A stretch of 64,000 nucleotides of DNA from Dehalococcoidia bacterium (GTDB taxonomy: Bacteria > Chloroflexota > Dehalococcoidia > UBA6926). Positions within the stretch are counted from its first letter, which is position 1, and every line of letters begins with the position of its first letter. The stretch lies in contig OZ244736.1 of assembly GCA_965219405.1 (NCBI GenBank), positions 1,705,443-1,769,442 on the forward strand, written 5' to 3'. The notes beneath the pieces were generated by a model. It saw only the letters and a list, made by a program, of their open reading frames with translations, did not search any database and was not told where the DNA came from. Of the stretch, positions 1 through 64,000 are shown piece by piece. Both the position numbers and the translations under genes were made by a program.

Positions 1-182
1 CGCCGGGCGCGGTACTTGAGCACTGCGATAGTCAGGAAACCCTGAACACCGATGAAAATGACAACGGCGATCCAGAATACAAAGAGGAAGAGATCCTGCT
101 GGCTCTGGGATACGTCACCCGCCGGATTCAACGTGCTCTGCGGCAACGCCAACTGGCAGCCTGAGAGGAGGACGACGGCCAT
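1..182 (-). CDS. cytochrome c oxidase subunit II, N-terminal part (gene continues beyond window start)
   Basis: The reverse-complement of 1-182 translates to MAVVLLSGCQLALPQ...DLFLFVFWIAVVIFIGVQGFLTIAVLKYRARR. This has a lipobox-like LSGC followed by the COX2-type first TM helix and basic stop-transfer. A possible GTG start lies a few codons upstream. The gene is partial. Confidence 0.5.
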   Translation of the reverse strand, partial: MAVVLLSGCQLALPQSTLNPAGDVSQSQQDLFLFVFWIAVVIFIGVQGFLTIAVLKYRAR

Positions 183-392
183 GAAAACCGTCAGCACCCC
201 GATTAGTTGAATCCCTTTCCCCATTCGGATGAGCCTGTTCAGAGCGATACCTCGACAGTTAATTTTGGCCCGTATGTTGTACCTGCACGGCATTTTGAGG
301 ATGGACAGTGCCGCGACATTGCGAGTCTATCTGTGTGCGCGAAATTGTGTCAAGCGTCACAATCGGCAAGAACTGACCCCTATAATGGCCGC

Positions 393-1070
393 ATGGACGT
401 TCGAGTGAGGCTGTTTGCGGCACTGCGCGAGGCGGTGGGCGCTTCGGAAATCAGCGTTGAGATTCCGGAGGGCGAGCCGGTCTCGCGCTTGCTGGGCGAG
501 GCGCAGCGGCAACATCCGGCGCTGGCGAACCGCTGCGACGGCGTTGTTGTCGCCATTAACCAGGAGTATGTCGATCAGTCAACCACTATCTCCGCGGGCG
601 ATGAAGTCGCGCTGATTCCGCCGGTGAGTGGGGGGGCCGTCTCCGAGGCGGAGGCCGTGCAGGTTAGAGTGACGCCTGATCCACTGGACGCCCTGAGGAT
701 CACAGAGTCGCTCAAGACTTCGTCCGACGGTGCAGTTCTTACGTTTGAGGGCATCGTGCGGGACAACAATCTGGGGCGGCACGTGTTGTTCCTTGAATAC
801 GAGGCATACCCGGAGATGGCTGAGGGCGTGTTGCAGAAGATTGGGCGGGAAACGCTCGAGGATTTCGATATTGGCAGCATCGCTTTATGGCATCGGACAG
901 GACGACTTGAGATTGGAGAGACATCCCTTGTTGTGGCCGTGGCCTCGCCGCACCGGCGCGCGGCTTTTGACGCGTGCCGGGAGGCAGTGGAAAAGGTCAA
1001 GGCACTGGCGCCGGTCTGGAAACGCGAGGTTTGGGACGGCGGTTCAGAGTGGCTACGGGGAGCGGGATAG
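393..1070 (+). CDS. molybdopterin synthase MoaD-MoaE fusion (MoaX-like)
   Basis: An 81-aa MoaD module (MDVRVRLFAALREAVG...ISAGDEVALIPPVSGG) ends in Gly-Gly. It is followed in frame by a MoaE catalytic domain (VLTFEGIVRDNN...HVLFLEYEAYPEMAE...SLVVAVASPHRRAAFDACREAVEKVKALAPVWKRE). The ORF track starts at 207, but a conserved MoaD start is at 393. Confidence 0.8.
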   Translation: MDVRVRLFAALREAVGASEISVEIPEGEPVSRLLGEAQRQHPALANRCDGVVVAINQEYVDQSTTISAGDEVALIPPVSGGAVSEAEAVQVRVTPDPLDALRITESLKTSSDGAVLTFEGIVRDNNLGRHVLFLEYEAYPEMAEGVLQKIGRETLEDFDIGSIALWHRTGRLEIGETSLVVAVASPHRRAAFDACREAVEKVKALAPVWKREVWDGGSEWLRGAG

Positions 1071-1490
1071 GGTCTCGTCCTCATCATCACTACCCGCCTT
1101 ATATAGAACCGAGGCGACTTCCCGAATACGGGTCAGGCTGGCAGACGCGTAATCAGTGGCCTCATACCGTTGAATCTGCTGTTCCTTGACATGCAGCTTT
1201 TGGGCCAGGTCCTTTTGACTTAGGCCGCGAGAAATGCGGGCCTTTATCAGGACATCCGGCAACTGAGAGATGACGTCTAGCTGAACAGGCTCGAAATGGC
1301 CAGCTTTCAAGGATTCATATTCCTGCAGTTGATCCTCCAGGTCAGCCACCTGGCTACGAATGGCATCTTCCTGCGCCTTGGCAATAAGGGGGTGGGCCGC
1401 AGCGGGGTTCTGCTTGAGGTTTTCAAGCGTCCTGGCAAATCCCTCCACCTGCGCCTTTGTGATTCTGTATTGCCGTTCATTCTTAATCAT
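1053..1490 (-). CDS. XRE-family helix-turn-helix protein, putative antitoxin/regulator of the upstream nucleotidyltransferase-fold gene
   Basis: HTH_XRE signature RISRGLSQKDLAQKLHVKEQQIQRYE in the C-terminal half, with a coiled N-terminal region. The ATG at 1490 overlaps the stop of the upstream gene by 4 nt (ATGA). The ORF track gives a longer alternative to 1574. Confidence 0.6.
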   Translation of the reverse strand: MIKNERQYRITKAQVEGFARTLENLKQNPAAAHPLIAKAQEDAIRSQVADLEDQLQEYESLKAGHFEPVQLDVISQLPDVLIKARISRGLSQKDLAQKLHVKEQQIQRYEATDYASASLTRIREVASVLYKAGSDDEDETLSRSP

Positions 1491-1927
1491 TCCAAGCCTC
1501 CCAAATCTATGGCCACAATTCCCTTGCGCCTTCCGGTTTCCCTGTCTGTCTGAAAGAAATCCAAGAAAGACCAACCACCCAAATTGGCAACCGTGGTTGA
1601 TGGAAACATCTCACCCATGTACTTCGCCTTCTGCGCTGCCCGTTCCCTATCAAACGTCAGGAGCACCGGGTCTAGAAGCTCCGGATCAACGCCGGTTTCG
1701 TCCCAGCAGGCATCGAAATCATTGGGCTCCTTCTTAGAGGTGACGAAACTTCCGTTGAGCCACACAGTCCTGCATCCGGCTGCCTTGAGGATCCGGAGCG
1801 CAGCCCACAGCCCCACCAGCAGCATCCGCCTGTGCATGTTGTAGCCATAGCGACCCGCCAGTTCCTCCCAGTTGCTCCAGTGAACCCCCTCGGGTAGGAG
1901 TCCGCTCGCATCCAACTCAGGCAACAT
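1487..1927 (-). CDS. minimal nucleotidyltransferase-fold protein (pol-beta superfamily GS..DxD motif), putative toxin/effector
   Basis: WLNGSFVTSKKEPNDFDACWDE fits the hG[GS]-x9-13-DhD nucleotidyltransferase signature, with further acidic residues downstream. The protein is 146 aa and translationally coupled to the XRE gene. Confidence 0.55.
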   Translation of the reverse strand: MLPELDASGLLPEGVHWSNWEELAGRYGYNMHRRMLLVGLWAALRILKAAGCRTVWLNGSFVTSKKEPNDFDACWDETGVDPELLDPVLLTFDRERAAQKAKYMGEMFPSTTVANLGGWSFLDFFQTDRETGRRKGIVAIDLGGLE

Positions 1928-1936
1928 TACACAACA

Positions 1937-1965
1937 ATATTATTGTGTTGATGGAAGAGTGTCAA
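1937..1965 (-). promoter_or_regulatory. sigma70-like promoter (TTGACA-17-TAATAT) with overlapping imperfect palindrome (1928-1950) directly upstream of the NTase-XRE module
   Basis: Minus-strand read: cTTGACActcttccatcaacacaaTAATATtgttgtgtaATG. It has a -35 hexamer, a 17-nt spacer, a -10 hexamer and a near-leaderless start. The dyad CACAACAATAT/TATTGTGTTG spans -10 to the start codon, suggesting an autoregulatory operator. Confidence 0.4.
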
Positions 1966-1989
1966 GGACGGATGAGACGGCAGCTTTGA

Positions 1990-3759
1990 CTAGACGAGTC
2001 TCTTCGTCATGGTCACGTGCTCAATGCCGGCTTCCATGAACGTCTCACCGTGTTCGGCATAGCCCGCCTGTGCGTAGAAGCCCTTGACGTAGGTCTGGGC
2101 ATGGAGGAGGACCTGCACAAAGCCGCGTTCGCGGGCCGCATTCTCTAGCGTCGCCAGAATCCGGTCGCCTATTGCCCGCCGCCTGAGGTCCTGCCGGACG
2201 GCCATGCGGCCAATGCGGCACGTTTCCTCGTCCTCATCCGTTAGCAGACGACCCGTGCCGACAACCACATTCCCGATAAACGCAACAGCGTGGACGGCAT
2301 GTCCATCCCGCCCGTCCCACTCCTCATCGGGGTCCACATTCTGCTCATCGATGAAGACGACGCGGCGGAGGGCAAAAATCGCCTCCATGTCGTCTGTTTG
2401 GGCGATGCGGACCACCACGTCCGCCTCATCATCCGCAGTAGCTCCCTGCCCCATCTGATCCGCGTTGATGATCTCACGAGCAGCCTGCATGAGCACCGCA
2501 CGCCGCCCTGTGGCAACTGATGACTTGTCCATATAAAGGCCAAGGGCTTGTTCAGGCTCAAGCGACTCAATTGCCATGCCGCGGTCAAGGCGGGTTCGCG
2601 TTCTATCCGGCGTGTCGATTTGAACCGTAATGCCTGAGACGACGTGCGCGCCAGCTTGCCGCAGTGCGTTGCGAATGCGGACACGGTCCACTTCGCCCGC
2701 GAGTTCGGCGGGAGCCTGGATTTCCACGCGGGTTACGGCATCACGCACGTCTGCAGCCGCAAGGCGGGTGGCAATCGTTCCCATCACGTCCTGCTCGCCT
2801 GCGTGGACGGCGATCTTGATTGTCTTGAACGGGCGAGTCCACACGGGGTGGAATGACCATGCGGCGGCGCGGCGGCCGGGGGGGAGAGCTGGATCAAGGT
2901 CCACGACGCAGAATCCCTTGCCGTCATTCTCCTCGGAGAAATCAACGCGATGGATGCTCCCGGAATAGACAACGGGCGGGGCGTCTGCAATCAGTTGGTG
3001 GCGGTGGATGTGGCCCAGGGCGGCGTAGTCGATGGGGTGCGTTTGGAACGCGCTGGGCAGCAGCAAGTAGTCGTTGCCCATCATCATGCTGCGTTCGTGG
3101 CCGATGGTGGCTGTGGTGGCGGTGGCGTGGGCAGAGAGGATGGACGGCACGTTTGGGTCAAGTTCTCCGGCCATGCGGTTGATTTCATTGCTGAGGAAAC
3201 TCTGCATCCACTCGTTAACCTCAGCGGCGCTCTTTCCGTGCAGTTCTGCGCGCGTGACAGCGGAACTGCGGCGCAGCCACGGAACGGCAACAATCTGGAC
3301 GGGGCCGGCCGCGGTTTCAATGCGGTGGACGGCGAGGCGAGATGCAACTGTGACGTTATCGACGGCGAGCGCGTCAAAGATGTCCAGCGCAGTCGCCCTG
3401 CCCCCCGTATTGGGCACGTCATGGTTTCCGGTGAGGAGAAAGACGGGGATTCCGGCGAGGGCGAGGCGGCTGATGCGGCGGGCGAATTCTCGCTGGTGGG
3501 TCTGGGAGGGATCACGGGAGCGATAAGCGTCTCCGGAAAAGACAACGAGATCGGCGCGGGGCTCGGTCAGCGCGAAGTTGACGAGTTCATCGAGGGCACG
3601 GAGGGCATCAATGAGGCGAGACGGCATCCCGGTGTAGGTGGCGGCGCGATTGACGCCCGGAGCGAACGATTCCGGCAGCGTGTTGAGTTCGTCTGAGGTG
3701 ACGGGGCGACTGTGGGTCTCAACACCGACGTGGGCGTCGGCAAAGTGGATGATTCGCAT
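1990..3759 (-). CDS. SbcD/Mre11-type metallophosphoesterase nuclease fused to a C-terminal GNAT N-acetyltransferase domain
   Basis: The N-terminus has calcineurin-like motifs: MRIIHFADAHVG, VVFSGDAYRSRDP, LLTGNHD, SAHATA, GHIH. The last ~150 aa form a GNAT domain (VVRIAQTDDMEAIFALRRVVFIDEQ...RIGRMAVRQDLRRRAIGDRILATLENAARERGF...YAQAGY). No sbcC is adjacent. Confidence 0.7.
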   Translation of the reverse strand: MRIIHFADAHVGVETHSRPVTSDELNTLPESFAPGVNRAATYTGMPSRLIDALRALDELVNFALTEPRADLVVFSGDAYRSRDPSQTHQREFARRISRLALAGIPVFLLTGNHDVPNTGGRATALDIFDALAVDNVTVASRLAVHRIETAAGPVQIVAVPWLRRSSAVTRAELHGKSAAEVNEWMQSFLSNEINRMAGELDPNVPSILSAHATATTATIGHERSMMMGNDYLLLPSAFQTHPIDYAALGHIHRHQLIADAPPVVYSGSIHRVDFSEENDGKGFCVVDLDPALPPGRRAAAWSFHPVWTRPFKTIKIAVHAGEQDVMGTIATRLAAADVRDAVTRVEIQAPAELAGEVDRVRIRNALRQAGAHVVSGITVQIDTPDRTRTRLDRGMAIESLEPEQALGLYMDKSSVATGRRAVLMQAAREIINADQMGQGATADDEADVVVRIAQTDDMEAIFALRRVVFIDEQNVDPDEEWDGRDGHAVHAVAFIGNVVVGTGRLLTDEDEETCRIGRMAVRQDLRRRAIGDRILATLENAARERGFVQVLLHAQTYVKGFYAQAGYAEHGETFMEAGIEHVTMTKRLV

Positions 3760-3797
3760 GAGTAGTGGGAAAGAGCCCGCAGTAGCGCCGTGTTGCC

Positions 3798-5093
<1,296 letters not shown>

Positions 5094-5239
5094 ATCAGTC
5101 AGCGTCGGCTCAATGGTCACGTGGCGAGGCCTCCAACGGAATCTGGGCAATACTGCGCGGCGAGCGGCGCTGGGAGTGCCAGCGACGCTCAGCTATAAGG
5201 ATACAGGAGGGAGGGTGATGACAGGGGGATGTGGACCCG

Positions 5240-6061
5240 TCAACTACTTAGCACCGGTTGGATAATCCCATACCGGTCCGCCGCCAATCCAACCGTCTCC
5301 TGAATTAAATCGACGGGAATCACTGTGGCAAGTCCAGAGTTCTCCTGGACGATTAGCCTGGGCGTTCCGGTCTGCTCACTCAGAGCTACGTCAACGAACG
5401 GCTGATAGGCAGCCACAACGCCAATCAACTTGGGATCCTGGCGCGTTTGGCCATACGAGAACATGGTTGGCTTGAGAATGACCGGGCCTCCGCTATTTCC
5501 CGGAAAGACAAACGAATCTATCAGGAATTCCTTGGAGCGACGCTCATAACAGTCTTGAATCCGGGCAATAACTCCCTGGCGCACGATCACGTAGTTCTGT
5601 TCAGCGCCGGCCAGTCCAAGCGGGAAGCCGAGCACAAATACTTCGTCTCCCTCAGAGACGGAACCGCTCTTCATAGACTCCAGGCGTTCCGTCTGTCCGT
5701 TTCCCGTGAAGAATGCCATCTTTACATCTTCAAGGGCTTGCCCAAGTGAGTCTATTAGCAGAACAGCAACATCTACATCCGGGTCAGTATGAAAGATCCA
5801 GTGATCGTTTGGTCCGCCATCATTCGGAGGCAACGGCAGTATCTTGGGAGCAGTCCCGGCAAGCGCATTGAAACGTATTTGCGGGCTGCGTATCCCCTTC
5901 ACAACGTGCCGATTAGTGACCAGGTAAACGTAGTATCGGCCCTGATTCCCCGAAGGCTGCCCATACAAGAAGCCGGAGGCAGCGTACCGTATGTTTCCGT
6001 CTTTGTCCGGCGTGCCTAGCGCGACGACTTTATCCAGGAATGCAGGCGGGATCAAGGACAT
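5240..6061 (-). CDS. cytoplasmic trypsin-like (S1/chymotrypsin fold) serine peptidase
   Basis: The catalytic triad context is present: LVTNRHVV (His), DVDVAVLLID (Asp), GNSGGPV (Ser). There is no signal peptide or TM segment. Confidence 0.7.
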   Translation of the reverse strand: MSLIPPAFLDKVVALGTPDKDGNIRYAASGFLYGQPSGNQGRYYVYLVTNRHVVKGIRSPQIRFNALAGTAPKILPLPPNDGGPNDHWIFHTDPDVDVAVLLIDSLGQALEDVKMAFFTGNGQTERLESMKSGSVSEGDEVFVLGFPLGLAGAEQNYVIVRQGVIARIQDCYERRSKEFLIDSFVFPGNSGGPVILKPTMFSYGQTRQDPKLIGVVAAYQPFVDVALSEQTGTPRLIVQENSGLATVIPVDLIQETVGLAADRYGIIQPVLSS

Positions 6062-6302
6062 TCTGGTTTCTCCTCACGGATCCGAGGCAGGTATTTCTAC
6101 TATCAATTATCGCAAGAGGTAGCAAGAGTTCTCCTGATTGCGGAATCGCGGTGAAGGCATGCTTTCGGCAGAAGGAGGGGAGTGCGGTACGAGGTTGGGC
6201 TGCGCAATGCGTATCAGATTCCCGCATTCGCGGGAATGTCGGTGATGGGGGCGGGAATGAGGGAGTGACCCTTCGACTGTGCTCAGGGTGAACGGGCGGA
6301 GG

Positions 6303-6659
6303 TTAGTCCAGGCCGCGTTTGTCGAGGATCTTGTCGACTTCGCCTTCGCGGGCCTGGCCGATCATTTCCTTGACGCGGTCAGGCATCTCGATGCCCGCCT
6401 CGTCCATGCGCTTCTCAGCCCATCGCCCGATGTTTGACGGGTCACGCCAGTAGTCGTGGCCGGGGGCGTCGGGATCACCGGAGGCCTCGTGTCGAGAGGC
6501 GGTGGAGCGGACGTATGCGGCGCGGGACATAACCTTCTCGGTCTTGTTGGAGCCGCAGTGGGCGCATTCCTGCTCCGTCGGCAACTCTTCCGGCATGACC
6601 TTATAGAAGGTGCTGGAGCGTTTGCCACATTCGTTGCACGTGAATTCGTATATGGGCAT
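6303..6659 (-). CDS. FmdB-family zinc-ribbon protein
   Basis: MPIYEFTCNECG...CAHCGS gives the CxxC...CxxC FmdB signature. Confidence 0.75.
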   Translation of the reverse strand: MPIYEFTCNECGKRSSTFYKVMPEELPTEQECAHCGSNKTEKVMSRAAYVRSTASRHEASGDPDAPGHDYWRDPSNIGRWAEKRMDEAGIEMPDRVKEMIGQAREGEVDKILDKRGLD

Positions 6660-6697
6660 CGTGTCACCGCCCTCCCTGCCGCGACTCTGCGCCTCGG

Positions 6698-6961
6698 CTA
6701 GTAAAGTCCGTCATCGAAGTAGCCGTCATCCATCCCATCGTAATCGTCATCGCTCGGCGCGTCATCAAACGCGGAGAGGCGGTCATAGTCTCGGTATAGG
6801 TCCTGCCTCGAACGAACGACGGCGACGCGGGAGATCTTGCGCCTTAGGGATGTTCCCCCGCAGTTGCGGCAGGTGGGGTCACCGATGGGCGCGGAGACGG
6901 AGCGCGTGAAAACGCTCGTGTCGCGACCGCATTCCTCGCATTTGAATTCATAGATTGGCAT
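6698..6961 (-). CDS. FmdB-family zinc-ribbon protein (second tandem paralogue, acidic tail)
   Basis: MPIYEFKCEECG...CRNCGG, with a D/Y-rich C-terminus. Confidence 0.75.
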   Translation of the reverse strand: MPIYEFKCEECGRDTSVFTRSVSAPIGDPTCRNCGGTSLRRKISRVAVVRSRQDLYRDYDRLSAFDDAPSDDDYDGMDDGYFDDGLY

Positions 6962-7049
6962 GGCTTGGTCAGTCTAACAGAGGGGGCGGACCGCTCATAT
7001 CCTTCGACAGGCTCAGGATGAGCGGGAAGGGGTGGGAATGGGGGAGTCC

Positions 7050-7454
7050 CTAACGCGTGTCCTGGATGGCGTTTTTGTGCCAGGTGAGCCGCATGACCCT
7101 GCCCCGCCGGTCAAAGACGACGGCGACGACATCAATACGTGTGTGCTCAGGCAAACTTTCGGCTTCGTGATCCTGTCGATACGTTTCGATGAGGCGGGCG
7201 AGGCGATTGGCCTTGGCGGCAGTGACGGACTCCTCCGGGGTACCAACGTTGGGTGTCGAGCGGCTGCGCACTTCAACAGCCACAAGCGTCTCGTCGATGA
7301 CACCAACGATATCAAGCTCTCCGGCACGGTAGCGGACGTTCTCCGCGAGAGTGTGAAAACCCTCGGATTCAAGGCGTCGGCGGGCAAGGCTTTGGGCGTG
7401 CAGCCCGCGCCTGGAACGGGTGGTTGGGCCTGTTTGTTGATCCTTGTTCTGCAC
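7050..7454 (-). CDS. yraN: YraN-family (UPF0102) PD-(D/E)xK endonuclease
   Basis: ARRRLESEGFHTLAENVRYRAGELDIVGV...VAVEVRSRS matches the YraN pattern. Confidence 0.65.
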   Translation of the reverse strand: MQNKDQQTGPTTRSRRGLHAQSLARRRLESEGFHTLAENVRYRAGELDIVGVIDETLVAVEVRSRSTPNVGTPEESVTAAKANRLARLIETYRQDHEAESLPEHTRIDVVAVVFDRRGRVMRLTWHKNAIQDTR

Positions 7455-7500
7455 GGCTGAGTCCTATGCGTATCCCTTATACTAATGTGGCCATAGTGCC

Positions 7501-8844
7501 TTGTTCGGCCAGGAGGAAATATTGGGCGAAGATTTTACCCATTCGGCTGTGATTCTCGCCATGCAGCTGGGCATTATCCTTGTGGCCGCCAAGCTTGCGG
7601 GCGAGTTTACAGAGCGCATTCTGCGGCAGCCGGCGGTCATTGGGGAGCTGGTAGCGGGCATCATCATCGGCACGGTGGCGATTCATGGGTTTGAGCCGCT
7701 CGGCTATGAGCCCATCGGGCTTTTTGAAGAGCTATTTGAGCCGCCGGAGGAGGGGGCGGTCATTCCCGTCCCGAAGACGCTGTTTGTATTCGGGCAGGTG
7801 GCGGCCATCATCCTGCTGCTCGAAACAGGACTGAATACCAATCTCAAGGCGTTCCTGCGGTTTGTGCCGCAGGCGAGCGTGGTTGCCATCGGCGGCGTGG
7901 TTGTGCCCTTTGCCCTGGGGGCATACGCGACTGTCTTGTTCGGATTTGCCGACTCTTTCTTTTCAGCCCCCGCCCTGTTTGTGGGAACTATCATGACCGC
8001 GACGTCCGTGGGCATCACGGCCCGCGTGTTGGCTGACTTACTACGTTTGGACTCGCCGGAGGGTGTAACGATTCTGGGCGCAGCCGTTGTGGATGACGTG
8101 CTCGGAATTCTGATTTTGACAGTTGTTGTAGGAGTGACGGCAGGCGAGTCTGTCGGGGCGGCTACGGAGGCGGCCTCGTTCGAATGGACCGAGGTGGCCG
8201 TGGTAGGCGCCAAGGCCATCGGCTTCTGGCTCGTGCTCACTGTGGGTGGGATATTGGGCGCGAAGTACATCGTCCGCGCAATCAACAGCATTCGTGTGGA
8301 GGGCGCGGCGATTGCAATCGTATTCGGCATCGGGCTGTTTGCAGCGGCGTTGGCGGAGATGTTCGGGCTGGCAATGATCATCGGCGCATATTCCGTGGGG
8401 TTGGCATTGTCTCAGACAGAGCTCCGCAATCAACTCCATCAGCCCCTGAACGGTCTATATCATGCGATGGTGCCAATTTTCTTCGTGGTGATGGGCACGA
8501 TGGTCGACATTCAGGCCATGGTTGATGCTCTCGGATTCGGGCTGGTCATCGTCGTGTTGGCGATTATCGGCAAGGTGGCGGGATCAGGACTGCCGGCGTT
8601 GGCGGCGGGGTTCAGCCGTATCGGAGCGTGGCGCGTGGGCGTGGGAATGACGCCGCGCGGCGAGGTAGGCCTGATTGTGGCAGGCATCGGCGTGTCACAG
8701 GGCCTGATTGGGCAGGATCTTTTTGGCGTCGCGATCCTGATGACAATTGCGACTACGCTTATCGCACCCGCCGTGCTGGTGCCTGCGTTCCGCAACAACG
8801 CCCCGGGCCTGCGCAAGGAGCAGGCGATGGAGAGCCAGGTTTAG
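7501..8844 (+). CDS. monovalent cation:proton antiporter (CPA family, NhaP/Kef-like)
   Basis: Twelve-TM-like hydrophobic profile. It includes QPAVIGELVAGIIIG and the GMTPRGEVGLIVAGIG motif typical of CPA exchangers. The start is uncertain; alternatives lie near 7561. Confidence 0.7.
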   Translation: MFGQEEILGEDFTHSAVILAMQLGIILVAAKLAGEFTERILRQPAVIGELVAGIIIGTVAIHGFEPLGYEPIGLFEELFEPPEEGAVIPVPKTLFVFGQVAAIILLLETGLNTNLKAFLRFVPQASVVAIGGVVVPFALGAYATVLFGFADSFFSAPALFVGTIMTATSVGITARVLADLLRLDSPEGVTILGAAVVDDVLGILILTVVVGVTAGESVGAATEAASFEWTEVAVVGAKAIGFWLVLTVGGILGAKYIVRAINSIRVEGAAIAIVFGIGLFAAALAEMFGLAMIIGAYSVGLALSQTELRNQLHQPLNGLYHAMVPIFFVVMGTMVDIQAMVDALGFGLVIVVLAIIGKVAGSGLPALAAGFSRIGAWRVGVGMTPRGEVGLIVAGIGVSQGLIGQDLFGVAILMTIATTLIAPAVLVPAFRNNAPGLRKEQAMESQV

Positions 8845-8890
8845 CGAACTGAGCGGAGTATGATGGAGGGGCGTCCCACCACGTAATCAT

Positions 8891-8962
8891 GCCCCTGTAG
8901 CTCAGCGGATAGAGCACCAGCCTCCGGAGCTGGTGGCCCGGGTTCGAGTCCCGGCAGGGGTA
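8891..8962 (+). tRNA. tRNA-Arg (anticodon CCG)
   Basis: Cloverleaf: acceptor GCCCCTG/CAGGGGT, D-arm GCTC-AGCGGATA-GAGC, anticodon stem CCAGC/GCTGG with loop CU-CCG-GA, T-arm CCGGG-TTCGAGT-CCCGG, discriminator A. No CCA is encoded. Confidence 0.85.
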
Positions 8963-9114
8963 TTTTTGTGCTCCGTTTTGGGATTAGGGCGCCCTCGTTC
9001 AATCAGTTTGGCTACACCATTCCTTGTCCATTGATTTAGTGCCTCAGTGGAACTCACTCATGTGGCAGGCCCCTACCCTTGCCCAAGACCCTGTGGTATG
9101 CGAGACTCCCCACC

Positions 9115-10227
9115 ATGTCGAACTTGCCCCATGCCGATGTTGTTGGCAGCCTGATCAGGCCGCCGGATTTGCTCGCCGCGCGAGAGGACATCACGGCTGG
9201 GCGAATGACGCCCTCGGATTTCAAACGCATCGAGGATGCTGCCGTCGATAGCGCAGTGGCTGCTCAAGAGGAGGCCGGACTCCAAATCCTCACGGACGGC
9301 GAGATGCGCAGGTTGTCGTTCCAGAGTCAGATGCCCGAGGCAGTGGAAGGCTTCGGCGAGTTCGATATCGACGCGTTCCTCTGGGGAGACTGGCGGGGCG
9401 ACGAACGGGTGGGAGACGCCCCCAAAGAGCGACCTGCTACCCTCGGCGTCGTCGGCAAACTCCGTCGTAAGCGCCACCTGTCCGCAGAGGAATTCACCTA
9501 CCTCCGCGGCCACACAACGCGGCTGCCGAAAGTCACGTTACCGAGTCCCAGCCTGTTCGCCAATTTCTGGTCGCCGGCCAAATCCGTCGAGGCATATCCT
9601 ACACTTGATGCGTTCCTGGCCGACGTTGCACTAATCATCCGTGAGGAGATCGAAGAGTTGATCAGGCTTGGGGCGACTTACATCCAGCTCGACGCCCCGC
9701 ACTACCCTCTCATACTGGACCCGACATGGGCGGCCTTCTACGAGTCCCAGGGCCGGAGCGGGGAGGACTGGATCGCCCAGGGCATCGAGCTGGACAACGC
9801 AGTGATGGAGGGCTTCACGGAGGCGGAGTTCGCGTTCCACCTTTGACGTGGCAACCAAGGCAGCCGTTGGTTGGCTGAAGGCGGTTACGACCGGATCGTC
9901 GAGCCGGTGCTCCAGCGGGTCAACGCGGATCGGCTCATGCTGGAATACGATGACGAGCGGTCAGGCTCGTTCGAGCCTCTTCGCGGCGTGCCCGACGATA
10001 AAACGGTGGCGCTTGGGCTCATTACGACCAAGTCACCCCGCGCCGAGACACCAGCAGAGCTTACAGCGAGGATCGCCGAGGCCGCCCAGCACTTTCCACA
10101 TGAGCAGCTCGCTCTCAGTCCTCAGTGCGGATTTGGCACGTCTATTGTCGGCAACCGCCTCACCATCGAACAGCAGAACGCGAAGCTCCAGATAGTGGCC
10201 GAGACCGCCCAAAGCGTCTGGGGGTGA
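9115..10227 (+). CDS. MetE-like (cobalamin-independent methionine synthase family, catalytic-domain-only ~370 aa) with in-frame TGA at codon 9844-9846
   Basis: The two track ORFs (9079-9846 and 9871-10227) are in the same frame, separated only by TGA. The read-through context FAFHL-[TGA]-RGNQG places the TGA at the His-x-Cys zinc-ligand position. The second conserved Cys context SPQCGFGTS follows. The conserved N-terminus MSNLPHADVVGSLIRPPDLL starts at 9115. This is either a Sec codon or a nonsense mutation. Confidence 0.5.
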
Positions 10228-10368
10228 ACTCCCCCATCACTCCTGTACGCTCCCACCACTTCCATTGTTGGAGCAGATGAGTTCAGCATCACAATTGCGC
10301 CTGAAGACTTTGCCAATTTCACCAATGTTGGCGATCTGATCGGCTACATCAATTCGAAGGCAGCTTAG
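10228..10368 (+). pseudogene. acyl-carrier-protein-like C-terminal fragment (no start codon, lacks the DSL phosphopantetheine site)
   Basis: The frame opening after the MetE-like stop reads ...SIVGADEFSITIAPEDFANFTNVGDLIGYINSKAA*. This resembles ACP helix 2-4 (EEFxIEIPDEDxxKxxTVxDxIDYI). It lies immediately upstream of an Sfp-type PPTase. Confidence 0.25.
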
Positions 10369-10419
10369 CTCATACCGCTACTCGCCCAAACAGCTGCCAA
10401 TCGACGTAAGGGAACTCGA

Positions 10420-10454
10420 GTGGGAGGGAGCAACCGCTGGCTGCTCCCTCCCAC
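10420..10454. repeat. perfect 13-bp GC-rich stem-loop (GTGGGAGGGAGCA-9nt-TGCTCCCTCCCAC), followed by CAATTG-N9-CAATTG dyad
   Basis: Seen directly. It is intergenic, upstream of the PPTase gene, with no T-tract on either side. Confidence 0.5.
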
Positions 10455-10498
10455 TGCCAGCTAGTCTGGGTCTCAATTGTTCGCGTACAATTGAAACG

Positions 10499-11233
10499 AT
10501 GGGCACCGGTATAGCCAATCAGTGGTGGGTTCGTTTCGCGCAGATTGATGGCGTCGATGTTATTCATGTCGATCTATCGCCAAACGCGGCGCACGAAACC
10601 CGAGCCCTGCGGTTCCTGAACGAATGGGAACGTGAACGGTGGACCCGTTATCATCCCGGAGCTCCGAGGCGTCGATTTGCGCTAAGCCGAGCAGCGCTGC
10701 GAGCGGTTCTCTGTGAGACTCTCCATTGCAACAATGACGAGCTTGAGTTTGGCTGGGTGGAACGCGGCAAGCCGCGCGCCTACGTGGACGGTGTACCCGC
10801 CCCGCTCCATTTCAATGTGAGCCATAGCGGCGACAACGGGATGCTCGCAATTTCACGGGATCACCAGGTAGGCATCGATATTGAAGAGATCAGCCAAGTA
10901 TTCCGATTTGACGCGATTATCGAATCGACCTTCAGTCCGGATGAGCAGGCTACGGTTTCGGCCGCGGAGAAAGACTGCGTAGCAAGAGCATTCTTTGAGA
11001 TATGGACCCTCAAGGAGGCAATCATCAAGGCGACCGGTGTGGGGCTGTCCGCGAACCTGCAATGCATCGAGACGCCCGCTGCGATGCGGAATGGCGCCGT
11101 CACCGGTCAAGTCCGGCTCCCCGAGTTTCCGGATGTGCGCTGGCGGCTGCACACGTTCAGCGCCAACGATTTCGTCGGCGCTCTTGCGGTTGAGACGGTG
11201 CCGTCGCCCGTAGTTGAGGATGCGTTCGAGTGA
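10499..11233 (+). CDS. 4'-phosphopantetheinyl transferase, Sfp/EntD type
   Basis: FNVSHSG, QVGIDIEEI and WTLKEAIIKATGVGL are canonical PPTase motifs. Confidence 0.8.
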   Translation: MGTGIANQWWVRFAQIDGVDVIHVDLSPNAAHETRALRFLNEWERERWTRYHPGAPRRRFALSRAALRAVLCETLHCNNDELEFGWVERGKPRAYVDGVPAPLHFNVSHSGDNGMLAISRDHQVGIDIEEISQVFRFDAIIESTFSPDEQATVSAAEKDCVARAFFEIWTLKEAIIKATGVGLSANLQCIETPAAMRNGAVTGQVRLPEFPDVRWRLHTFSANDFVGALAVETVPSPVVEDAFE

Positions 11234-11579
11234 CCGAAGAGCCCAGTCTGTTTGGCACGTTCCTGAGCTGATTTCCACTCATGACCCGACAGTCGATGAG
11301 AAGACGATCATTCGGCTGAGACGCCACGGCAATCCCGAGGGATCGCGTCTTGTCATGAGCCATGGCAACGGTCTGTCTATTGACCTGTACTATCCGTTCT
11401 GGTCAAACCTGTTAGACGATTTTGACATCATCATCTACGACCTCAGAAATCATGGCTGGAACCCCGTGGGCGACATCAGGAATCACAACCTTCCAACGTT
11501 CATCTGCGATTACGATCGGATACTCGAGACGATCCGTAAGGAGTATGGGGATAAGCCTACTTTTGGCATCTTTCACTAG
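11214..11579 (+). pseudogene. alpha/beta-hydrolase N-terminal fragment (truncated before the nucleophile elbow)
   Basis: VMSHGNGLSIDLYYPFWSNLLDDFDIIIYDLRNHGWN matches the HGxG / DxRGHG region of alpha/beta hydrolases. The ORF ends at ...TFGIFH*, and its 3' 168 nt overlap the convergent PhnB-like gene. Confidence 0.4.
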
Positions 11580-11981
11580 GCTTTCCATGATGGCCGTGGG
11601 AGCCCGCGCCATCAACTCATCCAGGTTCGCCGGCACCACCTGCCAGGAGAGGCCAAAGGGATCCGTAAGCCAACCGCAGAAGCCCTGTGTGCCGCCCTCA
11701 GCAAGCTTGTCCCAGTAATAATCAATCTCTTCCTGTGATTCGCAGGGGACGACGAAGGAGATTGCCGGCGTCATTTCAAACATTGGCCCACCATCAAGAG
11801 CAGTACATGTAAGGCCATCCAACTCAAACTCTATTTGAGCCGCCCCCTTTGCAGGGCCTGCAGGAATCTCGATTACGTTCGTGATTCGGGAGTTTGGAAA
11901 GACGGACACGTAGTGTTCAACCGCTTCCTTCGCCTTGCCGCCAAACCATAGAAACGGGCTGATTCCCTTTGAAAGGCTCAT
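11412..11981 (-). CDS. PhnB-like / VOC (glyoxalase-bleomycin resistance fold) family protein
   Basis: MSLSKGISPFLWFGGKAKEAVEHYVSVFPNS...GLTCTALDGGPMF...DPFGLSWQVVP is the PhnB/3-demethylubiquinone methyltransferase-like signature. The protein has an ~45-aa C-terminal tail. Confidence 0.65.
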   Translation of the reverse strand: MSLSKGISPFLWFGGKAKEAVEHYVSVFPNSRITNVIEIPAGPAKGAAQIEFELDGLTCTALDGGPMFEMTPAISFVVPCESQEEIDYYWDKLAEGGTQGFCGWLTDPFGLSWQVVPANLDELMARAPTAIMESLVKDAKSRLIPILLTDRLEYPIVIADERWKVVIPDVAHGVPAMISEVVDDDVKIV

Positions 11982-12155
11982 CGCGACTTGCCTCCAATCA
12001 CCTTGTCTTCATTGGTCATTCGTGTCCAATCGATACCTCATATTACTTATGGAAGCGGCGGATACGCTGTATCAAGAAAGACTTGCCATGCATTCGTTTT
12101 GTGGGCGAAGTAGTGACGAGGTGAGCGGAAGAACAGCCTTAAATGGGAGGTTGCG

Positions 12156-12284
12156 ATGACAAGCGCTGCGCACGACCACAATCAGCACGAGTGCGACGAG
12201 CACGAACATCATGGGGATGAGCCGAATCACGTACATGATTCCCACGAGTGTGACGATCACGAGCACCACGCGGACGGCAACTAG
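12156..12284 (+). CDS. 43-aa His/Cys-rich small protein (MTSAAHDHNQHECDEHEHHGDEPNHVHDSHECDDHEHHADGN), putative metal-binding peptide / leader
   Basis: Absent from the >=60-aa ORF track. A strong RBS GGGAGG sits 5 nt upstream of the ATG at 12156. The sequence is 14 His + 2 Cys of 43 residues with two HECD[ED]HEHH repeats. The stop at 12282-12284 is followed by a hairpin plus T-run. Confidence 0.45.
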   Translation: MTSAAHDHNQHECDEHEHHGDEPNHVHDSHECDDHEHHADGN

Positions 12285-12308
12285 TTTTATCCGCTGATTG
12301 GGCGAATG

Positions 12309-12338
12309 GCCACCGTTTAGGTGGCTATTCGTGTTTTT
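12309..12338 (+). terminator. intrinsic-terminator-like hairpin (GCCACC-GTTTA-GGTGGC) + TATTCGTGTTTTT between the small His-rich ORF and the CDF gene
   Basis: Seen directly: a 6-bp GC stem, 5-nt loop and T5 tract. A possible attenuator. Confidence 0.35.
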
Positions 12339-12491
12339 GGGGCCAATCTCAGTCCGGTTACAATCGTCGACGAATTGTTGGCGGTTTTCTTCTGGGTGAA
12401 ACCCGGACGGCTGACTGCACAAAAACTCATGCACGCTATACTTAGTCGAGTAGCGGGGACACAGTTTCCTTTTCAGGCGGACGGAAGAGCT

Positions 12492-13559
12492 ATGGCTCGC
12501 AGCGACGACGACCATCGACACGAAAACCATGACCACGACGGCCATGACCATGATTCCCACGACAGCCACGACCATGACGCCCACGATGGACATGATCATG
12601 ACGACCACGACGGCCACGCGGGCCACGATCACGCACACGATCTCCGGGGAACGAGCCGCCGCAATCTGCTATTCGCGCTAGTCCTCATCTCGACCTATTT
12701 GGTCGCGGAGATCGTCGGTGGTGTCGTTTCAGGAAGCCTTGCGCTCATCGCGGATGCCGGGCACACGCTCACAGATGTCGCGGCGATCGGCATAGCGCTG
12801 TTCGCGATGTGGATTGCGGAGCGGGGCGCAACCATCGAGCGCACCTACGGGTATTACCGTACGGAGATACTCGCCGCGTTCATGAACGCCCTAGCATTGT
12901 GGTTGATTGTCGGTTGGATTCTGTGGGAGGCGTTTCACCGCTTCAGGCTTGACGAGCACCACGTAGACGGTTGGCCGGTTCTGATCGTCGGCGTCGGCGG
13001 TCTGTTAATCAACATTGCCGCAGCGTGGATTCTGCATCGCTCATCCGGACAAAGCATCAACGTGGAGGGCGCCTTCCAGCACGTGCTTGCAGACCTGATG
13101 GGCACCGTGGGAGTCGTCATTTCAGGCACCGTGATCATCCTGACAGGTTGGACGCTTATCGATCCGATTCTCAGCGTGGTCATCGGACTGCTGATCCTGT
13201 ACAGCTCGTGGAGTCTTGTAATGCAGGTGTTCCGAGTGTTGCTTGAGGGCGTGCCGGAGCACATCGATGTATACAGACTCTGCGCCGATATCGAAGAGCT
13301 GCCAGGCGTGACCGTCATTCATGACGTGCACGTGTGGACGATTACGTCCGGCAACGAGGTGCTAACCGCCCACGTCCTGGTCGACCCTGAATTTACCGGC
13401 TCCGATCAGAATTTGCTGGATCAGATGCAAGGCATCATCAAGCTGCGCTATGCCATTGAGCACGCCACCATCCAACTGGAACGGTCTCCAATCCAATGCG
13501 ACGTGGAAAGCCACCACGTCGGCCACCTTGAGCACGCCCAACGGCCGATTGGCGTTTAG
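12492..13559 (+). CDS. cation diffusion facilitator (CDF) family divalent-metal efflux transporter, CzcD/ZitB-like, with His-rich N-terminus
   Basis: The N-terminal (HD)n tract is followed by 6 TM with ...SLALIADAGHTLTD... and HxxxD motifs and a C-terminal cytoplasmic domain (VHDVHVWTITSG). The start at 12492 follows a GGAAGAG RBS; the track ORF extends upstream to 12321. Confidence 0.85.
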   Translation: MARSDDDHRHENHDHDGHDHDSHDSHDHDAHDGHDHDDHDGHAGHDHAHDLRGTSRRNLLFALVLISTYLVAEIVGGVVSGSLALIADAGHTLTDVAAIGIALFAMWIAERGATIERTYGYYRTEILAAFMNALALWLIVGWILWEAFHRFRLDEHHVDGWPVLIVGVGGLLINIAAAWILHRSSGQSINVEGAFQHVLADLMGTVGVVISGTVIILTGWTLIDPILSVVIGLLILYSSWSLVMQVFRVLLEGVPEHIDVYRLCADIEELPGVTVIHDVHVWTITSGNEVLTAHVLVDPEFTGSDQNLLDQMQGIIKLRYAIEHATIQLERSPIQCDVESHHVGHLEHAQRPIGV

Positions 13560-13575
13560 GGATTTGCTTCGGTCG

Positions 13576-16500
13576 TCACACAATGAGCGGCTCGTCCGCG
13601 AATTCTCCGGTCATGTCGGTTTCCCCAAGCGCTATTTCGCCGTCGTCAATCTTCTGCCGAGTTGCGCTGAGGGCCGTGTTAATGTCTGATTCGCTCACCC
13701 AGTAGAGTGTTCTCGTCCGCAGGAACATCAGTCCCATTCTAGGCCGGTGTCCGGTGGCGGCTTCAATTGCACCGGCGTAGACGCCAAGCTGGGTGAGGTA
13801 CGCACTTGCGCGATCGGCCTCCTTGCCGTTTTCCACGCGGTCCGTTTTGAAATCCACCACGTGCCATGCGCCGTTGGTCTCATATGCGAGGTCGATGCTG
13901 CCGTGGACAGCGACACCGCCCCACTCCCACGAGAACGGCAACTCAAAGTGCGTCCGCGTCCTGGGACTGCGAAGAGTTGCGGCGAGGTCAGAGGTGTCGA
14001 AGTCGTCCAGCATGGCGTTCACGTCTGCCTCAAGGGCTGCCATCTCTTCGTCACTTAGCCGCGTGCCGATACGGCGCACCAAGTCACGCAGGCCTGGCCG
14101 GGTTCCGCTCTTGAACCACTCCTCGATGGCCATGTGAGCGAGTGTCCCTCGTGTGAGCGCCAAGGGGTCCGGCCTGCCGAAAAACGCGGTTCCATGACCA
14201 TCCTCGAACGCAGTTGCAGGCGTGCTTGAGCGGATGGGAATCGCGCCACGGCGGCCAAGGAGCGGGGCATGCGCAGGCTGCTCGGAATCAGCGGGGGGCG
14301 TATCAAAGGTGGTTCCCGGGACGCGGCTTCTCCTTTGTCGACCGTCCGGCCCGGGTTCTCGGGCAATTGTGGCGGCAAGATCAACCTGCATGGGTTCCTC
14401 TATCCGGACGAGGGGCGCGTTGCTGAATTCGATGAAATTTCCCAGCCACGTGGTCGCATCACCCGTCGGCTCTATTCCGGCAACAATGAGCAGATCTGCG
14501 GCACGGGTGGCGGCCACATAGAGCAGACGTTTGCTCTCCGCCTGATCCTCACGTTTCTCAAGCTCCGCCAGGTAACTGTAGAAAGCGGGCTTACTTCGAG
14601 CTTCGTCTATTTTCTCGACTTCTCGTTCCAACGTGAGAGAGATGCCTTTGTCAGCCCGCCACAGCACACTCGGCGAGCGCGAGGCTCCCTGCGTCGCCCC
14701 TGTTTCAGCAAGGATAACGACGGGGAACTCCAAGCCCTTGGCGGAGTGGATGGTCATGAGCCTGACTGCATCGACGGCGTCAAGCGCGGCCTGCGGGGCG
14801 CGCGTATCCAGATCGTCCCGCAGAAGGCAGATGTACTCGACGACTTCGTCGACGGATTTGTCTGCCAATCCACGCGCCATGCCCACGAACTGTCGGATGT
14901 TGGCCAGCACCTGGTCGCCACCTCGTAGCGGCGCCCACGACGCTTCGTAGTTCGTGAGAATCAGCGCGTTTTCAAGGAGTTGTTCAGGCGTCGCGAGGCG
15001 GGATTCTTCCCGGAGTTGATCAAGGACACGGGCTGCATGGATGCACAGTGGGCGGGTTTGGGGGAGGACACCGGCGGGCGGGTTGCGGAGGGCATCAAAC
15101 CAGGAGCCACCGGCCCCTTTCAAGGCAATCAGCGACTCATCATCAATGGCGAAGAATGGGGATCGCAGCAGGCCGACCAGGGCAATATCATTGGCGGGTT
15201 CGGCCAGCCATTCAAGCAGATTCGTCAGGTCGATGATCTCCGACCGGTTGTAGAAGTCGCCGGTTGACGCGGTTCGATACGCGATGTTGCTGTTCTCCAG
15301 AGCGCGCTCGTACTCGCTGACGTGAATCATGCTTCTCAGCAGGATCACAATGTCTTTCGCTTCTACTGCGCGAGGTTCGCCTGCGTCCCTGTCCCAGACC
15401 TTGTACTTGATGTCGATAAGACTCTTGATGCGTTGCGCGACGACGTGTGCTTCCATGCGCCGTCCCTCTCTCTGTGTTGGCGCGCTCTTGCCGTCGGTTT
15501 CTTTGTGCGCGCTGGCGATCTGGAGAATCTCAACCGGCGGGGAGTTTGAATGCGCCTGGCGGTCTGATGACATGGGCTCCATCGACGCCTCGTAGTCTTC
15601 ACTCGCATCTCCAAGCACGCCGGTCATGACGCCATTGATTGCGTCAACGAGGCGTTCATGGGAACGGAATGATGTGTTGAGCGAGACGGTTGCGCCTTTC
15701 GCAGCCTCTATCTCCGTTTTCAGTTGGTTGAGCTTGCGGACATCGCTGCGCCGGAATCGATAGATGGACTGCTTGACGTCGCCGACGAAGAATCGCTCCG
15801 GCCTGCGCGCATTGGCGTCCCCAGCTACTTTCCCGCCCGCCAAGAGGTCAAGAAGTTCATACTGCGTCGGGTTGAGGTCCTGCGCCTCGTCGACGAGGAT
15901 GTGGCGAAGGCGATCGCGGTAGGCGGCGGTTACGGACTCGTTGCTGAGCATCTCGATGGCTTTCAGTTCGAGATCGAGGAAATCAAGCGCCGCCAACTCT
16001 CTTTTCCTCTCTTCATATCGTTTGGATGCGCTGAGGAATAGATCACGCAAGGAGTCAAGGACAGGCAGGGAGTCGGCATCGGCATCATCCCAGAGAAATG
16101 GGGCTACTTCTTCATACGTTTCTCGGATGGCCCTTACCGAATCACGCACTTCCTTGGGTGTAAAGCGCCACGCATTTTGGGATCCCCTGTTGCCGGGACT
16201 GGGAATCATGGACGCGGTGAGCAGACGTGCAATAAGGTCTTGCGTCGTTCCTGTTGTGAGGTCGCCAAGCGTTTCGAGGACACGTTCGACGGTTGGTGTG
16301 AGCGCGTCTTTTTCGCCGGGGACCTGCGCGTCCACAAGGAAGTCGCGGTGCTCGGTGAGTTTTGTGCGGCATTCGTCAATGAGCGGCTCAGCGAAGCGAT
16401 CAAGTGCCTGCTTGATATGCGTTCCCCATTCCTCGGGCGAGTCTCCGCCCATGGTCGAATAGGCACGAAGCACTTCATCACGACGGGCTACCATTATTGG

Positions 16501-16971
16501 CAACGCGCTCTGCGCCTGATAGATGCCGAGGCCGAGGAGAGCCTCGGTGCCCGGCCCTTCACCGGTAGCCGCCGACTCTATGGCATCACGGCAGGCGGCA
16601 AGGATTTCAGCCTGTGCCACGTTTTCGTCCAGTACCGTCGCGCCGGGATCAATACCCGCCTCCACGGGATTCTCTCTTAGCAGTTGGAGGCAGAGGGAGT
16701 GGATGGTGCCGATGATGGCTCGGTCGAGGTGTTGCACATGGCGAGCCAGCTCCGGACGATCCATAACGGCCTCACGAACACGCCCACGCATCTCTGCCGC
16801 GGCGGCGTCCGTAAATGTCACGGCGACAAGCTGATCAATCTCATGGTGCTGCAGCAGGCTCACGTAGCGCTCAACGAGGACACGTGTCTTTCCGCTGCCC
16901 GCACCCGCCGTCACGATGACGTCACGGCCACGTTCGGTTACCGCTTGTTCCTGTTCCGGTGTGAGGTTCAT
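13576..16971 (-). CDS. addA: ATP-dependent helicase/nuclease subunit A (AddA/RexA; UvrD-like helicase + PD-(D/E)xK nuclease)
   Basis: Walker A motif TAGAGSGKT, a UvrD-like helicase core, and a C-terminal nuclease motif (GSIDLAYETNGAWHVVDFKTD). Confidence 0.8.
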   Translation of the reverse strand: MNLTPEQEQAVTERGRDVIVTAGAGSGKTRVLVERYVSLLQHHEIDQLVAVTFTDAAAAEMRGRVREAVMDRPELARHVQHLDRAIIGTIHSLCLQLLRENPVEAGIDPGATVLDENVAQAEILAACRDAIESAATGEGPGTEALLGLGIYQAQSALPIMVARRDEVLRAYSTMGGDSPEEWGTHIKQALDRFAEPLIDECRTKLTEHRDFLVDAQVPGEKDALTPTVERVLETLGDLTTGTTQDLIARLLTASMIPSPGNRGSQNAWRFTPKEVRDSVRAIRETYEEVAPFLWDDADADSLPVLDSLRDLFLSASKRYEERKRELAALDFLDLELKAIEMLSNESVTAAYRDRLRHILVDEAQDLNPTQYELLDLLAGGKVAGDANARRPERFFVGDVKQSIYRFRRSDVRKLNQLKTEIEAAKGATVSLNTSFRSHERLVDAINGVMTGVLGDASEDYEASMEPMSSDRQAHSNSPPVEILQIASAHKETDGKSAPTQREGRRMEAHVVAQRIKSLIDIKYKVWDRDAGEPRAVEAKDIVILLRSMIHVSEYERALENSNIAYRTASTGDFYNRSEIIDLTNLLEWLAEPANDIALVGLLRSPFFAIDDESLIALKGAGGSWFDALRNPPAGVLPQTRPLCIHAARVLDQLREESRLATPEQLLENALILTNYEASWAPLRGGDQVLANIRQFVGMARGLADKSVDEVVEYICLLRDDLDTRAPQAALDAVDAVRLMTIHSAKGLEFPVVILAETGATQGASRSPSVLWRADKGISLTLEREVEKIDEARSKPAFYSYLAELEKREDQAESKRLLYVAATRAADLLIVAGIEPTGDATTWLGNFIEFSNAPLVRIEEPMQVDLAATIAREPGPDGRQRRSRVPGTTFDTPPADSEQPAHAPLLGRRGAIPIRSSTPATAFEDGHGTAFFGRPDPLALTRGTLAHMAIEEWFKSGTRPGLRDLVRRIGTRLSDEEMAALEADVNAMLDDFDTSDLAATLRSPRTRTHFELPFSWEWGGVAVHGSIDLAYETNGAWHVVDFKTDRVENGKEADRASAYLTQLGVYAGAIEAATGHRPRMGLMFLRTRTLYWVSESDINTALSATRQKIDDGEIALGETDMTGEFADEPLIV

Positions 16972-19862
16972 TGCTTGTGCCGACTGAATGCATTGACGCG
17001 GCAAACATGCTTCATGGCGCAATAGCGGGGGCAGTCGTCAGGCGTCGGATTAACGCGGAAGTCACCCCCCTGAATGGCATCCCGACTCTTTTGGACAACA
17101 CCGACAATTCCGTTGATGGCCTCTTCATCCATGGAATCGCTTGCACTAAGGGTCCACGACTTCGTTCCGCTTGCTGCGGGCAGCCGCGCATATGCCGCGC
17201 TAACAGGCTTGCCGCCGGCGCGAGGGTCGTTCTTGAGCGCGTAGGCGTAGACAGGCAGTTGCGCCGATTCTCCCCTGTGCACCTTTGCACGGCTATCGAT
17301 GCCACCGGTCTTGTAGTCGATGACCAAGAGGCCGTCCGGTGTCTCGTCTATGCGATCGACACGGCCAAATACGCGCATAGGTGGAGTCGTGGGAACCTCG
17401 CCCTCCACCCACTCTTCGGTCTTCAACACGCGATAGTCTTCGTTTGCGCCGGCAGGAAGCTTCTGCTGCTCAAGCATCTTGACGATACGCTCGCGGTAGC
17501 GCTGCCATTCGAGCCGCCACAGCGCCGCCTGCCCAAAGCCATGCTCCTCCGGCGCGCTGTTCCACGTATCACGGCCCTTGGTGTCGATAGACTGGATGAC
17601 CCTGCCAATAGTGTCCTCAGAAAGCGGCAGGCCCTCCGCGATAAGGGGCTTGAATGCCTCTTCCAGGATGGCGTGGACGATCGTGCCGCGCATCGCGCCG
17701 TCGCCCTCGTCCGGCTCATCATCGAGCTCATTGAGGCCGAGCACGTAGCGACCGAAGAACTGGAATGAGCACGTCAGATACGAATCCAATGACGACGCGC
17801 TCCACCTCGCCCCGGATTGCGTCAATCGCGGCACAAGCCCCCGTGAGACCCTGCCCTCATACTCGCCTGCAAAATAGAACGACCGCCTGATTTGTTCTTC
17901 TTGCGCGGCGATGAGGACGGTGGCCCAGGGATCGGTTTCCTGTGGCGGTGGCGGGCGGAGCCACGCTCCGTTCAGCCAACCGCGGGCGCAGGCGACGGCC
18001 AACTCTCTGCCTGAGGCAGACTCATCAATCGTCTGCGTATCTGTGCGCTTCTCCGGTTCAGATTCAACTGCCTGGAATACCCACGCGGGTGTTGCTTCTT
18101 TCCCTGAACCGTTGAGGCGGTAACGCCACAGGTTGGTGGAGCTCTCCGAGCGGGACGTGACGGAGTTCCAGAGTTCTTCCTCGGTGGAGCGCGGGGCGGG
18201 CGGGAGTGGGAGGCCGGCTTCAATCAGGTCCTGGCGCATCTCATCGCTCAGGAGATCGCCGTAGCGACGGCCGGCCGGGAACTCGCCCTCGGAAAGGCCG
18301 CCCACCATGACATGTTTGAAACGCAGGCCGTGCATGGTGTGCATGGGGGCGAGGAGCACACCGCCGGGGGTCCGCCGCAGGAGGACCGGCATGGCGAGGC
18401 GACGCTCCAGCCGTTCACGAAAACGTTCGAACGGCTCTATATCATCGCCATTGCCATCGACCTCGCGCAGCGAATTCACCATCTCGTTCAGATAGGAACG
18501 GAGTTGTTCGATACACTGCGCCGTCTCATCGTCAACGTCTCGCGTGTCTCGCAGCCAGCCATTCTCGCCGTACAGCGCGTCCGTAAGTCGTTGCACTCGG
18601 TCGGCGGAGTCCGCCTCAAGGCTCTCATGCAGTTCACGGAGGTCAGACAGCGCGGCGGCGAAACCGGAGGGACTGTTGACGGCCAAGCCGTCGAGTGCCT
18701 CCAAGCCTGCCCAAATCTTGTTCTCACGCGCCGTTTGGGCGATGTGATCCAGATCACCGCCCGTAAGTCTCCAGCGCTGGAGGTCGACGACGCCGCTGCG
18801 AAGAATGGAGATGATGTCCTTGACACGCCATCCGTTGTCCTTGACGCCGAGCAGTCGATTCAGCCAGGAGCCGAGCGGCGTATCGCGCAGGCGCGCGCCT
18901 GCCGCCGGATCAAGCGGGATGTCATATTCCGTAAAGATGCGGCGCATCATGGCGAGATAGGGTGTGACCTGACGGAACGTGACGGCGCAATCGGACGGCC
19001 TCAGTGTTGGATCGGCTGCCAGTTTCTGCTTGATTTGCCTCGCAATCTCCCTCGCATGCTGCTCGGTATTCGCCGCCTCACCCTTTGCCACGTCGGCAGC
19101 ATTGTCCTGTGGCCGAGCGATCTCCGTCTTCAGCTTGGCAGGCCATTGTTCTCGTAAACGTTCCAAGTCGAATCTGGAGCGTTCCGTGGCTTCGGGTTCA
19201 AAGCTGATTGTCATGTCTGATCGCGCAGACAGTGCCGCTAGCAGTGTCAGTTCCTGTGCCGTGAACCGCTGGAAGCCGTCCACCATCACGACTCTCGGCA
19301 CACTCGCACCATTTTGTACGGCCCTCGCAGCCCATTGGTTGACCTGCACCGGATGTATCAGCCTCAGTCGTTCCAGTTCACCGACATAGGTGGCATAGAT
19401 GTCCGCGAGGGCGCGGGCGGGTACGGAGCCAGTTCGCACTGCGGCGATCCGCAAAGAGTCCGGGTCGATGTGCTCTTCAAGGAGGCTCCCAACAGCTGGT
19501 CCAATCATTCCCACAAAGCCGGCCATGTCGGCGATAGGCTTGAAATAGTCGGCGTCCCCACCACGTGCGACAGTTCTGCGTGTGACACGCGCCAACTCGT
19601 CCGCGGCTCTCGCCGAGCTCAGGATTGGCGAGCCCGCGGTGAGGCCACGTGCCAACATGGTCAGCGTTTCCACGCGCAGATTCATAGCGACGCCGCATTC
19701 CCGCACGAGACGCCGACGAAATTGGTCCGCGTGGCGAATGGTCGGTACGAGCACTAGCGCGTCGGCGAACGAGTCTGAGCCGTAGAGGCCTGCGAGACGC
19801 GCGACTATTTCGCGCGTCTTTCCGCTACCCGCCCCGCCCGTAATGATCTCAACGCTCGGCAT
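16968..19862 (-). CDS. addB: ATP-dependent helicase/nuclease subunit B (AddB/RexB) with C-terminal Fe-S/nuclease domain
   Basis: Degenerate Walker A motif GGAGSGKT, a nuclease motif VIDYKTGG, and a terminal Cys cluster CPRYCAMKHVC. It overlaps addA by 4 nt. Confidence 0.8.
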   Translation of the reverse strand: MPSVEIITGGAGSGKTREIVARLAGLYGSDSFADALVLVPTIRHADQFRRRLVRECGVAMNLRVETLTMLARGLTAGSPILSSARAADELARVTRRTVARGGDADYFKPIADMAGFVGMIGPAVGSLLEEHIDPDSLRIAAVRTGSVPARALADIYATYVGELERLRLIHPVQVNQWAARAVQNGASVPRVVMVDGFQRFTAQELTLLAALSARSDMTISFEPEATERSRFDLERLREQWPAKLKTEIARPQDNAADVAKGEAANTEQHAREIARQIKQKLAADPTLRPSDCAVTFRQVTPYLAMMRRIFTEYDIPLDPAAGARLRDTPLGSWLNRLLGVKDNGWRVKDIISILRSGVVDLQRWRLTGGDLDHIAQTARENKIWAGLEALDGLAVNSPSGFAAALSDLRELHESLEADSADRVQRLTDALYGENGWLRDTRDVDDETAQCIEQLRSYLNEMVNSLREVDGNGDDIEPFERFRERLERRLAMPVLLRRTPGGVLLAPMHTMHGLRFKHVMVGGLSEGEFPAGRRYGDLLSDEMRQDLIEAGLPLPPAPRSTEEELWNSVTSRSESSTNLWRYRLNGSGKEATPAWVFQAVESEPEKRTDTQTIDESASGRELAVACARGWLNGAWLRPPPPQETDPWATVLIAAQEEQIRRSFYFAGEYEGRVSRGLVPRLTQSGARWSASSLDSYLTCSFQFFGRYVLGLNELDDEPDEGDGAMRGTIVHAILEEAFKPLIAEGLPLSEDTIGRVIQSIDTKGRDTWNSAPEEHGFGQAALWRLEWQRYRERIVKMLEQQKLPAGANEDYRVLKTEEWVEGEVPTTPPMRVFGRVDRIDETPDGLLVIDYKTGGIDSRAKVHRGESAQLPVYAYALKNDPRAGGKPVSAAYARLPAASGTKSWTLSASDSMDEEAINGIVGVVQKSRDAIQGGDFRVNPTPDDCPRYCAMKHVCRVNAFSRHKQ

Positions 19863-19924
19863 GATGCAATTGTAGGAAAGAATGAGGGAGCGCGTCCCTC
19901 CAAGCTGCCCCGTACACTATCTCC

Positions 19925-20440
19925 ATGACTTTCCTTGAAGTGACCGTCCTTGTCACGCGGTGGGCGCACGTCATCGCCACCGTTGCATGGATCGGCGGCA
20001 ACATCTTCTACCTGGCAGCGTTGCGGCCTGCGATGCGGCAAAGCCAGGGCGGCTCTCCCGATCTTCCCCGCTTCATCGGCGAGCGATTCAAGCAGACCGT
20101 CGATCTCTCGATGTGGGTACTGATTATCACTGGGGCACTGCTAATTTATGACCGCCTCACGCAGGAAATTGGCCTCGGCTACGCCGTCATCCTGGGCGTC
20201 AAACTCGCCCTCTCCGCCGCCATGTTCCTGATAGCCTTCTCACTCGGCAGACGCGGACCCCGCCGCCGCTCATCTCCTGTTGAGGGTCTCTGGAGCGAGA
20301 TTCTGCCCGGACCTCTCACGCGCCTCCTCGCAGATGCCGGATCAACCGTTGCCCGCCTCGTCTCCCCTACCAACGTCCTCTTTGTCCTCGGTCCCGTGGT
20401 TATCCTCCTGGGCCTCCTCCTCCGATTCATCGCCAACTAG
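19925..20440 (+). CDS. hypothetical integral membrane protein (4 predicted TM)
   Basis: Hydrophobic profile only; no recognised family motif. Confidence 0.4.
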   Translation: MTFLEVTVLVTRWAHVIATVAWIGGNIFYLAALRPAMRQSQGGSPDLPRFIGERFKQTVDLSMWVLIITGALLIYDRLTQEIGLGYAVILGVKLALSAAMFLIAFSLGRRGPRRRSSPVEGLWSEILPGPLTRLLADAGSTVARLVSPTNVLFVLGPVVILLGLLLRFIAN

Positions 20441-20510
20441 ACAGAACACTCCAAGCGCGGGATGATACCCCCACAATCGGCGGGAAGGTAGGATCGGGGG
20501 GGGAACTGTC

Positions 20511-22919
20511 ATGACTGACCAGCAGGAAAGCCCATCGGCGCTCGGACACCTGCGCGTCCTTGACCTCGGCGGCCCGACGCCGCAGTTCGCCACTCGTCTG
20601 CTCGGCGATCTTGGCGCGGACGTTATCAAGATAGAGCCGCCCGGCGGCGATCCCCTCCGCAACCAGGCCCCCTTTGCCGGTAACACGCCTGATCCTGAGC
20701 GCAGCATCCCGTTCATTTCTGATAACCACAACAAGCGCAGCATTGTCCTTGATCTCGAAACCGAGGATGGCCGCGATTCGCTCCGCCGTCTTGCCGCCAC
20801 AGCGGATGTCATCGTGGAATGCTTTGACCGCACCTATCTCGATGACCTCGGTATTGGATATGAAACCCTCTCGCAGGCCAACCCACGGCTCATCTTCGCC
20901 TCTGTCAGTCCCTACGGCCGGACCGGCCCGCGCCGCGACTACGTCGGCACGGAGCTGACCGTGCAGGCCATGACCGGAGTCATGTATATCCACGGCGACA
21001 GCGAGGCGCGCCCTTGCCTCGTTCCAGTGGAGCAGCTTTACCGCGTTGCCGGATTCCATACTGTCGTCGGCGTTATGACTGCCGTGCGCGCCAGGCACCT
21101 GACAGGACGCGGCCAACAGGTGGACATCTCATTGCAGGACGTGGGTCTGTGGCAGCTGATGGTCGTGCTGGGAGATTACTCGTTCTCCCAGTACATCAGG
21201 CGACGCGCCGGCTCCGCGCCCAGCAACCCCGGCGTGTCCATCTTTGAAACGCAGGATGGCAACTTTGTCCAGACCTCCACCTACATGGATCGCCACTACA
21301 CGCGCCTCGCGGACTGGATGGGGTCGAATCAGGTCACGTCAGACAATATGCTTGACCCCGTCTGGCGACGGGAGAACATCGACCTAATCGACGCCGTTAT
21401 GGTGGACTTCATTGCGCAGGTAGACAGCGAAGATTTCGTGGACGAGGGTCAACGGCGCGGCATCCCCTTAACGGCCATTCACAAGGTCTCTGATTTCGTC
21501 AATCATCCGCACCCGAACTCCCGGGATTGGTTCAAGAATCTCGAGCACCCGGTCATCGGCAAATACCGCACGGCCGGCGCGCCGTTCCGCATGTCCCGCA
21601 CCCCATGGGGCGTCCGCCGCCCTGCCCCCTCCGTCGGCCAACACACGGATGAGGTTCTTTCCGAAGTGCGTCCACCTGTCCCGGCCGGGGCTGCAATGAA
21701 CGGGGTGAGTGGCGATCAAGGCGCCGCCCGAATCAAGCCGCTTGATGGTGTACGTGTCGTTGATTTCACACAGGCTGTCGCGGGGCCTGTTGCCACGGGA
21801 TTTCTCGCCTTCCTGGGCGCAGATGTTATCAAGGTGGAGACGGATGCCCACCCACAGCCGCGCAGGCCGGATACAGGCGGATTCGCGGAACTCAACCGCG
21901 GCAAGCGCAGCGTCACCATCAACGCCCAGCACCCTGAGGGACTGGACGTCGTCAAGCGGCTCATTGCCGAATCGGACGTTGTTATCGACAACTGGCGCGC
22001 GGGCGTCTTGGATCGCATGGGCCTCGGATACGATGACCTGCGAGAGGTTAAGTCGGATATCATCGCCGTCCAGATGCCCGGCCTCGGCCTGACCGGCCCG
22101 GCACACCACTACATCACGTACGGCCAGATGATCTTTGGGTTCTGCGGCCTTGGATATATCTGGGGTCATGCCGACGCCCCCATGACCACCCGACCCAAGC
22201 TTGGCTACACCGACTACGTCGCCGGTTCCGCAACTGTCGGCGCGATCCTGACCGCCCTTGAGCACCGGGCGCAGACCGGCGAGGGGCAGTTCATAGAAGT
22301 GGCTCAACTTGAGGGTCTTGCCTCCACGTTGGGCACGCTCTACATGGATTACACCATCAACGGCGTGGATGCTGTCGCGAACGGCAACAACTCAGAGCGG
22401 TTCGCCCCGCACGATGTCTATGCCTGCATCGGCCACGACGCGTGGTGCGCTATCGCGTGCCGCGACGACGACGATTGGCGGCGGCTTATTGTCGCCATGG
22501 AGTCGCCCGCATGGGCGCAGGACAGCAAGTGGGACACGCTGGACGGCCGGGTAGCCAACAAGGAAGAGCTTGACCGCCGCATCGGTGAATGGACGGCCGG
22601 ATTGAATCCGCAGCAGGTCTTTGACCGACTCCAACGCCACGGCGTGCCCGCGGGAATGGATCAGGGGCCGGACAAGCTGGTGTGGGACCCGCACCTGCGA
22701 GAACGCGGCTCCGTCGTCACCGTTCAGCCGCCTGCGCCGTGGGACTCATCACCGCCCCTCACGCACCCGGCCCTCACCGCGCGCCTTTCGGACACCCCCG
22801 GCCAATCAGACATCCCTGCCCCCGCCTCCGGCCAACACAATGAAGACATCTATCACAACGTGATTGGGCTAACGGATAACGAGATAGCCAATCTAACCGA
22901 GAGCGGAGCACTGGTTTAG
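20511..22919 (+). CDS. tandem-duplicated family III CoA-transferase (two CaiB/BaiF domains in one 802-aa chain)
   Basis: The N-terminal domain has LRVLDLGGPTPQFATRLLGDLGADVIKIEPPGGDPLR. The second domain has VRVVDFTQAVAGPVATGFLAFLGADVIKVET. Each is ~400 aa. Confidence 0.7.
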   Translation: MTDQQESPSALGHLRVLDLGGPTPQFATRLLGDLGADVIKIEPPGGDPLRNQAPFAGNTPDPERSIPFISDNHNKRSIVLDLETEDGRDSLRRLAATADVIVECFDRTYLDDLGIGYETLSQANPRLIFASVSPYGRTGPRRDYVGTELTVQAMTGVMYIHGDSEARPCLVPVEQLYRVAGFHTVVGVMTAVRARHLTGRGQQVDISLQDVGLWQLMVVLGDYSFSQYIRRRAGSAPSNPGVSIFETQDGNFVQTSTYMDRHYTRLADWMGSNQVTSDNMLDPVWRRENIDLIDAVMVDFIAQVDSEDFVDEGQRRGIPLTAIHKVSDFVNHPHPNSRDWFKNLEHPVIGKYRTAGAPFRMSRTPWGVRRPAPSVGQHTDEVLSEVRPPVPAGAAMNGVSGDQGAARIKPLDGVRVVDFTQAVAGPVATGFLAFLGADVIKVETDAHPQPRRPDTGGFAELNRGKRSVTINAQHPEGLDVVKRLIAESDVVIDNWRAGVLDRMGLGYDDLREVKSDIIAVQMPGLGLTGPAHHYITYGQMIFGFCGLGYIWGHADAPMTTRPKLGYTDYVAGSATVGAILTALEHRAQTGEGQFIEVAQLEGLASTLGTLYMDYTINGVDAVANGNNSERFAPHDVYACIGHDAWCAIACRDDDDWRRLIVAMESPAWAQDSKWDTLDGRVANKEELDRRIGEWTAGLNPQQVFDRLQRHGVPAGMDQGPDKLVWDPHLRERGSVVTVQPPAPWDSSPPLTHPALTARLSDTPGQSDIPAPASGQHNEDIYHNVIGLTDNEIANLTESGALV

Positions 22920-22955
22920 CCGAAACGCGATCGAATCAAAGGAGGCACCCGCGCC

Positions 22956-23843
22956 ATGACCACATATGAAAACATCCTCTATGAGCCGCAGAAGAACGGT
23001 GTGTTGATCACGCTGAATCGGCCTGAGGCGATGAATTCCCTCAGCGTCGAGTTACGGGCTGATCTGAACGCCGCCCTCGATGAGGCTGAACAGGACGACT
23101 CGATTCGCTACATAATCCTCACCGGCGCAGGGCGGGCCTTTTCCGCCGGCGCGAATATGCGCGGCTCCCGCGATGGCTCCCTGCCGCCCGTCGTCTGGCC
23201 TTATGGACTCCGCGAGGGACAGTCCGTCGCCGAGTTTCTGGACTCGTGGCGCGATGGCGACCGCAACGGCATCCGCGACCAGATGCGACGCTGGGAGTAC
23301 CCCAAGCCCATCATTGGCGCGATCAACGGCTGGGCGCTCGGCGCGGCGTCGTGGCTTGCACTCACAACCCACATCACCGTCGCCTCGGAGAACGCCGTTT
23401 TTGGCCAGCCGGAGGTGCGCCACATCTCCAACACCAACTTCATCTGGGTGCTGCTGGCGGGCTACAAGAACGCCCTGCGCTACGCCCTCACCGGCGACCA
23501 CATCGATGCACAGGAGGCGTTGCGAATCGGCCTCGTCAACAAGGTCGTCCCGCATGATGACCTGCTGGAAGAGTGCTTCTACATTGGCGAGCGCATCGCC
23601 CTCGTCTCCCCGGAGACCGTCAAGATCAACCTCCACGTCGCCACCATGGGTCTGGAAATGATGGGGCTGGACAAGGCGTGGAGCATGAACGCAGAACTAG
23701 CCGCGCTCGCCCACACCTCCCAGCGCGAGGATTTTAAGCGCCACCTTGACGACGCCAACGAAAAGGGCGGCCTCCGCAGCTACATCGAGACGCGTGACGC
23801 CCCGTTCCAGCCGGAGCCCTTCGGCCCCCGCGCTCGTCGCTAA
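22956..23843 (+). CDS. enoyl-CoA hydratase/isomerase (crotonase fold)
   Basis: NGVLITLNRPEAMNSL...ILTGAGRAFSAGANM is the crotonase oxyanion-hole region. Confidence 0.8.
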   Translation: MTTYENILYEPQKNGVLITLNRPEAMNSLSVELRADLNAALDEAEQDDSIRYIILTGAGRAFSAGANMRGSRDGSLPPVVWPYGLREGQSVAEFLDSWRDGDRNGIRDQMRRWEYPKPIIGAINGWALGAASWLALTTHITVASENAVFGQPEVRHISNTNFIWVLLAGYKNALRYALTGDHIDAQEALRIGLVNKVVPHDDLLEECFYIGERIALVSPETVKINLHVATMGLEMMGLDKAWSMNAELAALAHTSQREDFKRHLDDANEKGGLRSYIETRDAPFQPEPFGPRARR

Positions 23844-23866
23844 ACCCGACTCTCAGAGGATTTCTG

Positions 23867-25843
23867 TCAGGGCGTCCTGAGGTGCGCCGGCGTGCGCCGG
23901 GCGCAGTAGGCGCAGGTTCCGATGGGGGAAGTTTCGCCGGTGGAGAGGGGATTCCCCGGAGCGGTGAGACTTGTTGGCGTTGTTCCGGCCTTCACTAGCA
24001 GGCGGTGCAGCAAGCAGAGGGGGAGGCCGACGACGTTGAGATAGCAGCCGTTGAGTTCTGCGACGGGGCGGAATTCCGGGTGTTGGATGCCGTAGGCGCC
24101 TGCCTTATCGAACGGGTCGCCGGTGGCGATGTAGCCCTCAATTTCCTCGTCTGTGTAGTTGCGCATGCGGCCTATGGTGATTTCGTGACCGACGATGGGC
24201 TCAGGGTTGTCGCCGGACGGGATGACAGCGATGGCGGTTATGACCTGGTGGTCTCCTTCTCTAAGCGTGCGGAGCATCTGGCGGGCCTCATCCACGTTCT
24301 GTGGTTTGTTGAGGATGCGGCCGTCCGGGGCGACAACAACGGTGTCCGCGCCAACGACCGGGACTGCTGCGGTGTCGTCCGTGATGGATTGGGCTTTTCT
24401 GAGGGCGAGGTCCTGGACGTAGGCGACGGGCGGGGAGGCGGGGATAACGGAGTCAGCAGATTGTTCGATGTTGGAGGCGGGGGCGAGGGCGGCGAAAGGG
24501 GTGCTTTGGTGGGTGAGGATTTCGCGGCGGCGGGCTGAGGTGGAGGCGAGAATAAAGCCGTCTGACGGCATTCGCTCCAAGGTCGAAACGCTTTCAATGT
24601 GGTAGGTGTGGGGGAACATATCGACGGGTGTGACGTCGGTCAGCATGTAGCCGTAGAGGATGAGCTTGTTCAGGTCGCGGGCGAGGGTGGCCGGATCGCA
24701 GGAAACGTAGACAATGCGGCGGGGTTGGAGTCGGCGTAAGGCATCGATGACCTCCGGATAGCAGCCGGCGCGTGGCGGGTCAAGGATGACGGCATCGACG
24801 CGCTCATCAAGTTCCGGCAGGGCCTCTTCCGTCTTGGCCATGATCATCTCGACGTTGGGGAATGGCGCGAGATTGACTTCAGCGTCGCGGATGGCGGCGG
24901 CGGATTCTTCTATGGCAATGACGCGTCCGACCATCGGGGCAATGAGAGCAGCAATTGTCCCGACACCGGCGTAGGCGTCAACAACGGTGTCAGAGGACGT
25001 GGGTTGGAGGCGGTCCCTGACCAAGGCCATCATGCGCTCGGCCTGGGCGGTGTTGACCTGGAAGAAAGAGGCAGCGGACACCTTGAACGGCACGTCGAAC
25101 AGCTGCTCCTCATAGGATTCCTGGCCTGTTTCAACGCCCCGGTCATCGCCGCGATCGTTGAGAGCAGGATGGATGAGTGTCTCGCCCGTGTTCTTGCCGA
25201 TACGGACGGCAAGCTGGCGCTCGCGGTTGGTCAGCGCGCCATCGAGCTTGCGCTTGATATCGTTGATGCGCGTGTCCATGATCAGGCACTCATCGATGGG
25301 TTCGAACCGATGAGTGTGCCAATGGGTGAATCCGGTTGTGCCTTCGCGTCGCACGGTAAAACGAGCGTTGTTGCGGTAGTTCCAGGGGTTTTCGGCGGCA
25401 AGGATTTCTGAGACTGGCGGCTCCATAATCTGGCCGATCTGTCGGAGTTGATCAGTAAGGGCGCTCTGCTTGATCCTGCCCTGCTCTTCATAAGAGATGT
25501 GCTGGAGCTGGCAACCGCCGCACGCGCCAAAGTGCGGGCAGCGGGGTTCCACGCGCTCCGGCGATGGACGCAACACCTCCACGACCTCAGCAACGATGTG
25601 CGTTGGGTGCTCTTCACGCACCTCAACAATAACGCGCTCGCCCGCGATGCCGTAGGAGGCGAGGACGATTTTCCCGTCCTCACGTCGTCCCTCTGCCTCA
25701 CCCTGATGGCCCGAGCGCTCAAGTTCAACCGTGAGTCGCTGCGGCGGGCCGTCAGGAGTGGAAGATTTGCCGTTTCGCGGGGGAAATCGGCGGTGTTTCT
25801 TTCTGCTGGCTTTCATGGTTGTGGGAATCAGGGTAGCGGCCAC
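23867..25843 (-). CDS. 23S rRNA (uracil-C5)-methyltransferase RlmD/RumA-like (TRAM + 4Fe-4S + class I MTase) fused to C-terminal Maf nucleoside-triphosphate pyrophosphatase domain
   Basis: It has the CPHFGACGGCQLQH cluster, VVDAYAGVGTIA, DPPRAGC, and then ILASTSARRREIL...VVGADTVVV...GDPFDKAGAYGIQ (Maf). The exact start is uncertain. Confidence 0.7.
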   Translation of the reverse strand: MAATLIPTTMKASRKKHRRFPPRNGKSSTPDGPPQRLTVELERSGHQGEAEGRREDGKIVLASYGIAGERVIVEVREEHPTHIVAEVVEVLRPSPERVEPRCPHFGACGGCQLQHISYEEQGRIKQSALTDQLRQIGQIMEPPVSEILAAENPWNYRNNARFTVRREGTTGFTHWHTHRFEPIDECLIMDTRINDIKRKLDGALTNRERQLAVRIGKNTGETLIHPALNDRGDDRGVETGQESYEEQLFDVPFKVSAASFFQVNTAQAERMMALVRDRLQPTSSDTVVDAYAGVGTIAALIAPMVGRVIAIEESAAAIRDAEVNLAPFPNVEMIMAKTEEALPELDERVDAVILDPPRAGCYPEVIDALRRLQPRRIVYVSCDPATLARDLNKLILYGYMLTDVTPVDMFPHTYHIESVSTLERMPSDGFILASTSARRREILTHQSTPFAALAPASNIEQSADSVIPASPPVAYVQDLALRKAQSITDDTAAVPVVGADTVVVAPDGRILNKPQNVDEARQMLRTLREGDHQVITAIAVIPSGDNPEPIVGHEITIGRMRNYTDEEIEGYIATGDPFDKAGAYGIQHPEFRPVAELNGCYLNVVGLPLCLLHRLLVKAGTTPTSLTAPGNPLSTGETSPIGTCAYCARRTPAHLRTP

Positions 25844-25876
25844 GCAAGCGGGCAGGCAAGGAATCGGTGGCGATGT

Positions 25877-27172
25877 ATGCTAACATTAACGAAGCACAAA
25901 GGCGCGGATTCAGGTGGGGAGCAGCGATCCGTGGCAAGTATCTTATTTGGTGTTGGCGACCGCCGCGATCTTGATCGCGCGGCCGCAAAAGGCAACGGGC
26001 CGTTCGACGGAATGTACGCGGCGACGGAAGACGGTTTTTGGGCTCTGCGCCAGCGACTCATCGAGGAAAAAGAGACGGCCGGAGTCTCCGTGATGATTTC
26101 ACCGGGGGACCGTATTCCCCGTGTTCGACTCATTGAGGAGCTTCTGCGCCTGGAGGCGATGGGTGTCGAGTTAATCTCTGCAGAAGCGCGGGGGCATCCG
26201 CTTGAGATTGCCCTAACGCCGGAAAATGGCGCAGTTCCATCAGATCGAGGACAGATGATCCGACGGAGCATGGCGCGCAAGGCGCTGCGTGGCGTCGTTC
26301 TGGGCCGGATTCCGTATGGATACAAGACCGGAGAACGCGGTCAGTTGGAAGAACACCCCGAGGAAGCGACCGTCGTCAAAATCATCTTTGGGCTCGCGGC
26401 ACAGGGCAAGGGGATTCGTGCCATCGCGGCGGAACTGAATTCACGCGGGCTGCGAACCCGCCGGGGAGGCGCGTGGAGCATCGTCACAATCCGTGACATG
26501 CTGCGCAATCGCGTCTACACAGGCGCCTACAACCGGTTTGGCGCGCGTGTTGCCGGAAACCACCCTGCCCTTGTTGCATCCCCGCTGTTCAAGGAAATCC
26601 AGGAACGGCTTGACGAGCGGGCAAAGCGCGCCGGATACGGGGCGGGGAGGCCGTACCTCTTGTCCGGCACAGCCATCTGCGGCTCATGCGGCAGCAACAT
26701 GGTGGGCGTGACACGCCGGCAATCTTGGACACGGAATGACGGATCATCAGGATCCAACACTTATCGCTATTACCAGTGCGAGGCCGCGACGAACCAGGGG
26801 CGCTGCTCATACCACACCCGGCGAGCACGGGAACTTGACGCGGCGGTGCTGACACGTGTCGGCCTGGACGGGATCGCCTCACGGATCGAGGCAGCGGTCG
26901 ATTTACGGATAAGCAACCTGGCCAGGGAAGCGGCCAAAGGCCGAACGCCAGCGCAGGATATTCGTTCGGCGGCGCAGTTGCTGTTCCACGAGGCGGGGCG
27001 GCTGCGGGACGCGACGCGGACACACGGAAGCGCGTCGACGGCAATTGAATCCCTTCTCCAATTGGCGGATGACGACATGGCGCTTCACTCCTTACTGCGT
27101 GACGTGGTGCTCTTAGGCGTATCGCGGATAGTCGTTGGCGAGAAGGACGCGCGCGTCGCACTCAGAAAGTGA
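25877..27172 (+). CDS. large serine recombinase homologue with degenerate catalytic N-terminus (recombinase domain + zinc ribbon intact)
   Basis: The recombinase-domain region is present: RIPYGYKTGE...IRAIAAELNSRGLRTRRGGAWS...RVYTGAY. The zinc ribbon is present: LLSGTAICGSCGS...YYQCEAA...RCSY. The resolvase-domain core is recognisable (VSVMISPGDRIPR...GVELIS), but the YaRVSt nucleophile motif is replaced by ILFGVGDRRD. The track ORF extends upstream into the convergent gene. Confidence 0.55.
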   Translation: MLTLTKHKGADSGGEQRSVASILFGVGDRRDLDRAAAKGNGPFDGMYAATEDGFWALRQRLIEEKETAGVSVMISPGDRIPRVRLIEELLRLEAMGVELISAEARGHPLEIALTPENGAVPSDRGQMIRRSMARKALRGVVLGRIPYGYKTGERGQLEEHPEEATVVKIIFGLAAQGKGIRAIAAELNSRGLRTRRGGAWSIVTIRDMLRNRVYTGAYNRFGARVAGNHPALVASPLFKEIQERLDERAKRAGYGAGRPYLLSGTAICGSCGSNMVGVTRRQSWTRNDGSSGSNTYRYYQCEAATNQGRCSYHTRRARELDAAVLTRVGLDGIASRIEAAVDLRISNLAREAAKGRTPAQDIRSAAQLLFHEAGRLRDATRTHGSASTAIESLLQLADDDMALHSLLRDVVLLGVSRIVVGEKDARVALRK

Positions 27173-27185
27173 CAGGGACGCCTCT

Positions 27186-27761
27186 TTGATTGTCGGAATG
27201 ATCTCCGATACGCACGTGCCGGAGGCTCCGTTGGCATTGCCGGAAAGCGCTTTAGAGGTATTCTCCGGCGCAGGGGCAGAGTTCATCCTCCATGCGGGCG
27301 ACATCTACAGCCCGTCATGCCTCGATGAGTTGGAACGCGCTGCGCCCGCGTATGCGTGCGAGGGGAACGGTGATTTCTTTCGGAAAATCACGGATCCACG
27401 CATCGAACGCACGCGAGTGATGGAAGTCGAGGGGTTCTCCATCGGACTAACACACGGGCTGGCGATCCCGGAGTTTCCACCACATCGAACGATTGAGTCG
27501 GTGATGGGTCACGAGTTCGGACGGGCAGTGGACATCATCGTCTTTGGAGACACACACACGGAGGAGGTCGTCAGGATCAAGGACGTGTTGTGCGTGAATC
27601 CGGGAAGTCCCACCCTGCCCCACAACCTTGATCATCTCGTCGGGACGGTGGGGCTGTTGGAATTGAATCGCGGGGAGGAGCCGAAAATCCGCATCATCCG
27701 GCTTGAAACGCTGGAGGAGCTGGACATGGCCAACCCCGTGAAGTGGTGGAGCGTCAGATAG
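27186..27761 (+). CDS. YfcE/MJ0936-type metallophosphoesterase
   Basis: GMISDTH, GDI, EGNGD, FGDTH. A probable TTG start at 27186 gives an MIVGMISDTH-type N-terminus; an ATG alternative is at 27198. Confidence 0.7.
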   Translation: MIVGMISDTHVPEAPLALPESALEVFSGAGAEFILHAGDIYSPSCLDELERAAPAYACEGNGDFFRKITDPRIERTRVMEVEGFSIGLTHGLAIPEFPPHRTIESVMGHEFGRAVDIIVFGDTHTEEVVRIKDVLCVNPGSPTLPHNLDHLVGTVGLLELNRGEEPKIRIIRLETLEELDMANPVKWWSVR

Positions 27762-27812
27762 GAATAATCAGGCTGTCTCCTTGACCGAAGGCGGGGGTGG
27801 CACGTATGATTG

Positions 27813-28166
27813 ATGCCACTTTCGCCACACAATCCACGAGGTGTTTCCATCAACTACGCAATCGTCCAGACGGGCGGCAAGCAATATCGCGTGTTCCCCG
27901 GTCAGAGGGTTTCTGTAGAGAAACTTGAGGCCGAGGAAGGGGAACTCATTGAGCTTGACCAGGTTCTGATGATCACCAACGATGACGACGTCGCCGTTGG
28001 CACGCCGACAATTGAAGGGGCGAAGGTGATCGCGGAGGTCGAGAAGCAGGGCAAGGACAAGAAGATCGTCGTCTTCAAGTACAAGTCCAAGGTGCGATAT
28101 CGACGCAAGCGGGGGCATCGGCAGCTGATTACCGAACTGTTGGTGCGGGAGATCGTTCCCGCATAG
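27813..28166 (+). CDS. rplU: 50S ribosomal protein L21
   Basis: [17 protein letters not shown]...VEKL. Confidence 0.85.
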
Positions 28167-28211
28167 TCGGGCGGTCCAAGGACAGAGAGAGCGAAAAAGG
28201 GATAAACAGCA

Positions 28212-28472
28212 ATGGCGCATAAGAAGGGCGGCGGAACGACTCGAAACGGCCGTGACAGCCAGGGGCAGCGGCTGGGCGTGAAGCGTTATGACGGCGAGAC
28301 CGTGCGGGCAGGGACGATCATCCTGCGGCAGCGCGGAACGAGGATCTTTGAGGGCACAAATGTCGGGCGCGGTCGTGATTTCACGCTGTATTCCCTCATC
28401 GACGGCACGGTCAAGTTCGAGCAACAGACTCGCGCCAAGAAGCGTGTCAGCGTCTATCCTGTTGAGGCATAG
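28212..28472 (+). CDS. rpmA: 50S ribosomal protein L27
   Basis: [16 protein letters not shown]. Confidence 0.9.
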
Positions 28473-28502
28473 GGACGCCGTTCGCATTCGGAGAACATCA
28501 TC

Positions 28503-28736
28503 ATGAAGCCGGGAATCCATCCTGAGTACTACCAGACAAGCGTGACGTGCGCGTGCGGAAACACGTGGACGACGGGCGCGACCACACCCGAGATTCGTGT
28601 GGACGTGTGCAACAAGTGCCATCCGTTCTTCACGGGACAGCAGCGCATCGTCGATACGTTGGGTCGCGTTGAGCGGCTGCGTCGCCGTTACGCACAGACT
28701 GCCCAGCGGCAGGGCCGCCAAGAGGACCAGGGTTAG
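28503..28736 (+). CDS. rpmE: 50S ribosomal protein L31
   Basis: MKPGIHPEY...CxC...C.KCHPFFTG. Confidence 0.9.
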
Positions 28737-28876
28737 CCATCGCCTTCCGGCCGCGCAGCGGCCGTCACTTGCCAGCGGCGAATATATCTTCTCGTTTGCT
28801 ACACCGTTGCCTGATCTCCGTAGAGCTCTAACCCTCTCCCCGGGGAGAAGGGATTACCGCATCGGGATACGCCGGC

Positions 28877-29884
28877 ATGAGTGAGCAGTCCCCCGCCACA
28901 GCAAGCACGTATGGGGGTCAGGCACTCATCGAGGGTGTGATGATTCGCGGTCAGACGTGCGTGAGCATGGCGGTGCGCCGCCCCAACGGGGAGATCCTGG
29001 TCGAAACACAACCCATCGGGTGGCGCTGGGCGCGGACGATTCGCCGCATCCCGTTTGTCCGGGGAGTGATTGTCCTGAGCGAGATGCTCGTGGTGGGGAC
29101 GCGGGCACTGATTTTCTCGGCCAATGTCGCCTCCGAGGAGGAGGCGTCAGAACGGGACCGCAGCGTGGATTCCCGCTTTCGCGGGAATGACGGGTTGGAA
29201 AATGAGCATGACGAGGCTGCAAGCGGGGATGATACCAAGCGCGTAGCCGAATCGTCCAAGTCCCTGTCATCGTGGGCTGTTGCGGGGTCGGTCGGGGTCA
29301 GTCTGCTGCTTGCCATCTCGATCTTCTTTGCGACGCCGGTGTTTGCGACGCGCCTACTTGATTCCTGGTTGGAGTCGTCCAATTTATGGAGCAACGTGAT
29401 TGAGGGGGCGATTCGTCTCCTAATGTTTGTGGCGTACATCGGACTGATCGGGTTGATGCCGGACATACGGCGCGTGTTCGCCTACCACGGCGCGGAGCAT
29501 ATGACGATCCATGCGCGGGAACACGGACAACCTTTGGACGTAGGATCAATTCGCCAATTCGGTACGGCGCATCCGCGATGCGGGACGGCGTTCATCCTCG
29601 TTGTACTGGTTGTGGCGATCATCGTTCACGTGTTTTGGACGCCGCCCGGGTTGGTGGATCGCGTGATTTCCCGGGTCGTGGTGCTGCCGCTGATTGCGGG
29701 GCTGAGCTATGAGATCATCCGATTCAGCGGATTCCACGCCGACAACATTCTCGTCAAGGCAATCATCTGGCCGAATCTGTTGCTTCAGGCGCTAACCACA
29801 CGCCAGCCGGACGATGATCAGATTGAGGTGGCCGTGCAGGCGCTGGAGGGGGCGCTGGCAGAAGATCAACGCGTAGCGGCATAG
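28877..29884 (+). CDS. DUF1385 (YqhQ-like) membrane protein
   Basis: YGGQALIEGVMIRG and C-terminal TM segments typical of DUF1385, with an acidic insert. Confidence 0.7.
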   Translation: MSEQSPATASTYGGQALIEGVMIRGQTCVSMAVRRPNGEILVETQPIGWRWARTIRRIPFVRGVIVLSEMLVVGTRALIFSANVASEEEASERDRSVDSRFRGNDGLENEHDEAASGDDTKRVAESSKSLSSWAVAGSVGVSLLLAISIFFATPVFATRLLDSWLESSNLWSNVIEGAIRLLMFVAYIGLIGLMPDIRRVFAYHGAEHMTIHAREHGQPLDVGSIRQFGTAHPRCGTAFILVVLVVAIIVHVFWTPPGLVDRVISRVVVLPLIAGLSYEIIRFSGFHADNILVKAIIWPNLLLQALTTRQPDDDQIEVAVQALEGALAEDQRVAA

Positions 29885-29932
29885 GTTGTCAGGGCGCGTA
29901 TTATTGGGGATGATGAGGATTAGGAGTCTGTC

Positions 29933-31708
29933 ATGCCCTGGTCACGGATAATCGGCGGAGCAGCGGCGGGAGCGATGGTGACGGCGCCATTGATGGCGCT
30001 GTTTTATTTGGCGAACAAGCTCTTTGAACTTCCCTTCCCTCCCTATGACCTCTTCGACTGGATAACACGCGTCCTGCCGGGGCCGCTCATCACATTCGGG
30101 CTGGACCTGTTCATCGACGGGATGATCCTTGTCGGGCTGAACGTGGCGGACACGGCGAAGACGGCTGAGTTGGCAGTCGCCCTGCTGCAGTTCTTCGGTA
30201 TTGGTGTTGCCGTAGGTGTGGGTGTAGCTGTCGTTATGCCACCTCTTGAGTTAAACCTTCGTAAGGCCGGGACGGCGGTGGGAGTCATCAGCGGCCTGAC
30301 GATGGGGTTTATCTCACTGGTAATCGAAGGGGCAACGCTGCCCGAGTTTATCAGCCTGGTGTGGATCGTCGGGGTCTACACGGCATGGGGTTACACGCTT
30401 GGCGTAGTGATTGAGGGCGTGCTGTCGCGCAAGGTCGAAGAACGCCTGCCTTCGCCCATGGCGGCCAATCTTGATCTGCCGATCGAGTCCGCAGTGCCCG
30501 AGGATGTCTCGGAGGACATGGAGGGGACCACCGAGCCGTCGCCTGTCGTTCACACGCGACAATACCAGGAGTCTTCGGCACAGCCGACGTGGGGGATGGA
30601 TGGCGGGATGAATCGCCGTGAGTTCATCGTCCGTGTGGGAGGCGCCGCGGCGGTTATCACGGTCGCGGGATCAGTGACGGGAAATCTCATCGGCAATGCG
30701 GGCAGCGGCGGGTCAACCATCACGATGCCTGAGGGGATAGATGAGGAGTTAATGGCGGGGGGCGTCACGTCCTTCCCGAATGACGGCGACCTCGTGCTGG
30801 CTGTGCCGGGCACACGGGCTGAATACACCGCCGTGGAGGATCATTATCGAGTCTTCATCCGGACGACTCCCACGGTTATCGACGGAGCGTCGTGGGCGCT
30901 GCCCATCGGCGGCCTGGTGGCGAATCCCGTCGAACTGTCGATTGAGGACATCCGGAACAACTACGAGCCTCGCAGCCAATTCATCACGCTCTCGTGCATC
31001 TCAAACCGTGTGGGTGGGCCGCTCATCAGCACGACACAGTGGACGGGCGCGAGCTTCAAGGACATCCTGGCCGATGTTCAGCCGCTGCCCGGGGCGCGGT
31101 ATGTGAACATCGAGAGCGGGGACGGCTTCCACGAGATTGTGGACCTCGAACTCATTGACCAGGATGAGCGCATCATGCTGACGTATGCGTGGGATGAGAG
31201 GCCGATACCGATTGAGCACGGTTTTCCGCTCCGCATCTGGCTGCCGGACCGCTACGGTATGAAGCAGCCGAAGTGGATCACGAAGATGACGGTTCAGACG
31301 GAGTACACAGAGGGGTATTGGGTATCACGGCGGTGGGACGAGGTTGCACGGGTGCGTGCGACGTCCGTCGTGGACACGATCTCTGATCAGGCGGCATTTG
31401 AGCGCGACGGTCAGGCACTGGTTCCGGTGGGCGGCATCGCCTACGCGGGAGTGCGCGGCATCTCACGAGTCGAAGTCAGCGTGGACGGCGGGGCGTGGCA
31501 ACAGGCGGAGCTTCGCGAGCCGCTTTCGGACACAACGTGGGTGATCTGGCGATACGATTGGCCGTTCGAGTCGGGCAATCACAGCATGAGAGTTCGCTGC
31601 CGCGAGGCCGATGGCACACCGCAGATCGAGGCGCAAATGGGCAACAGACCCAGTGGCGCAACGGGCATACACCAGCGGGCGAAGTTCGTGCCGGAGTGGG
31701 ACATCTAG
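29933..31708 (+). CDS. sulfite-oxidase-family molybdopterin oxidoreductase with N-terminal ~175-aa polytopic membrane domain and internal twin-arginine-like segment
   Basis: FITLSCISNRVGGPLISTTQWTG (Mo-ligand Cys), HGFPLRIWLPDRYGMKQPKWI, and a C-terminal dimerisation/Ig-like domain. An internal MNRREFIVRVGGAAAVITVAGS segment is present. Confidence 0.65.
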   Translation: MPWSRIIGGAAAGAMVTAPLMALFYLANKLFELPFPPYDLFDWITRVLPGPLITFGLDLFIDGMILVGLNVADTAKTAELAVALLQFFGIGVAVGVGVAVVMPPLELNLRKAGTAVGVISGLTMGFISLVIEGATLPEFISLVWIVGVYTAWGYTLGVVIEGVLSRKVEERLPSPMAANLDLPIESAVPEDVSEDMEGTTEPSPVVHTRQYQESSAQPTWGMDGGMNRREFIVRVGGAAAVITVAGSVTGNLIGNAGSGGSTITMPEGIDEELMAGGVTSFPNDGDLVLAVPGTRAEYTAVEDHYRVFIRTTPTVIDGASWALPIGGLVANPVELSIEDIRNNYEPRSQFITLSCISNRVGGPLISTTQWTGASFKDILADVQPLPGARYVNIESGDGFHEIVDLELIDQDERIMLTYAWDERPIPIEHGFPLRIWLPDRYGMKQPKWITKMTVQTEYTEGYWVSRRWDEVARVRATSVVDTISDQAAFERDGQALVPVGGIAYAGVRGISRVEVSVDGGAWQQAELREPLSDTTWVIWRYDWPFESGNHSMRVRCREADGTPQIEAQMGNRPSGATGIHQRAKFVPEWDI

Positions 31709-31792
31709 TCGTTTCCTCGTTTGGTCCCGGGTTACCCGTGAAATAATCCGGCACGTGCGATTCCGAATGCAGCCGGAAGTTGGCAATTTCAT

Positions 31793-32062
31793 TTGCTCGT
31801 GAACGGGGTCGCAACTCCCTGTGCCGTGCTAGCATCGGTAGGCAACCATTACGAAGGGATGATGCCGATTCAGCAAATGAGTGCCACCGAAGATCAGATC
31901 AGCCACGTTGTGCAGGCAATGAGTAGCGCGACAATCTCCTGTCCGGAATGCAAGACCCGCATCCGCTACGGCGACTATGAATGCCCCCGGTGCGGCAACG
32001 ACATTGAGGATCAATTGCGCGCATGGGCGGCGTGGATGCTTGAACCAATAAAGAATCCCTAA
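31793..32062 (+). CDS. small zinc-ribbon protein (CPEC...CPRC), hypothetical
   Basis: Two CxxC pairs. The start is ambiguous: MMPIQQ and MSATEDQ are internal candidates. Confidence 0.4.
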   Translation: MLVNGVATPCAVLASVGNHYEGMMPIQQMSATEDQISHVVQAMSSATISCPECKTRIRYGDYECPRCGNDIEDQLRAWAAWMLEPIKNP

Positions 32063-32085
32063 GTTACAGAGGGATTCCGTACCAA

Positions 32086-32115
32086 TCTATAAATACGAAT
32101 ATGCGTATTTATAGA
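32086..32115. promoter_or_regulatory. perfect 12-bp AT-rich inverted repeat TCTATAAATACG-N6-CGTATTTATAGA
   Basis: Seen directly. It is intergenic, ~90 nt upstream of the 32207 gene, and is an AT-rich island in a GC-rich genome. Confidence 0.35.
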
Positions 32116-32206
32116 TTTGCTTTCCCGTTGTGCAATAGTGAGATACAGTAAACGGCAAATGTTAGCCACACGTTAAGCGGGCTTTTCCCGGGGAGGAAGG
32201 ATTCAC

Positions 32207-32950
32207 GTGAACAATAACGTTCCACTTTCTATTGCGGCGGTTGCGGCATTGGTGCTTGCAATCATTGCGGGCGGCGCGGTGTATTTCTCGCAGCAGGGAA
32301 CCATCAGCGGCCTGGAGGACGACAAGGTAGCGCTTGAGAACGATAAGGAAGGGCTCGAGGGACAGGTTGGCGAATTGGCGTCCATTACCGCGTTCGGCGG
32401 CGGCGTCAATGAGAAGTCGATGCCCACACTGACCGGCGACGTTTCCCACGTCATGGACGAGGTCTTCTCATTCAGCACGGAATACGCAATGTGCCGCGTG
32501 GACACCAACTTCACGGACTTCGTGATGCCGACGAACGCGTTGGGTGAACTCCCGATTGATGCCCACACGTTCTACATGGCCATGGCGTCCAATAGCGTCG
32601 ATAGCTATGAAATCACCACCAACGCCGATGGCTCAACACAGATAGTTCTTCAAGGGATGCTGGATTGTTTCACGGAAGTCGACCTCACCGAGAATGCGCT
32701 GGTGCCCGACGAGTTCAAGGCGGTCCACGGCAGCCGAATGGCCGGTGAGCCTGCCGGCTATCGCGTGACGGCCGTTGACGGCGGCATGGGCGGTGGAGGC
32801 GCCGGTGACAGCTTTGAGTTCACAACGTTCTTCGATCCAAATACAGCGCCCTTCAACCACGCTGTGTTCGGGCCGGAATTCACGTTCACCGGCACAATGG
32901 TGGCCGGTGAGATCACCATCAAGGACATCGAGGTCGGCAGCATGGAGTAG
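32207..32950 (+). CDS. hypothetical N-terminally membrane-anchored protein with coiled-coil and Gly-rich region
   Basis: TM helix LSIAAVAALVLAIIAGGAVYF, then LEDDKVALENDKEGLEGQVGEL. No known domain is recognised. Confidence 0.5.
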   Translation: MNNNVPLSIAAVAALVLAIIAGGAVYFSQQGTISGLEDDKVALENDKEGLEGQVGELASITAFGGGVNEKSMPTLTGDVSHVMDEVFSFSTEYAMCRVDTNFTDFVMPTNALGELPIDAHTFYMAMASNSVDSYEITTNADGSTQIVLQGMLDCFTEVDLTENALVPDEFKAVHGSRMAGEPAGYRVTAVDGGMGGGGAGDSFEFTTFFDPNTAPFNHAVFGPEFTFTGTMVAGEITIKDIEVGSME

Positions 32951-32980
32951 TTGCGCCACGCGATCCACTTCGCAGATAAC

Positions 32981-33008
32981 AGAGGGGCGGCCGCATGGCC
33001 GCCCCTCT
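32981..33008. terminator. 12-bp perfect GC-rich stem-loop (AGAGGGGCGGCC-GCAT-GGCCGCCCCTCT) between convergent genes
   Basis: Seen directly. A likely bidirectional terminator, though the U-tracts are weak. Confidence 0.45.
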
Positions 33009-33035
33009 GTCTGTGCCTTGGATAATGGTTGGGGG

Positions 33036-34373
33036 TTAGGCGGGCATCAACTCAATTTCGCGCGATGGCGCGCCGACCGTATCGGCTGCGTCTTTGCCCG
33101 GGAGGACTGCAGTCAAGGACCACGGGCCGGCGCGCACGATGTCAACGTCAACTACGTGCCCTTCAAGGTTGGCTTCAGACCCCTGCACGTGAACGATCTT
33201 GTTCGTCCGTGTCCGTCCCGTCCACGCATCCTTCACACGCCGCTCGATAAGAATCTCCTGCCGCGTTCCGGCAAGAGGCGCGTTCAGATCCGTGGCAATG
33301 CGTTCCTGAAGTTCTTCAACGGCTTTGCGCCGCTGAATCTTCACCGCCGGTGGGACATCATCCACAAGTTTGCGATCCGCGATGGTGCCAGGGCGCGTCG
33401 AGTACGGCGCGACATGCACGATGTCAAACTTCACCTGCTCCAGCACATCCATCGTCTGCTGGAACTCCTCGTCCGTCTCGCCGCAGAAACCGACGATCAC
33501 GTCCGTGCTGATGGCCACGCCCGGGATCGTCTCACGGGCGCGCTCAATAAGTTCCATGTATTGGGCGATGGTGTATGGCCGACGCATTCGCTCCAGGACC
33601 TCGTCCGAGCCGGCCTGGAACGGCAGATTCAAATGCTCGCATGCCTTTGGGAGCTCCGCGACGGCATCGAGGATTCGTTGCGTCATGTCACGCGGGTGGG
33701 ACGTCAGGAACCGGATACGCTCCAGCCCATCCACCGGATGGATAGCGCGGAGTAGATCGGCAAGGTCAGGCTTGTCCGGCAGGTCATGACCGTAGCGGTC
33801 GACGATCTGGCCGAGAAGAGTGATCTCCTTTGCGCCCCGCGCCGCCAGCATCTCAGCCTCCCTGGCCAATTCATCAACGGGGCGGCTGGTCTCCCTGCCG
33901 CGCCGGTACGGCACGATGCAGTAGGTACAGAACTCGTCACAGCCCTGGATGACGGGTACGAAGGTGCTCACGGTGGGGCGCGACGGAACGAGGAAGGCCT
34001 GATCCGTGTCACAGGAGAGGCCCTGCCGGTCTGCCGCAAACTCGACGAGCGCGGTGAAATCCTGCGGGCGCAGGAAGAAATCGACATGGGGGAATCTCTC
34101 GCGCAGCGCGTCGGTCCGTGGGCCGACCATGCAGCCCATCAGGGCAATGGTCGCGTCCGGGTTCTTTTTCTTGTACGACTTGAGGGAATCCAGTCTGCCG
34201 ACGACCTTGTCCTCAGCCCCCTGCCGCACGACGCAGCTATTCAGGACGACGATATCAGCATCTTCCGCTTTGTCCACGGACTCGTAGCCCAATTGATCAA
34301 GGTTGAGGCCGAGACGCTCGGAGTCGGCCACGTTCATCTGACAACCGACCGTCCACAGGTGATAACGCGCCAT
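33036..34373 (-). CDS. miaB: tRNA-2-methylthio-N6-dimethylallyladenosine synthase (radical SAM methylthiotransferase)
   Basis: MARYHLWTVGCQMN, CDEFCTYCIVP radical-SAM motif, and a TRAM-like C-terminus. Confidence 0.85.
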   Translation of the reverse strand: MARYHLWTVGCQMNVADSERLGLNLDQLGYESVDKAEDADIVVLNSCVVRQGAEDKVVGRLDSLKSYKKKNPDATIALMGCMVGPRTDALRERFPHVDFFLRPQDFTALVEFAADRQGLSCDTDQAFLVPSRPTVSTFVPVIQGCDEFCTYCIVPYRRGRETSRPVDELAREAEMLAARGAKEITLLGQIVDRYGHDLPDKPDLADLLRAIHPVDGLERIRFLTSHPRDMTQRILDAVAELPKACEHLNLPFQAGSDEVLERMRRPYTIAQYMELIERARETIPGVAISTDVIVGFCGETDEEFQQTMDVLEQVKFDIVHVAPYSTRPGTIADRKLVDDVPPAVKIQRRKAVEELQERIATDLNAPLAGTRQEILIERRVKDAWTGRTRTNKIVHVQGSEANLEGHVVDVDIVRAGPWSLTAVLPGKDAADTVGAPSREIELMPA

Positions 34374-34429
34374 TCCCATCCCTCATCGTCCCCGGTCTTA
34401 TTGCCCCTGCGTGGGCGGATCATATGCAA

Positions 34430-34523
34430 TGGCGGAGGGAATGGGATTCGAACCCATGTGTCCCGATTAAAGGACAAACCGCTTAGCAGGCGGCCGCACT
34501 AGACCTGGCTATGCGATCCCTCC
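34430..34523 (-). tRNA. tRNA-Ser (anticodon GCU) with encoded CCA
   Basis: The reverse-complement gives GGAGGGA..., an anticodon arm GCCGC-CUGCUAA-GCGGU, a long variable arm GTCC...GGAC, a T-arm ATGGG-TTCGAAT-CCCAT, acceptor 3' TCCCTCC, discriminator G, and CCA. Confidence 0.8.
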
Positions 34524-34634
34524 GCGAAATGCCGTGCTATGAGGCCGTTAACCTCGTTTACACTGCGCTCACCATGATACAACGGTTGCAGGAAAGGCCA
34601 AGGATTCAGCCGGAATGATGCGCACGAACTTGAA

Positions 34635-35144
34635 ATGACTGGCAACAATGAGAATGAACTGAGCCGCCGCGCATTTCTCACCATGTCGTGGGGGCGGGAA
34701 GACCCAGACACGCCAACAGAGCCGTCGCGCCCCGCGACCACTGGCAATCTCGTCCTGCTTGGCAGTATCGAGGGCCTGCATGATTTGGAAGTCGGCTCGG
34801 TTGTCGTATCGCCGCGCCGTGCCGACATCCACGCGATCCGAACTGCGACGGGCATTCTCGCACTGAGCACTCGCTGCCCGAACGATGGCGCGCTCGTTGC
34901 GTGGAGGGGGGACGAACGATCCGAGGACACGTTGGCTCCGATTGGCCGCTTCTACTGTTCGCGGGACGCCTCGATATTCAACCGGCTCGGCGAGTTGGTC
35001 ACGGGCGCAGCGGACGGCCCCCTGCCCGCCCTCGTGATTGCCGAGCGCACTGGGAGCCTGTGGGCGGACGAAGCGAAACCGGAGGCACCGGAGAACGAGG
35101 AGCGGTTACGCCGGGAGTTTCCGCTATCTCGGTCTCAAGGATAA
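34635..35144 (+). CDS. twin-arginine-signal protein with Rieske-like fold in which both His ligands are replaced (CPNDG ... YCSRD)
   Basis: SRRAFLTMSW is a Tat motif. CPNDGALVAW-x-FYCSRDASIF...GPLPA follows the Rieske CxH...CxxH spacing, but with His to Asn and His to Asp. Confidence 0.45.
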   Translation: MTGNNENELSRRAFLTMSWGREDPDTPTEPSRPATTGNLVLLGSIEGLHDLEVGSVVVSPRRADIHAIRTATGILALSTRCPNDGALVAWRGDERSEDTLAPIGRFYCSRDASIFNRLGELVTGAADGPLPALVIAERTGSLWADEAKPEAPENEERLRREFPLSRSQG

Positions 35145-35147
35145 AAG

Positions 35148-35996
35148 CTACTGATCGGCCGGATCAAGCAGAACGTAACGCTGACGGCGGCGTAGGCGCG
35201 AGAATGCGCGCCGCGGGTCAAGGGCAAGCAGGGCCGCGTACTTGCGCAACTCCTCCATCCTTTGCGGGTCGCCCGTCCGTCGCCACACGTTATAGCTGTC
35301 CAGCATGAGATCTGTCACGCGCTGCACGTCGACGCCATGGATGAATGTCTGCGCGACCTCCGAGAGGACCTCCGCGTAGATATCAAAGTTGTTGGAGAGG
35401 CGGCTCAGCACACGATCCTGGCCCGTCCAACGCGCCAGCTCATGTTCAGACGCGAGCGCGTAATGGCTCCGCCCCAGCCGCGTGTAGTAACTGATATCGA
35501 GCTTGGGAACGACCTGCATTGCGGGGTTGCGTCGCCGTCGCCACCTGCTGCGGCGTCCGGTCAGGCTGGCGGGAAAGATACCGATCAGGAACAGGGTGCT
35601 GTCCGCGATATTGCGGTTGGCCTCAAAGAGATTCTGCGCCTCCCGAGTTGCGCCATGCTCCGCCTCTTCCATGAGGCTTTCCAGCAAGTTGCCGAAGTGG
35701 GCGGCGAGGTCAGGAATCGGAAAGATCTCCCTCATCCGCACGTGGCGGGCGAGCAGCCCGCCAAGGTAGTCGAGCGTGGCGATGCTGGTGCTATGGCGGT
35801 CTATGTAGAGCGACTTAAGAAGGAATAGGTCGAAGAGGCTTTGCAGCTCGATGCGCTTGAGCTGGGTGATGTCCGCGTAGAAGCCGTCGAGAAGGGTATC
35901 CACCTCGCGAGCGAAAGCACGGTCAACGATATTCCGCCCTTCATGCGCCGATGCCGTTTCTTTGAGAGCCTGTACGGCAGTCTCTACGTCCGCCAT
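35148..35996 (-). CDS. hypothetical protein
   Basis: An ORF of 282 aa with no recognisable motif. Codon usage is consistent with the genome. Confidence 0.4.
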   Translation of the reverse strand: MADVETAVQALKETASAHEGRNIVDRAFAREVDTLLDGFYADITQLKRIELQSLFDLFLLKSLYIDRHSTSIATLDYLGGLLARHVRMREIFPIPDLAAHFGNLLESLMEEAEHGATREAQNLFEANRNIADSTLFLIGIFPASLTGRRSRWRRRRNPAMQVVPKLDISYYTRLGRSHYALASEHELARWTGQDRVLSRLSNNFDIYAEVLSEVAQTFIHGVDVQRVTDLMLDSYNVWRRTGDPQRMEELRKYAALLALDPRRAFSRLRRRQRYVLLDPADQ

Positions 35997-36042
35997 GTCC
36001 TCCCCCCGCGCTCACTCAAACAAGTTACGTCGTTGCCACCAT

Positions 36043-37191
36043 CTACGACTGTGACTGCCACTTGACGAGGGGTGACTCCTCATCACGGATACGCCGTGTC
36101 GTTCCCTTACGGCTCAGGTGCTCCAGGTGCGAAAGGGTCTCACCGACGGCCGCCCGGCGCAGGAACTCATCCATCTCTTCCCAAGAGCCAACATCCCACG
36201 GCACACCTGCCGCGACCTCGTAGGCTGTGCGCGGCGGACCGTCTACTGCCTTGAGGACGGCATCCAGGCGGGCGTCATGGTGTTCATGCAGTTCTGCCAC
36301 GCGGCCCTTTAGGTCAGTGAAGTGGTGTTCGTGGGCAGGAAGAACGAGATCAACGTCCAGCGCGCCGACCTTTGCGACGGATTCGAGGTAATCCCCCAGA
36401 GGATCCCCATCCGATGTCATCCGCACGGAGACGTTGGAGGTGATGATGGGCAGGATGTGGTCGCCGGTAAAGACCATGCGGGCTTCCTCGTCCACCCAGC
36501 AGAGATGGCCCGGCGTGTGCCCGGGCGTCCAGAACGCGCGCAGGTTGTGGTTGCCGGTCTTGTAGATTTCGGAGCCGTCAAGCAGCAGATCAGGCGGTTC
36601 AAACTCGCGGAAGAGGGCCCATCGGCGCGCCTCGCGCTCTTCTCCTGCGCCACGTTCGGCGGAATCGCCGTGAGACGGGATGCCTTCCGGGTGCTCCTGG
36701 CGCCGCTCTTCTTCCTGGATAGCGCGGCGGCCGCGGCGGCCTCCAAACATTTCTCCCTGAAGTTCTTCCTCCGGCACTCCGTGTCGGCGATACCACTCCT
36801 TCATGCGGTCGCTGCCGTCGGTGCGGGCCGCTTTAGGGTCACGCTTGAGAGATTCCATGGCCTCGCGGAACGGGCTCTGTTCCCAGTCGATGCGGTGCAT
36901 GGCCGTGCGAGCGCCGGTGAGTTTCTTGGCGTCAATAGCGAGGCCATAGTGATCCGGGTGGTTGTGCGTGATGAGGATGAAATCGATCTGACCGGGCTTG
37001 ATTCCCAACTGCCCAGCCAGCTGATCCTCGAGAGCCTCTATACCCTCCTCGGAGCGGAGGCCGGTGTCAATGAGGATAGGTTTATCAGGGCCGGTGACGA
37101 GATACGGGAGGGTGTAGCCGAGTGGATTCTCCGGCATCGGAATGCGCATCTGGAAGATGCCGGGGGCCACTTCATTGACGGATTCAGACAT
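36043..37191 (-). CDS. MBL-fold metallo-hydrolase with large charged insertion
   Basis: ILITHNHPDHYG (HxHxDH) and a TPGHTPGH second His cluster. An ~100-aa R/E-rich insert lies between them. Confidence 0.7.
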   Translation of the reverse strand: MSESVNEVAPGIFQMRIPMPENPLGYTLPYLVTGPDKPILIDTGLRSEEGIEALEDQLAGQLGIKPGQIDFILITHNHPDHYGLAIDAKKLTGARTAMHRIDWEQSPFREAMESLKRDPKAARTDGSDRMKEWYRRHGVPEEELQGEMFGGRRGRRAIQEEERRQEHPEGIPSHGDSAERGAGEEREARRWALFREFEPPDLLLDGSEIYKTGNHNLRAFWTPGHTPGHLCWVDEEARMVFTGDHILPIITSNVSVRMTSDGDPLGDYLESVAKVGALDVDLVLPAHEHHFTDLKGRVAELHEHHDARLDAVLKAVDGPPRTAYEVAAGVPWDVGSWEEMDEFLRRAAVGETLSHLEHLSRKGTTRRIRDEESPLVKWQSQS

Positions 37192-37476
37192 TTCGCAAGT
37201 ACCTCTTGTGCGCTTCCGCGCATCTCATATCATGTTGCCGCCGATTATATCAGCCGCGCGTCTACATGCCCTATGAGGAATTCCCTTCAACATTCCATAA
37301 TCTCCGCTGTTCTGCCCCGTTCCGCCCAAACGTTTGTTATACTCAAATGCGTTGCGTCATAATGCACGGGGCAGGTTTATGGCGGACGCTTAGCGGGGGC
37401 TCGGTAACCATAGCCTTTCAAGCAATCGTCATGCACTGCTGACCTGCTGAAAATTGAAGCCGCAAGGGGGAATTTA

Positions 37477-39207
37477 GTGGCAGCCACACGAGACTTTGTG
37501 ATCCGCTTCGCGGGCGAAGGCGGACAGGGCATGGTGACAGCATCCGAGGCCCTCGCCGCAGCAGCCGCGCAAGTTGGATATCACGTGATGACGTTCGTGA
37601 CATTCCCGTCCCAGATCATGGGCGGGCCAACGTGGAGCCAGTGTCGCGTCTCCGTGACACCGGCGCTCAGCAACGGCGACACGCTTGACGTGCTCGTCGC
37701 TTTCAACGAGGAAGCCTACGAGGTTCACAAGGGCGAGTTGCGGGATGGCGGCATCCTCGTCTACGACTCCGCAGTGTTCGAGGTTCCTGATGAGGACCGC
37801 AGCAATATGAACGTCGTGGCCCTCCCCTATGAGGAGCTTGGGAAGTCGACGGGCAACCCCCGCGCGGCCAACATGGTCATCCTCGGCGCAGTGGCACAGT
37901 TCGTTGAGTGGCCCGAACAGTATCTGGAGGACTTCAACGTTCAGCGATTCACGAGAGGCCGACCTAACGACGCCGAAATTGTCGCGGCCAACAGCATGGG
38001 CCTTGGTCTCGGACGCAACGCGGCAAGTGAAAGTGGATTCTCGCTCGGCGAGTTGGCCACTCCCGATCCGCCCGACTACGAGCAGATCATCATCAAGGGC
38101 AATGAGAGCTTTGGGCTTGGCGCGCTCGCCGCGGGCGTCAACTTCTTCGTTGGATACCCGATTTCTCCCGCAACATCCATCCTGGTGTTCATGGAGCAAA
38201 ACCTGCGCGGCGAGGGAACTTTCGTCTACCAGGCAAGCTCCGAGATCGAGTCGATCAGCACCATCGTCGGCGCAGGATTCGTTGGTAAGAAGGCCATGAC
38301 ATCTACCGCAGGGCCGGGTTTCTCACTCATGAGTGAGGGGCTCGGCATGGCATGGATGATGGAGATTCCGTGTGTCATCGTCGACGTTCAGCGCGGCGGC
38401 CCCGCCACCGGACTTCCAACCAAGTCGGAACAGTCCGACCTGTACATGGCGATGCATCCGGCACACGGCGACTCGCAGCTGCCGGTTATTGCGCCCGGCA
38501 CCATCGAAGAGTGCTTCTACGCAGCCATGCACGCCCTCAATTGGGCGGAGCGCTACCAGGGCCCTGTCATCGTTCTTTCGGACCACATGCTCTCTGAGCG
38601 CGTGCAGAACATCCGCAAGCCGGATCCGGCCCTCGTCGAGGTGGAGGCGCGGCAGATTTACACTGGCACGAACGGGTACAAGCGCTACGAGGGAGATACC
38701 GTTACACCCATGCCGCTGCCCGGCGGCCCTGGCGCATACGTCGCCAACGCGAGCGAGCACGATGACATCGGCGATACCACCCACCTCCCGGAGCGCCACG
38801 TCCATATGACGGACCGCCGGTTCAGTAAGTTGAAGCTCCTTGAGGACACGCCGTACGAGGCGCGCAACACGGAAAATGATGTCGCTATCCTGCCGTGGGG
38901 TGGCCAAAAGGGCCCGGCCCATGAGGCGTACGAGCGGATGATGGAGAACGGCGTGCCAGTGGGCTGGTACTACACCATGTTCATCTCCCCGCTCAATCCC
39001 AAGCTGCTGGATGAGTTGCGCTCCAAGAAGCTCGTGCTGGTTCCGGAGCTCAACTACCTTGGACAGTTGTCCTCCATCCTGCGCCAGCACGGCGTCAACG
39101 CGAAGTCACTTACCCAGTACACGGGTTTGCCATTCAAGGTGGCGGACCTGGTTGAGAGAATCACCGCCGAGGTTGAGGCCGAGGTGGGCAGTAAGGTCGG
39201 ATTCTAG
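37477..39207 (+). CDS. korA: 2-oxoacid:ferredoxin oxidoreductase alpha subunit (gamma-alpha fused, KorA-type)
   Basis: N-terminal gamma-like domain FVIRFAGEGGQGMVTA, followed by the alpha catalytic domain. Confidence 0.85.
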   Translation: MAATRDFVIRFAGEGGQGMVTASEALAAAAAQVGYHVMTFVTFPSQIMGGPTWSQCRVSVTPALSNGDTLDVLVAFNEEAYEVHKGELRDGGILVYDSAVFEVPDEDRSNMNVVALPYEELGKSTGNPRAANMVILGAVAQFVEWPEQYLEDFNVQRFTRGRPNDAEIVAANSMGLGLGRNAASESGFSLGELATPDPPDYEQIIIKGNESFGLGALAAGVNFFVGYPISPATSILVFMEQNLRGEGTFVYQASSEIESISTIVGAGFVGKKAMTSTAGPGFSLMSEGLGMAWMMEIPCVIVDVQRGGPATGLPTKSEQSDLYMAMHPAHGDSQLPVIAPGTIEECFYAAMHALNWAERYQGPVIVLSDHMLSERVQNIRKPDPALVEVEARQIYTGTNGYKRYEGDTVTPMPLPGGPGAYVANASEHDDIGDTTHLPERHVHMTDRRFSKLKLLEDTPYEARNTENDVAILPWGGQKGPAHEAYERMMENGVPVGWYYTMFISPLNPKLLDELRSKKLVLVPELNYLGQLSSILRQHGVNAKSLTQYTGLPFKVADLVERITAEVEAEVGSKVGF

Positions 39208-39248
39208 CGCCCTGCGCGGACGCAGTCTAAGGAGAGAGGTAGCAGACA

Positions 39249-40118
39249 ATGACGAAGCGGAATCCCGAGTATGATTTCAAATGGTGCCCCGGCTGCGGCG
39301 ACTTCGGCGTCAAGCGCGCCATCGAGTTGACGATCGCAGCACGCACAACCGAAATGGACATCGCTTTTGAGAACAACGTGATGGTCGCCGGAATCGGTTG
39401 CTCGGGCAACCTGGTTCACCTGACAGACGGCCCTCAGCCGTTTGGTTTTCACGGCATCCACGGCCGCACGCTGCCCGTCGCGTTCGGCATCAAGAGCGGC
39501 AACCCGGAGCTTGAGGTCATGATTGTTGCCGGCGACGGTGATTTCCTGAGCATTGGCGCGGAGCACATCGGCCCCGCCGCGCAGCGAAATCTGAACGTGA
39601 CGTGCGTGATCATGGACAACGGCGTGTACGGCCTGACGAAGGGACAGAGTTCCCCCACCACGCAGTTCGGCGTCGTTACCAGCACCACGCCCGGCGGAAA
39701 GATCGAGGGAGAGGTCAAGCCGTTCCAGTACTACCTGTCACTGGGCGCTTCCTTTGTCGCCTCGGCGTTCTCCAGCAAGCCGCGCGAGATGGCCCAGATG
39801 ATCCGGCAGGGCATGGACTACCGCGGATTCTCCATCGTCCACGTGCAGTCACCCTGCACCACCTATAACGATAACTACGATGTGCTCCGAGGCAACGCCA
39901 AGAAGGGCATCGATCCGCTGACCTACGACATCCCGGAGAACCATGACCCGACGGACTATCGCGAGGCGCTGAGGGTTGCGCAGGATCCGGGTATTCCGCT
40001 CGGCGTCCTGTACGCAGCGGACAACTCCGAGCCTCTCGATGAGCGCTACAGCAGCCTGAACGCCCGCCTGCGCTCTCGGGACGTGGACCAGATGATCGCG
40101 TCGTTCGCAATCCAGTAG
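39249..40118 (+). CDS. korB: 2-oxoacid:ferredoxin oxidoreductase beta subunit (TPP-binding)
   Basis: WCPGCGDFGV and GDGDFLSIG TPP-binding motifs. Confidence 0.85.
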   Translation: MTKRNPEYDFKWCPGCGDFGVKRAIELTIAARTTEMDIAFENNVMVAGIGCSGNLVHLTDGPQPFGFHGIHGRTLPVAFGIKSGNPELEVMIVAGDGDFLSIGAEHIGPAAQRNLNVTCVIMDNGVYGLTKGQSSPTTQFGVVTSTTPGGKIEGEVKPFQYYLSLGASFVASAFSSKPREMAQMIRQGMDYRGFSIVHVQSPCTTYNDNYDVLRGNAKKGIDPLTYDIPENHDPTDYREALRVAQDPGIPLGVLYAADNSEPLDERYSSLNARLRSRDVDQMIASFAIQ

Positions 40119-40138
40119 ACGCGGAAACACATACGCCC

Positions 40139-41428
40139 ATGGCCCGGCAGACGCTGGAGGCCCGGCTTAGAGACGAAATACGGCGAAGGGGTCCCATCCC
40201 CTTCGCCGATTTCATGCGCATCGTCCTCTATGACCCGGATGGCGGATACTACAGCAGCCTCGCTGAGCGCATCGGACCGGGCGGCGATTTCTATACGGCC
40301 CCGGCCACCCACCCGGCGTTTGGGGCGTTGCTCGCGTTACAGCTTGAGCGCTGCTGGGAACTGCTGGGCAGTCCGGAGTCATTCACGATTATCGAAGAGG
40401 GCGGCGGCAAGGGGCGTCTCGCCCACGATATTTTCAACTACGTACAACATCTGGCGGTGGATTTCAGGGCGGCCATCGATTACCGCATTGTTGAATTCGA
40501 GCGGAACGGGCAGGTGACGCTTCCACAAGGCCATGACGCGGAGATTGTCATCGACTGGGGCGGTGACACCCTACCCGACGAGATTGAGGCAGGCGCAATC
40601 ATCTCCAATGAGTTGTATGATGCCCTGCCTCGCCATCGCGTCATCCAACAGGGACAAACGCTGTACGAACTGCTCGTGGGCGCGACGGACGCGGGGTTTA
40701 TTGAGGCAATCGCAGAGCCGTCGACACCGGTGCTGGTGGAACGTCTGAGGCAGTTGGACGTGACGCTGCCTAACGGCAGCAAGGCGGAAATCGACCTTGG
40801 CGGCCCGGCGCATCTCACGGAGATCGCCTCACGGCTGCGGCAGGGGTTCGTGTTCACCATCGATTACGGCTACCCCGCCGCCACACTGTACGACGGCTCG
40901 CGGCGCGAGGGCACACTGCTCTGCTACCACCACCACACGTCCTCCACCAACCCGTACATCCGGCTTGGCAGGCAGGACATCACGGCGCACGTGGACTTCA
41001 CATCTCTGGCATGGGCCGGCGAAGAGGCAGGACTGCGGACGGAGGGCCTGCTCACGCAGCAGCGTTTTCTCAAAAAGCTCGGATCGCAGGCGTTTATCGA
41101 TGGGCTGCGTGAGCTTGATCTCCCACCACAGGATGTTCTTGCCAATCGCATGGCGATCCTTGAACTCACCAAACCGAGTGGATTCGGCGGGTTCGGTGTG
41201 CTCATCCACAGCACGGGCACGGAGAATGGGGAGCCGTATGGCGTGGATGACATCGTCATCAGCCGCGCGCGGGGCGGTTTGGACAGCCTGCCGCCGGTCC
41301 TGCTGACACCCGACCATATGCCGCTGCTCTCCGGACGCTATCCGCAGTACTCTGAACTGGATGCACTTTGGCCGATGGCCCAAAGACCGGAGACACAAGA
41401 AATCAATACGGGAGGCAATCAGCAATGA
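40139..41428 (+). CDS. MidA/NDUFAF7-like class I SAM-dependent methyltransferase (COG1565)
   Basis: GDFYTAPATHPAFG and IIEEGGGKGRLAHDI are characteristic of the MidA family. Confidence 0.7.
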   Translation: MARQTLEARLRDEIRRRGPIPFADFMRIVLYDPDGGYYSSLAERIGPGGDFYTAPATHPAFGALLALQLERCWELLGSPESFTIIEEGGGKGRLAHDIFNYVQHLAVDFRAAIDYRIVEFERNGQVTLPQGHDAEIVIDWGGDTLPDEIEAGAIISNELYDALPRHRVIQQGQTLYELLVGATDAGFIEAIAEPSTPVLVERLRQLDVTLPNGSKAEIDLGGPAHLTEIASRLRQGFVFTIDYGYPAATLYDGSRREGTLLCYHHHTSSTNPYIRLGRQDITAHVDFTSLAWAGEEAGLRTEGLLTQQRFLKKLGSQAFIDGLRELDLPPQDVLANRMAILELTKPSGFGGFGVLIHSTGTENGEPYGVDDIVISRARGGLDSLPPVLLTPDHMPLLSGRYPQYSELDALWPMAQRPETQEINTGGNQQ

Positions 41429-41886
41429 CAGTAGCGGACAGGCTTAAGGAACTCGACATCACTCTTCCCGCTCCGGCAACGCCCGGCGGCAACTACACAC
41501 CCGCGAACCTGGTGGGGCATACGCTTTACATCGCAGGACAGCTGCCGACGGTTGATGGCGAGTTGGTGGCGACGGGCAAGGTGGGAGCGGACGTGACAAT
41601 TGAACAAGCCACTGACGCCGCCCGCATCGCCGCCCTGAACGGTCTGTCCGCCGCGGAAAACGCCCTTGAGGGTGGGCTTGACTCAGTGCTCTCGATAACG
41701 CGCATCCAGGTGTTCGTCAACGGCGTGCCGGACTTTGCCCAACAGTCAATCGTGGCGAACGGAGCGTCTGATTTCCTCGTCGAAGTGCTTGGGGAGGCGG
41801 GTCGTCATGCGCGGAACGCCATCGGTGTTGGCTCCCTGCCTCGCAACGCACCGGTCGAGGTGGAAATCACGATGAAGGTGCGGTAA
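41425..41886 (+). CDS. RidA/YjgF-family reactive-intermediate deaminase
   Basis: The ATG at 41425 follows a GGGAGG RBS and overlaps the upstream stop (ATGA). It has a YjgF-like C-terminal signature (PARNAIGVGSLPRNAPVEVE). Confidence 0.8.
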   Translation: MTVADRLKELDITLPAPATPGGNYTPANLVGHTLYIAGQLPTVDGELVATGKVGADVTIEQATDAARIAALNGLSAAENALEGGLDSVLSITRIQVFVNGVPDFAQQSIVANGASDFLVEVLGEAGRHARNAIGVGSLPRNAPVEVEITMKVR

Positions 41887-43198
41887 GGTCTTCCCCCATC
41901 ATCAACCGAGCCACGTCCTGGCCCTGGCGGATGCTGTAGTTGGTCCCGCGATCCTCCGGGTAAATCTGGCTCATGGCTGCAAGCCAGAGGCCGTCGACGG
42001 GCGTCTTGTTGGGCGGTATCTTGTCGCTGAAATGCGTGGTCATGATGGGCTGGGCAGCACCCTCGCGGTGGACGTACGTGTTCTCCACCCATGACAGGTC
42101 AAAATCAGGGTTGACCTTACGCAGGTGGTCGACGTAGCTCTGAATGAGTTCATCATCGGACAGGCCCCAGCGGGGGTCCTCCGGTGTCACGTAGTCTGCG
42201 GTGTAGAGGATGTGCTTGCCGCCGTACACCGAAGGCGGAACGAGATTCGTTTGTTCCAGCGCTAGCAGGAACGGGATGTCCGCATCCGCGATATTGAGCC
42301 AATAGATTGGTGAGAGGCTGCGGTTCATCACCCAGATAACAGCAATCGCTCCCTCGTACTCGATGGTGCTGACCTTGTTGAGATAGTCCTCGGGCAAGTC
42401 CACCAGACGTGGCAGGAGGAAACTGGGAACGGTTGCGAGGACTGCATCATAGTCGCGTTTTTCCTCGTTGCCGTCCGAGTCGGCAATCGTCAACCCTGTC
42501 ACCCGGTTATCCGTGGTTTCGATGCGGGACACGCCGACCCCGGTACGCACTTCGCCGCCCATCTCCGTGATGCGCTGCTCGAGGGCATCGATGAGCACCT
42601 GCCAACTACCCTCGATATAGCCAAGCTGCTCACGGCCGAGCAGGCCCTTTCGAGAGGCGACGCGCGTGGCGAACTTGCTCCACATCCACGGCATAGCAAT
42701 CTGTTCGGCATAGCGCCCAAACTTGCCGCGCAGCAGCGGCTCCCAGATCTCCTCATAGTTTCGCCGTCCCGCCCACTTGCGCATGAACGCAGCGGCGGTT
42801 GTGTCCTCCAGGCGTTTCCAGTTCTTGATGCGCTGGATGTAGAGCGTCACGAGTCCCATTCGAATACGGTCAAGGAATCCAACCGGGTTGAATTTGAGCA
42901 GATCGGTCGCCGTGGCAAAGGGGTAGATGCGCCCGTGGGTGAAATACCCGACTTTCGAGTCTTCCCATATAAGGCGGTCTTTCAGGCCAAGCTCATCCAG
43001 CAGGTCGATTATCGTGACATCGGATAGAAACAGATGGTGATAGAAGCGTTCTAGTTGCCCGCCGCCCACATCGAACGTCGAGGCCAGACCTCCGAGGAAC
43101 GGGGCGCGCTCGAACAGTTCGACGGTGTGACCGGCCTTGGCAAACTCATAGCCCGCTGCAAGACCGCCAACTCCACCGCCAATGATTCCAACCTTCAT
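41867..43198 (-). CDS. NAD(P)/FAD-dependent oxidoreductase (amine-oxidase/CrtI-like)
   Basis: MKVGIIGGGVGGLAAGYEFAKAGHTVELFERAPFLGGLAST is a Rossmann dinucleotide-binding N-terminus. Confidence 0.7.
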   Translation of the reverse strand: MKVGIIGGGVGGLAAGYEFAKAGHTVELFERAPFLGGLASTFDVGGGQLERFYHHLFLSDVTIIDLLDELGLKDRLIWEDSKVGYFTHGRIYPFATATDLLKFNPVGFLDRIRMGLVTLYIQRIKNWKRLEDTTAAAFMRKWAGRRNYEEIWEPLLRGKFGRYAEQIAMPWMWSKFATRVASRKGLLGREQLGYIEGSWQVLIDALEQRITEMGGEVRTGVGVSRIETTDNRVTGLTIADSDGNEEKRDYDAVLATVPSFLLPRLVDLPEDYLNKVSTIEYEGAIAVIWVMNRSLSPIYWLNIADADIPFLLALEQTNLVPPSVYGGKHILYTADYVTPEDPRWGLSDDELIQSYVDHLRKVNPDFDLSWVENTYVHREGAAQPIMTTHFSDKIPPNKTPVDGLWLAAMSQIYPEDRGTNYSIRQGQDVARLMMGEDLTAPSS

Positions 43199-44226
43199 TC
43201 GGTTCCCCCTGCCTGTTTAGTGTCCGATCCGCCCATGGCAGACGTGGGCCGCAGCACTTCTCGCAGCGGCACTCCCTCCAGGATGAGCAGGATCGCTCCC
43301 GCTATCGTAACGGGAACCCACAGAGTGGCGTGAATGACCACAGCGTAGGCAGTTGCCAGCCCCGCTCCCACTCCGGCGCGGACGAGCGTCTCTTTCGCAA
43401 GGAGTTCAAATGGGCCGATGCCACCGGATGACGAGGGCACGGCAGTGGCGAGGTTGGAGGCGGCGACGGCAACGCAAAGGACGACGATTGGCGTATCAAC
43501 GTCCATCGCCACGGCCACGAGGATATAGACGAGCGCCTCGCCCGCCCACACTGCGTTGGAGACCACGAACCAGAATGGTATTTTGCGGGCGTCCTTGATG
43601 GCCGCGAAACCGTGGAGTAAGGACTCCGCGATGGTCATCAAACGTGTGGCGTAACGGTCTGGGAGCGGCCGCGTGACGGTATGGCCTGCCCACAGTGCCG
43701 CGTTCGGAAACAGCACTGCCAAAATGACGACCACGGCAGCGCCGATAAACACCACGGCGGCCACCTGCGCGGCGAGTGAGAGCAGCGGCGAAAGCGTCCA
43801 CACAGAGGAGAAGAAAAGCAGGCCGATGCCCAACCACAGGAGGAGCGTCAGCCCGTCAAGAATGCGCTCCACGGCGATTGTCGCCAAGCCGGCCGTCATG
43901 TCCAGTCCGGGGTTGCGGCGTAGCAGATAGGCTCTGACGAACTCACCTAATCGAAGTGGTAGGACGTTGTTTGCTGCATAGCCGATGGTCGCCACGAAAT
44001 AGGAACGCCCCAGTGTGACTCCGCCCAGATGTTGCAGGAGGCTCTGCCAGCGCCACGCGCGCAGTGTGAAGGCAAGAAAGTAGACGATTACTGCGGGAAT
44101 CAGCCAGAGGTAATTAGCCTCCGCAAACGCATCGAAAAACTCGTCGAAGTCGATGCTCCAGAAGACGAGGGCGAGAAATGCCACGCTTACCGAGAACGCG
44201 AAGAGAGTACGCCTGTTGATGAGCAT
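43195..44226 (-). CDS. UPF0104/LPG-synthase-TM-like flippase-like membrane protein
   Basis: A polytopic protein with LRAWRWQSLL...GYAANNVLPLRLGEFVRAY, a pattern typical of the YbhN/MprF-TM family. It overlaps the downstream gene by 4 nt. Confidence 0.6.
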   Translation of the reverse strand: MLINRRTLFAFSVSVAFLALVFWSIDFDEFFDAFAEANYLWLIPAVIVYFLAFTLRAWRWQSLLQHLGGVTLGRSYFVATIGYAANNVLPLRLGEFVRAYLLRRNPGLDMTAGLATIAVERILDGLTLLLWLGIGLLFFSSVWTLSPLLSLAAQVAAVVFIGAAVVVILAVLFPNAALWAGHTVTRPLPDRYATRLMTIAESLLHGFAAIKDARKIPFWFVVSNAVWAGEALVYILVAVAMDVDTPIVVLCVAVAASNLATAVPSSSGGIGPFELLAKETLVRAGVGAGLATAYAVVIHATLWVPVTIAGAILLILEGVPLREVLRPTSAMGGSDTKQAGGTE

Positions 44227-44238
44227 TGGGGCGCGGAT

Positions 44239-46548
44239 CTAGGCAGGCCCGTAGACCGGATCAGGCGGCGTGCTCAACTTCGGACTGTAGTCAGAAGGGA
44301 AATAGATGAATATATCGGAACTTCCCAGACGCCAGGGCGGCTCCCGCAGCGTCCAGTATGTCCAGATGGTCGACCATGCGGAGGGATCGATGACGCCCCG
44401 CGCAATGTCAGTCACGCCCAGTCCTTCATAGTAATGATCGCCACGGTAGACGCCTTCCGGGAACCACCATCTGAGCGGTATTCGGACGCGATTCGCCGAT
44501 TCCGAACCCCATTCAGTTGTCTGAATGTTGGAGGCGCTGCCCGTGTTGATGGCCATGATATTGCCGCGCGGCGGATTGTCATCGGTCACAGCATCCGCTC
44601 CGGCGCCGCACAGCGCCTCGCCGCCCATACAACGATACTCAACGTTCGTGTAGTCGCGCAGATACCAGTGCCACGGCCATGAGTAGCCATGCGCCGTGTC
44701 GATGGTGATGGGCAGCAACTCCCCTTCCCCCGTAGTGGCTGCGTAACGGTCGATCTCGTCAACGGCCTGCTCGAGCGTGGGCGAGGTTTGAGTATAGACA
44801 AGCATCTCCACCGGAACATCGCCGTTCTCAAAGCTCGCGCGCATCGAGGAACGCGCCGTGAGGATCAGGAGCACGGCAAGTCCGCCAACAGCCACTACAT
44901 GACCCACACGACGCGCGTCAGCCTGTCGGGACAGTTCACGAATGTGGTTGATGGCCTGCGGCAGGTACTGGCCGAGGCCGCGCCCCGCAATCATGATGAT
45001 CGGCAGCGTCAGGTGAATAGACAACCACGGCATCTTCTCCCCGGCCATCAGCAGCAGCACGAGCACCAGAAGGAACCAGTAGATGAGAAAGACGTCAAAG
45101 GTCATGAATGCAGGGCGTCGCCTGAGGATAAAGAACCCCGTCACGAGGGCCGCGATGACAGGCAGAAGCTCGTACACAGACAGAACCATGAAGTAGTAGT
45201 ACCAGGGTTGACTCCCCCGCCCGACGTCCTGCTGCGCCACCCAATACCCCAGCGACTGCCAAACGCCGCTGCCAAAGCCAATCCCATTTGTGAGCAACGT
45301 GGTGAAAAGCACAGCGATGAGGAACCAGAACACGCCTGTAATGATTAGCCAATGCCGCCTGTGCCAGATGATGCCCAGAGTCGCGCCAACGCCAACCAAC
45401 GCCAAGAGTGTGAAAACGGCAACGTCCAGTGCCTGGATGCCGAACAGCGTCCCTGCGGCAGGATTCTGGATTTCGTCCAGGTTTGCCAGGTCGAACCCGA
45501 TGCCTGGCAAGCCGGAGAGCCTCTCAATGATCCACGTCGTCACACCTGGACCTTGGGAGATCGGCGCTCCCACCGGGCCGGGAAGATTCGCGACAGCCCC
45601 GCCCTCAACGGTCACACCGGAGTCGGGATTCGCCAGGTGGAGTCCGAGAACGTTCTGGAAGAGGGCAATACCTGCCGCGCCCATCGGCAGCACGAGCGTT
45701 GTCAGAATCATGCCAAACACGGCGGCGGGAGGCCATTCACCCAGTGGTGTGCGAATGAGCCGCCTGGCATCACCGACGTGGGCAAGGAAGAGAAATGTGA
45801 GCGGCACCAGCACGAGAAGATACATGATCTCTTTGGTAGCAAAGCCGACCGCCAATGTTGCCGATGCGATGATTAGGTACCGCAGTCGCCGCGAGTCCAT
45901 ATACGCCCACATCGTCCAGAAGAGGATGAGTGTGATGAGGGCCATGTAGATGTCGTTACGAGCGAATCGGCTGAAGTACAGGATGCCCGGCGAAATTGCC
46001 AGCAGGGCCGACGCTGAGAGCGCGCCGAGTGTGCCCATCCGGTGGCGGTACAGCAGATACGGCAGGGCTACGACGATTGTTCCAAGCAGGGCGGGCGGGA
46101 GGCGGAGCGTCGCATCAGTTGCTCCGAACAGCTCGAACACGAAGCTCGTGGCAATGAATTGGACGGTGCCGTGCAAGAGGGGGTTGTGAATGAACCCCCC
46201 GCCTTCAGCCATGAACCACGAATAATAGCCGTGCAGGCTTTCGTCATGGTGGACAGCCCTTGTCCCAAGGTCCCAGAAACGCAGAACGGCGGCCGCGAAT
46301 ACGATGGCCAGAAACGCGATTGACTCCGGCTTGCGCACCCACGCAACTGCTTCATCAAGTGTCTGTTGCCACGCCATGCGCGACAGCCACACTTGCAGTT
46401 GATTCGTCAATGCGGGGGCATCGGCGGGATCGGAGACGGGGACGCCCACCTCGTCACTCTCCTGGTTGTCATCGATGGCCGAAATGACCTCGCCACCATC
46501 CGCTTGTGATCGTTGGCGGTGCTGTTGCCTATGCTGAGATTCGCTCAT
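44239..46548 (-). CDS. GT-C-fold glycosyltransferase family 39-like membrane protein (TIGR03663-type)
   Basis: A large polytopic protein with an ArnT/PMT-like N-terminal region (DESLHGYY...). It is the conserved partner of the YYY-domain protein. The start is set at the internal Met (46548) to avoid a 134-nt overlap. Confidence 0.55.
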   Translation of the reverse strand: MSESQHRQQHRQRSQADGGEVISAIDDNQESDEVGVPVSDPADAPALTNQLQVWLSRMAWQQTLDEAVAWVRKPESIAFLAIVFAAAVLRFWDLGTRAVHHDESLHGYYSWFMAEGGGFIHNPLLHGTVQFIATSFVFELFGATDATLRLPPALLGTIVVALPYLLYRHRMGTLGALSASALLAISPGILYFSRFARNDIYMALITLILFWTMWAYMDSRRLRYLIIASATLAVGFATKEIMYLLVLVPLTFLFLAHVGDARRLIRTPLGEWPPAAVFGMILTTLVLPMGAAGIALFQNVLGLHLANPDSGVTVEGGAVANLPGPVGAPISQGPGVTTWIIERLSGLPGIGFDLANLDEIQNPAAGTLFGIQALDVAVFTLLALVGVGATLGIIWHRRHWLIITGVFWFLIAVLFTTLLTNGIGFGSGVWQSLGYWVAQQDVGRGSQPWYYYFMVLSVYELLPVIAALVTGFFILRRRPAFMTFDVFLIYWFLLVLVLLLMAGEKMPWLSIHLTLPIIMIAGRGLGQYLPQAINHIRELSRQADARRVGHVVAVGGLAVLLILTARSSMRASFENGDVPVEMLVYTQTSPTLEQAVDEIDRYAATTGEGELLPITIDTAHGYSWPWHWYLRDYTNVEYRCMGGEALCGAGADAVTDDNPPRGNIMAINTGSASNIQTTEWGSESANRVRIPLRWWFPEGVYRGDHYYEGLGVTDIARGVIDPSAWSTIWTYWTLREPPWRLGSSDIFIYFPSDYSPKLSTPPDPVYGPA

Positions 46549-46576
46549 GGTTACATCAACTATACCTAGACGACTG

Positions 46577-48967
46577 TCAGATGACGTGAACGTACCGGAG
46601 GATAACCGTGTCTCCCGATTCAAAAGCCACCTCAAGGCGGCTCGGCATAGAGGCCAGCAGCCTGTCCGCCGTGTCCTCACCAAAGTCACTACGCTCCAAC
46701 GATCCGACAAAGACGTAGTCGATGCCGTAGAACTCGAGCCTGAGTTTCAGTTGATCCTCAGTGAGAGCTTCCCCTTCCGGCACAGTTCCTCCGCGGTAGA
46801 TCTCTTCGGTATCTTCAATGCGCTTCCCCACCAATTCCGTACCGCCACGCCATTGGATCTCATGCCCAAGCCAACCGATAGTCGTCGGCAAGCCCGTGAT
46901 TGCGGAAACGCGTCCGTAGTCCGAATAGTCGTCGCCGAACGCCTCGAGCACGTGGTCGCCGGAGTCGGCATTGTCCAGTAGCCAGTCGATTGCCACGGCA
47001 TCATCGGGGAATCGATCACGGTACGTTGCGAGTCCGTCCAGTTGAACGCTGGTGGACGGCGAGCCCTCAATGCGTTCCGCTGCGCCAAGAGGGCCATAGG
47101 CGGCACCGACAAGCAACAGGGCAATCCCGCCCGCCCCTGCCACCACCACTACGCCTCCCACTGGCAAAGCTGCACGCACTCCCTGCGCAATTGCCCATGC
47201 AGTGCCTATGCCCGTCGCGATTGCCAGCAACGTCCACACCTGGTAATGCACCTTGAAGACGGTGTTCATGCGAACGCCGAATGAGTCCCAGACGTAGAAC
47301 ACCTCCGTAATGACGATGCCCATCGCGGCTGCGGCCACCAACAGGCACGCAAACTGGGTTCCCTGTGGCAGAGGGCCGCCCTCCCGTCCGGTCGGCAGCA
47401 CCGCGAGGAATCCAATTGCCGCCAACGCCATTGCGGGCGCGGCCACAAGCCAGCGCACACCCACATCGGTCACTGTGGGCGCATCAACGGGGATTGGAGC
47501 GTCATGAGGCAGGAGAGTCCACCCAATCACGATGAATGTCCAAAGAATGAGCGGGAGAGCAGCCAGGAACGTGACGGCACCCAAGTACAGATTCGATACG
47601 TCCCTGTGTCTCAGCCGGGTGACGGCGAATACGGCGGGCGGGAGAATGGCCAGTGCCATCGGGCCCCATATGCGCGCATAGTGGCTGAGCTCAGTGCCGG
47701 ATGCATGCACGGGCAGGACACCCCGCACGCCGCTGCTCACGGTCAGGTAGAACGGGGAAAATAGCGCCAGGGAGAGGATGGCGATCGCTGCTGCCGGGAT
47801 CACGATGTCGAGAGTCGTCTGCTTGCTCAACAAGCCCTGCCCGAGCCCCTCTTCTCGCAGCCGCCTCGCCTTGATGGCAACTATTAGCAGCAGAACGTAC
47901 GCCAACCAGTCCCAGGTGTTGATAAAGCCAAGCGCCCCGACAATCAGCGCGGTCAGGAAGAGTTCACCGGCGCGCTGTCTCGGCCATGACATGTCCGGGG
48001 CGTCCGGCTTGCACAGCCACGCAAACGCCACGGTGAGGGCAAGCAGGACGAATGGCAGCGACATAACATGCGGATGGAGATCGCCCAGCAAGAAGCTGAA
48101 TGCGGGGAATTCATCGATGGGAGAAAGCACGCCCGGATCCTCGATGATGCGCGTGGAATCCCACCACCAGAAGCTGAATCCCGTCGCCCCTTCCAACGAA
48201 AGCGCTTCCGTTAGCGCTCGTATCCCGCCGCTCAGATTGCCCGCAATCAGCAGCGTAATGACGGCCGAGACGCCGCCAACAACCGCAAGAACATCGAGCC
48301 GCGGCGGCGGCACCCGAGTAATTCCGGCTCTCAGCACTGCGTTCATTGTCAGTGAAAATGCGGAGACGGCCGTGAGGGCAAAGAGCGTGATGAATGCGAG
48401 GTTGTAACCCGTTGTAGCCACTGCGCCGGTGAGTCGCGCCGGAATGCTGAAGATCAGGTAGCCAAAGTGGTAGTAACTGATGGAATGATCGGCCAGCCAA
48501 GGGTCGGCTGCGGGAAACGTCGAACTGCGGAGGGAACTTGCAAGAAATGCCAGGTCCATCGGCTGCTCGGTTGTGAGACCGGTGATAGCCGTAGAAATGG
48601 TGATGTCCGGCGCGAGGACGCGAAAGGTGGCAAACAGAACGAACGCGACCAGGAAGACGGCCTCGCTCGCCACAAGCAGCCGCCAGCGACTGCGGACAAA
48701 GTCGACCATCTCTTCACGGTTTTGTCGCGCTAATACGAAGCTCGCGCCGAGCAAAAGGGCAAGGACGGCCAGCAGGGAGAGTAGCCCATTATCCAGGACT
48801 CTTGCGGTGACGAGGGCCCAGTAGGCATAGGCCAGCACAAGAATACCCAAGACCTTGGAGACCCCATAGCCGCGGTCCGGCAGGTCACGGAAGAACGGGA
48901 ACGCCCAGGCAAAGCCGGCCGCGCCAATGACCTGAATGAGGACGAGCCAGAGAACCAGGTGGAGCAT
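46577..48967 (-). CDS. DUF2298 / YYY-domain membrane protein (TIGR03662 'Chlor_Arch_YYY'-type)
   Basis: HSISYYHFGYLIFSIP is the YYY motif. A ~790-aa polytopic protein. Confidence 0.6.
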   Translation of the reverse strand: MLHLVLWLVLIQVIGAAGFAWAFPFFRDLPDRGYGVSKVLGILVLAYAYWALVTARVLDNGLLSLLAVLALLLGASFVLARQNREEMVDFVRSRWRLLVASEAVFLVAFVLFATFRVLAPDITISTAITGLTTEQPMDLAFLASSLRSSTFPAADPWLADHSISYYHFGYLIFSIPARLTGAVATTGYNLAFITLFALTAVSAFSLTMNAVLRAGITRVPPPRLDVLAVVGGVSAVITLLIAGNLSGGIRALTEALSLEGATGFSFWWWDSTRIIEDPGVLSPIDEFPAFSFLLGDLHPHVMSLPFVLLALTVAFAWLCKPDAPDMSWPRQRAGELFLTALIVGALGFINTWDWLAYVLLLIVAIKARRLREEGLGQGLLSKQTTLDIVIPAAAIAILSLALFSPFYLTVSSGVRGVLPVHASGTELSHYARIWGPMALAILPPAVFAVTRLRHRDVSNLYLGAVTFLAALPLILWTFIVIGWTLLPHDAPIPVDAPTVTDVGVRWLVAAPAMALAAIGFLAVLPTGREGGPLPQGTQFACLLVAAAAMGIVITEVFYVWDSFGVRMNTVFKVHYQVWTLLAIATGIGTAWAIAQGVRAALPVGGVVVVAGAGGIALLLVGAAYGPLGAAERIEGSPSTSVQLDGLATYRDRFPDDAVAIDWLLDNADSGDHVLEAFGDDYSDYGRVSAITGLPTTIGWLGHEIQWRGGTELVGKRIEDTEEIYRGGTVPEGEALTEDQLKLRLEFYGIDYVFVGSLERSDFGEDTADRLLASMPSRLEVAFESGDTVILRYVHVI

Positions 48968-48994
48968 GGGAGAATACTCCGAGCGCTCGCGCCT

Positions 48995-49903
48995 TTACGC
49001 GAGGAGCGCCGTCACGAACGCTTGGGCATCGAACGGCTCCAGGTCGTCGAGCCCCTCGCCGGTGCCGATATATGTCACGGGGACTCCGAACTCTCGCCGC
49101 ACAGCGATCGCAATGCCCCCCTTGGAGGTGCCATCGACCTTGGTCAGGATTACGCCGTCCACACCAACGGCCCCCATGAACTCACGTGCCTGCGAAAGGC
49201 CGTTCTGCCCCGTCGTGGCGTCAATCACCAAGAGCACACTGATGTCCGCCGGGTCCACGGCTCGTTCCACCACGCGCCGCACCTTGCGCAGCTCATCCAT
49301 CAGCGAGGTCTTGGTCTGCAAGCGTCCGGCGGTGTCAATGATGACGGTGTCCACGCCACGGGATTTGGCAGCGGCAACACCATCAAAAGCCACCGCGCCG
49401 GGGTCTGCGCCATGCTGTTGCGCAATGACGGGCGCGCCGATTCGCTCACCCCATATCTGCAACTGTTCGATGGCCGCCGCACGGAAAGTGTCCCCCGCCA
49501 CCAACAAGACGCGCCGATTCTCCGTCATCTCGCGGCGGGCAAGCTTGGCGATGCTGGTTGTCTTGCCGCTGCCGTTCACGCCAACTACGAGGATGACACG
49601 GGGAGTACCCGATGCTGTTTGAGCTGAGGCGGGTGATGCACCGTTTACCGCAACGTCCACGAGTTCAGCCGCAAGGGCATCACGCAGATCGCCCGGTTTC
49701 GCGCCGCGAATCTTTTCGACGCGATCGCGGGTGTTGGAGATGAGCTCTTCGCTCAGGTCGAGACCGACATCTGCGCCGATCAGCGCCTCCTCGAGCTCGT
49801 CCCACACCTCCGGCGGAATCGAATTCCTGCCGAAAATGTTTGTGACACGGCCGAACCACGCCCGCTTGGTTCTGCCAAGACCCTTTTCGATGGATGAAGC
49901 CAC
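48995..49903 (-). CDS. ftsY: signal recognition particle receptor FtsY (short form)
   Basis: NG domain: GVNGSGKTTSIAKLA, DTAGR, LTKVDGTSKGG. The start is ambiguous: a GTG at 49903 lies just after the hisD stop, and ATG alternatives at 49951/49987 would overlap hisD. Confidence 0.8.
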   Translation of the reverse strand: MASSIEKGLGRTKRAWFGRVTNIFGRNSIPPEVWDELEEALIGADVGLDLSEELISNTRDRVEKIRGAKPGDLRDALAAELVDVAVNGASPASAQTASGTPRVILVVGVNGSGKTTSIAKLARREMTENRRVLLVAGDTFRAAAIEQLQIWGERIGAPVIAQQHGADPGAVAFDGVAAAKSRGVDTVIIDTAGRLQTKTSLMDELRKVRRVVERAVDPADISVLLVIDATTGQNGLSQAREFMGAVGVDGVILTKVDGTSKGGIAIAVRREFGVPVTYIGTGEGLDDLEPFDAQAFVTALLA

Positions 49904-49919
49904 AGGAGTGTTCTTCCGC

Positions 49920-51260
49920 CTAGTCCGCTGAATCCACGGCGGTCTCGGCATCCATGCGAATTTCGAGCGCGTTGGCGTGCGCGACAAGACCTTCCGCCCG
50001 TGCGATGGCGATGCCGCTCGGTCCCAGGGCCTGCAGCCGCTCCTCCGGCACAGATACGAGGCTGGTCACCTTGAGGAATTCAAAGACGTTGACTGGGGAA
50101 CTGTACCGAGCTGCGCCGCCCGTCGGCATGGAGTGGCTTGGCCCTGCGATGTAGTCCGCCAGCACCTCGGGCGAGTGCTCGCCCACAAAGATGCCGCCCG
50201 CGTTGCGCAGGCGGGGGATCAGCGCGTGCGGATCCTGCGTCATGATGCAGAGGTGTTCAGGCGCGAAAGCGTTGCAGAAGTCGGCAATCTCATCGTCAGA
50301 GTCGACGATGACAAACCCGCCGGTCTGCGTTGAAAGATGCGCCGGAGAATTCTCCGGCAGGTCTCGCAGTTGGCGCTCCAGTTCCCTGCCCGTCCGTGTC
50401 GCCATTCGTTCTGAGGTTGTCACCATCACCACGCGTGCCTCGGGGTCGTGCTCCGCTTGCGCCAGCAGGTCTGCCGCGCACAACGCCGGATCGGAGCGAT
50501 CGTCCGCGATGACCAGCGTTTCCGTCGCGCCCTGCAGGGAATCAACGCCCACGACACCATAGACGGCTTTCTTGGCCAGCTGCACGAGGAGATTGCCGGG
50601 ACCGAAAATCTTGTCTACCTGCGGCACTGAGTCCGTGCCCAGCGCGAACGCAGCGACGCCCTGCGGTCCGCCGACACGAAACACACGATTGATGCGCGCG
50701 ATGCTGCATGCAACGAGCGTCACCGGGGCAACGATGCCGTTGGCCCGTGCGGGCGTTGTGACGAATATCTCCGGCACGTTGGCAACGCGGGCGGGGATAC
50801 CGATCATCAGAACGGTGGACGGGTACGCAGCCCGGCCGCCAGGCACGTAGATGCCGGCGCGCTGCACGGGGCGGATAAGTTGGCCAACGCCCCGCTCAAA
50901 ATCCATCCAGCCGGTTCGCGACTGCTGCGCGTGAAACGCTTCGATTTCTTCCGCCGCCTTGTGCATCGCATCGATGACGTGGGTATCCACGCTGTCGTAG
51001 GCGCGGGCGATTACTTGCTGCGTCACCTCAAGCGCGGAAAGTTCTACGCCATCGAATTTGCGGGCAAGTTCCCGGATGCCCTCATCGCCGTCCACGCGCA
51101 CCATCTCGATGACGCGTCGCACGCCCTCCTCAGGGGAAATCCTCTCACCGAACGCCCCCTCAAGAAACGAGAGTGTGGATTCTGACGCCTGCGGATTTAG
51201 CCATGGGTTGGCCGTAATCAGCCCGGCCCTGGCCTCCTCAAGTCCGCGAAAGGTCTTCAT
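49920..51260 (-). CDS. hisD: histidinol dehydrogenase
   Basis: Full-length match to HisD motifs (GGPQGVAAFALGT, AQAEHDPEARVV, IAGPSHSMPTGG). Confidence 0.85.
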   Translation of the reverse strand: MKTFRGLEEARAGLITANPWLNPQASESTLSFLEGAFGERISPEEGVRRVIEMVRVDGDEGIRELARKFDGVELSALEVTQQVIARAYDSVDTHVIDAMHKAAEEIEAFHAQQSRTGWMDFERGVGQLIRPVQRAGIYVPGGRAAYPSTVLMIGIPARVANVPEIFVTTPARANGIVAPVTLVACSIARINRVFRVGGPQGVAAFALGTDSVPQVDKIFGPGNLLVQLAKKAVYGVVGVDSLQGATETLVIADDRSDPALCAADLLAQAEHDPEARVVMVTTSERMATRTGRELERQLRDLPENSPAHLSTQTGGFVIVDSDDEIADFCNAFAPEHLCIMTQDPHALIPRLRNAGGIFVGEHSPEVLADYIAGPSHSMPTGGAARYSSPVNVFEFLKVTSLVSVPEERLQALGPSGIAIARAEGLVAHANALEIRMDAETAVDSAD

Positions 51261-52021
51261 GCGAGGATCTCCTCCGCGTGCTTAACCGACTGCTCCATCG
51301 CTATCATTTTGTGCTTCTGAATGATGTCACGGGGGACACGGTCATAGACACGATCAAGCATCTCCTGCGGATCGGCCATCAATTGTTCAACCTCCACACC
51401 GTCAAGGTCGGGATCATCCAGGTAACGCGAGATAAAGCGCGGAAATTCCTCCCACGTGCCGGGCAGTGTCAGGACGCGGCCCGCCACAAAGGCGCTCCAT
51501 TCCTGCAAAACGTTCTGCGAGATAAACGAGTCAGGCACGCCGTCAATGATGCTATTTGAAGCGATAATGTTCCTCTGCCAATCAGTCAATTGCTCGCGGT
51601 TGCCGCGTATACCAACCTCCAGTTCATATTGCATGGCACGATCCAGGATGTTCTTCGTCGGCTCAGCACCAAGATACTCATCATCCTCAAAAAAGGGGCG
51701 GTAGACGTTGACGATCCACGCCTCGTCCGCAGCAAGGTGGCTTGCGTAACCAACAAGGAATGCAGTCAATGCCCAGTCATCCTCCGGGGATCGAGAGACA
51801 AGGTCAGGTAGTGCCATTTTCATGCCGCGAAAGCCGTCTCCCGCTCTGCTCTCGGTGAGGTGGAAATAGTGCGTGTCCTCGCGCGGCTCTCGGGTCATCA
51901 CACGGCGGTCAGGCGCAGTTGAGCCAAGCAGCGCGGGCCCAATGTGCTCCCGAAGTTCGTCAATACCCAGTTCGCCCACTAGTTCCTGGATAATGCTCAG
52001 GTGTACTGCCAGCATCGGCAT
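51257..52021 (-). CDS. hypothetical protein, possibly zinc-dependent phospholipase C / P1-nuclease-like fold
   Basis: MPMLAVHL..., DTHYFH and ASHLAADEAW resemble the His/Asp metal-ligand spacing of the Zn-PLC family. The gene sits between hisG and hisD with a 4-nt overlap to hisD. Confidence 0.35.
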   Translation of the reverse strand: MPMLAVHLSIIQELVGELGIDELREHIGPALLGSTAPDRRVMTREPREDTHYFHLTESRAGDGFRGMKMALPDLVSRSPEDDWALTAFLVGYASHLAADEAWIVNVYRPFFEDDEYLGAEPTKNILDRAMQYELEVGIRGNREQLTDWQRNIIASNSIIDGVPDSFISQNVLQEWSAFVAGRVLTLPGTWEEFPRFISRYLDDPDLDGVEVEQLMADPQEMLDRVYDRVPRDIIQKHKMIAMEQSVKHAEEILA

Positions 52022-52035
52022 AGGATCGACACCCG

Positions 52036-53109
52036 TTAGCGGAGCGGCAGTTCCGGCGGCTCGCCGAAATGCTGCGTGAGGGGAAATGCGATGACGTCCG
52101 TCGCCCCAATCGTCCGCAGTGATTCAGTCGCGACGAGTTGCTCGGTCTGCTGATGATTGATGACGAACGACACGGAAAACCACTGTTGCCCGTTGTCGCT
52201 GTCGAGGCTCTCACGCGTAACCACCGGGGCTATCGTGGGCCCCTTCAGTCCTACACTGCCCAAAGACGGCAGATCGAAAAGCTTGCGGGCAACATCTTCG
52301 GGGGTATTTCCGGGAACGTTGGCCATGACTACATAGCGCCCTTCTGCGTTGAGATTGGCCTGGATGTACTCAAGCACCAGCCAGGCAGACTGCACGGCCT
52401 GATCGTCATAGACTTCCTTGTTCACGCAGGCGACAAGCGCAGCGCTCGAGTTCAGTATCGGCCGAGGTGGATTGCCCAAACGCAGGCCGGTCAACGAATG
52501 GGCCGAAAGCGTCGATCCCGTGACAACGACATCTGCAATCAAGTCAGCCGCGCCCAGGCGTGGCAGCAACTCGTGCGAACCCTGGAACAATCTTACTCCC
52601 TTGCCGGAGATGCCGTGAGCCTCCATGTAGTTCTGCGTGAGGCCGGGATACTTGGTGGCGACGCGCAGATCCCGACCTAGTTGCCGGGCCCATCCCGTTA
52701 GATCGCCGACCGGAATATCCCCGGAATCGCCAAACCGACGGCTGGGCGCAGCCAACATCAGTCGACTGTGTCCGAATCCAAGATCAGGGATGAGGCATGA
52801 CACGTTCTCCAGGCCGGTCAGGCTTTTCTCTTCAAACCAGTCGCGTCCGGTGATGCCCAGATGCGCGCCGCCCTCAGCAACGATGGACGGAATATCATCC
52901 GGCCTGAGAAAGACGGCCTCGCACTCAGGAATGTCGCGCACCTCTTCGACAAGGCCGGTCCCACGGCGGGACACGTGGATGCCGCACGCGTTGAGCATTG
53001 TCAGCGTGTCGTTTGCCAGTCGATTGTTACTGGGGAGAGCCAGCCGTAGCACGTTCGCCTCGCCTCTATCCACATGTGCCGCAATCGTCACATGGCCGCG
53101 GCACGCCAA
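52036..53109 (-). CDS. hisG: ATP phosphoribosyltransferase, long form with C-terminal regulatory domain
   Basis: VLRLALPSNNRL...G with PRT-fold motifs. A likely GTG start is at 53052. Confidence 0.8.
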   Translation of the reverse strand: MACRGHVTIAAHVDRGEANVLRLALPSNNRLANDTLTMLNACGIHVSRRGTGLVEEVRDIPECEAVFLRPDDIPSIVAEGGAHLGITGRDWFEEKSLTGLENVSCLIPDLGFGHSRLMLAAPSRRFGDSGDIPVGDLTGWARQLGRDLRVATKYPGLTQNYMEAHGISGKGVRLFQGSHELLPRLGAADLIADVVVTGSTLSAHSLTGLRLGNPPRPILNSSAALVACVNKEVYDDQAVQSAWLVLEYIQANLNAEGRYVVMANVPGNTPEDVARKLFDLPSLGSVGLKGPTIAPVVTRESLDSDNGQQWFSVSFVINHQQTEQLVATESLRTIGATDVIAFPLTQHFGEPPELPLR

Positions 53110-53152
53110 ATCATCATGTGTTCGTTCTTGTAGATTCTAGCGTAGGCCAAAC

Positions 53153-53761
53153 TCAGAACAAAACGTCACCCACAACGGGGAGATTCTCGATAAAGTCCAC
53201 GCCGTAGTAGCCGGCAATCGCGATAGCGGTCACAAGGATTAGCTTGCCCGCCGCCACGATGAGCAGAAAGCGCCCCAGTGGATAGCGAATCGCGCCTGCC
53301 CACACGCCTGCAAAGTCAAACGGTAGAGGGGTGGCCGCAAAGACGAAAATCGCCCAGCCACGCCATCGCTCCCCCATTGTTTCAAGCCTCCTGTACCACC
53401 TGCTCTCATCAATAATTGATGAGCCGCCGCGGCCGGCCATGTAGGCGGTAATTTCCCCCAGCGCGGCACCCGCCGCGCCAAAGAGTCCGATCAGCAGGGG
53501 GTTGAGCGTGCCGGAGACGGCGAAAATGACCGCATGGCCGGGCACGGGAAACAACACGACCGTCGCGCTGTTGATGAGTTGCAGCAGGAAGACACCGAGG
53601 TATCCCCAGTCGCCGAGCCCCTCGACGAAGCTCGCGTAGCGAATGAGCAGCACGATGACTGCGATCGAGATAACGAGCGCTCCACCAAGTTGGAGCGCTG
53701 CAACTAGGCGATTCTCTCGCCGCTGAGCGCCGGGAGACGCCGCCGTGGTGTTGTCCATCAC
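53153..53761 (-). CDS. DedA/SNARE-associated (VTT-domain) membrane protein
   Basis: VLFPVPGHAVIFAVSG and GYYGVDFI are typical of DedA/YqaA. Confidence 0.7.
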   Translation of the reverse strand: MMDNTTAASPGAQRRENRLVAALQLGGALVISIAVIVLLIRYASFVEGLGDWGYLGVFLLQLINSATVVLFPVPGHAVIFAVSGTLNPLLIGLFGAAGAALGEITAYMAGRGGSSIIDESRWYRRLETMGERWRGWAIFVFAATPLPFDFAGVWAGAIRYPLGRFLLIVAAGKLILVTAIAIAGYYGVDFIENLPVVGDVLF

Positions 53762-54591
53762 CTCAACGTCACGTCGCCCGCGTGAACGACTTTGCGCTGT
53801 CCGTCATCGGTCTGAACGACCAGCGCGCCGCTTGGCTCAACATCCAACGCCAAGCCCTCAAACGTCGAGTCACTGCCGGACACCTTCACGCGATTACCAA
53901 GGTTGACGAGAGCCGAACGCCATTGGACAAACACATCGTCGCCCTCCTGCACGGCCATGTACAGCGCGTCCATCTCTTCCAACAGGGCGCAGAGCAGATC
54001 AAGGCGAGGGACCTCACTGCCCGTTTCCCTGCTGAGGCTGGTGGACGCTTCTGCAATCTCCGGGATGGAGGCTGTGTCCCAATTGACGTTGACGCCGATG
54101 CCTGCGACGGCGAACTGATCTTCTTCCGACTCCCCGCGCACGACCTCCACAAGGATGCCGCAGGTCTTGCGGCCACCGATGAGGATGTCGTTCGGCCACT
54201 TGATTTCCGGGTTGAGCTCCGGACAAACGCGGCGGATGGCTCGCGGAACGGCAAGAGCGCAGATCATCGACAATGACGGCAACAAGTCCGCACTCGGCCT
54301 CAACAGGATGGAGACGAGCAGAGACGACCCCGGAGGCGCAATCCACGTGCGGCGAAATCGCCCTCTGCCGCGTGTCTGCTCATCAGCCGTGATGGTCAAG
54401 CCCTCTGCAGTCCCTGCCCGCCCGGCCGCGGATACGTCGTCTTGCGTGGAGTGCGTCACCGGCAAATGCCGATACTCTGCGCCGATGATTCGTGTTGTGA
54501 GCCGCTGCTTGACCTCGGATTCATTCAGGACATCTGGCATAAAGATTTGTTCTCCCCATGGGATGACAGCGGCATCAGGTATCCGCTCCAC
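53758..54591 (-). CDS. birA: biotin--[acetyl-CoA-carboxylase] ligase
   Basis: ADEQTRGRGRFRRTW, KWPNDILIGGRKTCGILVE. Confidence 0.75.
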   Translation of the reverse strand: MERIPDAAVIPWGEQIFMPDVLNESEVKQRLTTRIIGAEYRHLPVTHSTQDDVSAAGRAGTAEGLTITADEQTRGRGRFRRTWIAPPGSSLLVSILLRPSADLLPSLSMICALAVPRAIRRVCPELNPEIKWPNDILIGGRKTCGILVEVVRGESEEDQFAVAGIGVNVNWDTASIPEIAEASTSLSRETGSEVPRLDLLCALLEEMDALYMAVQEGDDVFVQWRSALVNLGNRVKVSGSDSTFEGLALDVEPSGALVVQTDDGQRKVVHAGDVTLR

Positions 54592-54644
54592 CTATAATGA
54601 TGCATATCGTTGCGACGCATTGTTGCGGGGGGAGTGGGGATTTC

Positions 54645-55592
54645 ATGGAATATCGTCGATTGGGCAATTCGGGCCTGCACGTTTCAGCAGTCGGTTTGGG
54701 AACAAACAACTTTGGCAGACGGCTTGAATACGAATGGAGCGAGATCGTTATCAAATCGTCGCTCGATAACGGGATCAACTTTATCGACACGGCCAACATC
54801 TACAGCATGGGAGAGTCCGAGGAGCACATCGGCAGGGCTCTCGTGGGCAACCGCGAGGCGGCAATTGTCGCCACCAAGGGGGGCGGGCAGATGCGGCAGG
54901 GCCCGCATGGCAGCGGCAACTCCCGCAAGCACATCACGAGCGAAGTGGAAGCGAGCCTCAAGCGGCTTCAGACCGACTACATCGATCTCTACCAGATCCA
55001 CTTCCCGGACAATGACACACCCATCGAGGAGACCTTGCGGGCTCTGGATGACCTGATCCGCGCCGGAAAGATCCTCTACATCGGCAGCTCCAATTTCGCG
55101 GTCTGGCAGGAGGTGGAGGCCGCGTGGTCGAGCCGGCATCTGGGCCTCAACAGCTTCGTCAGTTCGCAGCCGGAGTACAGCCTCATCAACCGCGACGTGG
55201 AGCGGGAGTTGATCTCCTTCGCCGTGAAGTACAACATCGGGATCATCCCCTATTTCCCCCTCGCGGGCGGCGTGCTCACCGGCAAGTACACGCAGGGCCA
55301 GGAGCCGCCGGAGGGCACGCGGATGTCCACCACGCCGGCGAACTTCCGCGGCCGCTTCATGAATGAGAGGACGTTTGCCATCGCCGACGTGGTCACAAAG
55401 TTCGCGGAGGAGAGGGGCCATACGACAGTTGAACTCGCCATCGCGTGGCTACTGGCCCAGCCGCAGGTGTCGAGTGTTATCGCGGGCGCGACACGGCCTG
55501 AACAGGTGGAGGCGAACGCCAAGGCTGCCGATTGGACGCTGACGGCTGGTGAGGTGGCGGAACTGAACGAGAAGCTGGCGGCGCTCGGCTAG
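54645..55592 (+). CDS. aldo/keto reductase
   Basis: MEYRRLGNSGLHVSAVGLGT...IDTANIY. Confidence 0.8.
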   Translation: MEYRRLGNSGLHVSAVGLGTNNFGRRLEYEWSEIVIKSSLDNGINFIDTANIYSMGESEEHIGRALVGNREAAIVATKGGGQMRQGPHGSGNSRKHITSEVEASLKRLQTDYIDLYQIHFPDNDTPIEETLRALDDLIRAGKILYIGSSNFAVWQEVEAAWSSRHLGLNSFVSSQPEYSLINRDVERELISFAVKYNIGIIPYFPLAGGVLTGKYTQGQEPPEGTRMSTTPANFRGRFMNERTFAIADVVTKFAEERGHTTVELAIAWLLAQPQVSSVIAGATRPEQVEANAKAADWTLTAGEVAELNEKLAALG

Positions 55593-55601
55593 CGAAAGGG
55601 C

Positions 55602-56084
55602 CTAGGCCTCTTCGACCACCGGCTCGCGGGCGGTCACACGAATGACGTAGTTCTGCGGGTCATCCTGTGTCGGAAAGTGACGCCCCTGCGCGAATAGCTC
55701 AGTCAGTCGCTGAAACAACAACGGCCCAACGTTAGCCACAGCCTCCTCCAGGTCGGCGGATATGGTGGACACGTCAGGGAAGGCGACGGGCGTGGCGCGG
55801 TACTCTCCCTCATCAGTGCGCTGGATCATGACGACATAGGGCGAAGTATCACCTCGCCTCGGATTGCGAACCCAAACGGTCCGCACGGGCGGCCATTCCT
55901 CCCTGGGGGTCTCACCGCCCTCGGCAGCGATTTGCCCGAGCGCTACCCCGGCATTGCCAGCCACGTCATCAAGCGCCGCGGCGCGCGTCGGACCTTGCCC
56001 GGTTACGTCCGGCACTGCGGGAATCAGTGCGCGATAGGAACCGTCCTCATTGGGCAGCAGAACCGCCGTATACGATGGCGCCAT
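55602..56084 (-). CDS. tandem HicB-like (UPF0150) domain protein, orphan
   Basis: There are two copies of the ~55-aa UPF0150/HicB N-terminal fold (SYTAVLLPNEDGSYRALIPAVPDV... and YVVMIQRTDEGEYRATPVAFPDV...). No hicA is adjacent. Confidence 0.5.
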   Translation of the reverse strand: MAPSYTAVLLPNEDGSYRALIPAVPDVTGQGPTRAAALDDVAGNAGVALGQIAAEGGETPREEWPPVRTVWVRNPRRGDTSPYVVMIQRTDEGEYRATPVAFPDVSTISADLEEAVANVGPLLFQRLTELFAQGRHFPTQDDPQNYVIRVTAREPVVEEA

Positions 56085-56099
56085 TTCCTCTCCCCGCTC

Positions 56100-57551
56100 C
56101 TACGCCCCTGCGAATATCGACGCTGCGGCGGACTCGGCCGCCTCCGCCAAAGGTCTCACATAGAGTCCGCCCGCGACAATCGCCAGGAGCAGCCCAAGAA
56201 TCAGCAGCCACATAGTCCACGAGACGCTTATCGGCTGTGCGCCGTCCTCGGGCTGCTCAATATACATCTGTCTCACGATGTTCAGATAGTAGTACAGGGA
56301 AATGAGGCTGGCGAATATCGCTATACCGACTGGAACAAGGAATCGCGCACCGGCAGTGGCCACAACCGTGAACAGGTAGAACTTGGACGCGAATCCGATA
56401 AAGAATGGGAATCCCGCAAGACTGAACAACGCTCCCGTTAGCGCAAGGGCCAAGAACGGGTTGCGTCGCGCCAGTCCGGCCAAATCGCGCACGCCCTCTT
56501 TGCCGGTCTGCTGCCAGACTGCCAGGAGAACCATGAACGCGATCATCGTCGAGGCGGCGTAACTCACGCTGTGGATGAGCATTCCGGCTATCGGTTTCGT
56601 AGGATCGTCTGCGCCCAATGCCGCGATGCCGAGCAGTAAGTATCCCACCTGCCCAATGCTGGAATAGGCCATCAGTCGCTTCATATTGGATTGCAGGATG
56701 GCGACGAGATTGCCGAGCATCATGCTCAGCACCGCCAAGAGGATAAACACCCAGTCCCAGAAAAGGGCGACCGGCTCAAGGGCAACTGCAACGAGGCGAA
56801 TCAGGAGGGCGAAACCGGCCGCCTTGGACGCGGCGGCGAGGTAGGCGGTGATGGGAATCGGCGCGCCCTCGTACACGTCCGGAGTCCACATGTGGAATGG
56901 CACGGCGGCGACCTTGAATCCCAGCCCTGCCGTTAGCATGGCGAGCGCTATAATTAGTCCGGGGCTTGGGGAGAGGGCGCTGAGGCCGCTTGCTACCTGA
57001 TCGTAGCGGGTATCGCCCGTGAGGCCGTAGATGTACGTGATGCCCAGCAAGAGGAACGCGGAAGCAATCGCGCCGAGCAGGATGTACTTCATTCCCGCCT
57101 CGTTAGTTCTCTTATCCTTCCACGTGTACGACGCGAGGATATATAGGGAGAAACTCAGAAGTTCAAGCGAAATGTAGGCGGTGATCAGCTCGCCCGCCGC
57201 CGCCATGCCCATCGCGCCGACGGCGGACATCATCAGGAGGGCAACGAACTCGCCGGGGCTGTCGATGGACCGCACGAATTGCGCGGAACCGAGGATCGTC
57301 ACCGCGGCGAGGATCACGAATAAAGCGAAGAAGAACGCCGAGTATGTGTCAAAGATGAGGATACCGCCGGCAAAGCGGTTCGATTCACCGTCGCTCGACA
57401 GGATGATAAAGACGCTGATGACGGCCATGACGGCCGCGCCGCCGTACACCAGGACTGTTCGGGAAAGGCGGGGAACAATGAGGTCGAGCGTGAACGCCCC
57501 GAATGCGAGGCCTGTGACGAGATAGCCCGGCAACAGCAGCGCCCAATTCAT
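56100..57551 (-). CDS. nuoN: NADH-quinone oxidoreductase subunit N
   Basis: ND2-type: ELLSFSLYIL, VYEGAPIPITAYLAAASKAAGFALLIRL. Confidence 0.8.
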   Translation of the reverse strand: MNWALLLPGYLVTGLAFGAFTLDLIVPRLSRTVLVYGGAAVMAVISVFIILSSDGESNRFAGGILIFDTYSAFFFALFVILAAVTILGSAQFVRSIDSPGEFVALLMMSAVGAMGMAAAGELITAYISLELLSFSLYILASYTWKDKRTNEAGMKYILLGAIASAFLLLGITYIYGLTGDTRYDQVASGLSALSPSPGLIIALAMLTAGLGFKVAAVPFHMWTPDVYEGAPIPITAYLAAASKAAGFALLIRLVAVALEPVALFWDWVFILLAVLSMMLGNLVAILQSNMKRLMAYSSIGQVGYLLLGIAALGADDPTKPIAGMLIHSVSYAASTMIAFMVLLAVWQQTGKEGVRDLAGLARRNPFLALALTGALFSLAGFPFFIGFASKFYLFTVVATAGARFLVPVGIAIFASLISLYYYLNIVRQMYIEQPEDGAQPISVSWTMWLLILGLLLAIVAGGLYVRPLAEAAESAAASIFAGA

Positions 57552-57564
57552 CGCGCCACAGCCC

Positions 57565-59499
57565 CTACACTGTCTCCGCCAGCACGGCCACGGCGACGAT
57601 AATTACCGCTGCAATGGTGAAAATCAGCGCATAGTTGAAGACGTAGCCGGTCTGCATCCCACGAAGCAGGTGTCCCGCGTCCACCGTGCGCGCCGCGGGC
57701 CCGTCAACCCCGGCATCGTTAACCACGCGTCGGTCAACCTCACGGATGAAACCGGCAAAGACCAGCACGATACGGTCGATGACCCACTGCGCCGCAGCGT
57801 CGATGTAGAACCGGTTTTGGATGAGCTTTAGCGGCCCCGCAACCGCCTCAAGCACGGTGCCGTCGACACGCTCCTTGTTGTTCCAATAGTTCAGCCCAAC
57901 GCCGATGCCGGCGACGGCGGTCAAGGTAGATGCCAGCGCCAACAGTGAGTTGAAATGGAACTCGCGGTGGCCGTCCGTGAGGAACTCAATGAAGTCCCAG
58001 CCGAACGAGAGGACAATGCCAAGGAATACTGCCAGCACCCCTAATGACACCAGGGGGATAGACATAAGCGGCGGTGGGTCATGGAGCCGCGCGGCGTGGT
58101 CTCCTTCTCCACCGTGGTCGCTAGGGGCTTGTGCCGGCTCTCCCTGAGCAACAACCAGCGCGAGTCTAGTCATATACAGGGCGCTGAGGAATGAGGCAAT
58201 GATCGCGCCAAAGAAAAGCAGATAGCCGGGCAGCGTCTCGATCTCAAGCGCCGGGGCGAGAATGCCCTCCTTGGAGAAGAAGCCGCTCAGAAACGGAATT
58301 CCTGCCAAAGACAGACTGCCGACAACAAGCGCGGCTGCGGTGAGCGGCGCGGCGATGCGCAGCCCGCGCACTTCGTAAATCGAGGCCGCAGAGACGTGGA
58401 TGGCATGGAGCGCCACCCCCGCCGTCAGGAACAGGAGGGCCTTGAAATAGCCGTGTGTCAATAGGTGGAACATGCCGCCGCTTGGGTCGCGATGGGAGGG
58501 GTCATGCGCCAGACCGGCCGCGCCAAGTGCCAGCATCATTAGGCCAAGTTGGCTCACCGTCGAATAGGCGAGTATTCGCTTGAAGTCGATCTCTCCCAGC
58601 GCCAACAGTCCCGCCAGAACAGCGGTAATCAACCCGATCACGGCCACGAACCACAGAACGCCTGGGGCTTCCACGAACAAGTCAAACATGCGTGCAACGA
58701 GAAACACACCCGCAGCCACCATCGTCGCGGCGTGGATCAGCGCGCTGACGGGCGTGGGGCCCTCCATGGCGTCCGGCAGCCAGATGTGGAACGGGAATTG
58801 TGCGCTCTTGCCCATCGCGCCAAGGAAAAGGAGGAACGCCACCAGTGCCGCCTCCCCGCCGCTCAATGATGCGATAACCTCCCGGATATCGAACGTGCCG
58901 GTGCTGAGATAGGCGATGATGATGCCGATAAGCAAGCCGACGTCGCCGAATCGGGTTGTGATAAAGGCCTTTTTCGCCGCTTCAGCCGCCGAACGTCGTT
59001 CCCAATAAAAGCCAATGAGCAGGAACGAGCAGAGCCCCACCAACTCCCAGGAGATGTAGAGTAGCAGCAGGCTGCCCGTCAGAACGAGCGCGAGCATGGA
59101 CGCGGCGAACAGAGAATGCGCGGCGAAGTACCATCCGAAACGCTCTTCGCCTTTCATGTACTCCAATGAATACACCTGTACGGCGAGCGACACGGACGTG
59201 ACGAGGATGATCATCATCACCGAGAGGCTGTCGACGATGTAGCTCAGCCCGAACTCAGAGCCTCCCGCAGATAGCCAGACCACGGTTCCGACGTATTCAC
59301 CGTTGGCAAGGTAGTCGCCCAGCACGCCGAGCGAGCCGATGAACGAGATGCCAATAGCTGCGACGCTCACATATGACGCGGCCTGCGGCAGGATTTGCAG
59401 CCGCCCGATGGCAAGAATCACGAATGCCGCAAACGGCAGCGCGGCGATAAGCCACGCCTGTTCTGCGCCGATTGGGATTGCGTCCAGCAGGGCCGTCAC
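57565..59499 (-). CDS. nuoL: NADH-quinone oxidoreductase subunit L
   Basis: A 644-aa ND5-type protein with WLPDAMEGPTPVSALIHAATMV. Confidence 0.85.
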   Translation of the reverse strand: MTALLDAIPIGAEQAWLIAALPFAAFVILAIGRLQILPQAASYVSVAAIGISFIGSLGVLGDYLANGEYVGTVVWLSAGGSEFGLSYIVDSLSVMMIILVTSVSLAVQVYSLEYMKGEERFGWYFAAHSLFAASMLALVLTGSLLLLYISWELVGLCSFLLIGFYWERRSAAEAAKKAFITTRFGDVGLLIGIIIAYLSTGTFDIREVIASLSGGEAALVAFLLFLGAMGKSAQFPFHIWLPDAMEGPTPVSALIHAATMVAAGVFLVARMFDLFVEAPGVLWFVAVIGLITAVLAGLLALGEIDFKRILAYSTVSQLGLMMLALGAAGLAHDPSHRDPSGGMFHLLTHGYFKALLFLTAGVALHAIHVSAASIYEVRGLRIAAPLTAAALVVGSLSLAGIPFLSGFFSKEGILAPALEIETLPGYLLFFGAIIASFLSALYMTRLALVVAQGEPAQAPSDHGGEGDHAARLHDPPPLMSIPLVSLGVLAVFLGIVLSFGWDFIEFLTDGHREFHFNSLLALASTLTAVAGIGVGLNYWNNKERVDGTVLEAVAGPLKLIQNRFYIDAAAQWVIDRIVLVFAGFIREVDRRVVNDAGVDGPAARTVDAGHLLRGMQTGYVFNYALIFTIAAVIIVAVAVLAETV

Positions 59500-59511
59500 T
59501 CTTTTGGCCCC

Positions 59512-59820
59512 CTACTGCTGCAGTGTGGAGATGCGATCCAGGTTGACCGTCTCCCAGTTTCGGAACATGCGGAGAACAATTGCGAGGGCGAGACCAACCT
59601 CCGCCGCCGCAATAGTGATCACAAAGATGATGAGCACGTGCGCGATGGCCTCAGTCCCCACCACGTAGCGAGCAAATGCAATGAGATGGACGTTCACGGC
59701 ATTGAGCATCAGCTCAATGGACATGAGGACGAGCACGGCGTTGCGCCGGGCTAACACGCCGTATAAGCCCAAGCAGAAGAGCGCCGCGCCCAGGATGAGC
59801 ATAAACTCAAGGACAGTCAT
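59512..59820 (-). CDS. nuoK: NADH-quinone oxidoreductase subunit K
   Basis: A 102-aa ND4L-type protein. Confidence 0.85.
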   Translation of the reverse strand: MTVLEFMLILGAALFCLGLYGVLARRNAVLVLMSIELMLNAVNVHLIAFARYVVGTEAIAHVLIIFVITIAAAEVGLALAIVLRMFRNWETVNLDRISTLQQ

Positions 59821-60317
59821 GCACCCTCTCTCCCACCTCGCGTCAGCACTACCGCCCCAACCAGCGCGACCAAAAGCACCAGAGACGCAATCTCAAATGG
59901 AATCAGGAAATCGGTGAAGAGCAGTTCGCTCAGGGCGGTGAACTCTGCCATCGGGTCGGTTCCGGGTTCCCGGGTCCGCCATGGCGTCGCCAACGCAGCT
60001 GCAACGAGCAATGCGAATAGCCCAACGCAAGCCATTGCCGCTAACGGGCGTTGGGCGTTGTCTTGCACATGGGTCTGCTCCGGCGCGCGGGTCAGCATGA
60101 TGGCGAACAACAAGACGATCGTGATTGCACCGCCGTAGATGAGCACCTGCGCGAGGGCGATGAACTCCGCCAGCATCATCAGGAACAGGGCCGCGACTCC
60201 GACAAGTGAGATTAACAGGAACACGGCAGCATAAACGACGCTCCGCGTTGCGACGACGCCGACGGCTGCGGCGACCGTTAGTATCCCGATTGCTCCCAGT
60301 ATCGCGGTCTCGATCAT
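59817..60317 (-). CDS. nuoJ: NADH-quinone oxidoreductase subunit J
   Basis: ND6-type. Confidence 0.8.
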   Translation of the reverse strand: MIETAILGAIGILTVAAAVGVVATRSVVYAAVFLLISLVGVAALFLMMLAEFIALAQVLIYGGAITIVLLFAIMLTRAPEQTHVQDNAQRPLAAMACVGLFALLVAAALATPWRTREPGTDPMAEFTALSELLFTDFLIPFEIASLVLLVALVGAVVLTRGGREGA

Positions 60318-61303
60318 TCGGTGCCCGTTCCGGGTTTGGATTCGTCCGATTCGGATTCACTGTCAGAGGAATCTGCGTTGGCAGCTTCTTGTGCCGCGCG
60401 CTCGGCAGCGCGTTGGGCGCGAAGTTCGGCGGCCTTCCGCCGAGCTTCGGCCACTCGCGGATCTACGGCGGGCGCGTCATTCGATGCCTGTTCAGGAGCA
60501 GGAGTCTCCGTCTGTTCAGGTGCGGCTTTTGTAGTCTCCGCAGGCGGAGCCTCGCCTCGTTCGGCGGCGCGTTGCGCACGGAGTTCGGCGGCCTTTGCTC
60601 GCGCAGCGGCTACACGGGGGTCAACGGCGGGCGCGTCACTGGAAGCCTCTGCCGGTGCGGCTGTTGCCGCCTCAGCAGGTGGAGCCTCGCCACGCTCTGC
60701 GGCTCGTTGGGCCCGTAGTTCAGCGGCCTTGGCACGAGCAGCGGCCACGCGATCATCGCTTGACGCCGGCGTTCCGACTTCAGTGGTTCCGCCGCTCTGG
60801 GCGGCGGCGCGGCGCGCCGATTTCTTGGCCTCGGGCGGGGACCACCGTCCCTTCGCCTCCTGTTCCTTGCCCGCTTCGAGCAGTTGGTCAAGGTCATAAA
60901 CAAGATTGGGGCGGGCATACTGGCTGGCGTCAAAGTTGTCGGACATGATGATCGCGTCGAAGTTGCAGTACTCCACGCACAGACCGCACATGATGCAGTC
61001 GGCGACGTTCAAGTCGAAATACTCAACGATTTTGCGCCGGCCGCTGTCACCTTCGGCGTGTTTGGGGTTGTCCATCATGGCGACGTCGATGCAGTCCGTG
61101 GGACAAATCCGCATACAGACCAGGCAGCCCGTGCAATACGGCTCCGGCACATCTTTGTCCCAGGTGAGCACTGGATGCGCCATGAATCGGGGCGCGAGTG
61201 TGGGGGCGACGGACGGGTACTCCGCCGTGACGGGCGGCTTGAAGGCCAACTTCATTGTGGTAACCAAGCTCTTCAACGTTCCTAACATGACTATTGCGCC
61301 CAC
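60314..61303 (-). CDS. nuoI: NADH-quinone oxidoreductase subunit I (2x[4Fe-4S]) with ~190-aa repetitive C-terminal extension
   Basis: CTGCLVCMRICP and CIMCGLCVEYC ferredoxin motifs, followed by 3x (DPRVAAARAKAAELRAQRAAERGEAPPAE...). Confidence 0.8.
   Translation of the reverse strand: MGAIVMLGTLKSLVTTMKLAFKPPVTAEYPSVAPTLAPRFMAHPVLTWDKDVPEPYCTGCLVCMRICPTDCIDVAMMDNPKHAEGDSGRRKIVEYFDLNVADCIMCGLCVEYCNFDAIIMSDNFDASQYARPNLVYDLDQLLEAGKEQEAKGRWSPPEAKKSARRAAAQSGGTTEVGTPASSDDRVAAARAKAAELRAQRAAERGEAPPAEAATAAPAEASSDAPAVDPRVAAARAKAAELRAQRAAERGEAPPAETTKAAPEQTETPAPEQASNDAPAVDPRVAEARRKAAELRAQRAAERAAQEAANADSSDSESESDESKPGTGTE
60395..60775. repeat. three imperfect ~130-bp tandem coding repeats inside the nuoI 3' region
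   Basis: The DNA units ...CGCGTTGGGCGCGAAGTTCGGCGGCCTT..GC..GC.GC..C.CG.G..TC.ACGGCGGGCGCGTC... recur three times. Confidence 0.6.
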
Positions 61304-62415
61304 CTTTGCCTGAATTGTCGGAGTTTCTGCTCTCTGCGCCGCTGAATGTAGATGCCGGTTGCTGCGGCTAGCACGATGCTCACCACGCTGATTATCACGC
61401 TAGTCAGCCACAACTCCCAACCGTTTTGGTGTTGAATCCAGACCACTGTCGCGACCACCAGCAGATTGACCAGCGACGCGGGTATGGCGATTTTCCACGC
61501 GAACGCCATAAGTTGGTCAATTCTGAGCCGAGGCAGCGGCGCGCGTATCCAGAACACGACGAGAATGATAGCCACGATCTTGATAAGCAGGTAGAAGGGT
61601 TGCAAGAACGGCAACTCCTCGGAGAACGGTCCGCTCCAGCCGCCAAGGAAGAGGATTGTCGCGAGGAACGCCATTGTCGCGAGTCCCGCGTACTCGGTCA
61701 GGAAGAACACGCCCCAACGGATGCCGGAGTATTCCACGAACACGCCGCCAACAATTTCTTCTTCGGCGTGTGGAATATCAAAGGGAATGCGAGCAGTCTC
61801 CGCCAGCGCGCCAACAAGAAAGAGAATGAACCCCAGCGGCATGATGAGCAGGTACGGCACACTGCCCTGCGCCTCCACAATGCCGGCAAGGCTGAAAGGT
61901 CGATCCGTTGCCGTCTGCGCGAGCAGTCCGACGGCCAACACGGCAAAGACCAGCGGCAACTCGTAGCTGATTAGCTGCGCGGCGTTTCGGGCACTCCCCA
62001 GCAGAGCGTACTTGTTGTTGGAGGCCCACCCGGCCAGCACATGGCCGACCACGGACAGCCCCAGGATGGCCACGACATAGAACAGTCCGATATCGAGATC
62101 GCTCAGCACCCAGTCGGGGCCGAACGGCAACACCATCCACAGCATGAATACCGGTGTGAAGATGAGCAGCGGCGCCGCGTAGAAGATGACCAAGTTGACG
62201 CTGCCCGGCCGCACGTCTTCCTTCAGCATTAGTTTGATCGCGTCCGCAGCCGTCTGCAGGATGCCGGATGGTCCGGTACGGGACGGCCCCACACGCTGTT
62301 GCAACCGCGCGAGCGTCTTGCGTTCCGCCCAGATCACGCCGAGCACGGCGGTGAGAATGCCGTTGAACAGCACAAAAACGACGATGGCGATGGTGATGAG
62401 GTCCAGTAGGCTCAT
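61291..62415 (-). CDS. nuoH: NADH-quinone oxidoreductase subunit H
   Basis: ND1-type: GVIWAERKTLARLQQRVGP. Confidence 0.85.
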   Translation of the reverse strand: MSLLDLITIAIVVFVLFNGILTAVLGVIWAERKTLARLQQRVGPSRTGPSGILQTAADAIKLMLKEDVRPGSVNLVIFYAAPLLIFTPVFMLWMVLPFGPDWVLSDLDIGLFYVVAILGLSVVGHVLAGWASNNKYALLGSARNAAQLISYELPLVFAVLAVGLLAQTATDRPFSLAGIVEAQGSVPYLLIMPLGFILFLVGALAETARIPFDIPHAEEEIVGGVFVEYSGIRWGVFFLTEYAGLATMAFLATILFLGGWSGPFSEELPFLQPFYLLIKIVAIILVVFWIRAPLPRLRIDQLMAFAWKIAIPASLVNLLVVATVVWIQHQNGWELWLTSVIISVVSIVLAAATGIYIQRRREQKLRQFRQRWAQ

Positions 62416-63557
62416 CGATCCACCTCGCCAAGAACGATGTCCATTGAGCCGAGAATCACTGTGGCGTCGGCAAGGTATGAGCCACGGATCATCGCAGGGA
62501 GAGCCATCAGGTTGCAGAAGCTCGGCCCGCGAATCTTGAGGCGATACGGCTGAACCGTTCCGCCCGACGAGACGAGATAGACGCCGAGATCGCCGCGTGG
62601 GTTCTCCCCATGCACGTACACGTCCCCCTCCGGGGGCCGGAGGATCCGTGGCACGCGGCCCAGAAACGGGCCGTCCGGCAGCTTGTCCAGCGCCTGCCCG
62701 ACAATGGAAATCGACTGCTCAATCTCCAGCATCCGAACCATATAGCGGTCGTAGCAGTCGCCGTGCTGCCCCGTCGGAACACGGAAATCCAGTTCTTCAT
62801 ATACGGAGTATGGATCCGCCTTGCGAATATCGTAATCGATGCCACCCGCGCGCAGCAGTGGCCCCGTCACGCCATAGTCGAGCAAATCCTCCGCGGGAAT
62901 GCCGCCGATGCCGGCGGTCCGCTCGATGAATATCTCGCTTTCCGTCAGCGTGCCCCGCGCCTCGTCGTATCCGACCTTGAGTTGATCCAACAGGGTGCGA
63001 ACGGCGGGGACGAACCCGTCCGGCAGGTCTTCCTTGACTCCACCCACACGGAAGTAGTTGTGCATCATGCGCGCGCCAGTGACGCCCTCAAAGATCTGCT
63101 GAATCCTCTCGCGGTCGCGGAACCCGAGCATGACGGGGTTCATCGCACCGGTGTCCAGCCCATACGTGCCGTAGAACAGCAGATGGCTCGCGATGCGGTT
63201 GAGTTCGGAAAGGATCAGGCGGATGTAATCGGCGCGCTCTGGAACCTCCACTCCCATCGCCTTCTCAACCGCCCGCACGTAGACCCATTCGTTGTTGAAA
63301 TTTGCCACGTAGTCCAGACGGTCAAAGAGTGTGGTGATCTGTTGAAAGTTCTCACCTTCCGCCAGACGCTCGGACCCGCGATGCAGGTAGCCGATGTGGG
63401 GGTACACGTCAACAACCCGCTCACCGTCAAGCGTCAGCACCATGCGGAACACGCCGTGGGTGGCGGGGTGCTGCGGCCCCATGTTGATGCTCAACTCCGC
63501 CTGCTCCGTGGCGGGGTCGCGCACGATGTTGGCCGACAACCCGGAGTCAGTCACCAT
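62412..63557 (-). CDS. nuoD: NADH-quinone oxidoreductase subunit D (49 kDa)
   Basis: NMGPQHPATHGVFRMVL...HIGYLHRG. Confidence 0.85.
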   Translation of the reverse strand: MVTDSGLSANIVRDPATEQAELSINMGPQHPATHGVFRMVLTLDGERVVDVYPHIGYLHRGSERLAEGENFQQITTLFDRLDYVANFNNEWVYVRAVEKAMGVEVPERADYIRLILSELNRIASHLLFYGTYGLDTGAMNPVMLGFRDRERIQQIFEGVTGARMMHNYFRVGGVKEDLPDGFVPAVRTLLDQLKVGYDEARGTLTESEIFIERTAGIGGIPAEDLLDYGVTGPLLRAGGIDYDIRKADPYSVYEELDFRVPTGQHGDCYDRYMVRMLEIEQSISIVGQALDKLPDGPFLGRVPRILRPPEGDVYVHGENPRGDLGVYLVSSGGTVQPYRLKIRGPSFCNLMALPAMIRGSYLADATVILGSMDIVLGEVDR

Positions 63558-64000
63558 AGAAAGTCACCTGTCCCGGCATTTGATAGCTCTTGCGTCCGGG
63601 GAATCCCTCGAATCCCTCATACAAGATCAACGGCGAGAGGTCCGGATGGCCGCGAAACTCGAGACCAAAGAGGTCATGCCCCTCGCGCTCGTGCCAGTCC
63701 GCCCCCATCCAGACGCCAATTGCAGTTGGAATCCATGGGTCGTCGATGGGCGCGCGCGTCTTTATCACCAATTTGTGCGGATGGGACAATGAGGCGAGAT
63801 GATAGACCGCCTCCAGTTCGTCCTGCCAGTCAACGACAGACAGGCAACGGAGGTATTTGAAATCGAGTTCCGGGTCCGATTTGAGCGCTACGCACACGTC
63901 AGCGACGGCCTCACGCGGGACGCGTAACTGAAGTTCATCGAACGAATAGTCGACGGATTGCGCATTCTCCCCGGCAATCTCTCGCACGCGCGCCTCGATT
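63547..64000 (-). CDS. nuoC: NADH-quinone oxidoreductase subunit C (30 kDa), probably 5'-partial at the window edge
   Basis: The 30-kDa-subunit core (LRCLSVVDWQDELEAVYHL...DLFGLEFRGHPD) is present. The true start may lie beyond position 64000. Confidence 0.7.
   Translation of the reverse strand, partial: IEARVREIAGENAQSVDYSFDELQLRVPREAVADVCVALKSDPELDFKYLRCLSVVDWQDELEAVYHLASLSHPHKLVIKTRAPIDDPWIPTAIGVWMGADWHEREGHDLFGLEFRGHPDLSPLILYEGFEGFPGRKSYQMPGQVTFYGD

What the first reader, a model, noticed from the sequence alone, without database searches (positions are those of the whole stretch)
1053..1965. Self-contained bicistronic module: minimal nucleotidyltransferase-fold protein + XRE-HTH protein with own consensus promoter and palindromic operator (toxin-antitoxin / defence-like)
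A 146-aa protein carries the pol-beta superfamily signature (GSFVTSKKEPNDFD = GS-x9-DxD). A 145-aa XRE-type HTH protein overlaps its stop by ATGA. Immediately upstream on the minus strand there is a textbook TTGACA-17nt-TAATAT promoter whose -10 is embedded in an imperfect dyad (CACAACAATAT/TATTGTGTTG) that abuts the start codon, implying a leaderless or near-leaderless, autoregulated transcript. The architecture (small enzyme + DNA-binding partner, translational coupling, operator over the promoter) is that of type II/VII toxin-antitoxin or abortive-infection pairs. Here the NTase is upstream and the HTH downstream, which differs from classic MNT-HEPN or AbiEi/AbiEii layouts. It sits between housekeeping genes, just downstream of an SbcD-GNAT gene.
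Basis: partly seen in the sequence, partly recalled or inferred. Interest (0 to 1): 0.6.

Follow-up and report, generated by a model that had tools for sequence, protein, structure and literature searches.

The report
Mobile nucleotidyltransferase–repressor toxin-antitoxin-like gene pair
This is a small, horizontally mobile two-gene cassette, a tiny nucleotidyltransferase-fold enzyme of an uncharacterised family (DUF6932) plus its own DNA-binding partner and a strikingly conserved operator, which looks like a toxin–antitoxin or defence module but has never been tested.

Summary

The 145-aa partner (1053-1490) has a family-specific N-terminal domain and a 434-Cro-type XRE HTH. The ATGA overlap, the TTGACA-17-TAATAT promoter and the dyad are all present.

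New here:
- The pair is adjacent in at least 76 of 80 loci, from more than ten bacterial phyla and one archaeon.
- The operator ACACAA-N8-TTGTGT is present in 67 of 80 loci and usually ends 1-2 nt before the start codon.
- The NTase gene usually lacks a Shine-Dalgarno sequence; the partner usually has one.
- About a third of partners carry a C-terminal ImmA/IrrE peptidase (RmrA / PD-lambda-2B type).
- One identical protein sits in five or six different contexts, beside integrases, CBASS-like genes and AbiE.
- Decay is asymmetric: the NTase is often broken with the partner intact, but never intact without the partner's N-domain.

Best reading: an autorepressed, toxin-first type II TA-like module with a new NTase effector. 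Toxicity, substrate and defence are untested.

The parts
1487..1927 (-). Gene for the 146-aa DUF6932 protein, a minimal pol-beta-type nucleotidyltransferase fold and the presumed effector or toxin. Stop codon TGA at 1487-1489.
1712..1753 (-). Codons for G59-S60-x9-D70-F-D72, the nucleotidyltransferase signature hG[GS]-x9-13-Dh[DE]h.
   Evidence: Read directly from the sequence. Conserved in 300-306 of 306 homologues.
1610..1612 (-). Codon for E106, the candidate third catalytic carboxylate, on the strand at residues 106-109 of the model.
   Evidence: E in 299 and D in 6 of 306 homologues. Strand E106-109 in the model. The catalytic role is inferred.
1053..1490 (-). Gene for the 145-aa partner: an N-terminal family-specific domain plus an XRE HTH. 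Presumed antitoxin and autorepressor. Stop codon at 1053-1055.
   Evidence: ORF from the ATG at 1490. HTH_3, E 6.8e-9. A homologue lies immediately downstream of the NTase gene in 76 of 80 loci by tblastn, and ORF inspection shows a divergent or truncated partner in the other four.
1275..1490 (-). Partner N-terminal domain, residues 1 to about 72 (MIKNERQYRITKAQ ... EYE.L..G). It matches no Pfam, NCBIfam, PHROG or PDB family. Presumed NTase-binding and neutralising domain.
   Evidence: Conserved across phyla: M1, I2, N4, R6, Q7 and Y58 are invariant. It is retained when the HTH is lost, in L030 and L054-56. No family hit.
1098..1265 (-). XRE / 434-Cro-type helix-turn-helix domain, residues about 76-131, with recognition helix KEQQIQRYE.
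   Evidence: Pfam HTH_3, residues 82-129. The best solved relative by profile is 434 Cro, E 6.5e-5, followed by MBF1, HipB and HigA.
1487..1490 (-). ATGA start/stop overlap, implying translational coupling.
   Evidence: Sequence. The same 4-nt overlap is present in most of the 80 loci.
1497..1501 (-). GGAGG Shine-Dalgarno sequence 6 nt upstream of the partner's ATG, inside the NTase codons for ...GGL.
   Evidence: Sequence. A match of at least 4 nt precedes the partner start in 62 of 71 loci, and of at least 5 nt in 42 of 71. Before the NTase start, a match of at least 5 nt occurs in only 6 of 71.
1960..1965 (-). -35 hexamer TTGACA.
   Evidence: Promoter scan. TTGAC is conserved at this position in most aligned upstream regions.
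1937..1942 (-). -10 hexamer TAATAT, at the centre of the operator dyad and 9 nt upstream of the ATG.
   Evidence: Promoter scan. The equivalent TAnnAT sits inside the palindrome in related loci.
1929..1948 (.). Operator: 20-bp dyad ACACAA-N8-TTGTGT overlapping the -10 hexamer, ending 1 nt before the NTase start codon.
   Evidence: Inverted repeat. Unique in the window, 0.04 expected. Present upstream of the NTase gene in 67 of 80 loci. Co-occurs with the QQ[IV]QRYE recognition helix, 59 of 66 against 3 of 13, Fisher p 2.9e-6, not corrected for phylogeny.

Best explanation
This is an autorepressed, toxin-first, type II toxin-antitoxin-like cassette that moves horizontally.

Shown:
- The first gene encodes a 146-aa minimal nucleotidyltransferase-fold protein of the uncharacterised DUF6932 family, with an intact G-S...D-x-D...E catalytic set.
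- The second gene overlaps it by ATGA. It encodes a two-domain partner: a family-specific N-terminal domain and a 434-Cro-type XRE HTH.
- A sigma-70-like promoter has its -10 hexamer inside a conserved ACACAA-N8-TTGTGT dyad, which ends 1 nt before the NTase start codon.

Inferred:
- A partner dimer binds the dyad through its KEQQIQRYE recognition helices and shuts off its own promoter.
- The transcript is leaderless or nearly so. The NTase, with no Shine-Dalgarno sequence, is therefore translated poorly, while the partner (GGAGG plus coupling) is translated well. This would keep the neutraliser in excess although its gene comes second.
- The partner's N-terminal domain binds and neutralises the NTase.
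- When the partner is lost or degraded, the free NTase nucleotidylates a cellular target and arrests growth. In long-form relatives the fused ImmA/IrrE peptidase may do the degrading.
- The target is unknown. The family is acidic (median pI 4.9), which argues weakly for a protein or small-molecule target rather than bulk RNA.
- The biological role would be addiction or abortive-infection-type defence.

For: Pairing: tblastn finds the partner immediately downstream in 76 of 80 loci, and ORF inspection finds a truncated or divergent partner in the other four. The loci span Chloroflexota, Latescibacterota, Planctomycetota, Cyanobacteria, Acidobacteriota, Bacteroidota, Proteobacteria, Bacillota, Verrucomicrobiota, Armatimonadota and a Bathyarchaeota MAG. 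Most have the 4-nt overlap.

Operator: the palindrome is present in 67 of 80 loci. It co-varies with the HTH recognition-helix motif.

Translation asymmetry.

Mobility: one identical 147-aa protein, always with its partner, occurs in five or six different neighbourhoods. These lie beside phage integrases, a SMODS/ThiF/JAB cluster, AbiEi/AbiEii and a DDE transposase. The family is on 30 plasmids. There is a GC dip over the module.

Decay asymmetry: the NTase is disrupted with the partner intact in 8 loci. An intact NTase lacking the partner's N-domain occurs in 0 loci. Partners cut down to the N-domain alone still accompany an intact NTase in L030 and L054-56.

Kinship of the partner: the long forms match PD-lambda-2B (E 7.5e-84) and RmrA. 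These are the Xre-peptidase proteins of experimentally shown TA/defence systems (PMC9519451; PMC10440598).
Against: - No toxicity, neutralisation, DNA-binding or defence data exist for any member.
- The nearest structural neighbours, MNT proteins, are antitoxins rather than toxins in HEPN-MNT systems.
- In PD-lambda-2 the Xre-peptidase protein, not the upstream gene, was the toxic one.
- A PDC-M63AB locus gave no phage protection in E. coli NILS69.
- In this window's lineage the module sits stably between housekeeping genes (L001-L006, L097), so it need not be doing anything selfish there.
- Some apparent NTase disruptions may be assembly errors in long-read MAGs.
- The transcription start site is not mapped.
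Confidence: 0.55

Rival explanations
1. The roles are inverted, or the system is type VII-like. The DUF6932 NTase would be the protective or regulatory enzyme, like MntA acting on HepT. It would nucleotidylate its partner, for example on one of the invariant tyrosines Y58, Y109 or Y114. The Xre(-peptidase) partner would be the harmful or signalling component.
For: - The nearest structural neighbours are MNT antitoxins: 1no5, 8xeh, 1wot, 5yep.
- The family is small and acidic, like MNT proteins.
- In PD-lambda-2 the Xre-peptidase B protein alone was toxic and the upstream A gene rescued it (PMC9519451).
- The L058 partner matches PD-lambda-2B at E 7.5e-84.
- The partner has invariant tyrosines.
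Against: - The window's partner has no peptidase or other effector domain, only the N-domain and the HTH.
- In 8 loci the NTase is disrupted while the partner stays intact, including one long-form partner (L073). A toxic partner should not tolerate that.
- No intact NTase lacks the partner N-domain.
Confidence: 0.17
2. This is not a toxin-antitoxin pair. It would be an accessory enzyme with a dedicated repressor: the NTase modifies an exogenous compound (as aminoglycoside or lincosamide nucleotidyltransferases do) or makes a nucleotide signal, and the XRE protein only controls its expression.
For: - The top Foldseek hits are AadA, ANT(9) and ANT(4').
- Weak capH/capP-like matches to the partner recall CBASS transcriptional control.
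- The module is stably inherited between housekeeping genes in this lineage.
Against: - ANT enzymes and CD-NTases have additional substrate-binding domains that a 146-aa protein lacks.
- A conserved partner N-domain persists without the HTH (L030, L054-56). A pure repressor model does not explain that.
- The 4-nt overlap, the cassette-like mobility, the decay asymmetry and the defence-island neighbours are typical of TA modules.
Confidence: 0.13
3. The NTase-like protein is catalytically dead or structural, for example an adaptor or anti-adaptor, and the pair is a decaying remnant with no current function in this genome.
For: - Many degraded copies exist.
- A profile of close homologues gave a non-significant match to the anti-adaptor IraD, E 0.44.
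Against: - Both ORFs in the window are intact, and they are 79-98% identical to intact copies in sister genomes.
- The catalytic residues are essentially invariant over 306 sequences.
Confidence: 0.05

Closest known systems
HigBA / MqsRA-type type II TA operons (toxin first, XRE-HTH antitoxin second)
   Same: Gene order is toxin then antitoxin. The genes are overlapping or coupled. The antitoxin is built from a neutralising N-terminal part and a C-terminal XRE HTH. A palindromic operator overlaps the promoter. HigA and HipB are among the solved relatives of the HTH.
   Different: The upstream protein is a nucleotidyltransferase fold, not a RelE/HigB or MqsR RNase. The partner's N-domain has no detectable relative. 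The transcript is near-leaderless, and the operator is conserved across phyla.
RosmerTA (RmrT/RmrA) and PD-lambda-2, the Xre-ImmA/IrrE peptidase systems
   Same: In about a third of family members the partner is N-domain + HTH + Peptidase_M78. It matches PD-lambda-2B (E 7.5e-84 for L058) and RmrA models. An upstream toxin-like gene is co-expressed with an Xre-peptidase fusion, as described by Makarova 2009 (PMC2701414) and Vassallo 2022 (PMC9519451).
   Different: The window's partner has no peptidase domain. The upstream gene is DUF6932, which matched no PADLOC model other than PDC-M63A (no RmrT or HigB-like model). There is no third gene. The extra N-terminal domain is absent from the PD-lambda-2B profile match, which starts at residue 81.
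MenAT / AbiE (DUF1814 nucleotidyltransferase toxins)
   Same: A pol-beta-fold NTase would be the growth-arresting component of a two-gene module. An AbiE pair even sits next to one family member (L094).
   Different: There is no sequence relationship: no PF08843 hit and hhalign probability 0.3%. DUF6932 is half the size. Gene order is reversed. The partner is an XRE protein, not an AbiEi/COG5340 wHTH protein.
HEPN-MNT (HepT/MntA) type VII TA
   Same: The closest structural neighbours are minimal NTases of about 100-140 aa with the same G-S...D-x-D core (2rff, 1no5, 8xeh, 1wot, 5yep). Both are acidic small proteins encoded first in a bicistronic operon.
   Different: No NTP_transf_2 HMM match. 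There is no HEPN partner. In HEPN-MNT the NTase is the antitoxin.
PADLOC phage-defence candidate PDC-M63 (A component)
   Same: The NTase matches the PDC-M63A model over nearly its full length, E 1.4e-9. Three distant family members (L048, L058, L062) match too.
   Different: The match is weak (36 bits). The partner does not match a PDC-M63B model. PDC-M63AB is itself unverified and gave no defence in E. coli NILS69 (PMC12409345).

Membership tests
Pfam PF22014 DUF6932 | Whole-protein HMM score above the gathering threshold of 27 bits, matched over the full length. | tested here: met
   123 bits, E 1.6e-35, residues 3-141 against profile positions 1-142 of 142.
pol-beta nucleotidyltransferase superfamily | Motif hG[GS]-x9-13-Dh[DE]h, plus a third carboxylate on the neighbouring strand. 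| tested here: met
   G59-S60-x9-D70-F-D72 and E106. Conserved in 299-306 of 306 homologues. Strands at residues 54-57, 72-75 and 106-109 in the model.
pol-beta nucleotidyltransferase superfamily | Alpha/beta NTase core fold. | tested here: inconclusive
   [not shown]
MNT (NTP_transf_2 / HEPN-MNT type VII TA) | Match to the NTP_transf_2-type HMM and an adjacent HEPN partner. | tested here: not met
   No such Pfam hit at E <= 1. The neighbour is an XRE HTH protein, not a HEPN protein.
MenT / AbiEii (DUF1814) | PF08843 match and an upstream AbiEi/MenA antitoxin. | tested here: not met
   No PF08843 hit. hhalign of the family profile against an AbiEii protein gives probability 0.3%. Gene order and partner both differ.
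RosmerTA | RmrA antitoxin with an HTH plus an ImmA/IrrE Zn-peptidase domain, next to an RmrT toxin. | tested here: not met
   The window's partner matches RmrA models only over its HTH (E 7e-6, residues 75-129) and has no peptidase domain. The NTase matches no PADLOC model other than PDC-M63A. Long-form relatives do carry Peptidase_M78.
PD-lambda-2 | Three genes: a HigB-like A, an Xre-peptidase B and a C component. | tested here: not met
   There are only two genes and the first is DUF6932. Only the partners of some relatives (L058) match PD-lambda-2B, E 7.5e-84. System description from PMC9519451.
PADLOC PDC-M63 | Both the A and the B components are present. | tested here: inconclusive
   A matched at E 1.4e-9, 36 bits. 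No B match for the partner at E <= 1.
Type II toxin-antitoxin module (generic) | A compact bicistronic operon, conserved as a pair, patchily distributed and mobile. | tested here: met
   At least 76 of 80 loci are paired, mostly with a 4-nt overlap. The pair occurs in more than ten phyla and on 30 plasmids. An identical protein is found in five or six contexts.
Type II toxin-antitoxin module (generic) | A DNA-binding antitoxin autoregulating through an operator at the promoter. | tested here: inconclusive
   A conserved dyad overlaps the -10 hexamer in 67 of 80 loci and co-varies with the recognition helix. Binding itself was not tested.
Type II toxin-antitoxin module (generic) | The toxin arrests growth, and the antitoxin neutralises it by direct binding. 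| not testable with these tools
   Only indirect evidence exists: the decay asymmetry of 8 against 0, and retention of the N-domain without the HTH.

The most novel reading that the evidence does not exclude
DUF6932 would be a new class of minimal nucleotidyltransferase effector with chemistry unlike MenT. The family has about 3,500 clusters at 50% identity and reaches from bacteria into archaea. The enzyme might nucleotidylate a protein, possibly its own Xre(-peptidase) partner, or a small molecule. It would be held in check by a previously unrecognised antitoxin domain. Its operon design (an ACACAA-N8-TTGTGT operator fused to a leaderless start) would be conserved across domains of life to set the toxin:antitoxin ratio through translation.
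Probability: 0.25. Interest if true: 0.7.

Novelty: new variant of a known kind. Interest (0 to 1): 0.5.

Why it matters
If the reading is right, a large and entirely uncharacterised protein family gets a testable function as a new nucleotidyltransferase toxin or effector. The family has at least 6,800 clusters at 90% identity and about 3,500 at 50%.

It would link classical toxin-first XRE antitoxin operons to the RosmerTA / PD-lambda-2 Xre-peptidase defence systems through a shared partner architecture.

It also gives an unusually clean regulatory model. The same 20-bp operator, promoter geometry and leaderless start are kept from Chloroflexota to a Bathyarchaeota MAG. That makes the operator-repressor pair easy to test and potentially useful as a portable genetic switch.

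If it turns out to be only another TA pair, the value is mainly in annotation.

Tried and rejected
- The first structure model, from 54 close homologues, was mediocre (pLDDT 73.5). A more diverse 112-sequence alignment gave pLDDT 94.2.
- Foldseek against AFDB50 could not be run because the library was unavailable. Foldseek against PDB gave no significant hit.
- I looked for an empty site (sbcD-GNAT next to moaDE without the module) by scanning metagenome contigs with the GNAT end of the upstream gene. Only one syntenic locus came back and it also carries the module. No empty site was found, so no cassette boundaries could be defined.
- I looked for informative domain fusions among the longer DUF6932 representatives (230-366 aa). 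None had any other Pfam domain, so they are probably mis-called starts.
- Searching with the partner's N-domain alone returned only 32 short proteins. The three contexts I inspected were decayed modules, so this did not test whether the N-domain ever pairs with other toxins.
- Literature: a search for DUF6932 returned no papers. PDC-M63 appears in a single study, with a negative defence result.
- tblastn against the phage collection found no match, although weak PHROG matches exist for both proteins.
Full report
**1. What is in the sequence**

The minus strand of window 1053-1965 carries two overlapping ORFs.

- A 146-aa ORF runs from the ATG at 1927 to the TGA at 1487-1489.
- A 145-aa ORF runs from the ATG at 1490 to the stop at 1053-1055.
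- The two share the tetranucleotide ATGA at 1487-1490.

A GGAGG lies 6 nt upstream of the second ATG (1497-1501), inside the first gene.

Upstream of the first ATG, the promoter scan finds TTGACA (1965-1960), a 17-nt spacer and TAATAT (1942-1937). This matches 10 of 12 consensus positions. It accounts for both promoter-like hits in 800-2300 (17- and 18-nt spacer registers of the same site), where shuffles give 0.4 on average.

A 20-bp dyad at 1929-1948 has arms that are 90% complementary. It covers the -10 hexamer and stops one base before the ATG.

The flanking genes are a MoaD(ThiS)-MoaE fusion at 393-1070 (+) and a Metallophos(SbcD-like)-GNAT fusion at 1990-3759 (-). The 3' end of moaDE overlaps the partner's 3' end by 18 bp.

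**2. The first protein**

It is a full-length member of Pfam DUF6932 (PF22014): 123 bits against a cut-off of 27. It also matches the PADLOC phage-defence candidate model PDC-M63A weakly, E 1.4e-9. NCBIfam has no model for it. A literature search for DUF6932 returns nothing.

The family is large.

- More than 3,000 clusters at 90% identity match the single sequence.
- At least 6,800 match a profile of distant members.
- 3,556 clusters at 50% identity match in the exhaustive search.
- Nearly all are stand-alone proteins of about 146 aa. The few longer ones show no second domain.

Across 306 aligned homologues the catalytic residues are almost invariant.

| Residue | Count out of 306 |
|---|---|
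| G59 | 303 |
| S60 | 306 |
| D70 | 306 |
| D72 | D 300, E 6 |
| E106 | E 299, D 6 |

This is the G[S]-x9-D-x-[DE] signature plus a third carboxylate, as in pol-beta-type nucleotidyltransferases.

A first AlphaFold model from close homologues was mediocre (pLDDT 73.5). A 112-sequence alignment including distant members gave pLDDT 94.2 and pTM 0.88.

I read this as a genuine but highly divergent NTase fold. The ranking is consistent; the scores are weak.

It is not an MNT by HMM and not a DUF1814 MenT/AbiEii protein. There are no such Pfam hits, and hhalign probability against an AbiEii protein is 0.3%.

The family is acidic, with median pI 4.9.

**3. The second protein**

Residues about 76-131 form an XRE-type HTH (Pfam HTH_3, E 6.8e-9). 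The best solved relative by profile is 434 Cro, followed by MBF1, HipB and HigA.

Residues 1 to about 72 (MIKNERQYRITKAQ...EYE.L..G) match no Pfam, NCBIfam, PHROG or PDB family. They are nonetheless strongly conserved: M1, I2, N4, R6, Q7 and Y58 are invariant in a 17-sequence cross-phylum alignment. The recognition helix KEQQIQRYE is nearly invariant as well.

**4. Conservation of the pair**

A scan of one genome per species found 80 loci encoding a DUF6932 relative. In 76 of them, tblastn finds a homologue of the whole partner, N-domain included, immediately downstream. Most have the same 4-nt overlap.

The hosts are Dehalococcoidia and other Chloroflexota, Latescibacterota, Planctomycetota, Cyanobacteria, Acidobacteriota, Bacteroidota, Alpha-, Gamma- and Deltaproteobacteria, Bacillota, Verrucomicrobiota, Armatimonadota and one Bathyarchaeota MAG.

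The four loci where tblastn found nothing turned out to carry either a partner cut down to its N-domain (L054-56) or a divergent long partner (L064).

The partner comes in two forms.

- The short form is about 135-160 aa, as in the window.
- The long form is about 400-486 aa and adds a C-terminal Peptidase_M78 (ImmA/IrrE) domain with HExxH. It is found in about a third of loci.

Long forms match PADLOC PD-lambda-2B (E 7.5e-84 for L058) and RmrA models.

These are the Xre-peptidase proteins of experimentally supported TA/defence systems.

- In PD-lambda-2, an upstream HigB-like gene accompanies an Xre-peptidase fusion (PMC9519451).
- In RosmerTA, diverse toxins pair with an HTH-ImmA protease antitoxin (PMC10440598; bioRxiv 10.1101/2022.05.11.491447).
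- This association was first noted computationally by Makarova et al. 2009 (PMC2701414).

**5. The operator and promoter are conserved far beyond the coding sequence**

Aligning the 80 nt upstream of the NTase start shows the same design in loci whose proteins are only 45-60% identical. The design is TTGAC, about 17 nt, then a TAnnAT-like -10 embedded in ACACAA-N8-TTGTGT, then the start codon 1-2 nt later.

- The pattern, with at most 2 mismatches and mostly 0, lies directly upstream in 61 of 80 loci, including the archaeal one.
- Five more loci have a perfect copy about 100 nt upstream with a normal leader. One more has it upstream of an NTase remnant. The total is 67 of 80.
- In 609 kb of locus DNA there are only 74 matches in all.
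- In the 64-kb window there is exactly one, against 0.04 expected.

Presence of the palindrome tracks the recognition-helix motif QQ[IV]QRYE: 59 of 66 loci with the motif against 3 of 13 without it. Fisher p is 2.9e-6, not corrected for phylogeny. The Bacillota loci with a diverged helix lack the palindrome, and so do the loci that lost the HTH. This is good indirect evidence that the partner binds this site.

**6. Translation signals are asymmetric**

The partner's start is preceded by a match of at least 4 nt to AAGGAGGTGAT in 62 of 71 loci, and of at least 5 nt in 42 of 71. The NTase start has a match of at least 5 nt in only 6 of 71, and those are mainly the loci where the operator sits further upstream.

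With only 9 nt between the -10 hexamer and the ATG, the NTase mRNA must be leaderless or nearly so.

I infer that this keeps NTase synthesis low relative to the coupled, SD-driven partner. That would solve the stoichiometry problem of a toxin-first operon. This is inference: no transcription start site is mapped.

**7. Mobility and neighbourhoods**

One identical 147-aa family member, always with its 144-aa partner, occurs in five or six unrelated neighbourhoods (the sixth contig is too short to characterise).

- Between two phage integrases, next to a SMODS/ThiF/JAB (CBASS-like) cluster.
- Next to AbiEi/AbiEii.
- Next to a DDE transposase and an integrase.
- Next to an AraC regulator.
- Next to a P-type ATPase.

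Thirty plasmids carry a homologue. On an Agrobacterium pAt plasmid the pair follows a reverse transcriptase and a helicase. No phage genome matched by tblastn, although weak PHROG matches exist for both proteins.

In the window's own lineage the module is fixed between sbcD-GNAT and moaDE (L001-L006, L040 and L097, at 79-86% identity; P0001 is 98% identical but its context was not examined). GC dips from about 0.61 to about 0.53 over the module, but similar dips occur elsewhere in the window.

An attempt to find an empty site failed.

**8. Decay pattern**

The 80 loci were found through the NTase, so intact NTase genes were sampled regardless of partner. Their states are as follows.

- NTase disrupted, partner intact: 8 loci (L028, L040, L050, L073, L075, L076, L078, L079).
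- Both disrupted: 3 loci.
- NTase intact, partner cut down but keeping the N-domain: 2 independent cases (L030; L054-56).
- NTase intact, N-domain missing: none.

This asymmetry is what one expects if the NTase is harmful on its own, the N-domain neutralises it, and the HTH is only regulatory.

Two caveats apply. The numbers are small, and some disruptions may be errors in long-read MAG assemblies.

**9. Mechanism proposed, and alternatives**

The best-supported reading (about 0.55) is an autorepressed, toxin-first type II TA-like cassette. The DUF6932 NTase is the effector, the partner's N-domain the neutraliser and its HTH the autorepressor. A likely role is addiction or abortive-infection-type defence.

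The target is unknown. The acidic pI argues mildly against bulk RNA binding.

The main rival (about 0.17) inverts the roles, or makes the system type VII-like. The structural neighbours are MNT antitoxins, and in PD-lambda-2 the Xre-peptidase was the toxic protein. Against this, the window's partner has no effector domain, and partners survive loss of the NTase.

A plain regulator-plus-accessory-enzyme model (about 0.13) does not explain the N-domain or the decay asymmetry. A dead remnant (about 0.05) is contradicted by the invariant catalytic residues.

**10. Comparison with known systems and novelty**

The module works like HigBA/MqsRA-type operons. Through its long-form relatives it is kin to RosmerTA and PD-lambda-2. 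The effector is a nucleotidyltransferase fold, as in MenT/AbiEii and MNT, but it is a member of neither family. The defining features were tested and not met.

The only prior flag is the unverified PADLOC candidate PDC-M63. That model matches weakly, its B component is not matched, and the system showed no defence in one E. coli strain.

I therefore rate this a new variant of a known kind. It is a well-defined, very widespread, uncharacterised TA/defence-like module with a new effector family, a new antitoxin domain and an unusually conserved operator and leaderless design.

Interest is moderate (0.5). It is a solid and testable lead rather than a surprise in kind.

Noticed in passing
window 1990-3759 (-): The upstream gene encodes a 589-aa fusion of an SbcD-like calcineurin phosphoesterase (Metallophos, residues 1-253) with a C-terminal GNAT acetyltransferase (residues about 450-588). 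The fusion is conserved at 88% identity in L097. Its stop lies only 62 bp upstream of the NTase start, on the same strand, with no predicted terminator between them, so read-through into the module is possible.
   Followed up: partly
window 393-1070 (+) and 1053-1070: MoaD (ThiS) and MoaE are fused into one 225-aa ORF. Its 3' end overlaps the convergent 3' end of the HTH gene by 18 bp. No intrinsic terminator was predicted at this junction. The only nearby terminator-like site is at 1109-1125 (-), inside the HTH gene.
   Followed up: no
L001 4438-4875, compared with window 1053-1090: In the closest reference genome, the partner has a stop codon 9 codons before the window protein's end (GSDK*KETLSRAP). 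The acidic C-terminal tail that overlaps moaE therefore appears to be dispensable.
   Followed up: no
L054-L056, about 4435-4668, with IS-like ORFs downstream (L054 about 5482-5862): Three related Dehalococcoidia genomes carry an intact NTase plus a 77-aa partner consisting of the N-domain only. They have no operator palindrome. An IS5-like transposase fragment lies just downstream, which suggests truncation by insertion.
   Followed up: partly
L081 (Agrobacterium fabrum pAt2788b) 1-6813: The DUF6932 + long XRE pair is flanked upstream by a helicase and an RNA-directed DNA polymerase. Downstream lie a 'beta family protein' and an 'sce7726 family protein'. This is possibly a larger defence island or a multi-gene system.
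   Followed up: no
L091 9124-12444: A SMODS / ThiF / Prok-JAB (CBASS-like) cluster and two phage integrases lie beside a DUF6932-HTH pair. In L094 the pair abuts AbiEi/AbiEii and a Pkinase + AAA_16/TPR gene. In L103 a decayed pair sits near a Cas3-like helicase.
   Followed up: no
[not shown]
   Followed up: yes
window 3798-5150 (-) and 5240-6061 (-): These are a class II aminoacyl-tRNA synthetase (tRNA-synt_2b + HGTP_anticodon, GlyRS-like from its sequence) and a Trypsin_2 peptidase. They are ordinary housekeeping context, each with a local GC dip similar to the one over the module.
   Followed up: partly

What the first reader, a model, noticed from the sequence alone, without database searches (positions are those of the whole stretch)
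1990..3759. SbcD/Mre11-type nuclease fused to a C-terminal GNAT acetyltransferase, without an adjacent SbcC partner
Residues 1-~440 have all calcineurin-like phosphoesterase motifs of SbcD/Mre11 (MRIIHFADAHVG, GDAYR, GNHD, GHIH). Residues ~445-589 form an apparently intact GNAT domain (RQDLRRRAIG acetyl-CoA-binding loop). SbcD normally works with the SbcC ATPase, and none is nearby. A nuclease covalently linked to an acetyltransferase is not a standard architecture. It lies directly upstream of the NTase-XRE module, so a functional link is conceivable (e.g. acetyl-CoA-dependent control of a DNA-end nuclease, or a defence-associated nuclease).
Basis: partly seen in the sequence, partly recalled or inferred. 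Interest (0 to 1): 0.5.

Follow-up and report, generated by a model that had tools for sequence, protein, structure and literature searches.

The report
SbcD nuclease with tethered GNAT acetyltransferase
One lineage of marine Dehalococcoidia bacteria carries a complete SbcD/Mre11 DNA-end nuclease with a small ElaA-type acetyltransferase attached to its tail by a flexible linker; the fusion is real, rare and under selection, but its purpose is unproven and the add-on looks optional.

Summary
Window 1990-3759 (-) is one intact 589-aa ORF. It has a full SbcD/Mre11 nuclease with all phosphoesterase motifs, a capping domain and a C-terminal helix-loop-helix. A 12-aa disordered linker follows, then an ElaA/YjcF/SACOL1063-type GNAT.

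The fusion is not an artefact. It occurs in about 40 protein clusters (49-98% identity) and 9 GTDB species, all Dehalococcoidia. Nuclease, HLH and GNAT are under purifying selection; the linker is not. An exhaustive profile search of 1.84 billion representatives found this junction in no other lineage.

The link is dispensable. One relative lost the GNAT. Several carry SbcD and GNAT as adjacent genes broken inside the linker, one case confirmed in two assemblies.

No SbcC lies in the 64 kb window or next to any relative. That holds for the whole Dehalococcoidia glyS-sbcD family, fused or not. The conserved HLH suggests an unlinked SbcC, which I could not locate.

The neighbouring DUF6932-XRE pair is a roughly 0.9 kb cassette inserted into the last codons of the gene in a few close relatives. 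It has its own promoter-like site and is not a partner.

Verdict: a new variant of a known kind. The GNAT's role, regulator of the nuclease or independent passenger, is open.

The parts
1990..3759 (-). Whole SbcD-GNAT gene (589 codons plus stop at 1990-1992)
   Evidence: ORF list; Pfam and NCBIfam hits; full-length homologues P0001-P0042
2890..3759 (-). Residues 1-290: Mre11/SbcD phosphoesterase (nuclease) domain. Catalytic residues D8, H10, D77, N112, H113, H211, H250 and H252 are invariant in 73 homologues. It contains a family-typical insert at about residues 17-45.
   Evidence: dN/dS 0.07-0.11 for residues 1-385
2614..2868 (-). Residues 298-382: capping domain
   Evidence: AF2 secondary structure with pLDDT above 90; Foldseek alignment to SbcD/Mre11 nuclease-plus-capping structures such as 7dog and 4lty
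2455..2556 (-). Residues 402-435: helix-loop-helix, in the position of the Rad50/SbcC-binding element of Mre11/SbcD. P402, A405 and L406 are at least 96% conserved and Y409 is invariant across fused and unfused homologues.
   Evidence: AF2 helices 402-412 and 417-435. Alignments to HLH-containing chains 3tho_B and 7yzo_A are about 50 columns longer than to HLH-less chains. Conservation. dN/dS 0.09-0.16.
2419..2454 (-). Residues 436-447: disordered, acidic linker. Its length varies (about 12-35 aa) and its sequence is poorly conserved. It is the site where the gene is broken in split relatives.
   Evidence: pLDDT below 50 at 434-445; alignment; dN/dS 0.25-1.65; split junctions
1993..2418 (-). 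Residues 448-589: GNAT domain of the ElaA/YjcF/SACOL1063 subfamily. Motif A reads R-R-R-A-I-G, so Ala529 replaces the usual first Gly.
   Evidence: Pfam; PDB sequence hits 5jph, 1q2y, 5z6n, 1xeb; Foldseek 5jph_A TM 0.92; dN/dS 0.09-0.26; motif A variation
3798..5150 (-). glyS-type glycyl-tRNA synthetase, 38 nt upstream on the same strand. This is context only. The glyS-sbcD linkage is conserved across Dehalococcoidia with or without the GNAT, and co-transcription is probable (inferred).
   Evidence: Pfam; intergenic sequence; synteny

Best explanation
This is a genuine, probably active SbcD (bacterial Mre11) nuclease subunit. In one Dehalococcoidia lineage it acquired a C-terminal ElaA/SACOL1063-type GNAT acetyltransferase.

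Shown: the nuclease part is complete, with all metal-binding motifs, the capping domain and the C-terminal helix-loop-helix. The GNAT hangs from that helix-loop-helix on a 12-35-residue disordered tether. Both domains and the HLH are kept by purifying selection. The covalent link itself is dispensable.

Inferred: the conserved HLH means the protein still docks onto an SbcC ATPase encoded elsewhere in the genome. The tether would then hold the GNAT next to the SbcC head and coiled-coil base, where DNA ends and end-bound proteins are engaged. There the GNAT would use acetyl-CoA to acetylate a nearby target and modulate end processing. Candidate targets are lysines of SbcC or SbcD, a DNA-end-bound protein, or a small amine. 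The GNAT would be an optional, lineage-specific accessory module rather than a core part of the nuclease.

I hold the architecture and its evolutionary reality at about 0.95. I hold the functional coupling of the GNAT to the nuclease at about 0.45.
For: - Architecture.
- Catalytic residues are invariant in 73 homologues.
- The fusion is kept in about 40 clusters down to 49% identity and in 9 GTDB species representatives.
- dN/dS is 0.07-0.11 for the nuclease, 0.09-0.16 for the HLH and 0.09-0.26 for the GNAT, against 0.25-1.65 for the linker.
- Where the gene is broken, the break lies in the linker and the GNAT ORF stays intact and immediately adjacent. L089 and L090 show an overlapping TGATG stop/start in two independent assemblies. 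L005 has an ATGA overlap. L093 has an in-frame TAG. L094 has a frameshift.
- The HLH residues P402, A405, L406 and Y409 are near-invariant in fused and unfused homologues. This argues for a retained binding partner.
- No second ElaA-like GNAT gene was seen on the 1-2 Mb contigs that carry the fusion, judged by contig-length comparison.
Against: - No SbcC was found in the window or within 6-10 kb of any of the 16 relatives' loci examined, and I could not search whole genomes. SbcC dependence is therefore inferred only.
- The GNAT is absent from the close relative P0033 (71% identity, same synteny) and from P0099 (same synteny), so SbcD works without it.
- The same GNAT subfamily is mostly standalone, sits in varied contexts in other Dehalococcoidia, and is fused elsewhere to unrelated enzymes: SDR, HAD, alpha/beta-hydrolase, 4HBT thioesterase, pseudouridine synthase and DUF7931.
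- The nearest characterised homologue, SACOL1063, acetylates free amino acids in vitro, not proteins (PMC10267138).
- The first Gly of the acetyl-CoA-binding motif A is Ala in this window and Arg or Gln in some close relatives.
- No literature describes an SbcD-GNAT protein.
Confidence: 0.45

Rival explanations
1. Passenger fusion. The GNAT is the lineage's ordinary ElaA-like small-molecule (for example amino-acid) N-acetyltransferase. It landed downstream of sbcD and became joined by loss of a stop codon. The two domains work independently, and the fusion persists because it is harmless and guarantees expression.
For: This GNAT subfamily is mostly standalone and is fused to many unrelated enzymes. 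SACOL1063 acetylates threonine and other free amino acids (PMC10267138). In E. coli MadA/YiiD, a GNAT domain modelled on the SACOL1063 structure is fused to a hot-dog domain that functions without it (PMC8666670). The GNAT is lost in P0033 and split off repeatedly with no change in SbcD. The linker is long, variable and disordered. No extra standalone paralogue appears on the fusion-bearing contigs, so the fused copy may be the only housekeeping copy.
Against: The fusion has been maintained across saturated synonymous divergence (49% identity) in three deep sub-clades. The attachment point is exactly the partner-binding tail of SbcD. In the other Dehalococcoidia loci clustered, contexts of the standalone GNAT differ, so there is no evidence that it needs this locus.
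Confidence: 0.35
2. SbcC-independent nuclease. The Dehalococcoidia glyS-linked SbcD family acts without any SbcC. In the fused clade the GNAT supplies a regulatory or substrate-recruiting function that replaces part of SbcC's role.
For: No sbcC lies next to any family member examined, fused or unfused, in four different gene contexts. No SbcC-like ORF occurs in 1.58 Mb of fetched loci.
Against: The HLH that binds Rad50/SbcC in solved complexes is retained and under purifying selection in all members. Most family members have no GNAT at all, so the GNAT cannot be a general SbcC substitute. Unlinked sbcC and sbcD genes are also possible, so lack of adjacency is not absence.
Confidence: 0.1
3. 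Defence-associated nuclease that works with the adjacent DUF6932 (NTase-like)-XRE pair.
For: The genes are adjacent in the window. DUF6932 weakly matches a PADLOC candidate family, PDC-M63A, at 1.4e-9.
Against: The pair is present in only a subset of the closest relatives. It was inserted into the last codons of the SbcD-GNAT gene. It has its own promoter-like site and palindrome. SbcD-GNAT has no PADLOC hit and sits in a vertically inherited housekeeping neighbourhood.
Confidence: 0.03
4. Artefact or decaying pseudogene: an assembly read-through of two genes, or a dead GNAT remnant.
For: Some relatives from low-coverage long-read assemblies show breaks in the linker. Motif A Gly529 is substituted in this window.
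Against: The same uninterrupted ORF is found in about 40 independent clusters from different assemblies and sources. GNAT dN/dS is 0.09-0.26. The GNAT fold is predicted with high confidence and matches SACOL1063 at TM 0.92.
Confidence: 0.01

Closest known systems
SbcD / bacterial Mre11 (E. coli SbcD in SbcCD, PDB 6s6v/7yzo; Thermotoga maritima Mre11 in Mre11:Rad50, PDB 3tho/3qg5)
   Same: It shares the phosphoesterase motifs, nuclease and capping domains, a flexible linker and a C-terminal helix-loop-helix. TIGR00619 scores above its cutoff. Foldseek E-values are 1e-20 to 1e-19.
   Different: It carries an extra C-terminal GNAT domain and an about 30-residue insert near the N-terminus. The gene follows glyS rather than lying in an sbcDC operon, and no sbcC is nearby. 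Scores are far below the equivalog cutoffs (NF008206: 64 bits against 450), so it is a divergent family member.
ElaA/YjcF/SACOL1063 subfamily of GNAT acetyltransferases (PDB 5jph, 1q2y, 5z6n, 1xeb)
   Same: The fold matches (TM 0.92, rmsd 1.8 A). It shares the motifs RxxVFxxEQ and FxEAGIEHxxMxK. The size is about 140 aa.
   Different: Here the domain is covalently attached to a DNA nuclease. Motif A has Ala, or Arg/Gln in close relatives, in place of the first Gly. It scores below the ElaA equivalog cutoff (47.7 bits against 171). The physiological substrate of the whole subfamily is unknown. SACOL1063 acetylates free amino acids in vitro (PMC10267138).
E. coli MadA (YiiD): GNAT domain fused to a hot-dog malonyl-ACP decarboxylase
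   Same: A GNAT domain that was homology-modelled on SACOL1063 is fused to an unrelated catalytic domain. That domain works without the GNAT, and standalone versions (MadB) exist (PMC8666670). This parallels the GNAT-less and split SbcD relatives here.
   Different: The partner domain, the domain order (GNAT is N-terminal in MadA) and the pathway (fatty-acid initiation) all differ. MadA is an analogy for an accessory GNAT of unknown role, not a homologous system.
Unfused glyS-linked SbcD orthologues of Dehalococcoidia (P0044-P0120, 411-443 aa)
   Same: They share 44-51% identity, the same motifs and HLH, the same position downstream of glyS and the same lack of an adjacent sbcC.
   Different: They end a few residues after the HLH and have no GNAT.

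Membership tests
SbcD/Mre11 nuclease | Calcineurin-like phosphoesterase motifs I-V (D-x-H, G-D, G-N-H-D/E, H, G-H-x-H) | tested here: met
   D8/H10, G76-D77, G111-N112-H113-D114, H211 and G249-H250-x-H252 are invariant in 73 homologues. Pfam Metallophos scores 48.9 bits.
SbcD/Mre11 nuclease | Curated family model above its cutoff | tested here: met
   TIGR00619 sbcd (subfamily) scores 147.6 bits against a cutoff of 77.65. The equivalog models NF008206, NF041753 and NF041754 are not reached.
SbcD/Mre11 nuclease | Nuclease plus capping domain fold | tested here: met
   The AF2 model has pLDDT above 90 over most of residues 1-382. Foldseek hits include 3thn, 4lty and 7dog with target-normalised TM 0.76-0.81.
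SbcD/Mre11 nuclease | C-terminal helix-loop-helix that binds the Rad50/SbcC coiled-coil base | tested here: inconclusive
   Two helices at 402-412 and 417-435 are predicted with pLDDT 71-77. Alignments to HLH-containing chains (3tho_B, 7yzo_A) are longer. The element is conserved and under purifying selection. Binding itself was not testable.
SbcD/Mre11 nuclease | Partner ATPase SbcC/Rad50 encoded in the genome, classically adjacent | tested here: not met
   Adjacency is not met. There is none in the 64 kb window and none within 6-10 kb in the relatives' loci. Presence elsewhere in the genome could not be tested with these tools.
SbcD/Mre11 nuclease | Mn2+-dependent exo/endonuclease activity | not testable with these tools
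   This needs purified protein.
GNAT acetyltransferase, ElaA/YjcF/SACOL1063 subfamily | GNAT profile above the gathering score | tested here: met
   Acetyltransf_10 scores 56.7 against 23.6, Acetyltransf_1 scores 43.8 against 20.7, and Acetyltransf_7 scores 37.1 against 27.
GNAT acetyltransferase, ElaA/YjcF/SACOL1063 subfamily | GNAT fold closest to subfamily structures | tested here: met
   Foldseek 5jph_A gives TM 0.92, rmsd 1.8 A and 28% identity. phmmer hits are 5jph at 5.6e-18, 1q2y, 3efa, 5z6n (ElaA) and 1xeb.
GNAT acetyltransferase, ElaA/YjcF/SACOL1063 subfamily | Acetyl-CoA pyrophosphate-binding motif A (Q/R-x-x-G-x-G/A) | tested here: inconclusive
   The window has R-R-R-A-I-G, with Ala529 in place of the first Gly. 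Of the 33 fused homologues aligned, that position is Gly in 24, Ala in 2, Arg in 6 and Gln in 1. The substitution may be tolerated because binding is through the backbone (general GNAT knowledge).
GNAT acetyltransferase, ElaA/YjcF/SACOL1063 subfamily | ElaA equivalog model (NF007644) above its cutoff | tested here: not met
   The score is 47.7 bits against a cutoff of 171. The domain is a subfamily relative, not an ElaA equivalog.
GNAT acetyltransferase, ElaA/YjcF/SACOL1063 subfamily | Acetyl-CoA-dependent acyl transfer to a defined acceptor | not testable with these tools
   This needs biochemistry. The acceptor is unknown for the whole subfamily.
Known or candidate anti-phage defence system (PADLOC-DB 2.0) | Match of the protein to a defence-system model | tested here: not met
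   SbcD-GNAT has no hit at E <= 0.001. The adjacent cassette is a variable insertion.

The most novel reading that the evidence does not exclude
The tethered GNAT is a dedicated protein acetyltransferase of the SbcCD machine. Held at the SbcC head by the SbcD helix-loop-helix, it acetylates SbcC, SbcD or proteins blocking DNA ends in an acetyl-CoA-dependent way, so that double-strand-break end processing is gated by metabolic state. This would be a bacterial counterpart of acetylation control of eukaryotic MRN. In this reading the split and standalone ElaA-like GNATs would hint at a wider, unrecognised DNA-repair role for the uncharacterised ElaA/YjcF family.
Probability: 0.15. Interest if true: 0.7.

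Novelty: new variant of a known kind. Interest (0 to 1): 0.38.

Why it matters
Mre11/SbcD is one of the most conserved DNA-repair nucleases. Apart from its ATPase partner, little is known about how bacteria regulate it.

A naturally occurring, selectively maintained fusion to an acetyltransferase offers a concrete hypothesis that can be tested with recombinant protein. The fusion sits exactly at the tail that contacts SbcC. The hypothesis is acetylation, or acetyl-CoA sensing, at the SbcCD head.

The fusion also gives the first functional lead for the uncharacterised ElaA/YjcF/SACOL1063 GNAT subfamily. If the fusion is only a passenger, the value is smaller. It would then be a documented case of a promiscuous GNAT fusion with repeated fission, plus the observation that Dehalococcoidia keep sbcD downstream of glyS and unlinked to sbcC.

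Tried and rejected
1. Locating sbcC.
- I scanned every ORF of 250 aa or more in the window by length, and annotated by Pfam all ORFs of 500 aa or more plus a selection of the shorter ones.
- I ran a P-loop plus LSGGE regular-expression scan over 1.58 Mb of fetched loci.
- I looked next to unfused orthologues in four different contexts.
- None was found. A word-indexed protein search with a foreign SbcC seed would return only the seed's own clade, so I did not spend it.

2. Literature. No paper describes an SbcD or Mre11 fused to a GNAT. Nothing useful turned up on SbcCD in Chloroflexi or Dehalococcoidia. The ElaA/YjcF search was swamped by unrelated acronyms.

3. Defence hypothesis. Rejected on PADLOC and on the cassette-insertion evidence.

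4. Plasmids. There is no fused homologue, only separate SbcD or GNAT hits below 46% identity.

5. afdb50 fold search. The library was unavailable.

6. Conserved neighbours of the standalone GNAT in other Dehalococcoidia. ORF clustering showed several different neighbourhoods (conserved neighbours seen by sequence included an SDR-like, a methyltransferase-like and an AlaX-like protein). No recurrent neighbour resembled the SbcD family; these neighbours were not profile-searched.

7. Apparent long actinobacterial GNAT fusions (L035, L036, L038, L058, L067). These are over-extended high-GC ORFs with Arg-rich junk N-termini, not real fusions.

8. A TacT-like aminoacyl-tRNA-acetylating toxin, suggested by the glyS neighbour. 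I considered this and dropped it. The glyS linkage predates the GNAT, and the GNAT belongs to the ElaA subfamily.
Full report
**Observation**

The window has one uninterrupted ORF on the minus strand at 1990-3759. It is 589 aa long and starts with ATG.

- Pfam assigns Metallophos to residues 1-253 and three GNAT models to 450-588, all above their gathering scores.
- NCBIfam TIGR00619 (sbcd, subfamily) scores 147.6 bits against a cutoff of 77.65.
- The species-level SbcD equivalog models and the ElaA equivalog are not reached. Both halves are therefore divergent members of their families.

**Anatomy**

An AlphaFold2 model was built on 73 homologues. It has mean pLDDT 87.3 and pTM 0.64. It shows these elements:

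- a phosphoesterase domain at about 1-290;
- a capping domain at about 298-382;
- a low-confidence connector at 383-398;
- two helices at 402-412 and 417-435;
- a disordered stretch at 434-445, with pLDDT below 50;
- a compact alpha/beta domain at 448-588.

Foldseek against the PDB returns Mre11/SbcD as top hits. These include chains from Mre11:Rad50 and SbcCD head complexes (3tho_B at 1.3e-20, 7yzo_A at 2.2e-19). Those alignments span about 450 columns. HLH-less crystal constructs align over about 390-400 columns, which indicates that the two C-terminal helices align with the Rad50/SbcC-binding helix-loop-helix.

The last domain matches the S. aureus GNAT SACOL1063 (5jph_A) with target-normalised TM 0.92 and rmsd 1.8 A. 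By sequence, the nearest solved proteins are SACOL1063, B. subtilis YjcF (1q2y), E. coli ElaA (5z6n) and PA0115 (1xeb).

The catalytic residues D8, H10, D77, N112, H113, H211, H250 and H252 are invariant in the 73 homologues. In the HLH, Y409 is invariant and P402, A405 and L406 are at least 96% conserved, in fused and unfused proteins alike.

In the GNAT, the subfamily motifs (RxxVFxxEQ, GTGR, RIGRMAV, LHAQ, FxEAGIEH) are conserved. The first glycine of the acetyl-CoA loop is not constant. It is Ala in this window and in its 98% twin, Arg or Gln in seven close relatives, and Gly in the other 24 fused sequences aligned.

**Distribution and evolution**

A search of 5.8 billion clustered proteins gave about 40 full-length fused clusters at 49-98% identity (P0001-P0042). 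Hundreds of 411-443-aa unfused SbcD relatives follow at 44-51% identity. Every hit that a source names is Chloroflexota, and the named genomes are Dehalococcoidia MAGs. A scan of 185,579 species-representative genomes found the fusion in nine species, all labelled Dehalococcoidia (L007-L015).

I then searched 1.84 billion 50%-identity representatives exhaustively with a profile spanning capping domain, HLH and GNAT. Only one full-length representative (P0029) and three fragments joined both parts. All other strong hits were about 145-aa standalone GNATs or GNATs fused to something else. The other partners, checked by Pfam, are DUF7931 with a tandem GNAT, a pseudouridine synthase, an alpha/beta-hydrolase, an SDR, a HAD hydrolase and a 4HBT thioesterase. 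This particular fusion is thus confined to one lineage, and the GNAT subfamily is a promiscuous fusion partner.

Pairwise Nei-Gojobori estimates against eight close relatives, where dS is not saturated, gave these dN/dS values:

| Region | dN/dS |
|---|---|
| Nuclease plus capping | 0.07-0.11 |
| HLH | 0.09-0.16 |
| GNAT | 0.09-0.26 |
| Linker | 0.25-1.65 |

Both domains and the HLH are under purifying selection. The tether is not.

A neighbour-joining tree of the SbcD part places the fused proteins in three deep groups. Exceptions are nested among them.

- P0033 (71% identity, identical synteny) has no GNAT.
- P0034 has SbcD and GNAT as two genes with an overlapping TGATG stop/start inside the linker. 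This is seen in an ENA contig and in an independent Logan assembly of a different run.
- P0035/L005 has an ATGA overlap at a different linker position, from a 3x assembly.
- L093 has an in-frame TAG replacing the linker's CAG codon.
- L094 has a 1-nt frameshift in the linker, from a 12x long-read assembly.

At least one fission is real. Some of the others may be long-read errors. In every case the GNAT ORF is intact and stays directly behind sbcD.

**Genomic context**

The neighbourhood is conserved: Na+/H+ exchanger, UPF0102, two Zn_ribbon_8 genes, (trypsin-like peptidase), glyS, sbcD(-GNAT), then convergent moaD-moaE, then the cox operon. It holds in fused, split and GNAT-less relatives.

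More distant unfused orthologues still lie downstream of glyS (L003, L091) or in another context (L087). None has an sbcC neighbour.

In the window, every ORF of 500 aa or more belongs to another family. These families are:

- AddA and AddB at 13576-19862;
- a CoA-transferase;
- a TrmA-Maf fusion;
- a recombinase;
- a molybdopterin oxidoreductase;
- a pyruvate:ferredoxin oxidoreductase subunit;
- two membrane proteins;
- Nuo/Mrp subunits.

So 'no adjacent SbcC' is true, but it is a property of the whole class-level family and not of the fusion. sbcD starts 38 nt after the glyS stop codon with no promoter-like match between them. Co-transcription is therefore likely, though this is inferred.

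**The DUF6932-XRE pair is an insertion**

The pair occurs only in the window, L001/L007, L008, L012 and L093, among the fused or split relatives examined. Relatives without it have a 592-aa protein ending ...TKDLS(R/G)(S/A)P, whose 3' end overlaps the moaDE stop.

In the window, the sequence CTATCCCGCTCCCCGTAGCCACTC that ends the L011 SbcD-GNAT gene instead ends the XRE gene, at 1053-1070. SbcD-GNAT has a new C-terminus...TKRLV. A cassette of roughly 0.9 kb was therefore inserted into the last five or so codons of the gene.

The cassette carries its own TTGACA-17-TAATAT site (1965-1937) overlapping a 21-nt palindrome, CAACACAATAATATTGTTGTG. It is an autonomous element of toxin-antitoxin or defence type. 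DUF6932 weakly hits the PADLOC candidate PDC-M63A. It is not a partner of the nuclease.

**What is known about the GNAT subfamily**

A paper that cites the original SACOL1063 work reports that this enzyme and a homologue acetylate threonine and some other free amino acids in vitro (PMC10267138). Its structure served as the template for the N-terminal GNAT domain of E. coli MadA/YiiD. That domain is fused to a hot-dog decarboxylase which functions without it (PMC8666670). No physiological acceptor is known for ElaA or YjcF; this last point is from my own knowledge and I did not verify it here.

**Mechanism**

Shown:

- a complete, conserved SbcD with an HLH;
- a GNAT tethered to the HLH by a flexible, fast-evolving linker;
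- selection acting on both domains;
- a GNAT that is dispensable and separable.

Inferred: the conserved HLH implies a retained partner, most simply an unlinked SbcC. The tether would then hold the GNAT near the SbcC head and coiled-coil base.

My preferred reading, at about 0.45, is an accessory acetyl-CoA-using module that acts on a target near the SbcCD head. The main rival, at about 0.35, is an independent small-molecule acetyltransferase that became fused by accident of adjacency. Three observations support that rival: the subfamily's many unrelated fusions, the GNAT-less relatives, and the lack of a second ElaA-like gene on the fusion-bearing 1-2 Mb contigs (contig-length comparison). 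An SbcC-independent nuclease (0.1), a defence role (0.03) and an artefact (0.01) are less likely.

**Comparison and novelty**

The protein is a member of the SbcD/Mre11 family by motifs, profile and fold, although the classical sbcDC operon feature is not met. It is a relative of the ElaA/YjcF/SACOL1063 GNATs, not an ElaA equivalog. I found no description of this architecture in the literature, none among plasmids and none outside this clade. I rate it a new variant of a known kind. It is interesting mainly as a testable lead on regulation of bacterial Mre11 and on the function of an orphan GNAT subfamily.

**Limits**

- I could not determine whether these genomes encode SbcC.
- I could not test enzymatic activity.
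- I could not verify which linker breaks in long-read assemblies are real.
- The neighbour-joining tree is only a rough guide to the order of fusion, fission and loss.

Noticed in passing
window 1053-1989 (-): DUF6932 gene 1487-1927, XRE/HTH gene 1053-1574, promoter-like site 1937-1965: A DUF6932-XRE two-gene cassette of roughly 0.9 kb was inserted into the last five or so codons of the SbcD-GNAT gene. The original 3' end (…LSRSP*) now terminates the XRE gene. The cassette has its own TTGACA-17-TAATAT site overlapping a 21-nt palindrome, CAACACAATAATATTGTTGTG. It is present only in a subset of close relatives. DUF6932 hits the PADLOC candidate PDC-M63A at 1.4e-9. It looks like a mobile toxin-antitoxin or defence-type module.
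   Followed up: partly
window 5240-6061 (-): A trypsin-like peptidase (Trypsin_2) strongly matches the PADLOC candidate defence family PDC-S45 at 1.5e-28. It is present between the Zn-ribbon genes and glyS only in the closest relatives and is absent from L002, L004, L005 and L014. It may be a second variable insertion in this locus.
   Followed up: partly
window 3798-5150 (-) and loci L003, L091, L092: sbcD lies directly or closely downstream of the glycyl-tRNA synthetase gene across distantly related Dehalococcoidia, including unfused orthologues at 44-51% identity. sbcC is never adjacent. This gene linkage is old, unexplained and class-wide.
   Followed up: partly
L093 5989-5991 (in-frame TAG); L089 7339-7343 (TGATG); L005 9341-9344 (ATGA); L094 about 5960-6008: The disordered linker between the HLH and the GNAT is repeatedly broken in relatives, by a nonsense codon, by overlapping stop/start codons or by a frameshift. 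The result is separate adjacent sbcD and GNAT genes. Only the L089/L090 case is confirmed by two independent assemblies.
   Followed up: partly
window 2173-2175 (codon of residue 529): The first glycine of GNAT motif A (R-x-x-G-x-G) is Ala here. It is Arg or Gln in seven close relatives and Gly in the rest of the fused clade. Acetyl-CoA binding may be altered in this sub-clade.
   Followed up: partly
proteins P0124, P0135, P0151, P0154, P0185, P0195, P0233, P0238; loci L045, L065, L073, L082: The same ElaA-like GNAT subfamily is fused in other phyla to a tandem GNAT plus DUF7931, a pseudouridine synthase, a HAD hydrolase, an alpha/beta-hydrolase, an SDR and a 4HBT thioesterase. In Gammaproteobacteria it carries an uncharacterised C-terminal domain of about 190 aa.
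   Followed up: partly
window 3625-3711 (residues about 17-45 of the protein): An insert of about 30 residues lies between phosphoesterase motif I and the first long helix (…SRPVTSDELNTLPESFAPGVNRAATYTGMPSR…). It is modelled with high confidence. It is conserved in most of the Dehalococcoidia SbcD family but missing in P0040 and P0108.
   Followed up: no
window 207-1070 (+): This is a MoaD(ThiS)-MoaE fusion gene, convergent with the SbcD-GNAT region. Its last 18 nt overlap the 3' end of the XRE gene. In cassette-free relatives they overlap the 3' end of SbcD-GNAT itself.
   Followed up: partly
window 13576-19862 (-): An AddA (UvrD helicase plus PD-(D/E)XK) and AddB-like (ADDB_N plus PD-(D/E)XK) gene pair lies about 10 kb from sbcD. 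It is not followed by sbcCD, unlike the arrangement I recall for Bacillus.
   Followed up: no
window 23867-27172: A 658-aa ORF fuses a tRNA (U5)-methyltransferase-like domain to a Maf domain (23867-25843, -). Its 5' part overlaps a 574-aa ORF on the other strand (25448-27172, +). That ORF has serine-recombinase 'Recombinase' and Zn_ribbon_recom domains but no detected N-terminal resolvase domain. It may be a remnant or boundary of an integrated element.
   Followed up: no

Follow-up and report, generated by a model that had tools for sequence, protein, structure and literature searches.

The window, the 64-kb stretch of Dehalococcoidia DNA analysed here, very probably encodes a functional selenoprotein: a MetE-like gene on its forward strand (Table 1) in which UGA-244 would be read as selenocysteine (Sec). 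The original prediction had offered two readings of this gene, a selenocysteine candidate or a fresh nonsense pseudogene. The first is now strongly supported by the pairing of Sec and Cys forms among orthologues, by selection on the sequence downstream of the UGA, and by a SECIS-like hairpin; the second is contradicted by recurrence of the TGA in 35 other species-level genomes and by purifying selection on the downstream frame.

A UGA codon at a zinc-ligand position of a MetE-like enzyme

As first described, the open reading frames (ORFs) at 9079–9846 and 9871–10227 share one frame, and both sequence and translation confirm that the TGA at 9844–9846 is all that separates them. Translation of the entire gene contains a single internal stop, at ...AEFAFHL-[TGA]-RGNQGSRW..., followed later by ...LSPQCGFGTS.... 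The read-through protein matches PF01717 (Meth_synt_2) over residues 9–342 with a score of 70.5 bits, against a gathering cut-off of 21, and aligns over its full length with the Listeria protein of Protein Data Bank (PDB) entry 1YPX (E = 4e-48). Full-length MetE enzymes give a weaker alignment that is confined to their C-terminal catalytic half (profile positions 424–725 of 750); the window protein has no N-terminal folate-binding barrel, with 370 residues versus about 750 in full-length MetE. It misses the cut-offs of the NCBIfam models PRK06520 (233.8 < 313) and PRK06233 (212.8 < 576), and exact-sequence look-ups with the truncated ORF of the window returned no match. The protein is a 1YPX-type, ‘core methionine synthase-like’ enzyme whose single domain is the catalytic barrel.

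The assignment of the TGA to a zinc-ligand cysteine holds in the homologue alignment, where its column is occupied by the Cys of the H-x-C motif in 1YPX, in Candida albicans MetE (PDB 3PPF) and in 20 of the 20 closest full-length homologues. The other zinc-ligand positions (H242, E277 and C338) are invariant in 83/83 orthologues, as are S12, E63 and D193, which align with the homocysteine-binding Ser, Glu and Asp residues S433, E484 and D599 of the E. coli enzyme (PMC7857596). By homology to MetE, Sec would take the place of the first Cys in the zinc motif His-x-Cys...Glu...Cys and would itself bind the metal. Since the zinc ligands and the homocysteine-binding residues are invariant, zinc-activated methyl transfer of the (seleno)homocysteine type is the most likely chemistry.

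In the mechanism that we propose, the bacterial SelB/tRNA-Sec pathway would decode UGA-244 as Sec, with a short SECIS hairpin within the coding sequence as the signal and G23-U24 exposed in its apical loop. A selenolate rather than a thiolate would in this case coordinate the catalytic zinc, which would activate the thiol of the substrate, most likely homocysteine.

Table 1. Features of the window around the MetE-like gene
Feature	Position	Strand	Remarks
Gene with MetE catalytic domain, read through one UGA	9115..10227	+	370 codons; residue 244 predicted to be Sec; stop codon TGA 10225-10227
His242-Leu243-Sec244 codons (CAC CTT TGA)	9838..9846	+	H-x-C zinc-ligand motif, with UGA replacing the Cys codon
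Glu277 codon (GAA)	9943..9945	+	Third predicted zinc ligand; aligned to Glu of ‘IEF’ in C. albicans MetE; LEYD in the window
Cys338 codon (TGC) in SPQCGF	10126..10128	+	Fourth predicted zinc ligand; aligned to the last zinc-ligand Cys of MetE
SECIS-like element	9855..9881	+	nt 12-38 counted from U of UGA; extent of the RNAalifold consensus structure
Upper hairpin of the SECIS-like element	9861..9877	+	5' arm CAGCC 9861-9865; loop begins G9866 U9867 (= G23 U24)
3' arm of the upper hairpin, two registers	9869-9873 or 9873-9877		GGUUG (conserved, loop GUU) or GGCUG (shifted, loop GUUGGUU)
Originally proposed hairpin CAACCAA-GGCAGCCG-TTGGTTG	9852..9873	+	Window-specific; -8.5 kcal/mol; mutually exclusive with the conserved hairpin
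ACP-like fragment	10267-10365		
Alpha/beta-hydrolase N-terminal fragment	11214-11579		

Sec and Cys forms alternate among orthologues

A genome scan yielded 313 relatives, 80 of which, from GTDB contigs with one genome per species, were kept for codon reading; together with two loci found earlier and the window itself, they make up 83 genes. Read at the DNA level, the codon in the Cys column is TGA in 36, TGC in 37 and TGT in 10 of them. TGA forms occur in many metagenome-assembled genomes (MAGs) of Dehalococcoidia and other Chloroflexota, several of them from sponges; further examples belong to Anaerolineae (L068), Caldilineaceae (L079), Desulfobacterales (L065) and Poribacteria (L082). Parsimony on a neighbour-joining tree requires at least ten changes between the Sec and Cys states. 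The window lies inside a clade of TGA forms (L011, L004, L008, L052, L013 and others), which also includes L001, L007 and L010 as nested Cys revertants. Nucleotide identity between the window gene and its orthologues is 82–85%, and the read-through protein is up to 91% identical to those of the best loci.

A conserved SECIS-like hairpin follows the UGA

The original prediction had called for TGA-bearing orthologues with a hairpin in other genomes, and the 36 TGA forms do share a conserved SECIS-like hairpin. In the following, nucleotides are numbered from the U of the UGA. RNAalifold, run on 35 distinct Sec-form sequences, gave a consensus structure of nine pairs (−11.3 kcal/mol including the lower stem). 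Its upper stem comprises five base pairs (C18-G30, R19-U29, G20-Y28, C21-G27 and C22-G26; CAGCC-GUU-GG(C/U)UG) and is closed by the triloop G23-U24-U25, which starts 19 nt after the UGA and reads G-G-U in four sequences; the lower stem pairs G15G16 with C32C33 and C12C13 with G37G38. Pairs 12-38, 19-29 and 20-28 vary through G-U wobble only, and 15-33 and 16-32 are the sole pairs with compensatory changes, one each; 15-33 and 18-30 are broken in two sequences each.

The published bSECIS model (PMC13188914, Fig. 2) specifies a loop of 3–9 nt with a G in its first two positions, an upper stem of 4–16 bp, a distance of 16–37 nt from UGA to loop, and a minimum free energy of −7.5 kcal/mol or lower. 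The consensus falls within these bounds with its 5-bp stem, GUU loop, 19-nt spacing and −11.3 kcal/mol, although the upper stem alone reaches −7.5 kcal/mol or lower in only 6/36 Sec forms. In fdhF of the E. coli K-12 genome, the apical loop GGUC occupies nucleotides 22–25, so that G23-U24 stands at the identical distance from the UGA. A search of the window against Rfam found only two tRNAs, and neither a SECIS element nor any other RNA.

In the window itself, the TTG GCT codons allow the 3' arm to pair in two registers. The conserved register, which includes one G-U pair, is weak (−4.5 kcal/mol), with competing folds at −7.7 to −8.9 kcal/mol. [quoted passage not shown]

A different hairpin had been proposed originally, a 7-bp CAACCAA/TTGGTTG stem with roughly SECIS-like spacing. 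This stem is present, but it is specific to the window rather than a conserved element: most orthologues have an A-C mismatch in it, because CTG replaces the window-specific Leu codon TTG. Shuffled versions of the surrounding 71 nt fold about as well (z = −0.21), and the loop of the proposed hairpin lies only 12 nt from the UGA, outside the 16–37 nt of the bSECIS model (PMC13188914). As a functional element, it was rejected on account of its restriction to the window and its spacing.

Codon choice in the hairpin distinguishes Sec from Cys forms

The conserved peptide S-R-W-L largely determines the stem, which is therefore also found in many Cys forms; hairpin energy does not separate the two classes, and for this reason the comparison was based on loop nucleotides and codon choice. 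The codons GGC-[AG]GC-CG[TG] are used by 34/36 Sec forms versus 10/47 Cys forms (p = 5e-12 in a Fisher test without correction for phylogeny), and both C18 and C21 are present in 36/36 Sec forms. The Arg codon in the loop is CGT in 32 and CGG in 4 Sec forms, both of which keep GU in the loop, whereas in Cys forms it is mostly CGC (26), a codon that abolishes this GU, and otherwise CGT (12), CGG (6) or CGA (3). Ten of the 12 Cys forms with CGT are immediate relatives of Sec forms, and the Cys revertants inside Sec clades are relaxed at exactly these hairpin codon sites. This pattern fits a pre-existing hairpin that permits Sec once its loop carries GU, with the sites relaxing after reversion to Cys.

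The UGA could be recoded by a SECIS/SelB-like route that delivers a residue other than Sec: Cys from a tRNA-Sec-like Cys tRNA, Cys carried by tRNA-Sec under selenium limitation, or Trp or Cys by near-cognate read-through. Cys-recoding tRNAs of such a kind have been reported in some uncultured bacteria, and what the comparative data show is that the codon is translated and interchangeable with Cys, not which residue it specifies. However, Sec is by far the commonest explanation for UGA/Cys pairs accompanied by a GU-loop hairpin at fdhF-like spacing, and the lineages involved are known Sec users; moreover, UGA would have no obvious benefit over TGC as a codon for Cys, yet it persists across deep clades. 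We consider a residue other than Sec improbable, and infer that selenium is inserted at residue 244.

The frame beyond the UGA is translated and under purifying selection

Downstream of the TGA, the frame is open for exactly 126 codons in 36/36 TGA forms. Its dN/dS among these forms is 0.135 (at a median dS of about 0.86), compared with 0.103 upstream of the TGA and 0.154 for the downstream part of Cys forms. The first codon after the TGA is drawn from all four CGN Arg codons, and at the amino-acid level RGNQGSRWL (residues +1 to +9) is conserved in spite of synonymous variation; the peptide right after the UGA is therefore under protein-level selection.

This selection also speaks against termination at the TGA, be it with a truncated product only or with a 243-residue N-terminal protein accompanied by a separately initiated C-terminal protein of ~118 residues. 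Such a split enzyme is suggested by the TTG codon at 9871, which follows the TGA of the window and opens a 118-codon ORF, and gene callers divide the gene in the same way. However, most orthologues have CTG instead of TTG at this putative restart codon, which argues decisively against a restart there, and no start codon is conserved after the TGA. The nine residues between the TGA and the TTG codon are those conserved as amino acids despite synonymous variation; in addition, the break would delete a zinc ligand, and would have to have arisen at least six independent times at exactly the codon of the ligand Cys. Termination at the TGA is hence a very improbable explanation, the downstream conservation excluding both a split gene with a restart and a pseudogene.

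Recurrence of the TGA and the state of the surrounding genes

Beyond the 83 orthologues, a degenerate DNA pattern of the TGA form matched exactly in 93 further metagenome contigs. The ORF after the TGA is complete, at ~126 codons, in 74 of them and has a slightly different C-terminal length in 10; it runs off the contig in 7 and is short in 2.

A recent nonsense mutation or sequencing error, leaving a fresh pseudogene in a decaying region by the tRNA-Arg gene, would at first seem compatible with two observations. The closest full-length homologues in a protein search (90% and 87% identity) are Cys forms, with codons TGC and TGT that are one base from TGA, and the ACP-like and hydrolase fragments lie just downstream of the gene, after which synteny is broken. 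The first observation is an artefact of gene calling: because gene callers stop at TGA and so split Sec forms, only Cys forms appear among full-length database proteins, and the nearest relatives of the window on the tree are TGA forms. The same TGA recurs, moreover, in the 35 other species-level genomes and the 93 metagenome contigs, and the frame downstream of it is intact and under purifying selection.

Regarding the second observation, the two fragments, originally taken as signs of a decaying patch, are real, but the other genes of the window are intact. Those matching Pfam do so over near-full domain lengths, and the intact genes include the nuo operon, hisD, hisG, ftsY, addAB-like helicases and POR. 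Scattered nonsense codons, which had been suggested as a warning sign, are absent: the other 44 gene-sized ORFs of the window are uninterrupted. A recent nonsense mutation is accordingly the least probable of the three alternatives weighed here, and extremely unlikely. Reassignment of the genetic code was rejected, as TGA terminates 18 of the 45 genes in the window.

Selenium-related genes and genomic context

Neither the 64 kb of the window nor the Dehalococcoidia loci contain selA, selB, selD or tRNA-Sec. ARAGORN detected no tRNA-Sec in the window and 82 loci, and tblastn searches of all loci with E. coli SelA, SelB and SelD yielded nothing beyond the selD genes of L071 and L082; the 93 metagenome contigs gave none. 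In the poribacterial locus L082, a selD directly follows the Sec-form gene and itself carries an in-frame TGA, located in the canonical UxxK motif. L071 has selD first, then a TauE-like permease and then a Cys form of the MetE-like gene. Adjacency to selD in two unrelated genomes (2/175 loci) weakly hints at a link to selenium metabolism.

A second selenoprotein gene was sought in the window, by a motif screen and among read-through ORFs in annotation gaps, with no result, which, like the lack of Sec-machinery genes in these 64 kb, weighs against the Sec reading; a ‘CU’ candidate at 32633 proved to be an antisense artefact. A screen for Sec/Cys homology over all loci likewise gave no convincing second selenoprotein. 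Neighbourhood clustering revealed no gene neighbour conserved across lineages, and hence no general clue to function; DUF1852/MesX was absent from the scanned neighbours of the window, L001, L002, L071 and L082.

At the genome level, two Dehalococcoidia MAGs are among the ten most selenoprotein-rich bacteria, with 46–49 selenoprotein genes each (BSepDB, PMC13326102). One of the two belongs to the same UUID-named series as many of the loci studied here. Together with the TGA-bearing selD beside the Sec form in L082, this lends the Sec reading indirect support.

Possible roles and implications

The family might represent the first natural non-redox alkyl-transfer enzyme with Sec as a direct ligand of its catalytic zinc, in which the selenolate may adapt the zinc site to ligand exchange or shield it from inactivation by oxidation; part of the family may act in selenium metabolism, for example by adding methyl groups to, or removing them from, selenohomocysteine or methyl-selenium compounds and so supplying SelD. 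This composite proposal, whose selenium-metabolism component arises from the selD genes that adjoin the MetE-like gene in two unrelated genomes, is put forward tentatively, with somewhat less than even confidence. As to what Sec would offer over Cys, tuned Lewis acidity of the zinc or resistance to oxidation are speculations.

If UGA-244 is indeed read as Sec, selenium use would reach into central sulfur and one-carbon metabolism, at a zinc site that acts as a Lewis acid. There are also consequences for annotation: MAG annotations split Sec-form genes or call them pseudogenes, all full-length database matches being Cys forms. As a result, Dehalococcoidia/SAR202-like bacteria of sponges and marine habitats are credited with too little capacity for methionine synthesis and too small a selenoproteome. 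The natural switches between Sec and Cys, at least ten in number, provide a ready comparative system for what Sec gives over Cys.

Comparison with known systems

To our knowledge, almost every bacterial selenoprotein described so far either resembles thiol oxidoreductases or carries Sec on a redox metal such as Mo, W or Ni. The MetE-like family was originally thought not to be a described selenoprotein family, and the selenoprotein literature and NCBIfam models are in accord with this. Neither PF01717 nor any methionine-synthase-like entry is among the 119 prokaryotic selenoprotein families and subfamilies in Table 1 of Zhang et al. 2026 (PMC13188914), and a MetE-like selenoprotein is absent from the GOS selenoproteome table, the deep-Sep paper, the BSepDB text and Lin et al. 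2015. Full-text literature searches combining selenoprotein and methionine-synthase terms returned nothing relevant, and NCBIfam release 20 holds no selenoprotein-specific model that matches the window protein. With high confidence, this is a new selenoprotein family, undescribed within the selenoprotein literature covered.

With the catalogued selenoprotein families (PMC13188914; BSepDB, PMC13326102), the MetE-like family shares the features by which families are ‘predicted with high confidence’, namely Sec/Cys pairs, conserved flanks, a bSECIS-like structure and TGA homologues spread over several lineages that use Sec. It differs in its motif: the catalogued families are mostly thiol oxidoreductase-like, with UxxC or CxxU (PMC13188914), whereas the MetE-like family has the metal-ligand motif HxU.

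Among enzymes, 1YPX is the closest in kind. It has the same single-domain architecture of ~370 residues, aligns over the full length, shares HxCRGN...LEYD...SPQCGF with the window protein, and has equivalents of the homocysteine-binding Ser, Glu and Asp; however, 1YPX and all characterized relatives have Cys where the window protein has UGA. The NCBI name for proteins of the 1YPX type is ‘cobalamin-independent methionine synthase II family’, 1YPX itself being a ‘putative vitamin-B12 independent methionine synthase family protein’; the family may correspond to the YxjG/YxjH type. The core methionine synthases MesA–MesD (Price et al. 2021, PMC7857596) similarly retain the catalytic domain of MetE but lack its N-terminal folate-binding domain, and conserve the zinc motif H-x-C...E...C and the homocysteine-binding residues. 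Similarity to MesD is nevertheless distant (32.6 bits to 3RPD), DUF1852/MesX is missing from the neighbours scanned, and Sec is reported in none of MesA–D (PMC7857596).

For the recoding itself, E. coli fdhF provides the nearest parallel, with an in-frame UGA followed by a hairpin in the coding sequence, a loop presenting G23-U24, and Sec coordinating the metal of the active site. In fdhF the hairpin is longer and has a bulged U and a GGUC tetraloop, whereas the MetE-like family has a 5-bp stem with a GUU triloop or a 7-nt loop. UGA/SECIS recoding as such is well known, and what is unusual is Sec as a predicted zinc ligand in a non-redox enzyme: FdhF is a molybdenum oxidoreductase, whereas members of the MetE-like family would be zinc-dependent, non-redox methyltransferases.

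Gene neighbourhood

Synteny between the window and its close relatives (orthologue loci L003, L008 and L013, from other genomes) holds as far as tRNA-Arg (8890-8963). Between this tRNA gene and the MetE-like gene, the relatives carry 2.7-7.6 kb of extra DNA, compared with a spacing of ~150 bp in the window. This extra DNA, together with ~13 nt that are common to both of its junctions in L008 (equivalent to window 8963-8975), suggests that the relatives harbor an island integrated at the 3' end of tRNA-Arg.

Downstream (10228-11600), the window gene is followed by an ACP-like fragment, an intact 4'-phosphopantetheinyl transferase gene and an alpha/beta-hydrolase fragment, the last being overlapped by a convergent gene (11412-11981). 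In place of this arrangement, polyketide-synthase genes are found in L001, another orthologue locus, and a 2764-residue ORF in L008. Farther along the window, the first ~130 codons of the TrmA-like/Maf ORF overlap a large-serine-recombinase-like ORF on the opposite strand; no resolvase domain was detected at the N terminus of the latter ORF. Long spurious ORFs also lie opposite the DNA encoding the His/Asp-rich tract of the CDF cation-efflux gene (region 12072-13559).

Features of the window and of the orthologue loci compared with it
Feature	Locus	Coordinates	Strand	Remark
tRNA-Arg to MetE-like gene	window	8890-9115		
tRNA-Arg to MetE-like gene	L003	7272-9983		
tRNA-Arg to MetE-like gene	L008	2259-9850		
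tRNA-Arg to MetE-like gene	L013	3034-9911		
ACP-like C-terminal fragment	window	10267-10365		33 residues; in frame with MetE-like gene, directly after its terminator TGA
4'-Phosphopantetheinyl transferase	window	10499-11233		intact; after ACP-like fragment
Alpha/beta-hydrolase N-terminal fragment	window	11214-11579		after 4'-phosphopantetheinyl transferase
CDF cation-efflux gene	window	12321-13559		starts with long His/Asp-rich tract (HDHDGHDHDSHDSHDHD...)
TrmA-like tRNA methyltransferase and Maf domains	window	within 23867-27172	minus	single 658-residue ORF
Large-serine-recombinase-like ORF	window	25448-27172	plus	
selD/MetE-like neighbourhood	L082	11459-12487		Poribacteria
selD/MetE-like neighbourhood	L071	7980-11098		Acidiferrobacterales

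Stop codons and selD linkage

Across the 83 orthologues, TGA is rarer as the terminal stop in Sec forms (8/36, including the window gene, with its terminator at 10225-10227) than in Cys forms (28/47); Fisher's test, without phylogenetic correction, gives p=0.0008. Among 93 further metagenome contigs matching the TGA-form pattern, two, L100 and L146, have short frames that stay open past the TGA for only 24 and 13 codons, respectively, and may reflect either true decay of the gene or faulty assembly.

In two MAGs, selD directly adjoins the MetE-like gene. The Poribacteria MAG (L082) carries a Sec form, and its selD has an in-frame TGA of its own, in the motif U-A-A-K. The Acidiferrobacterales MAG (L071) carries a Cys form, with the gene order selD, TauE-like permease, MetE-like.
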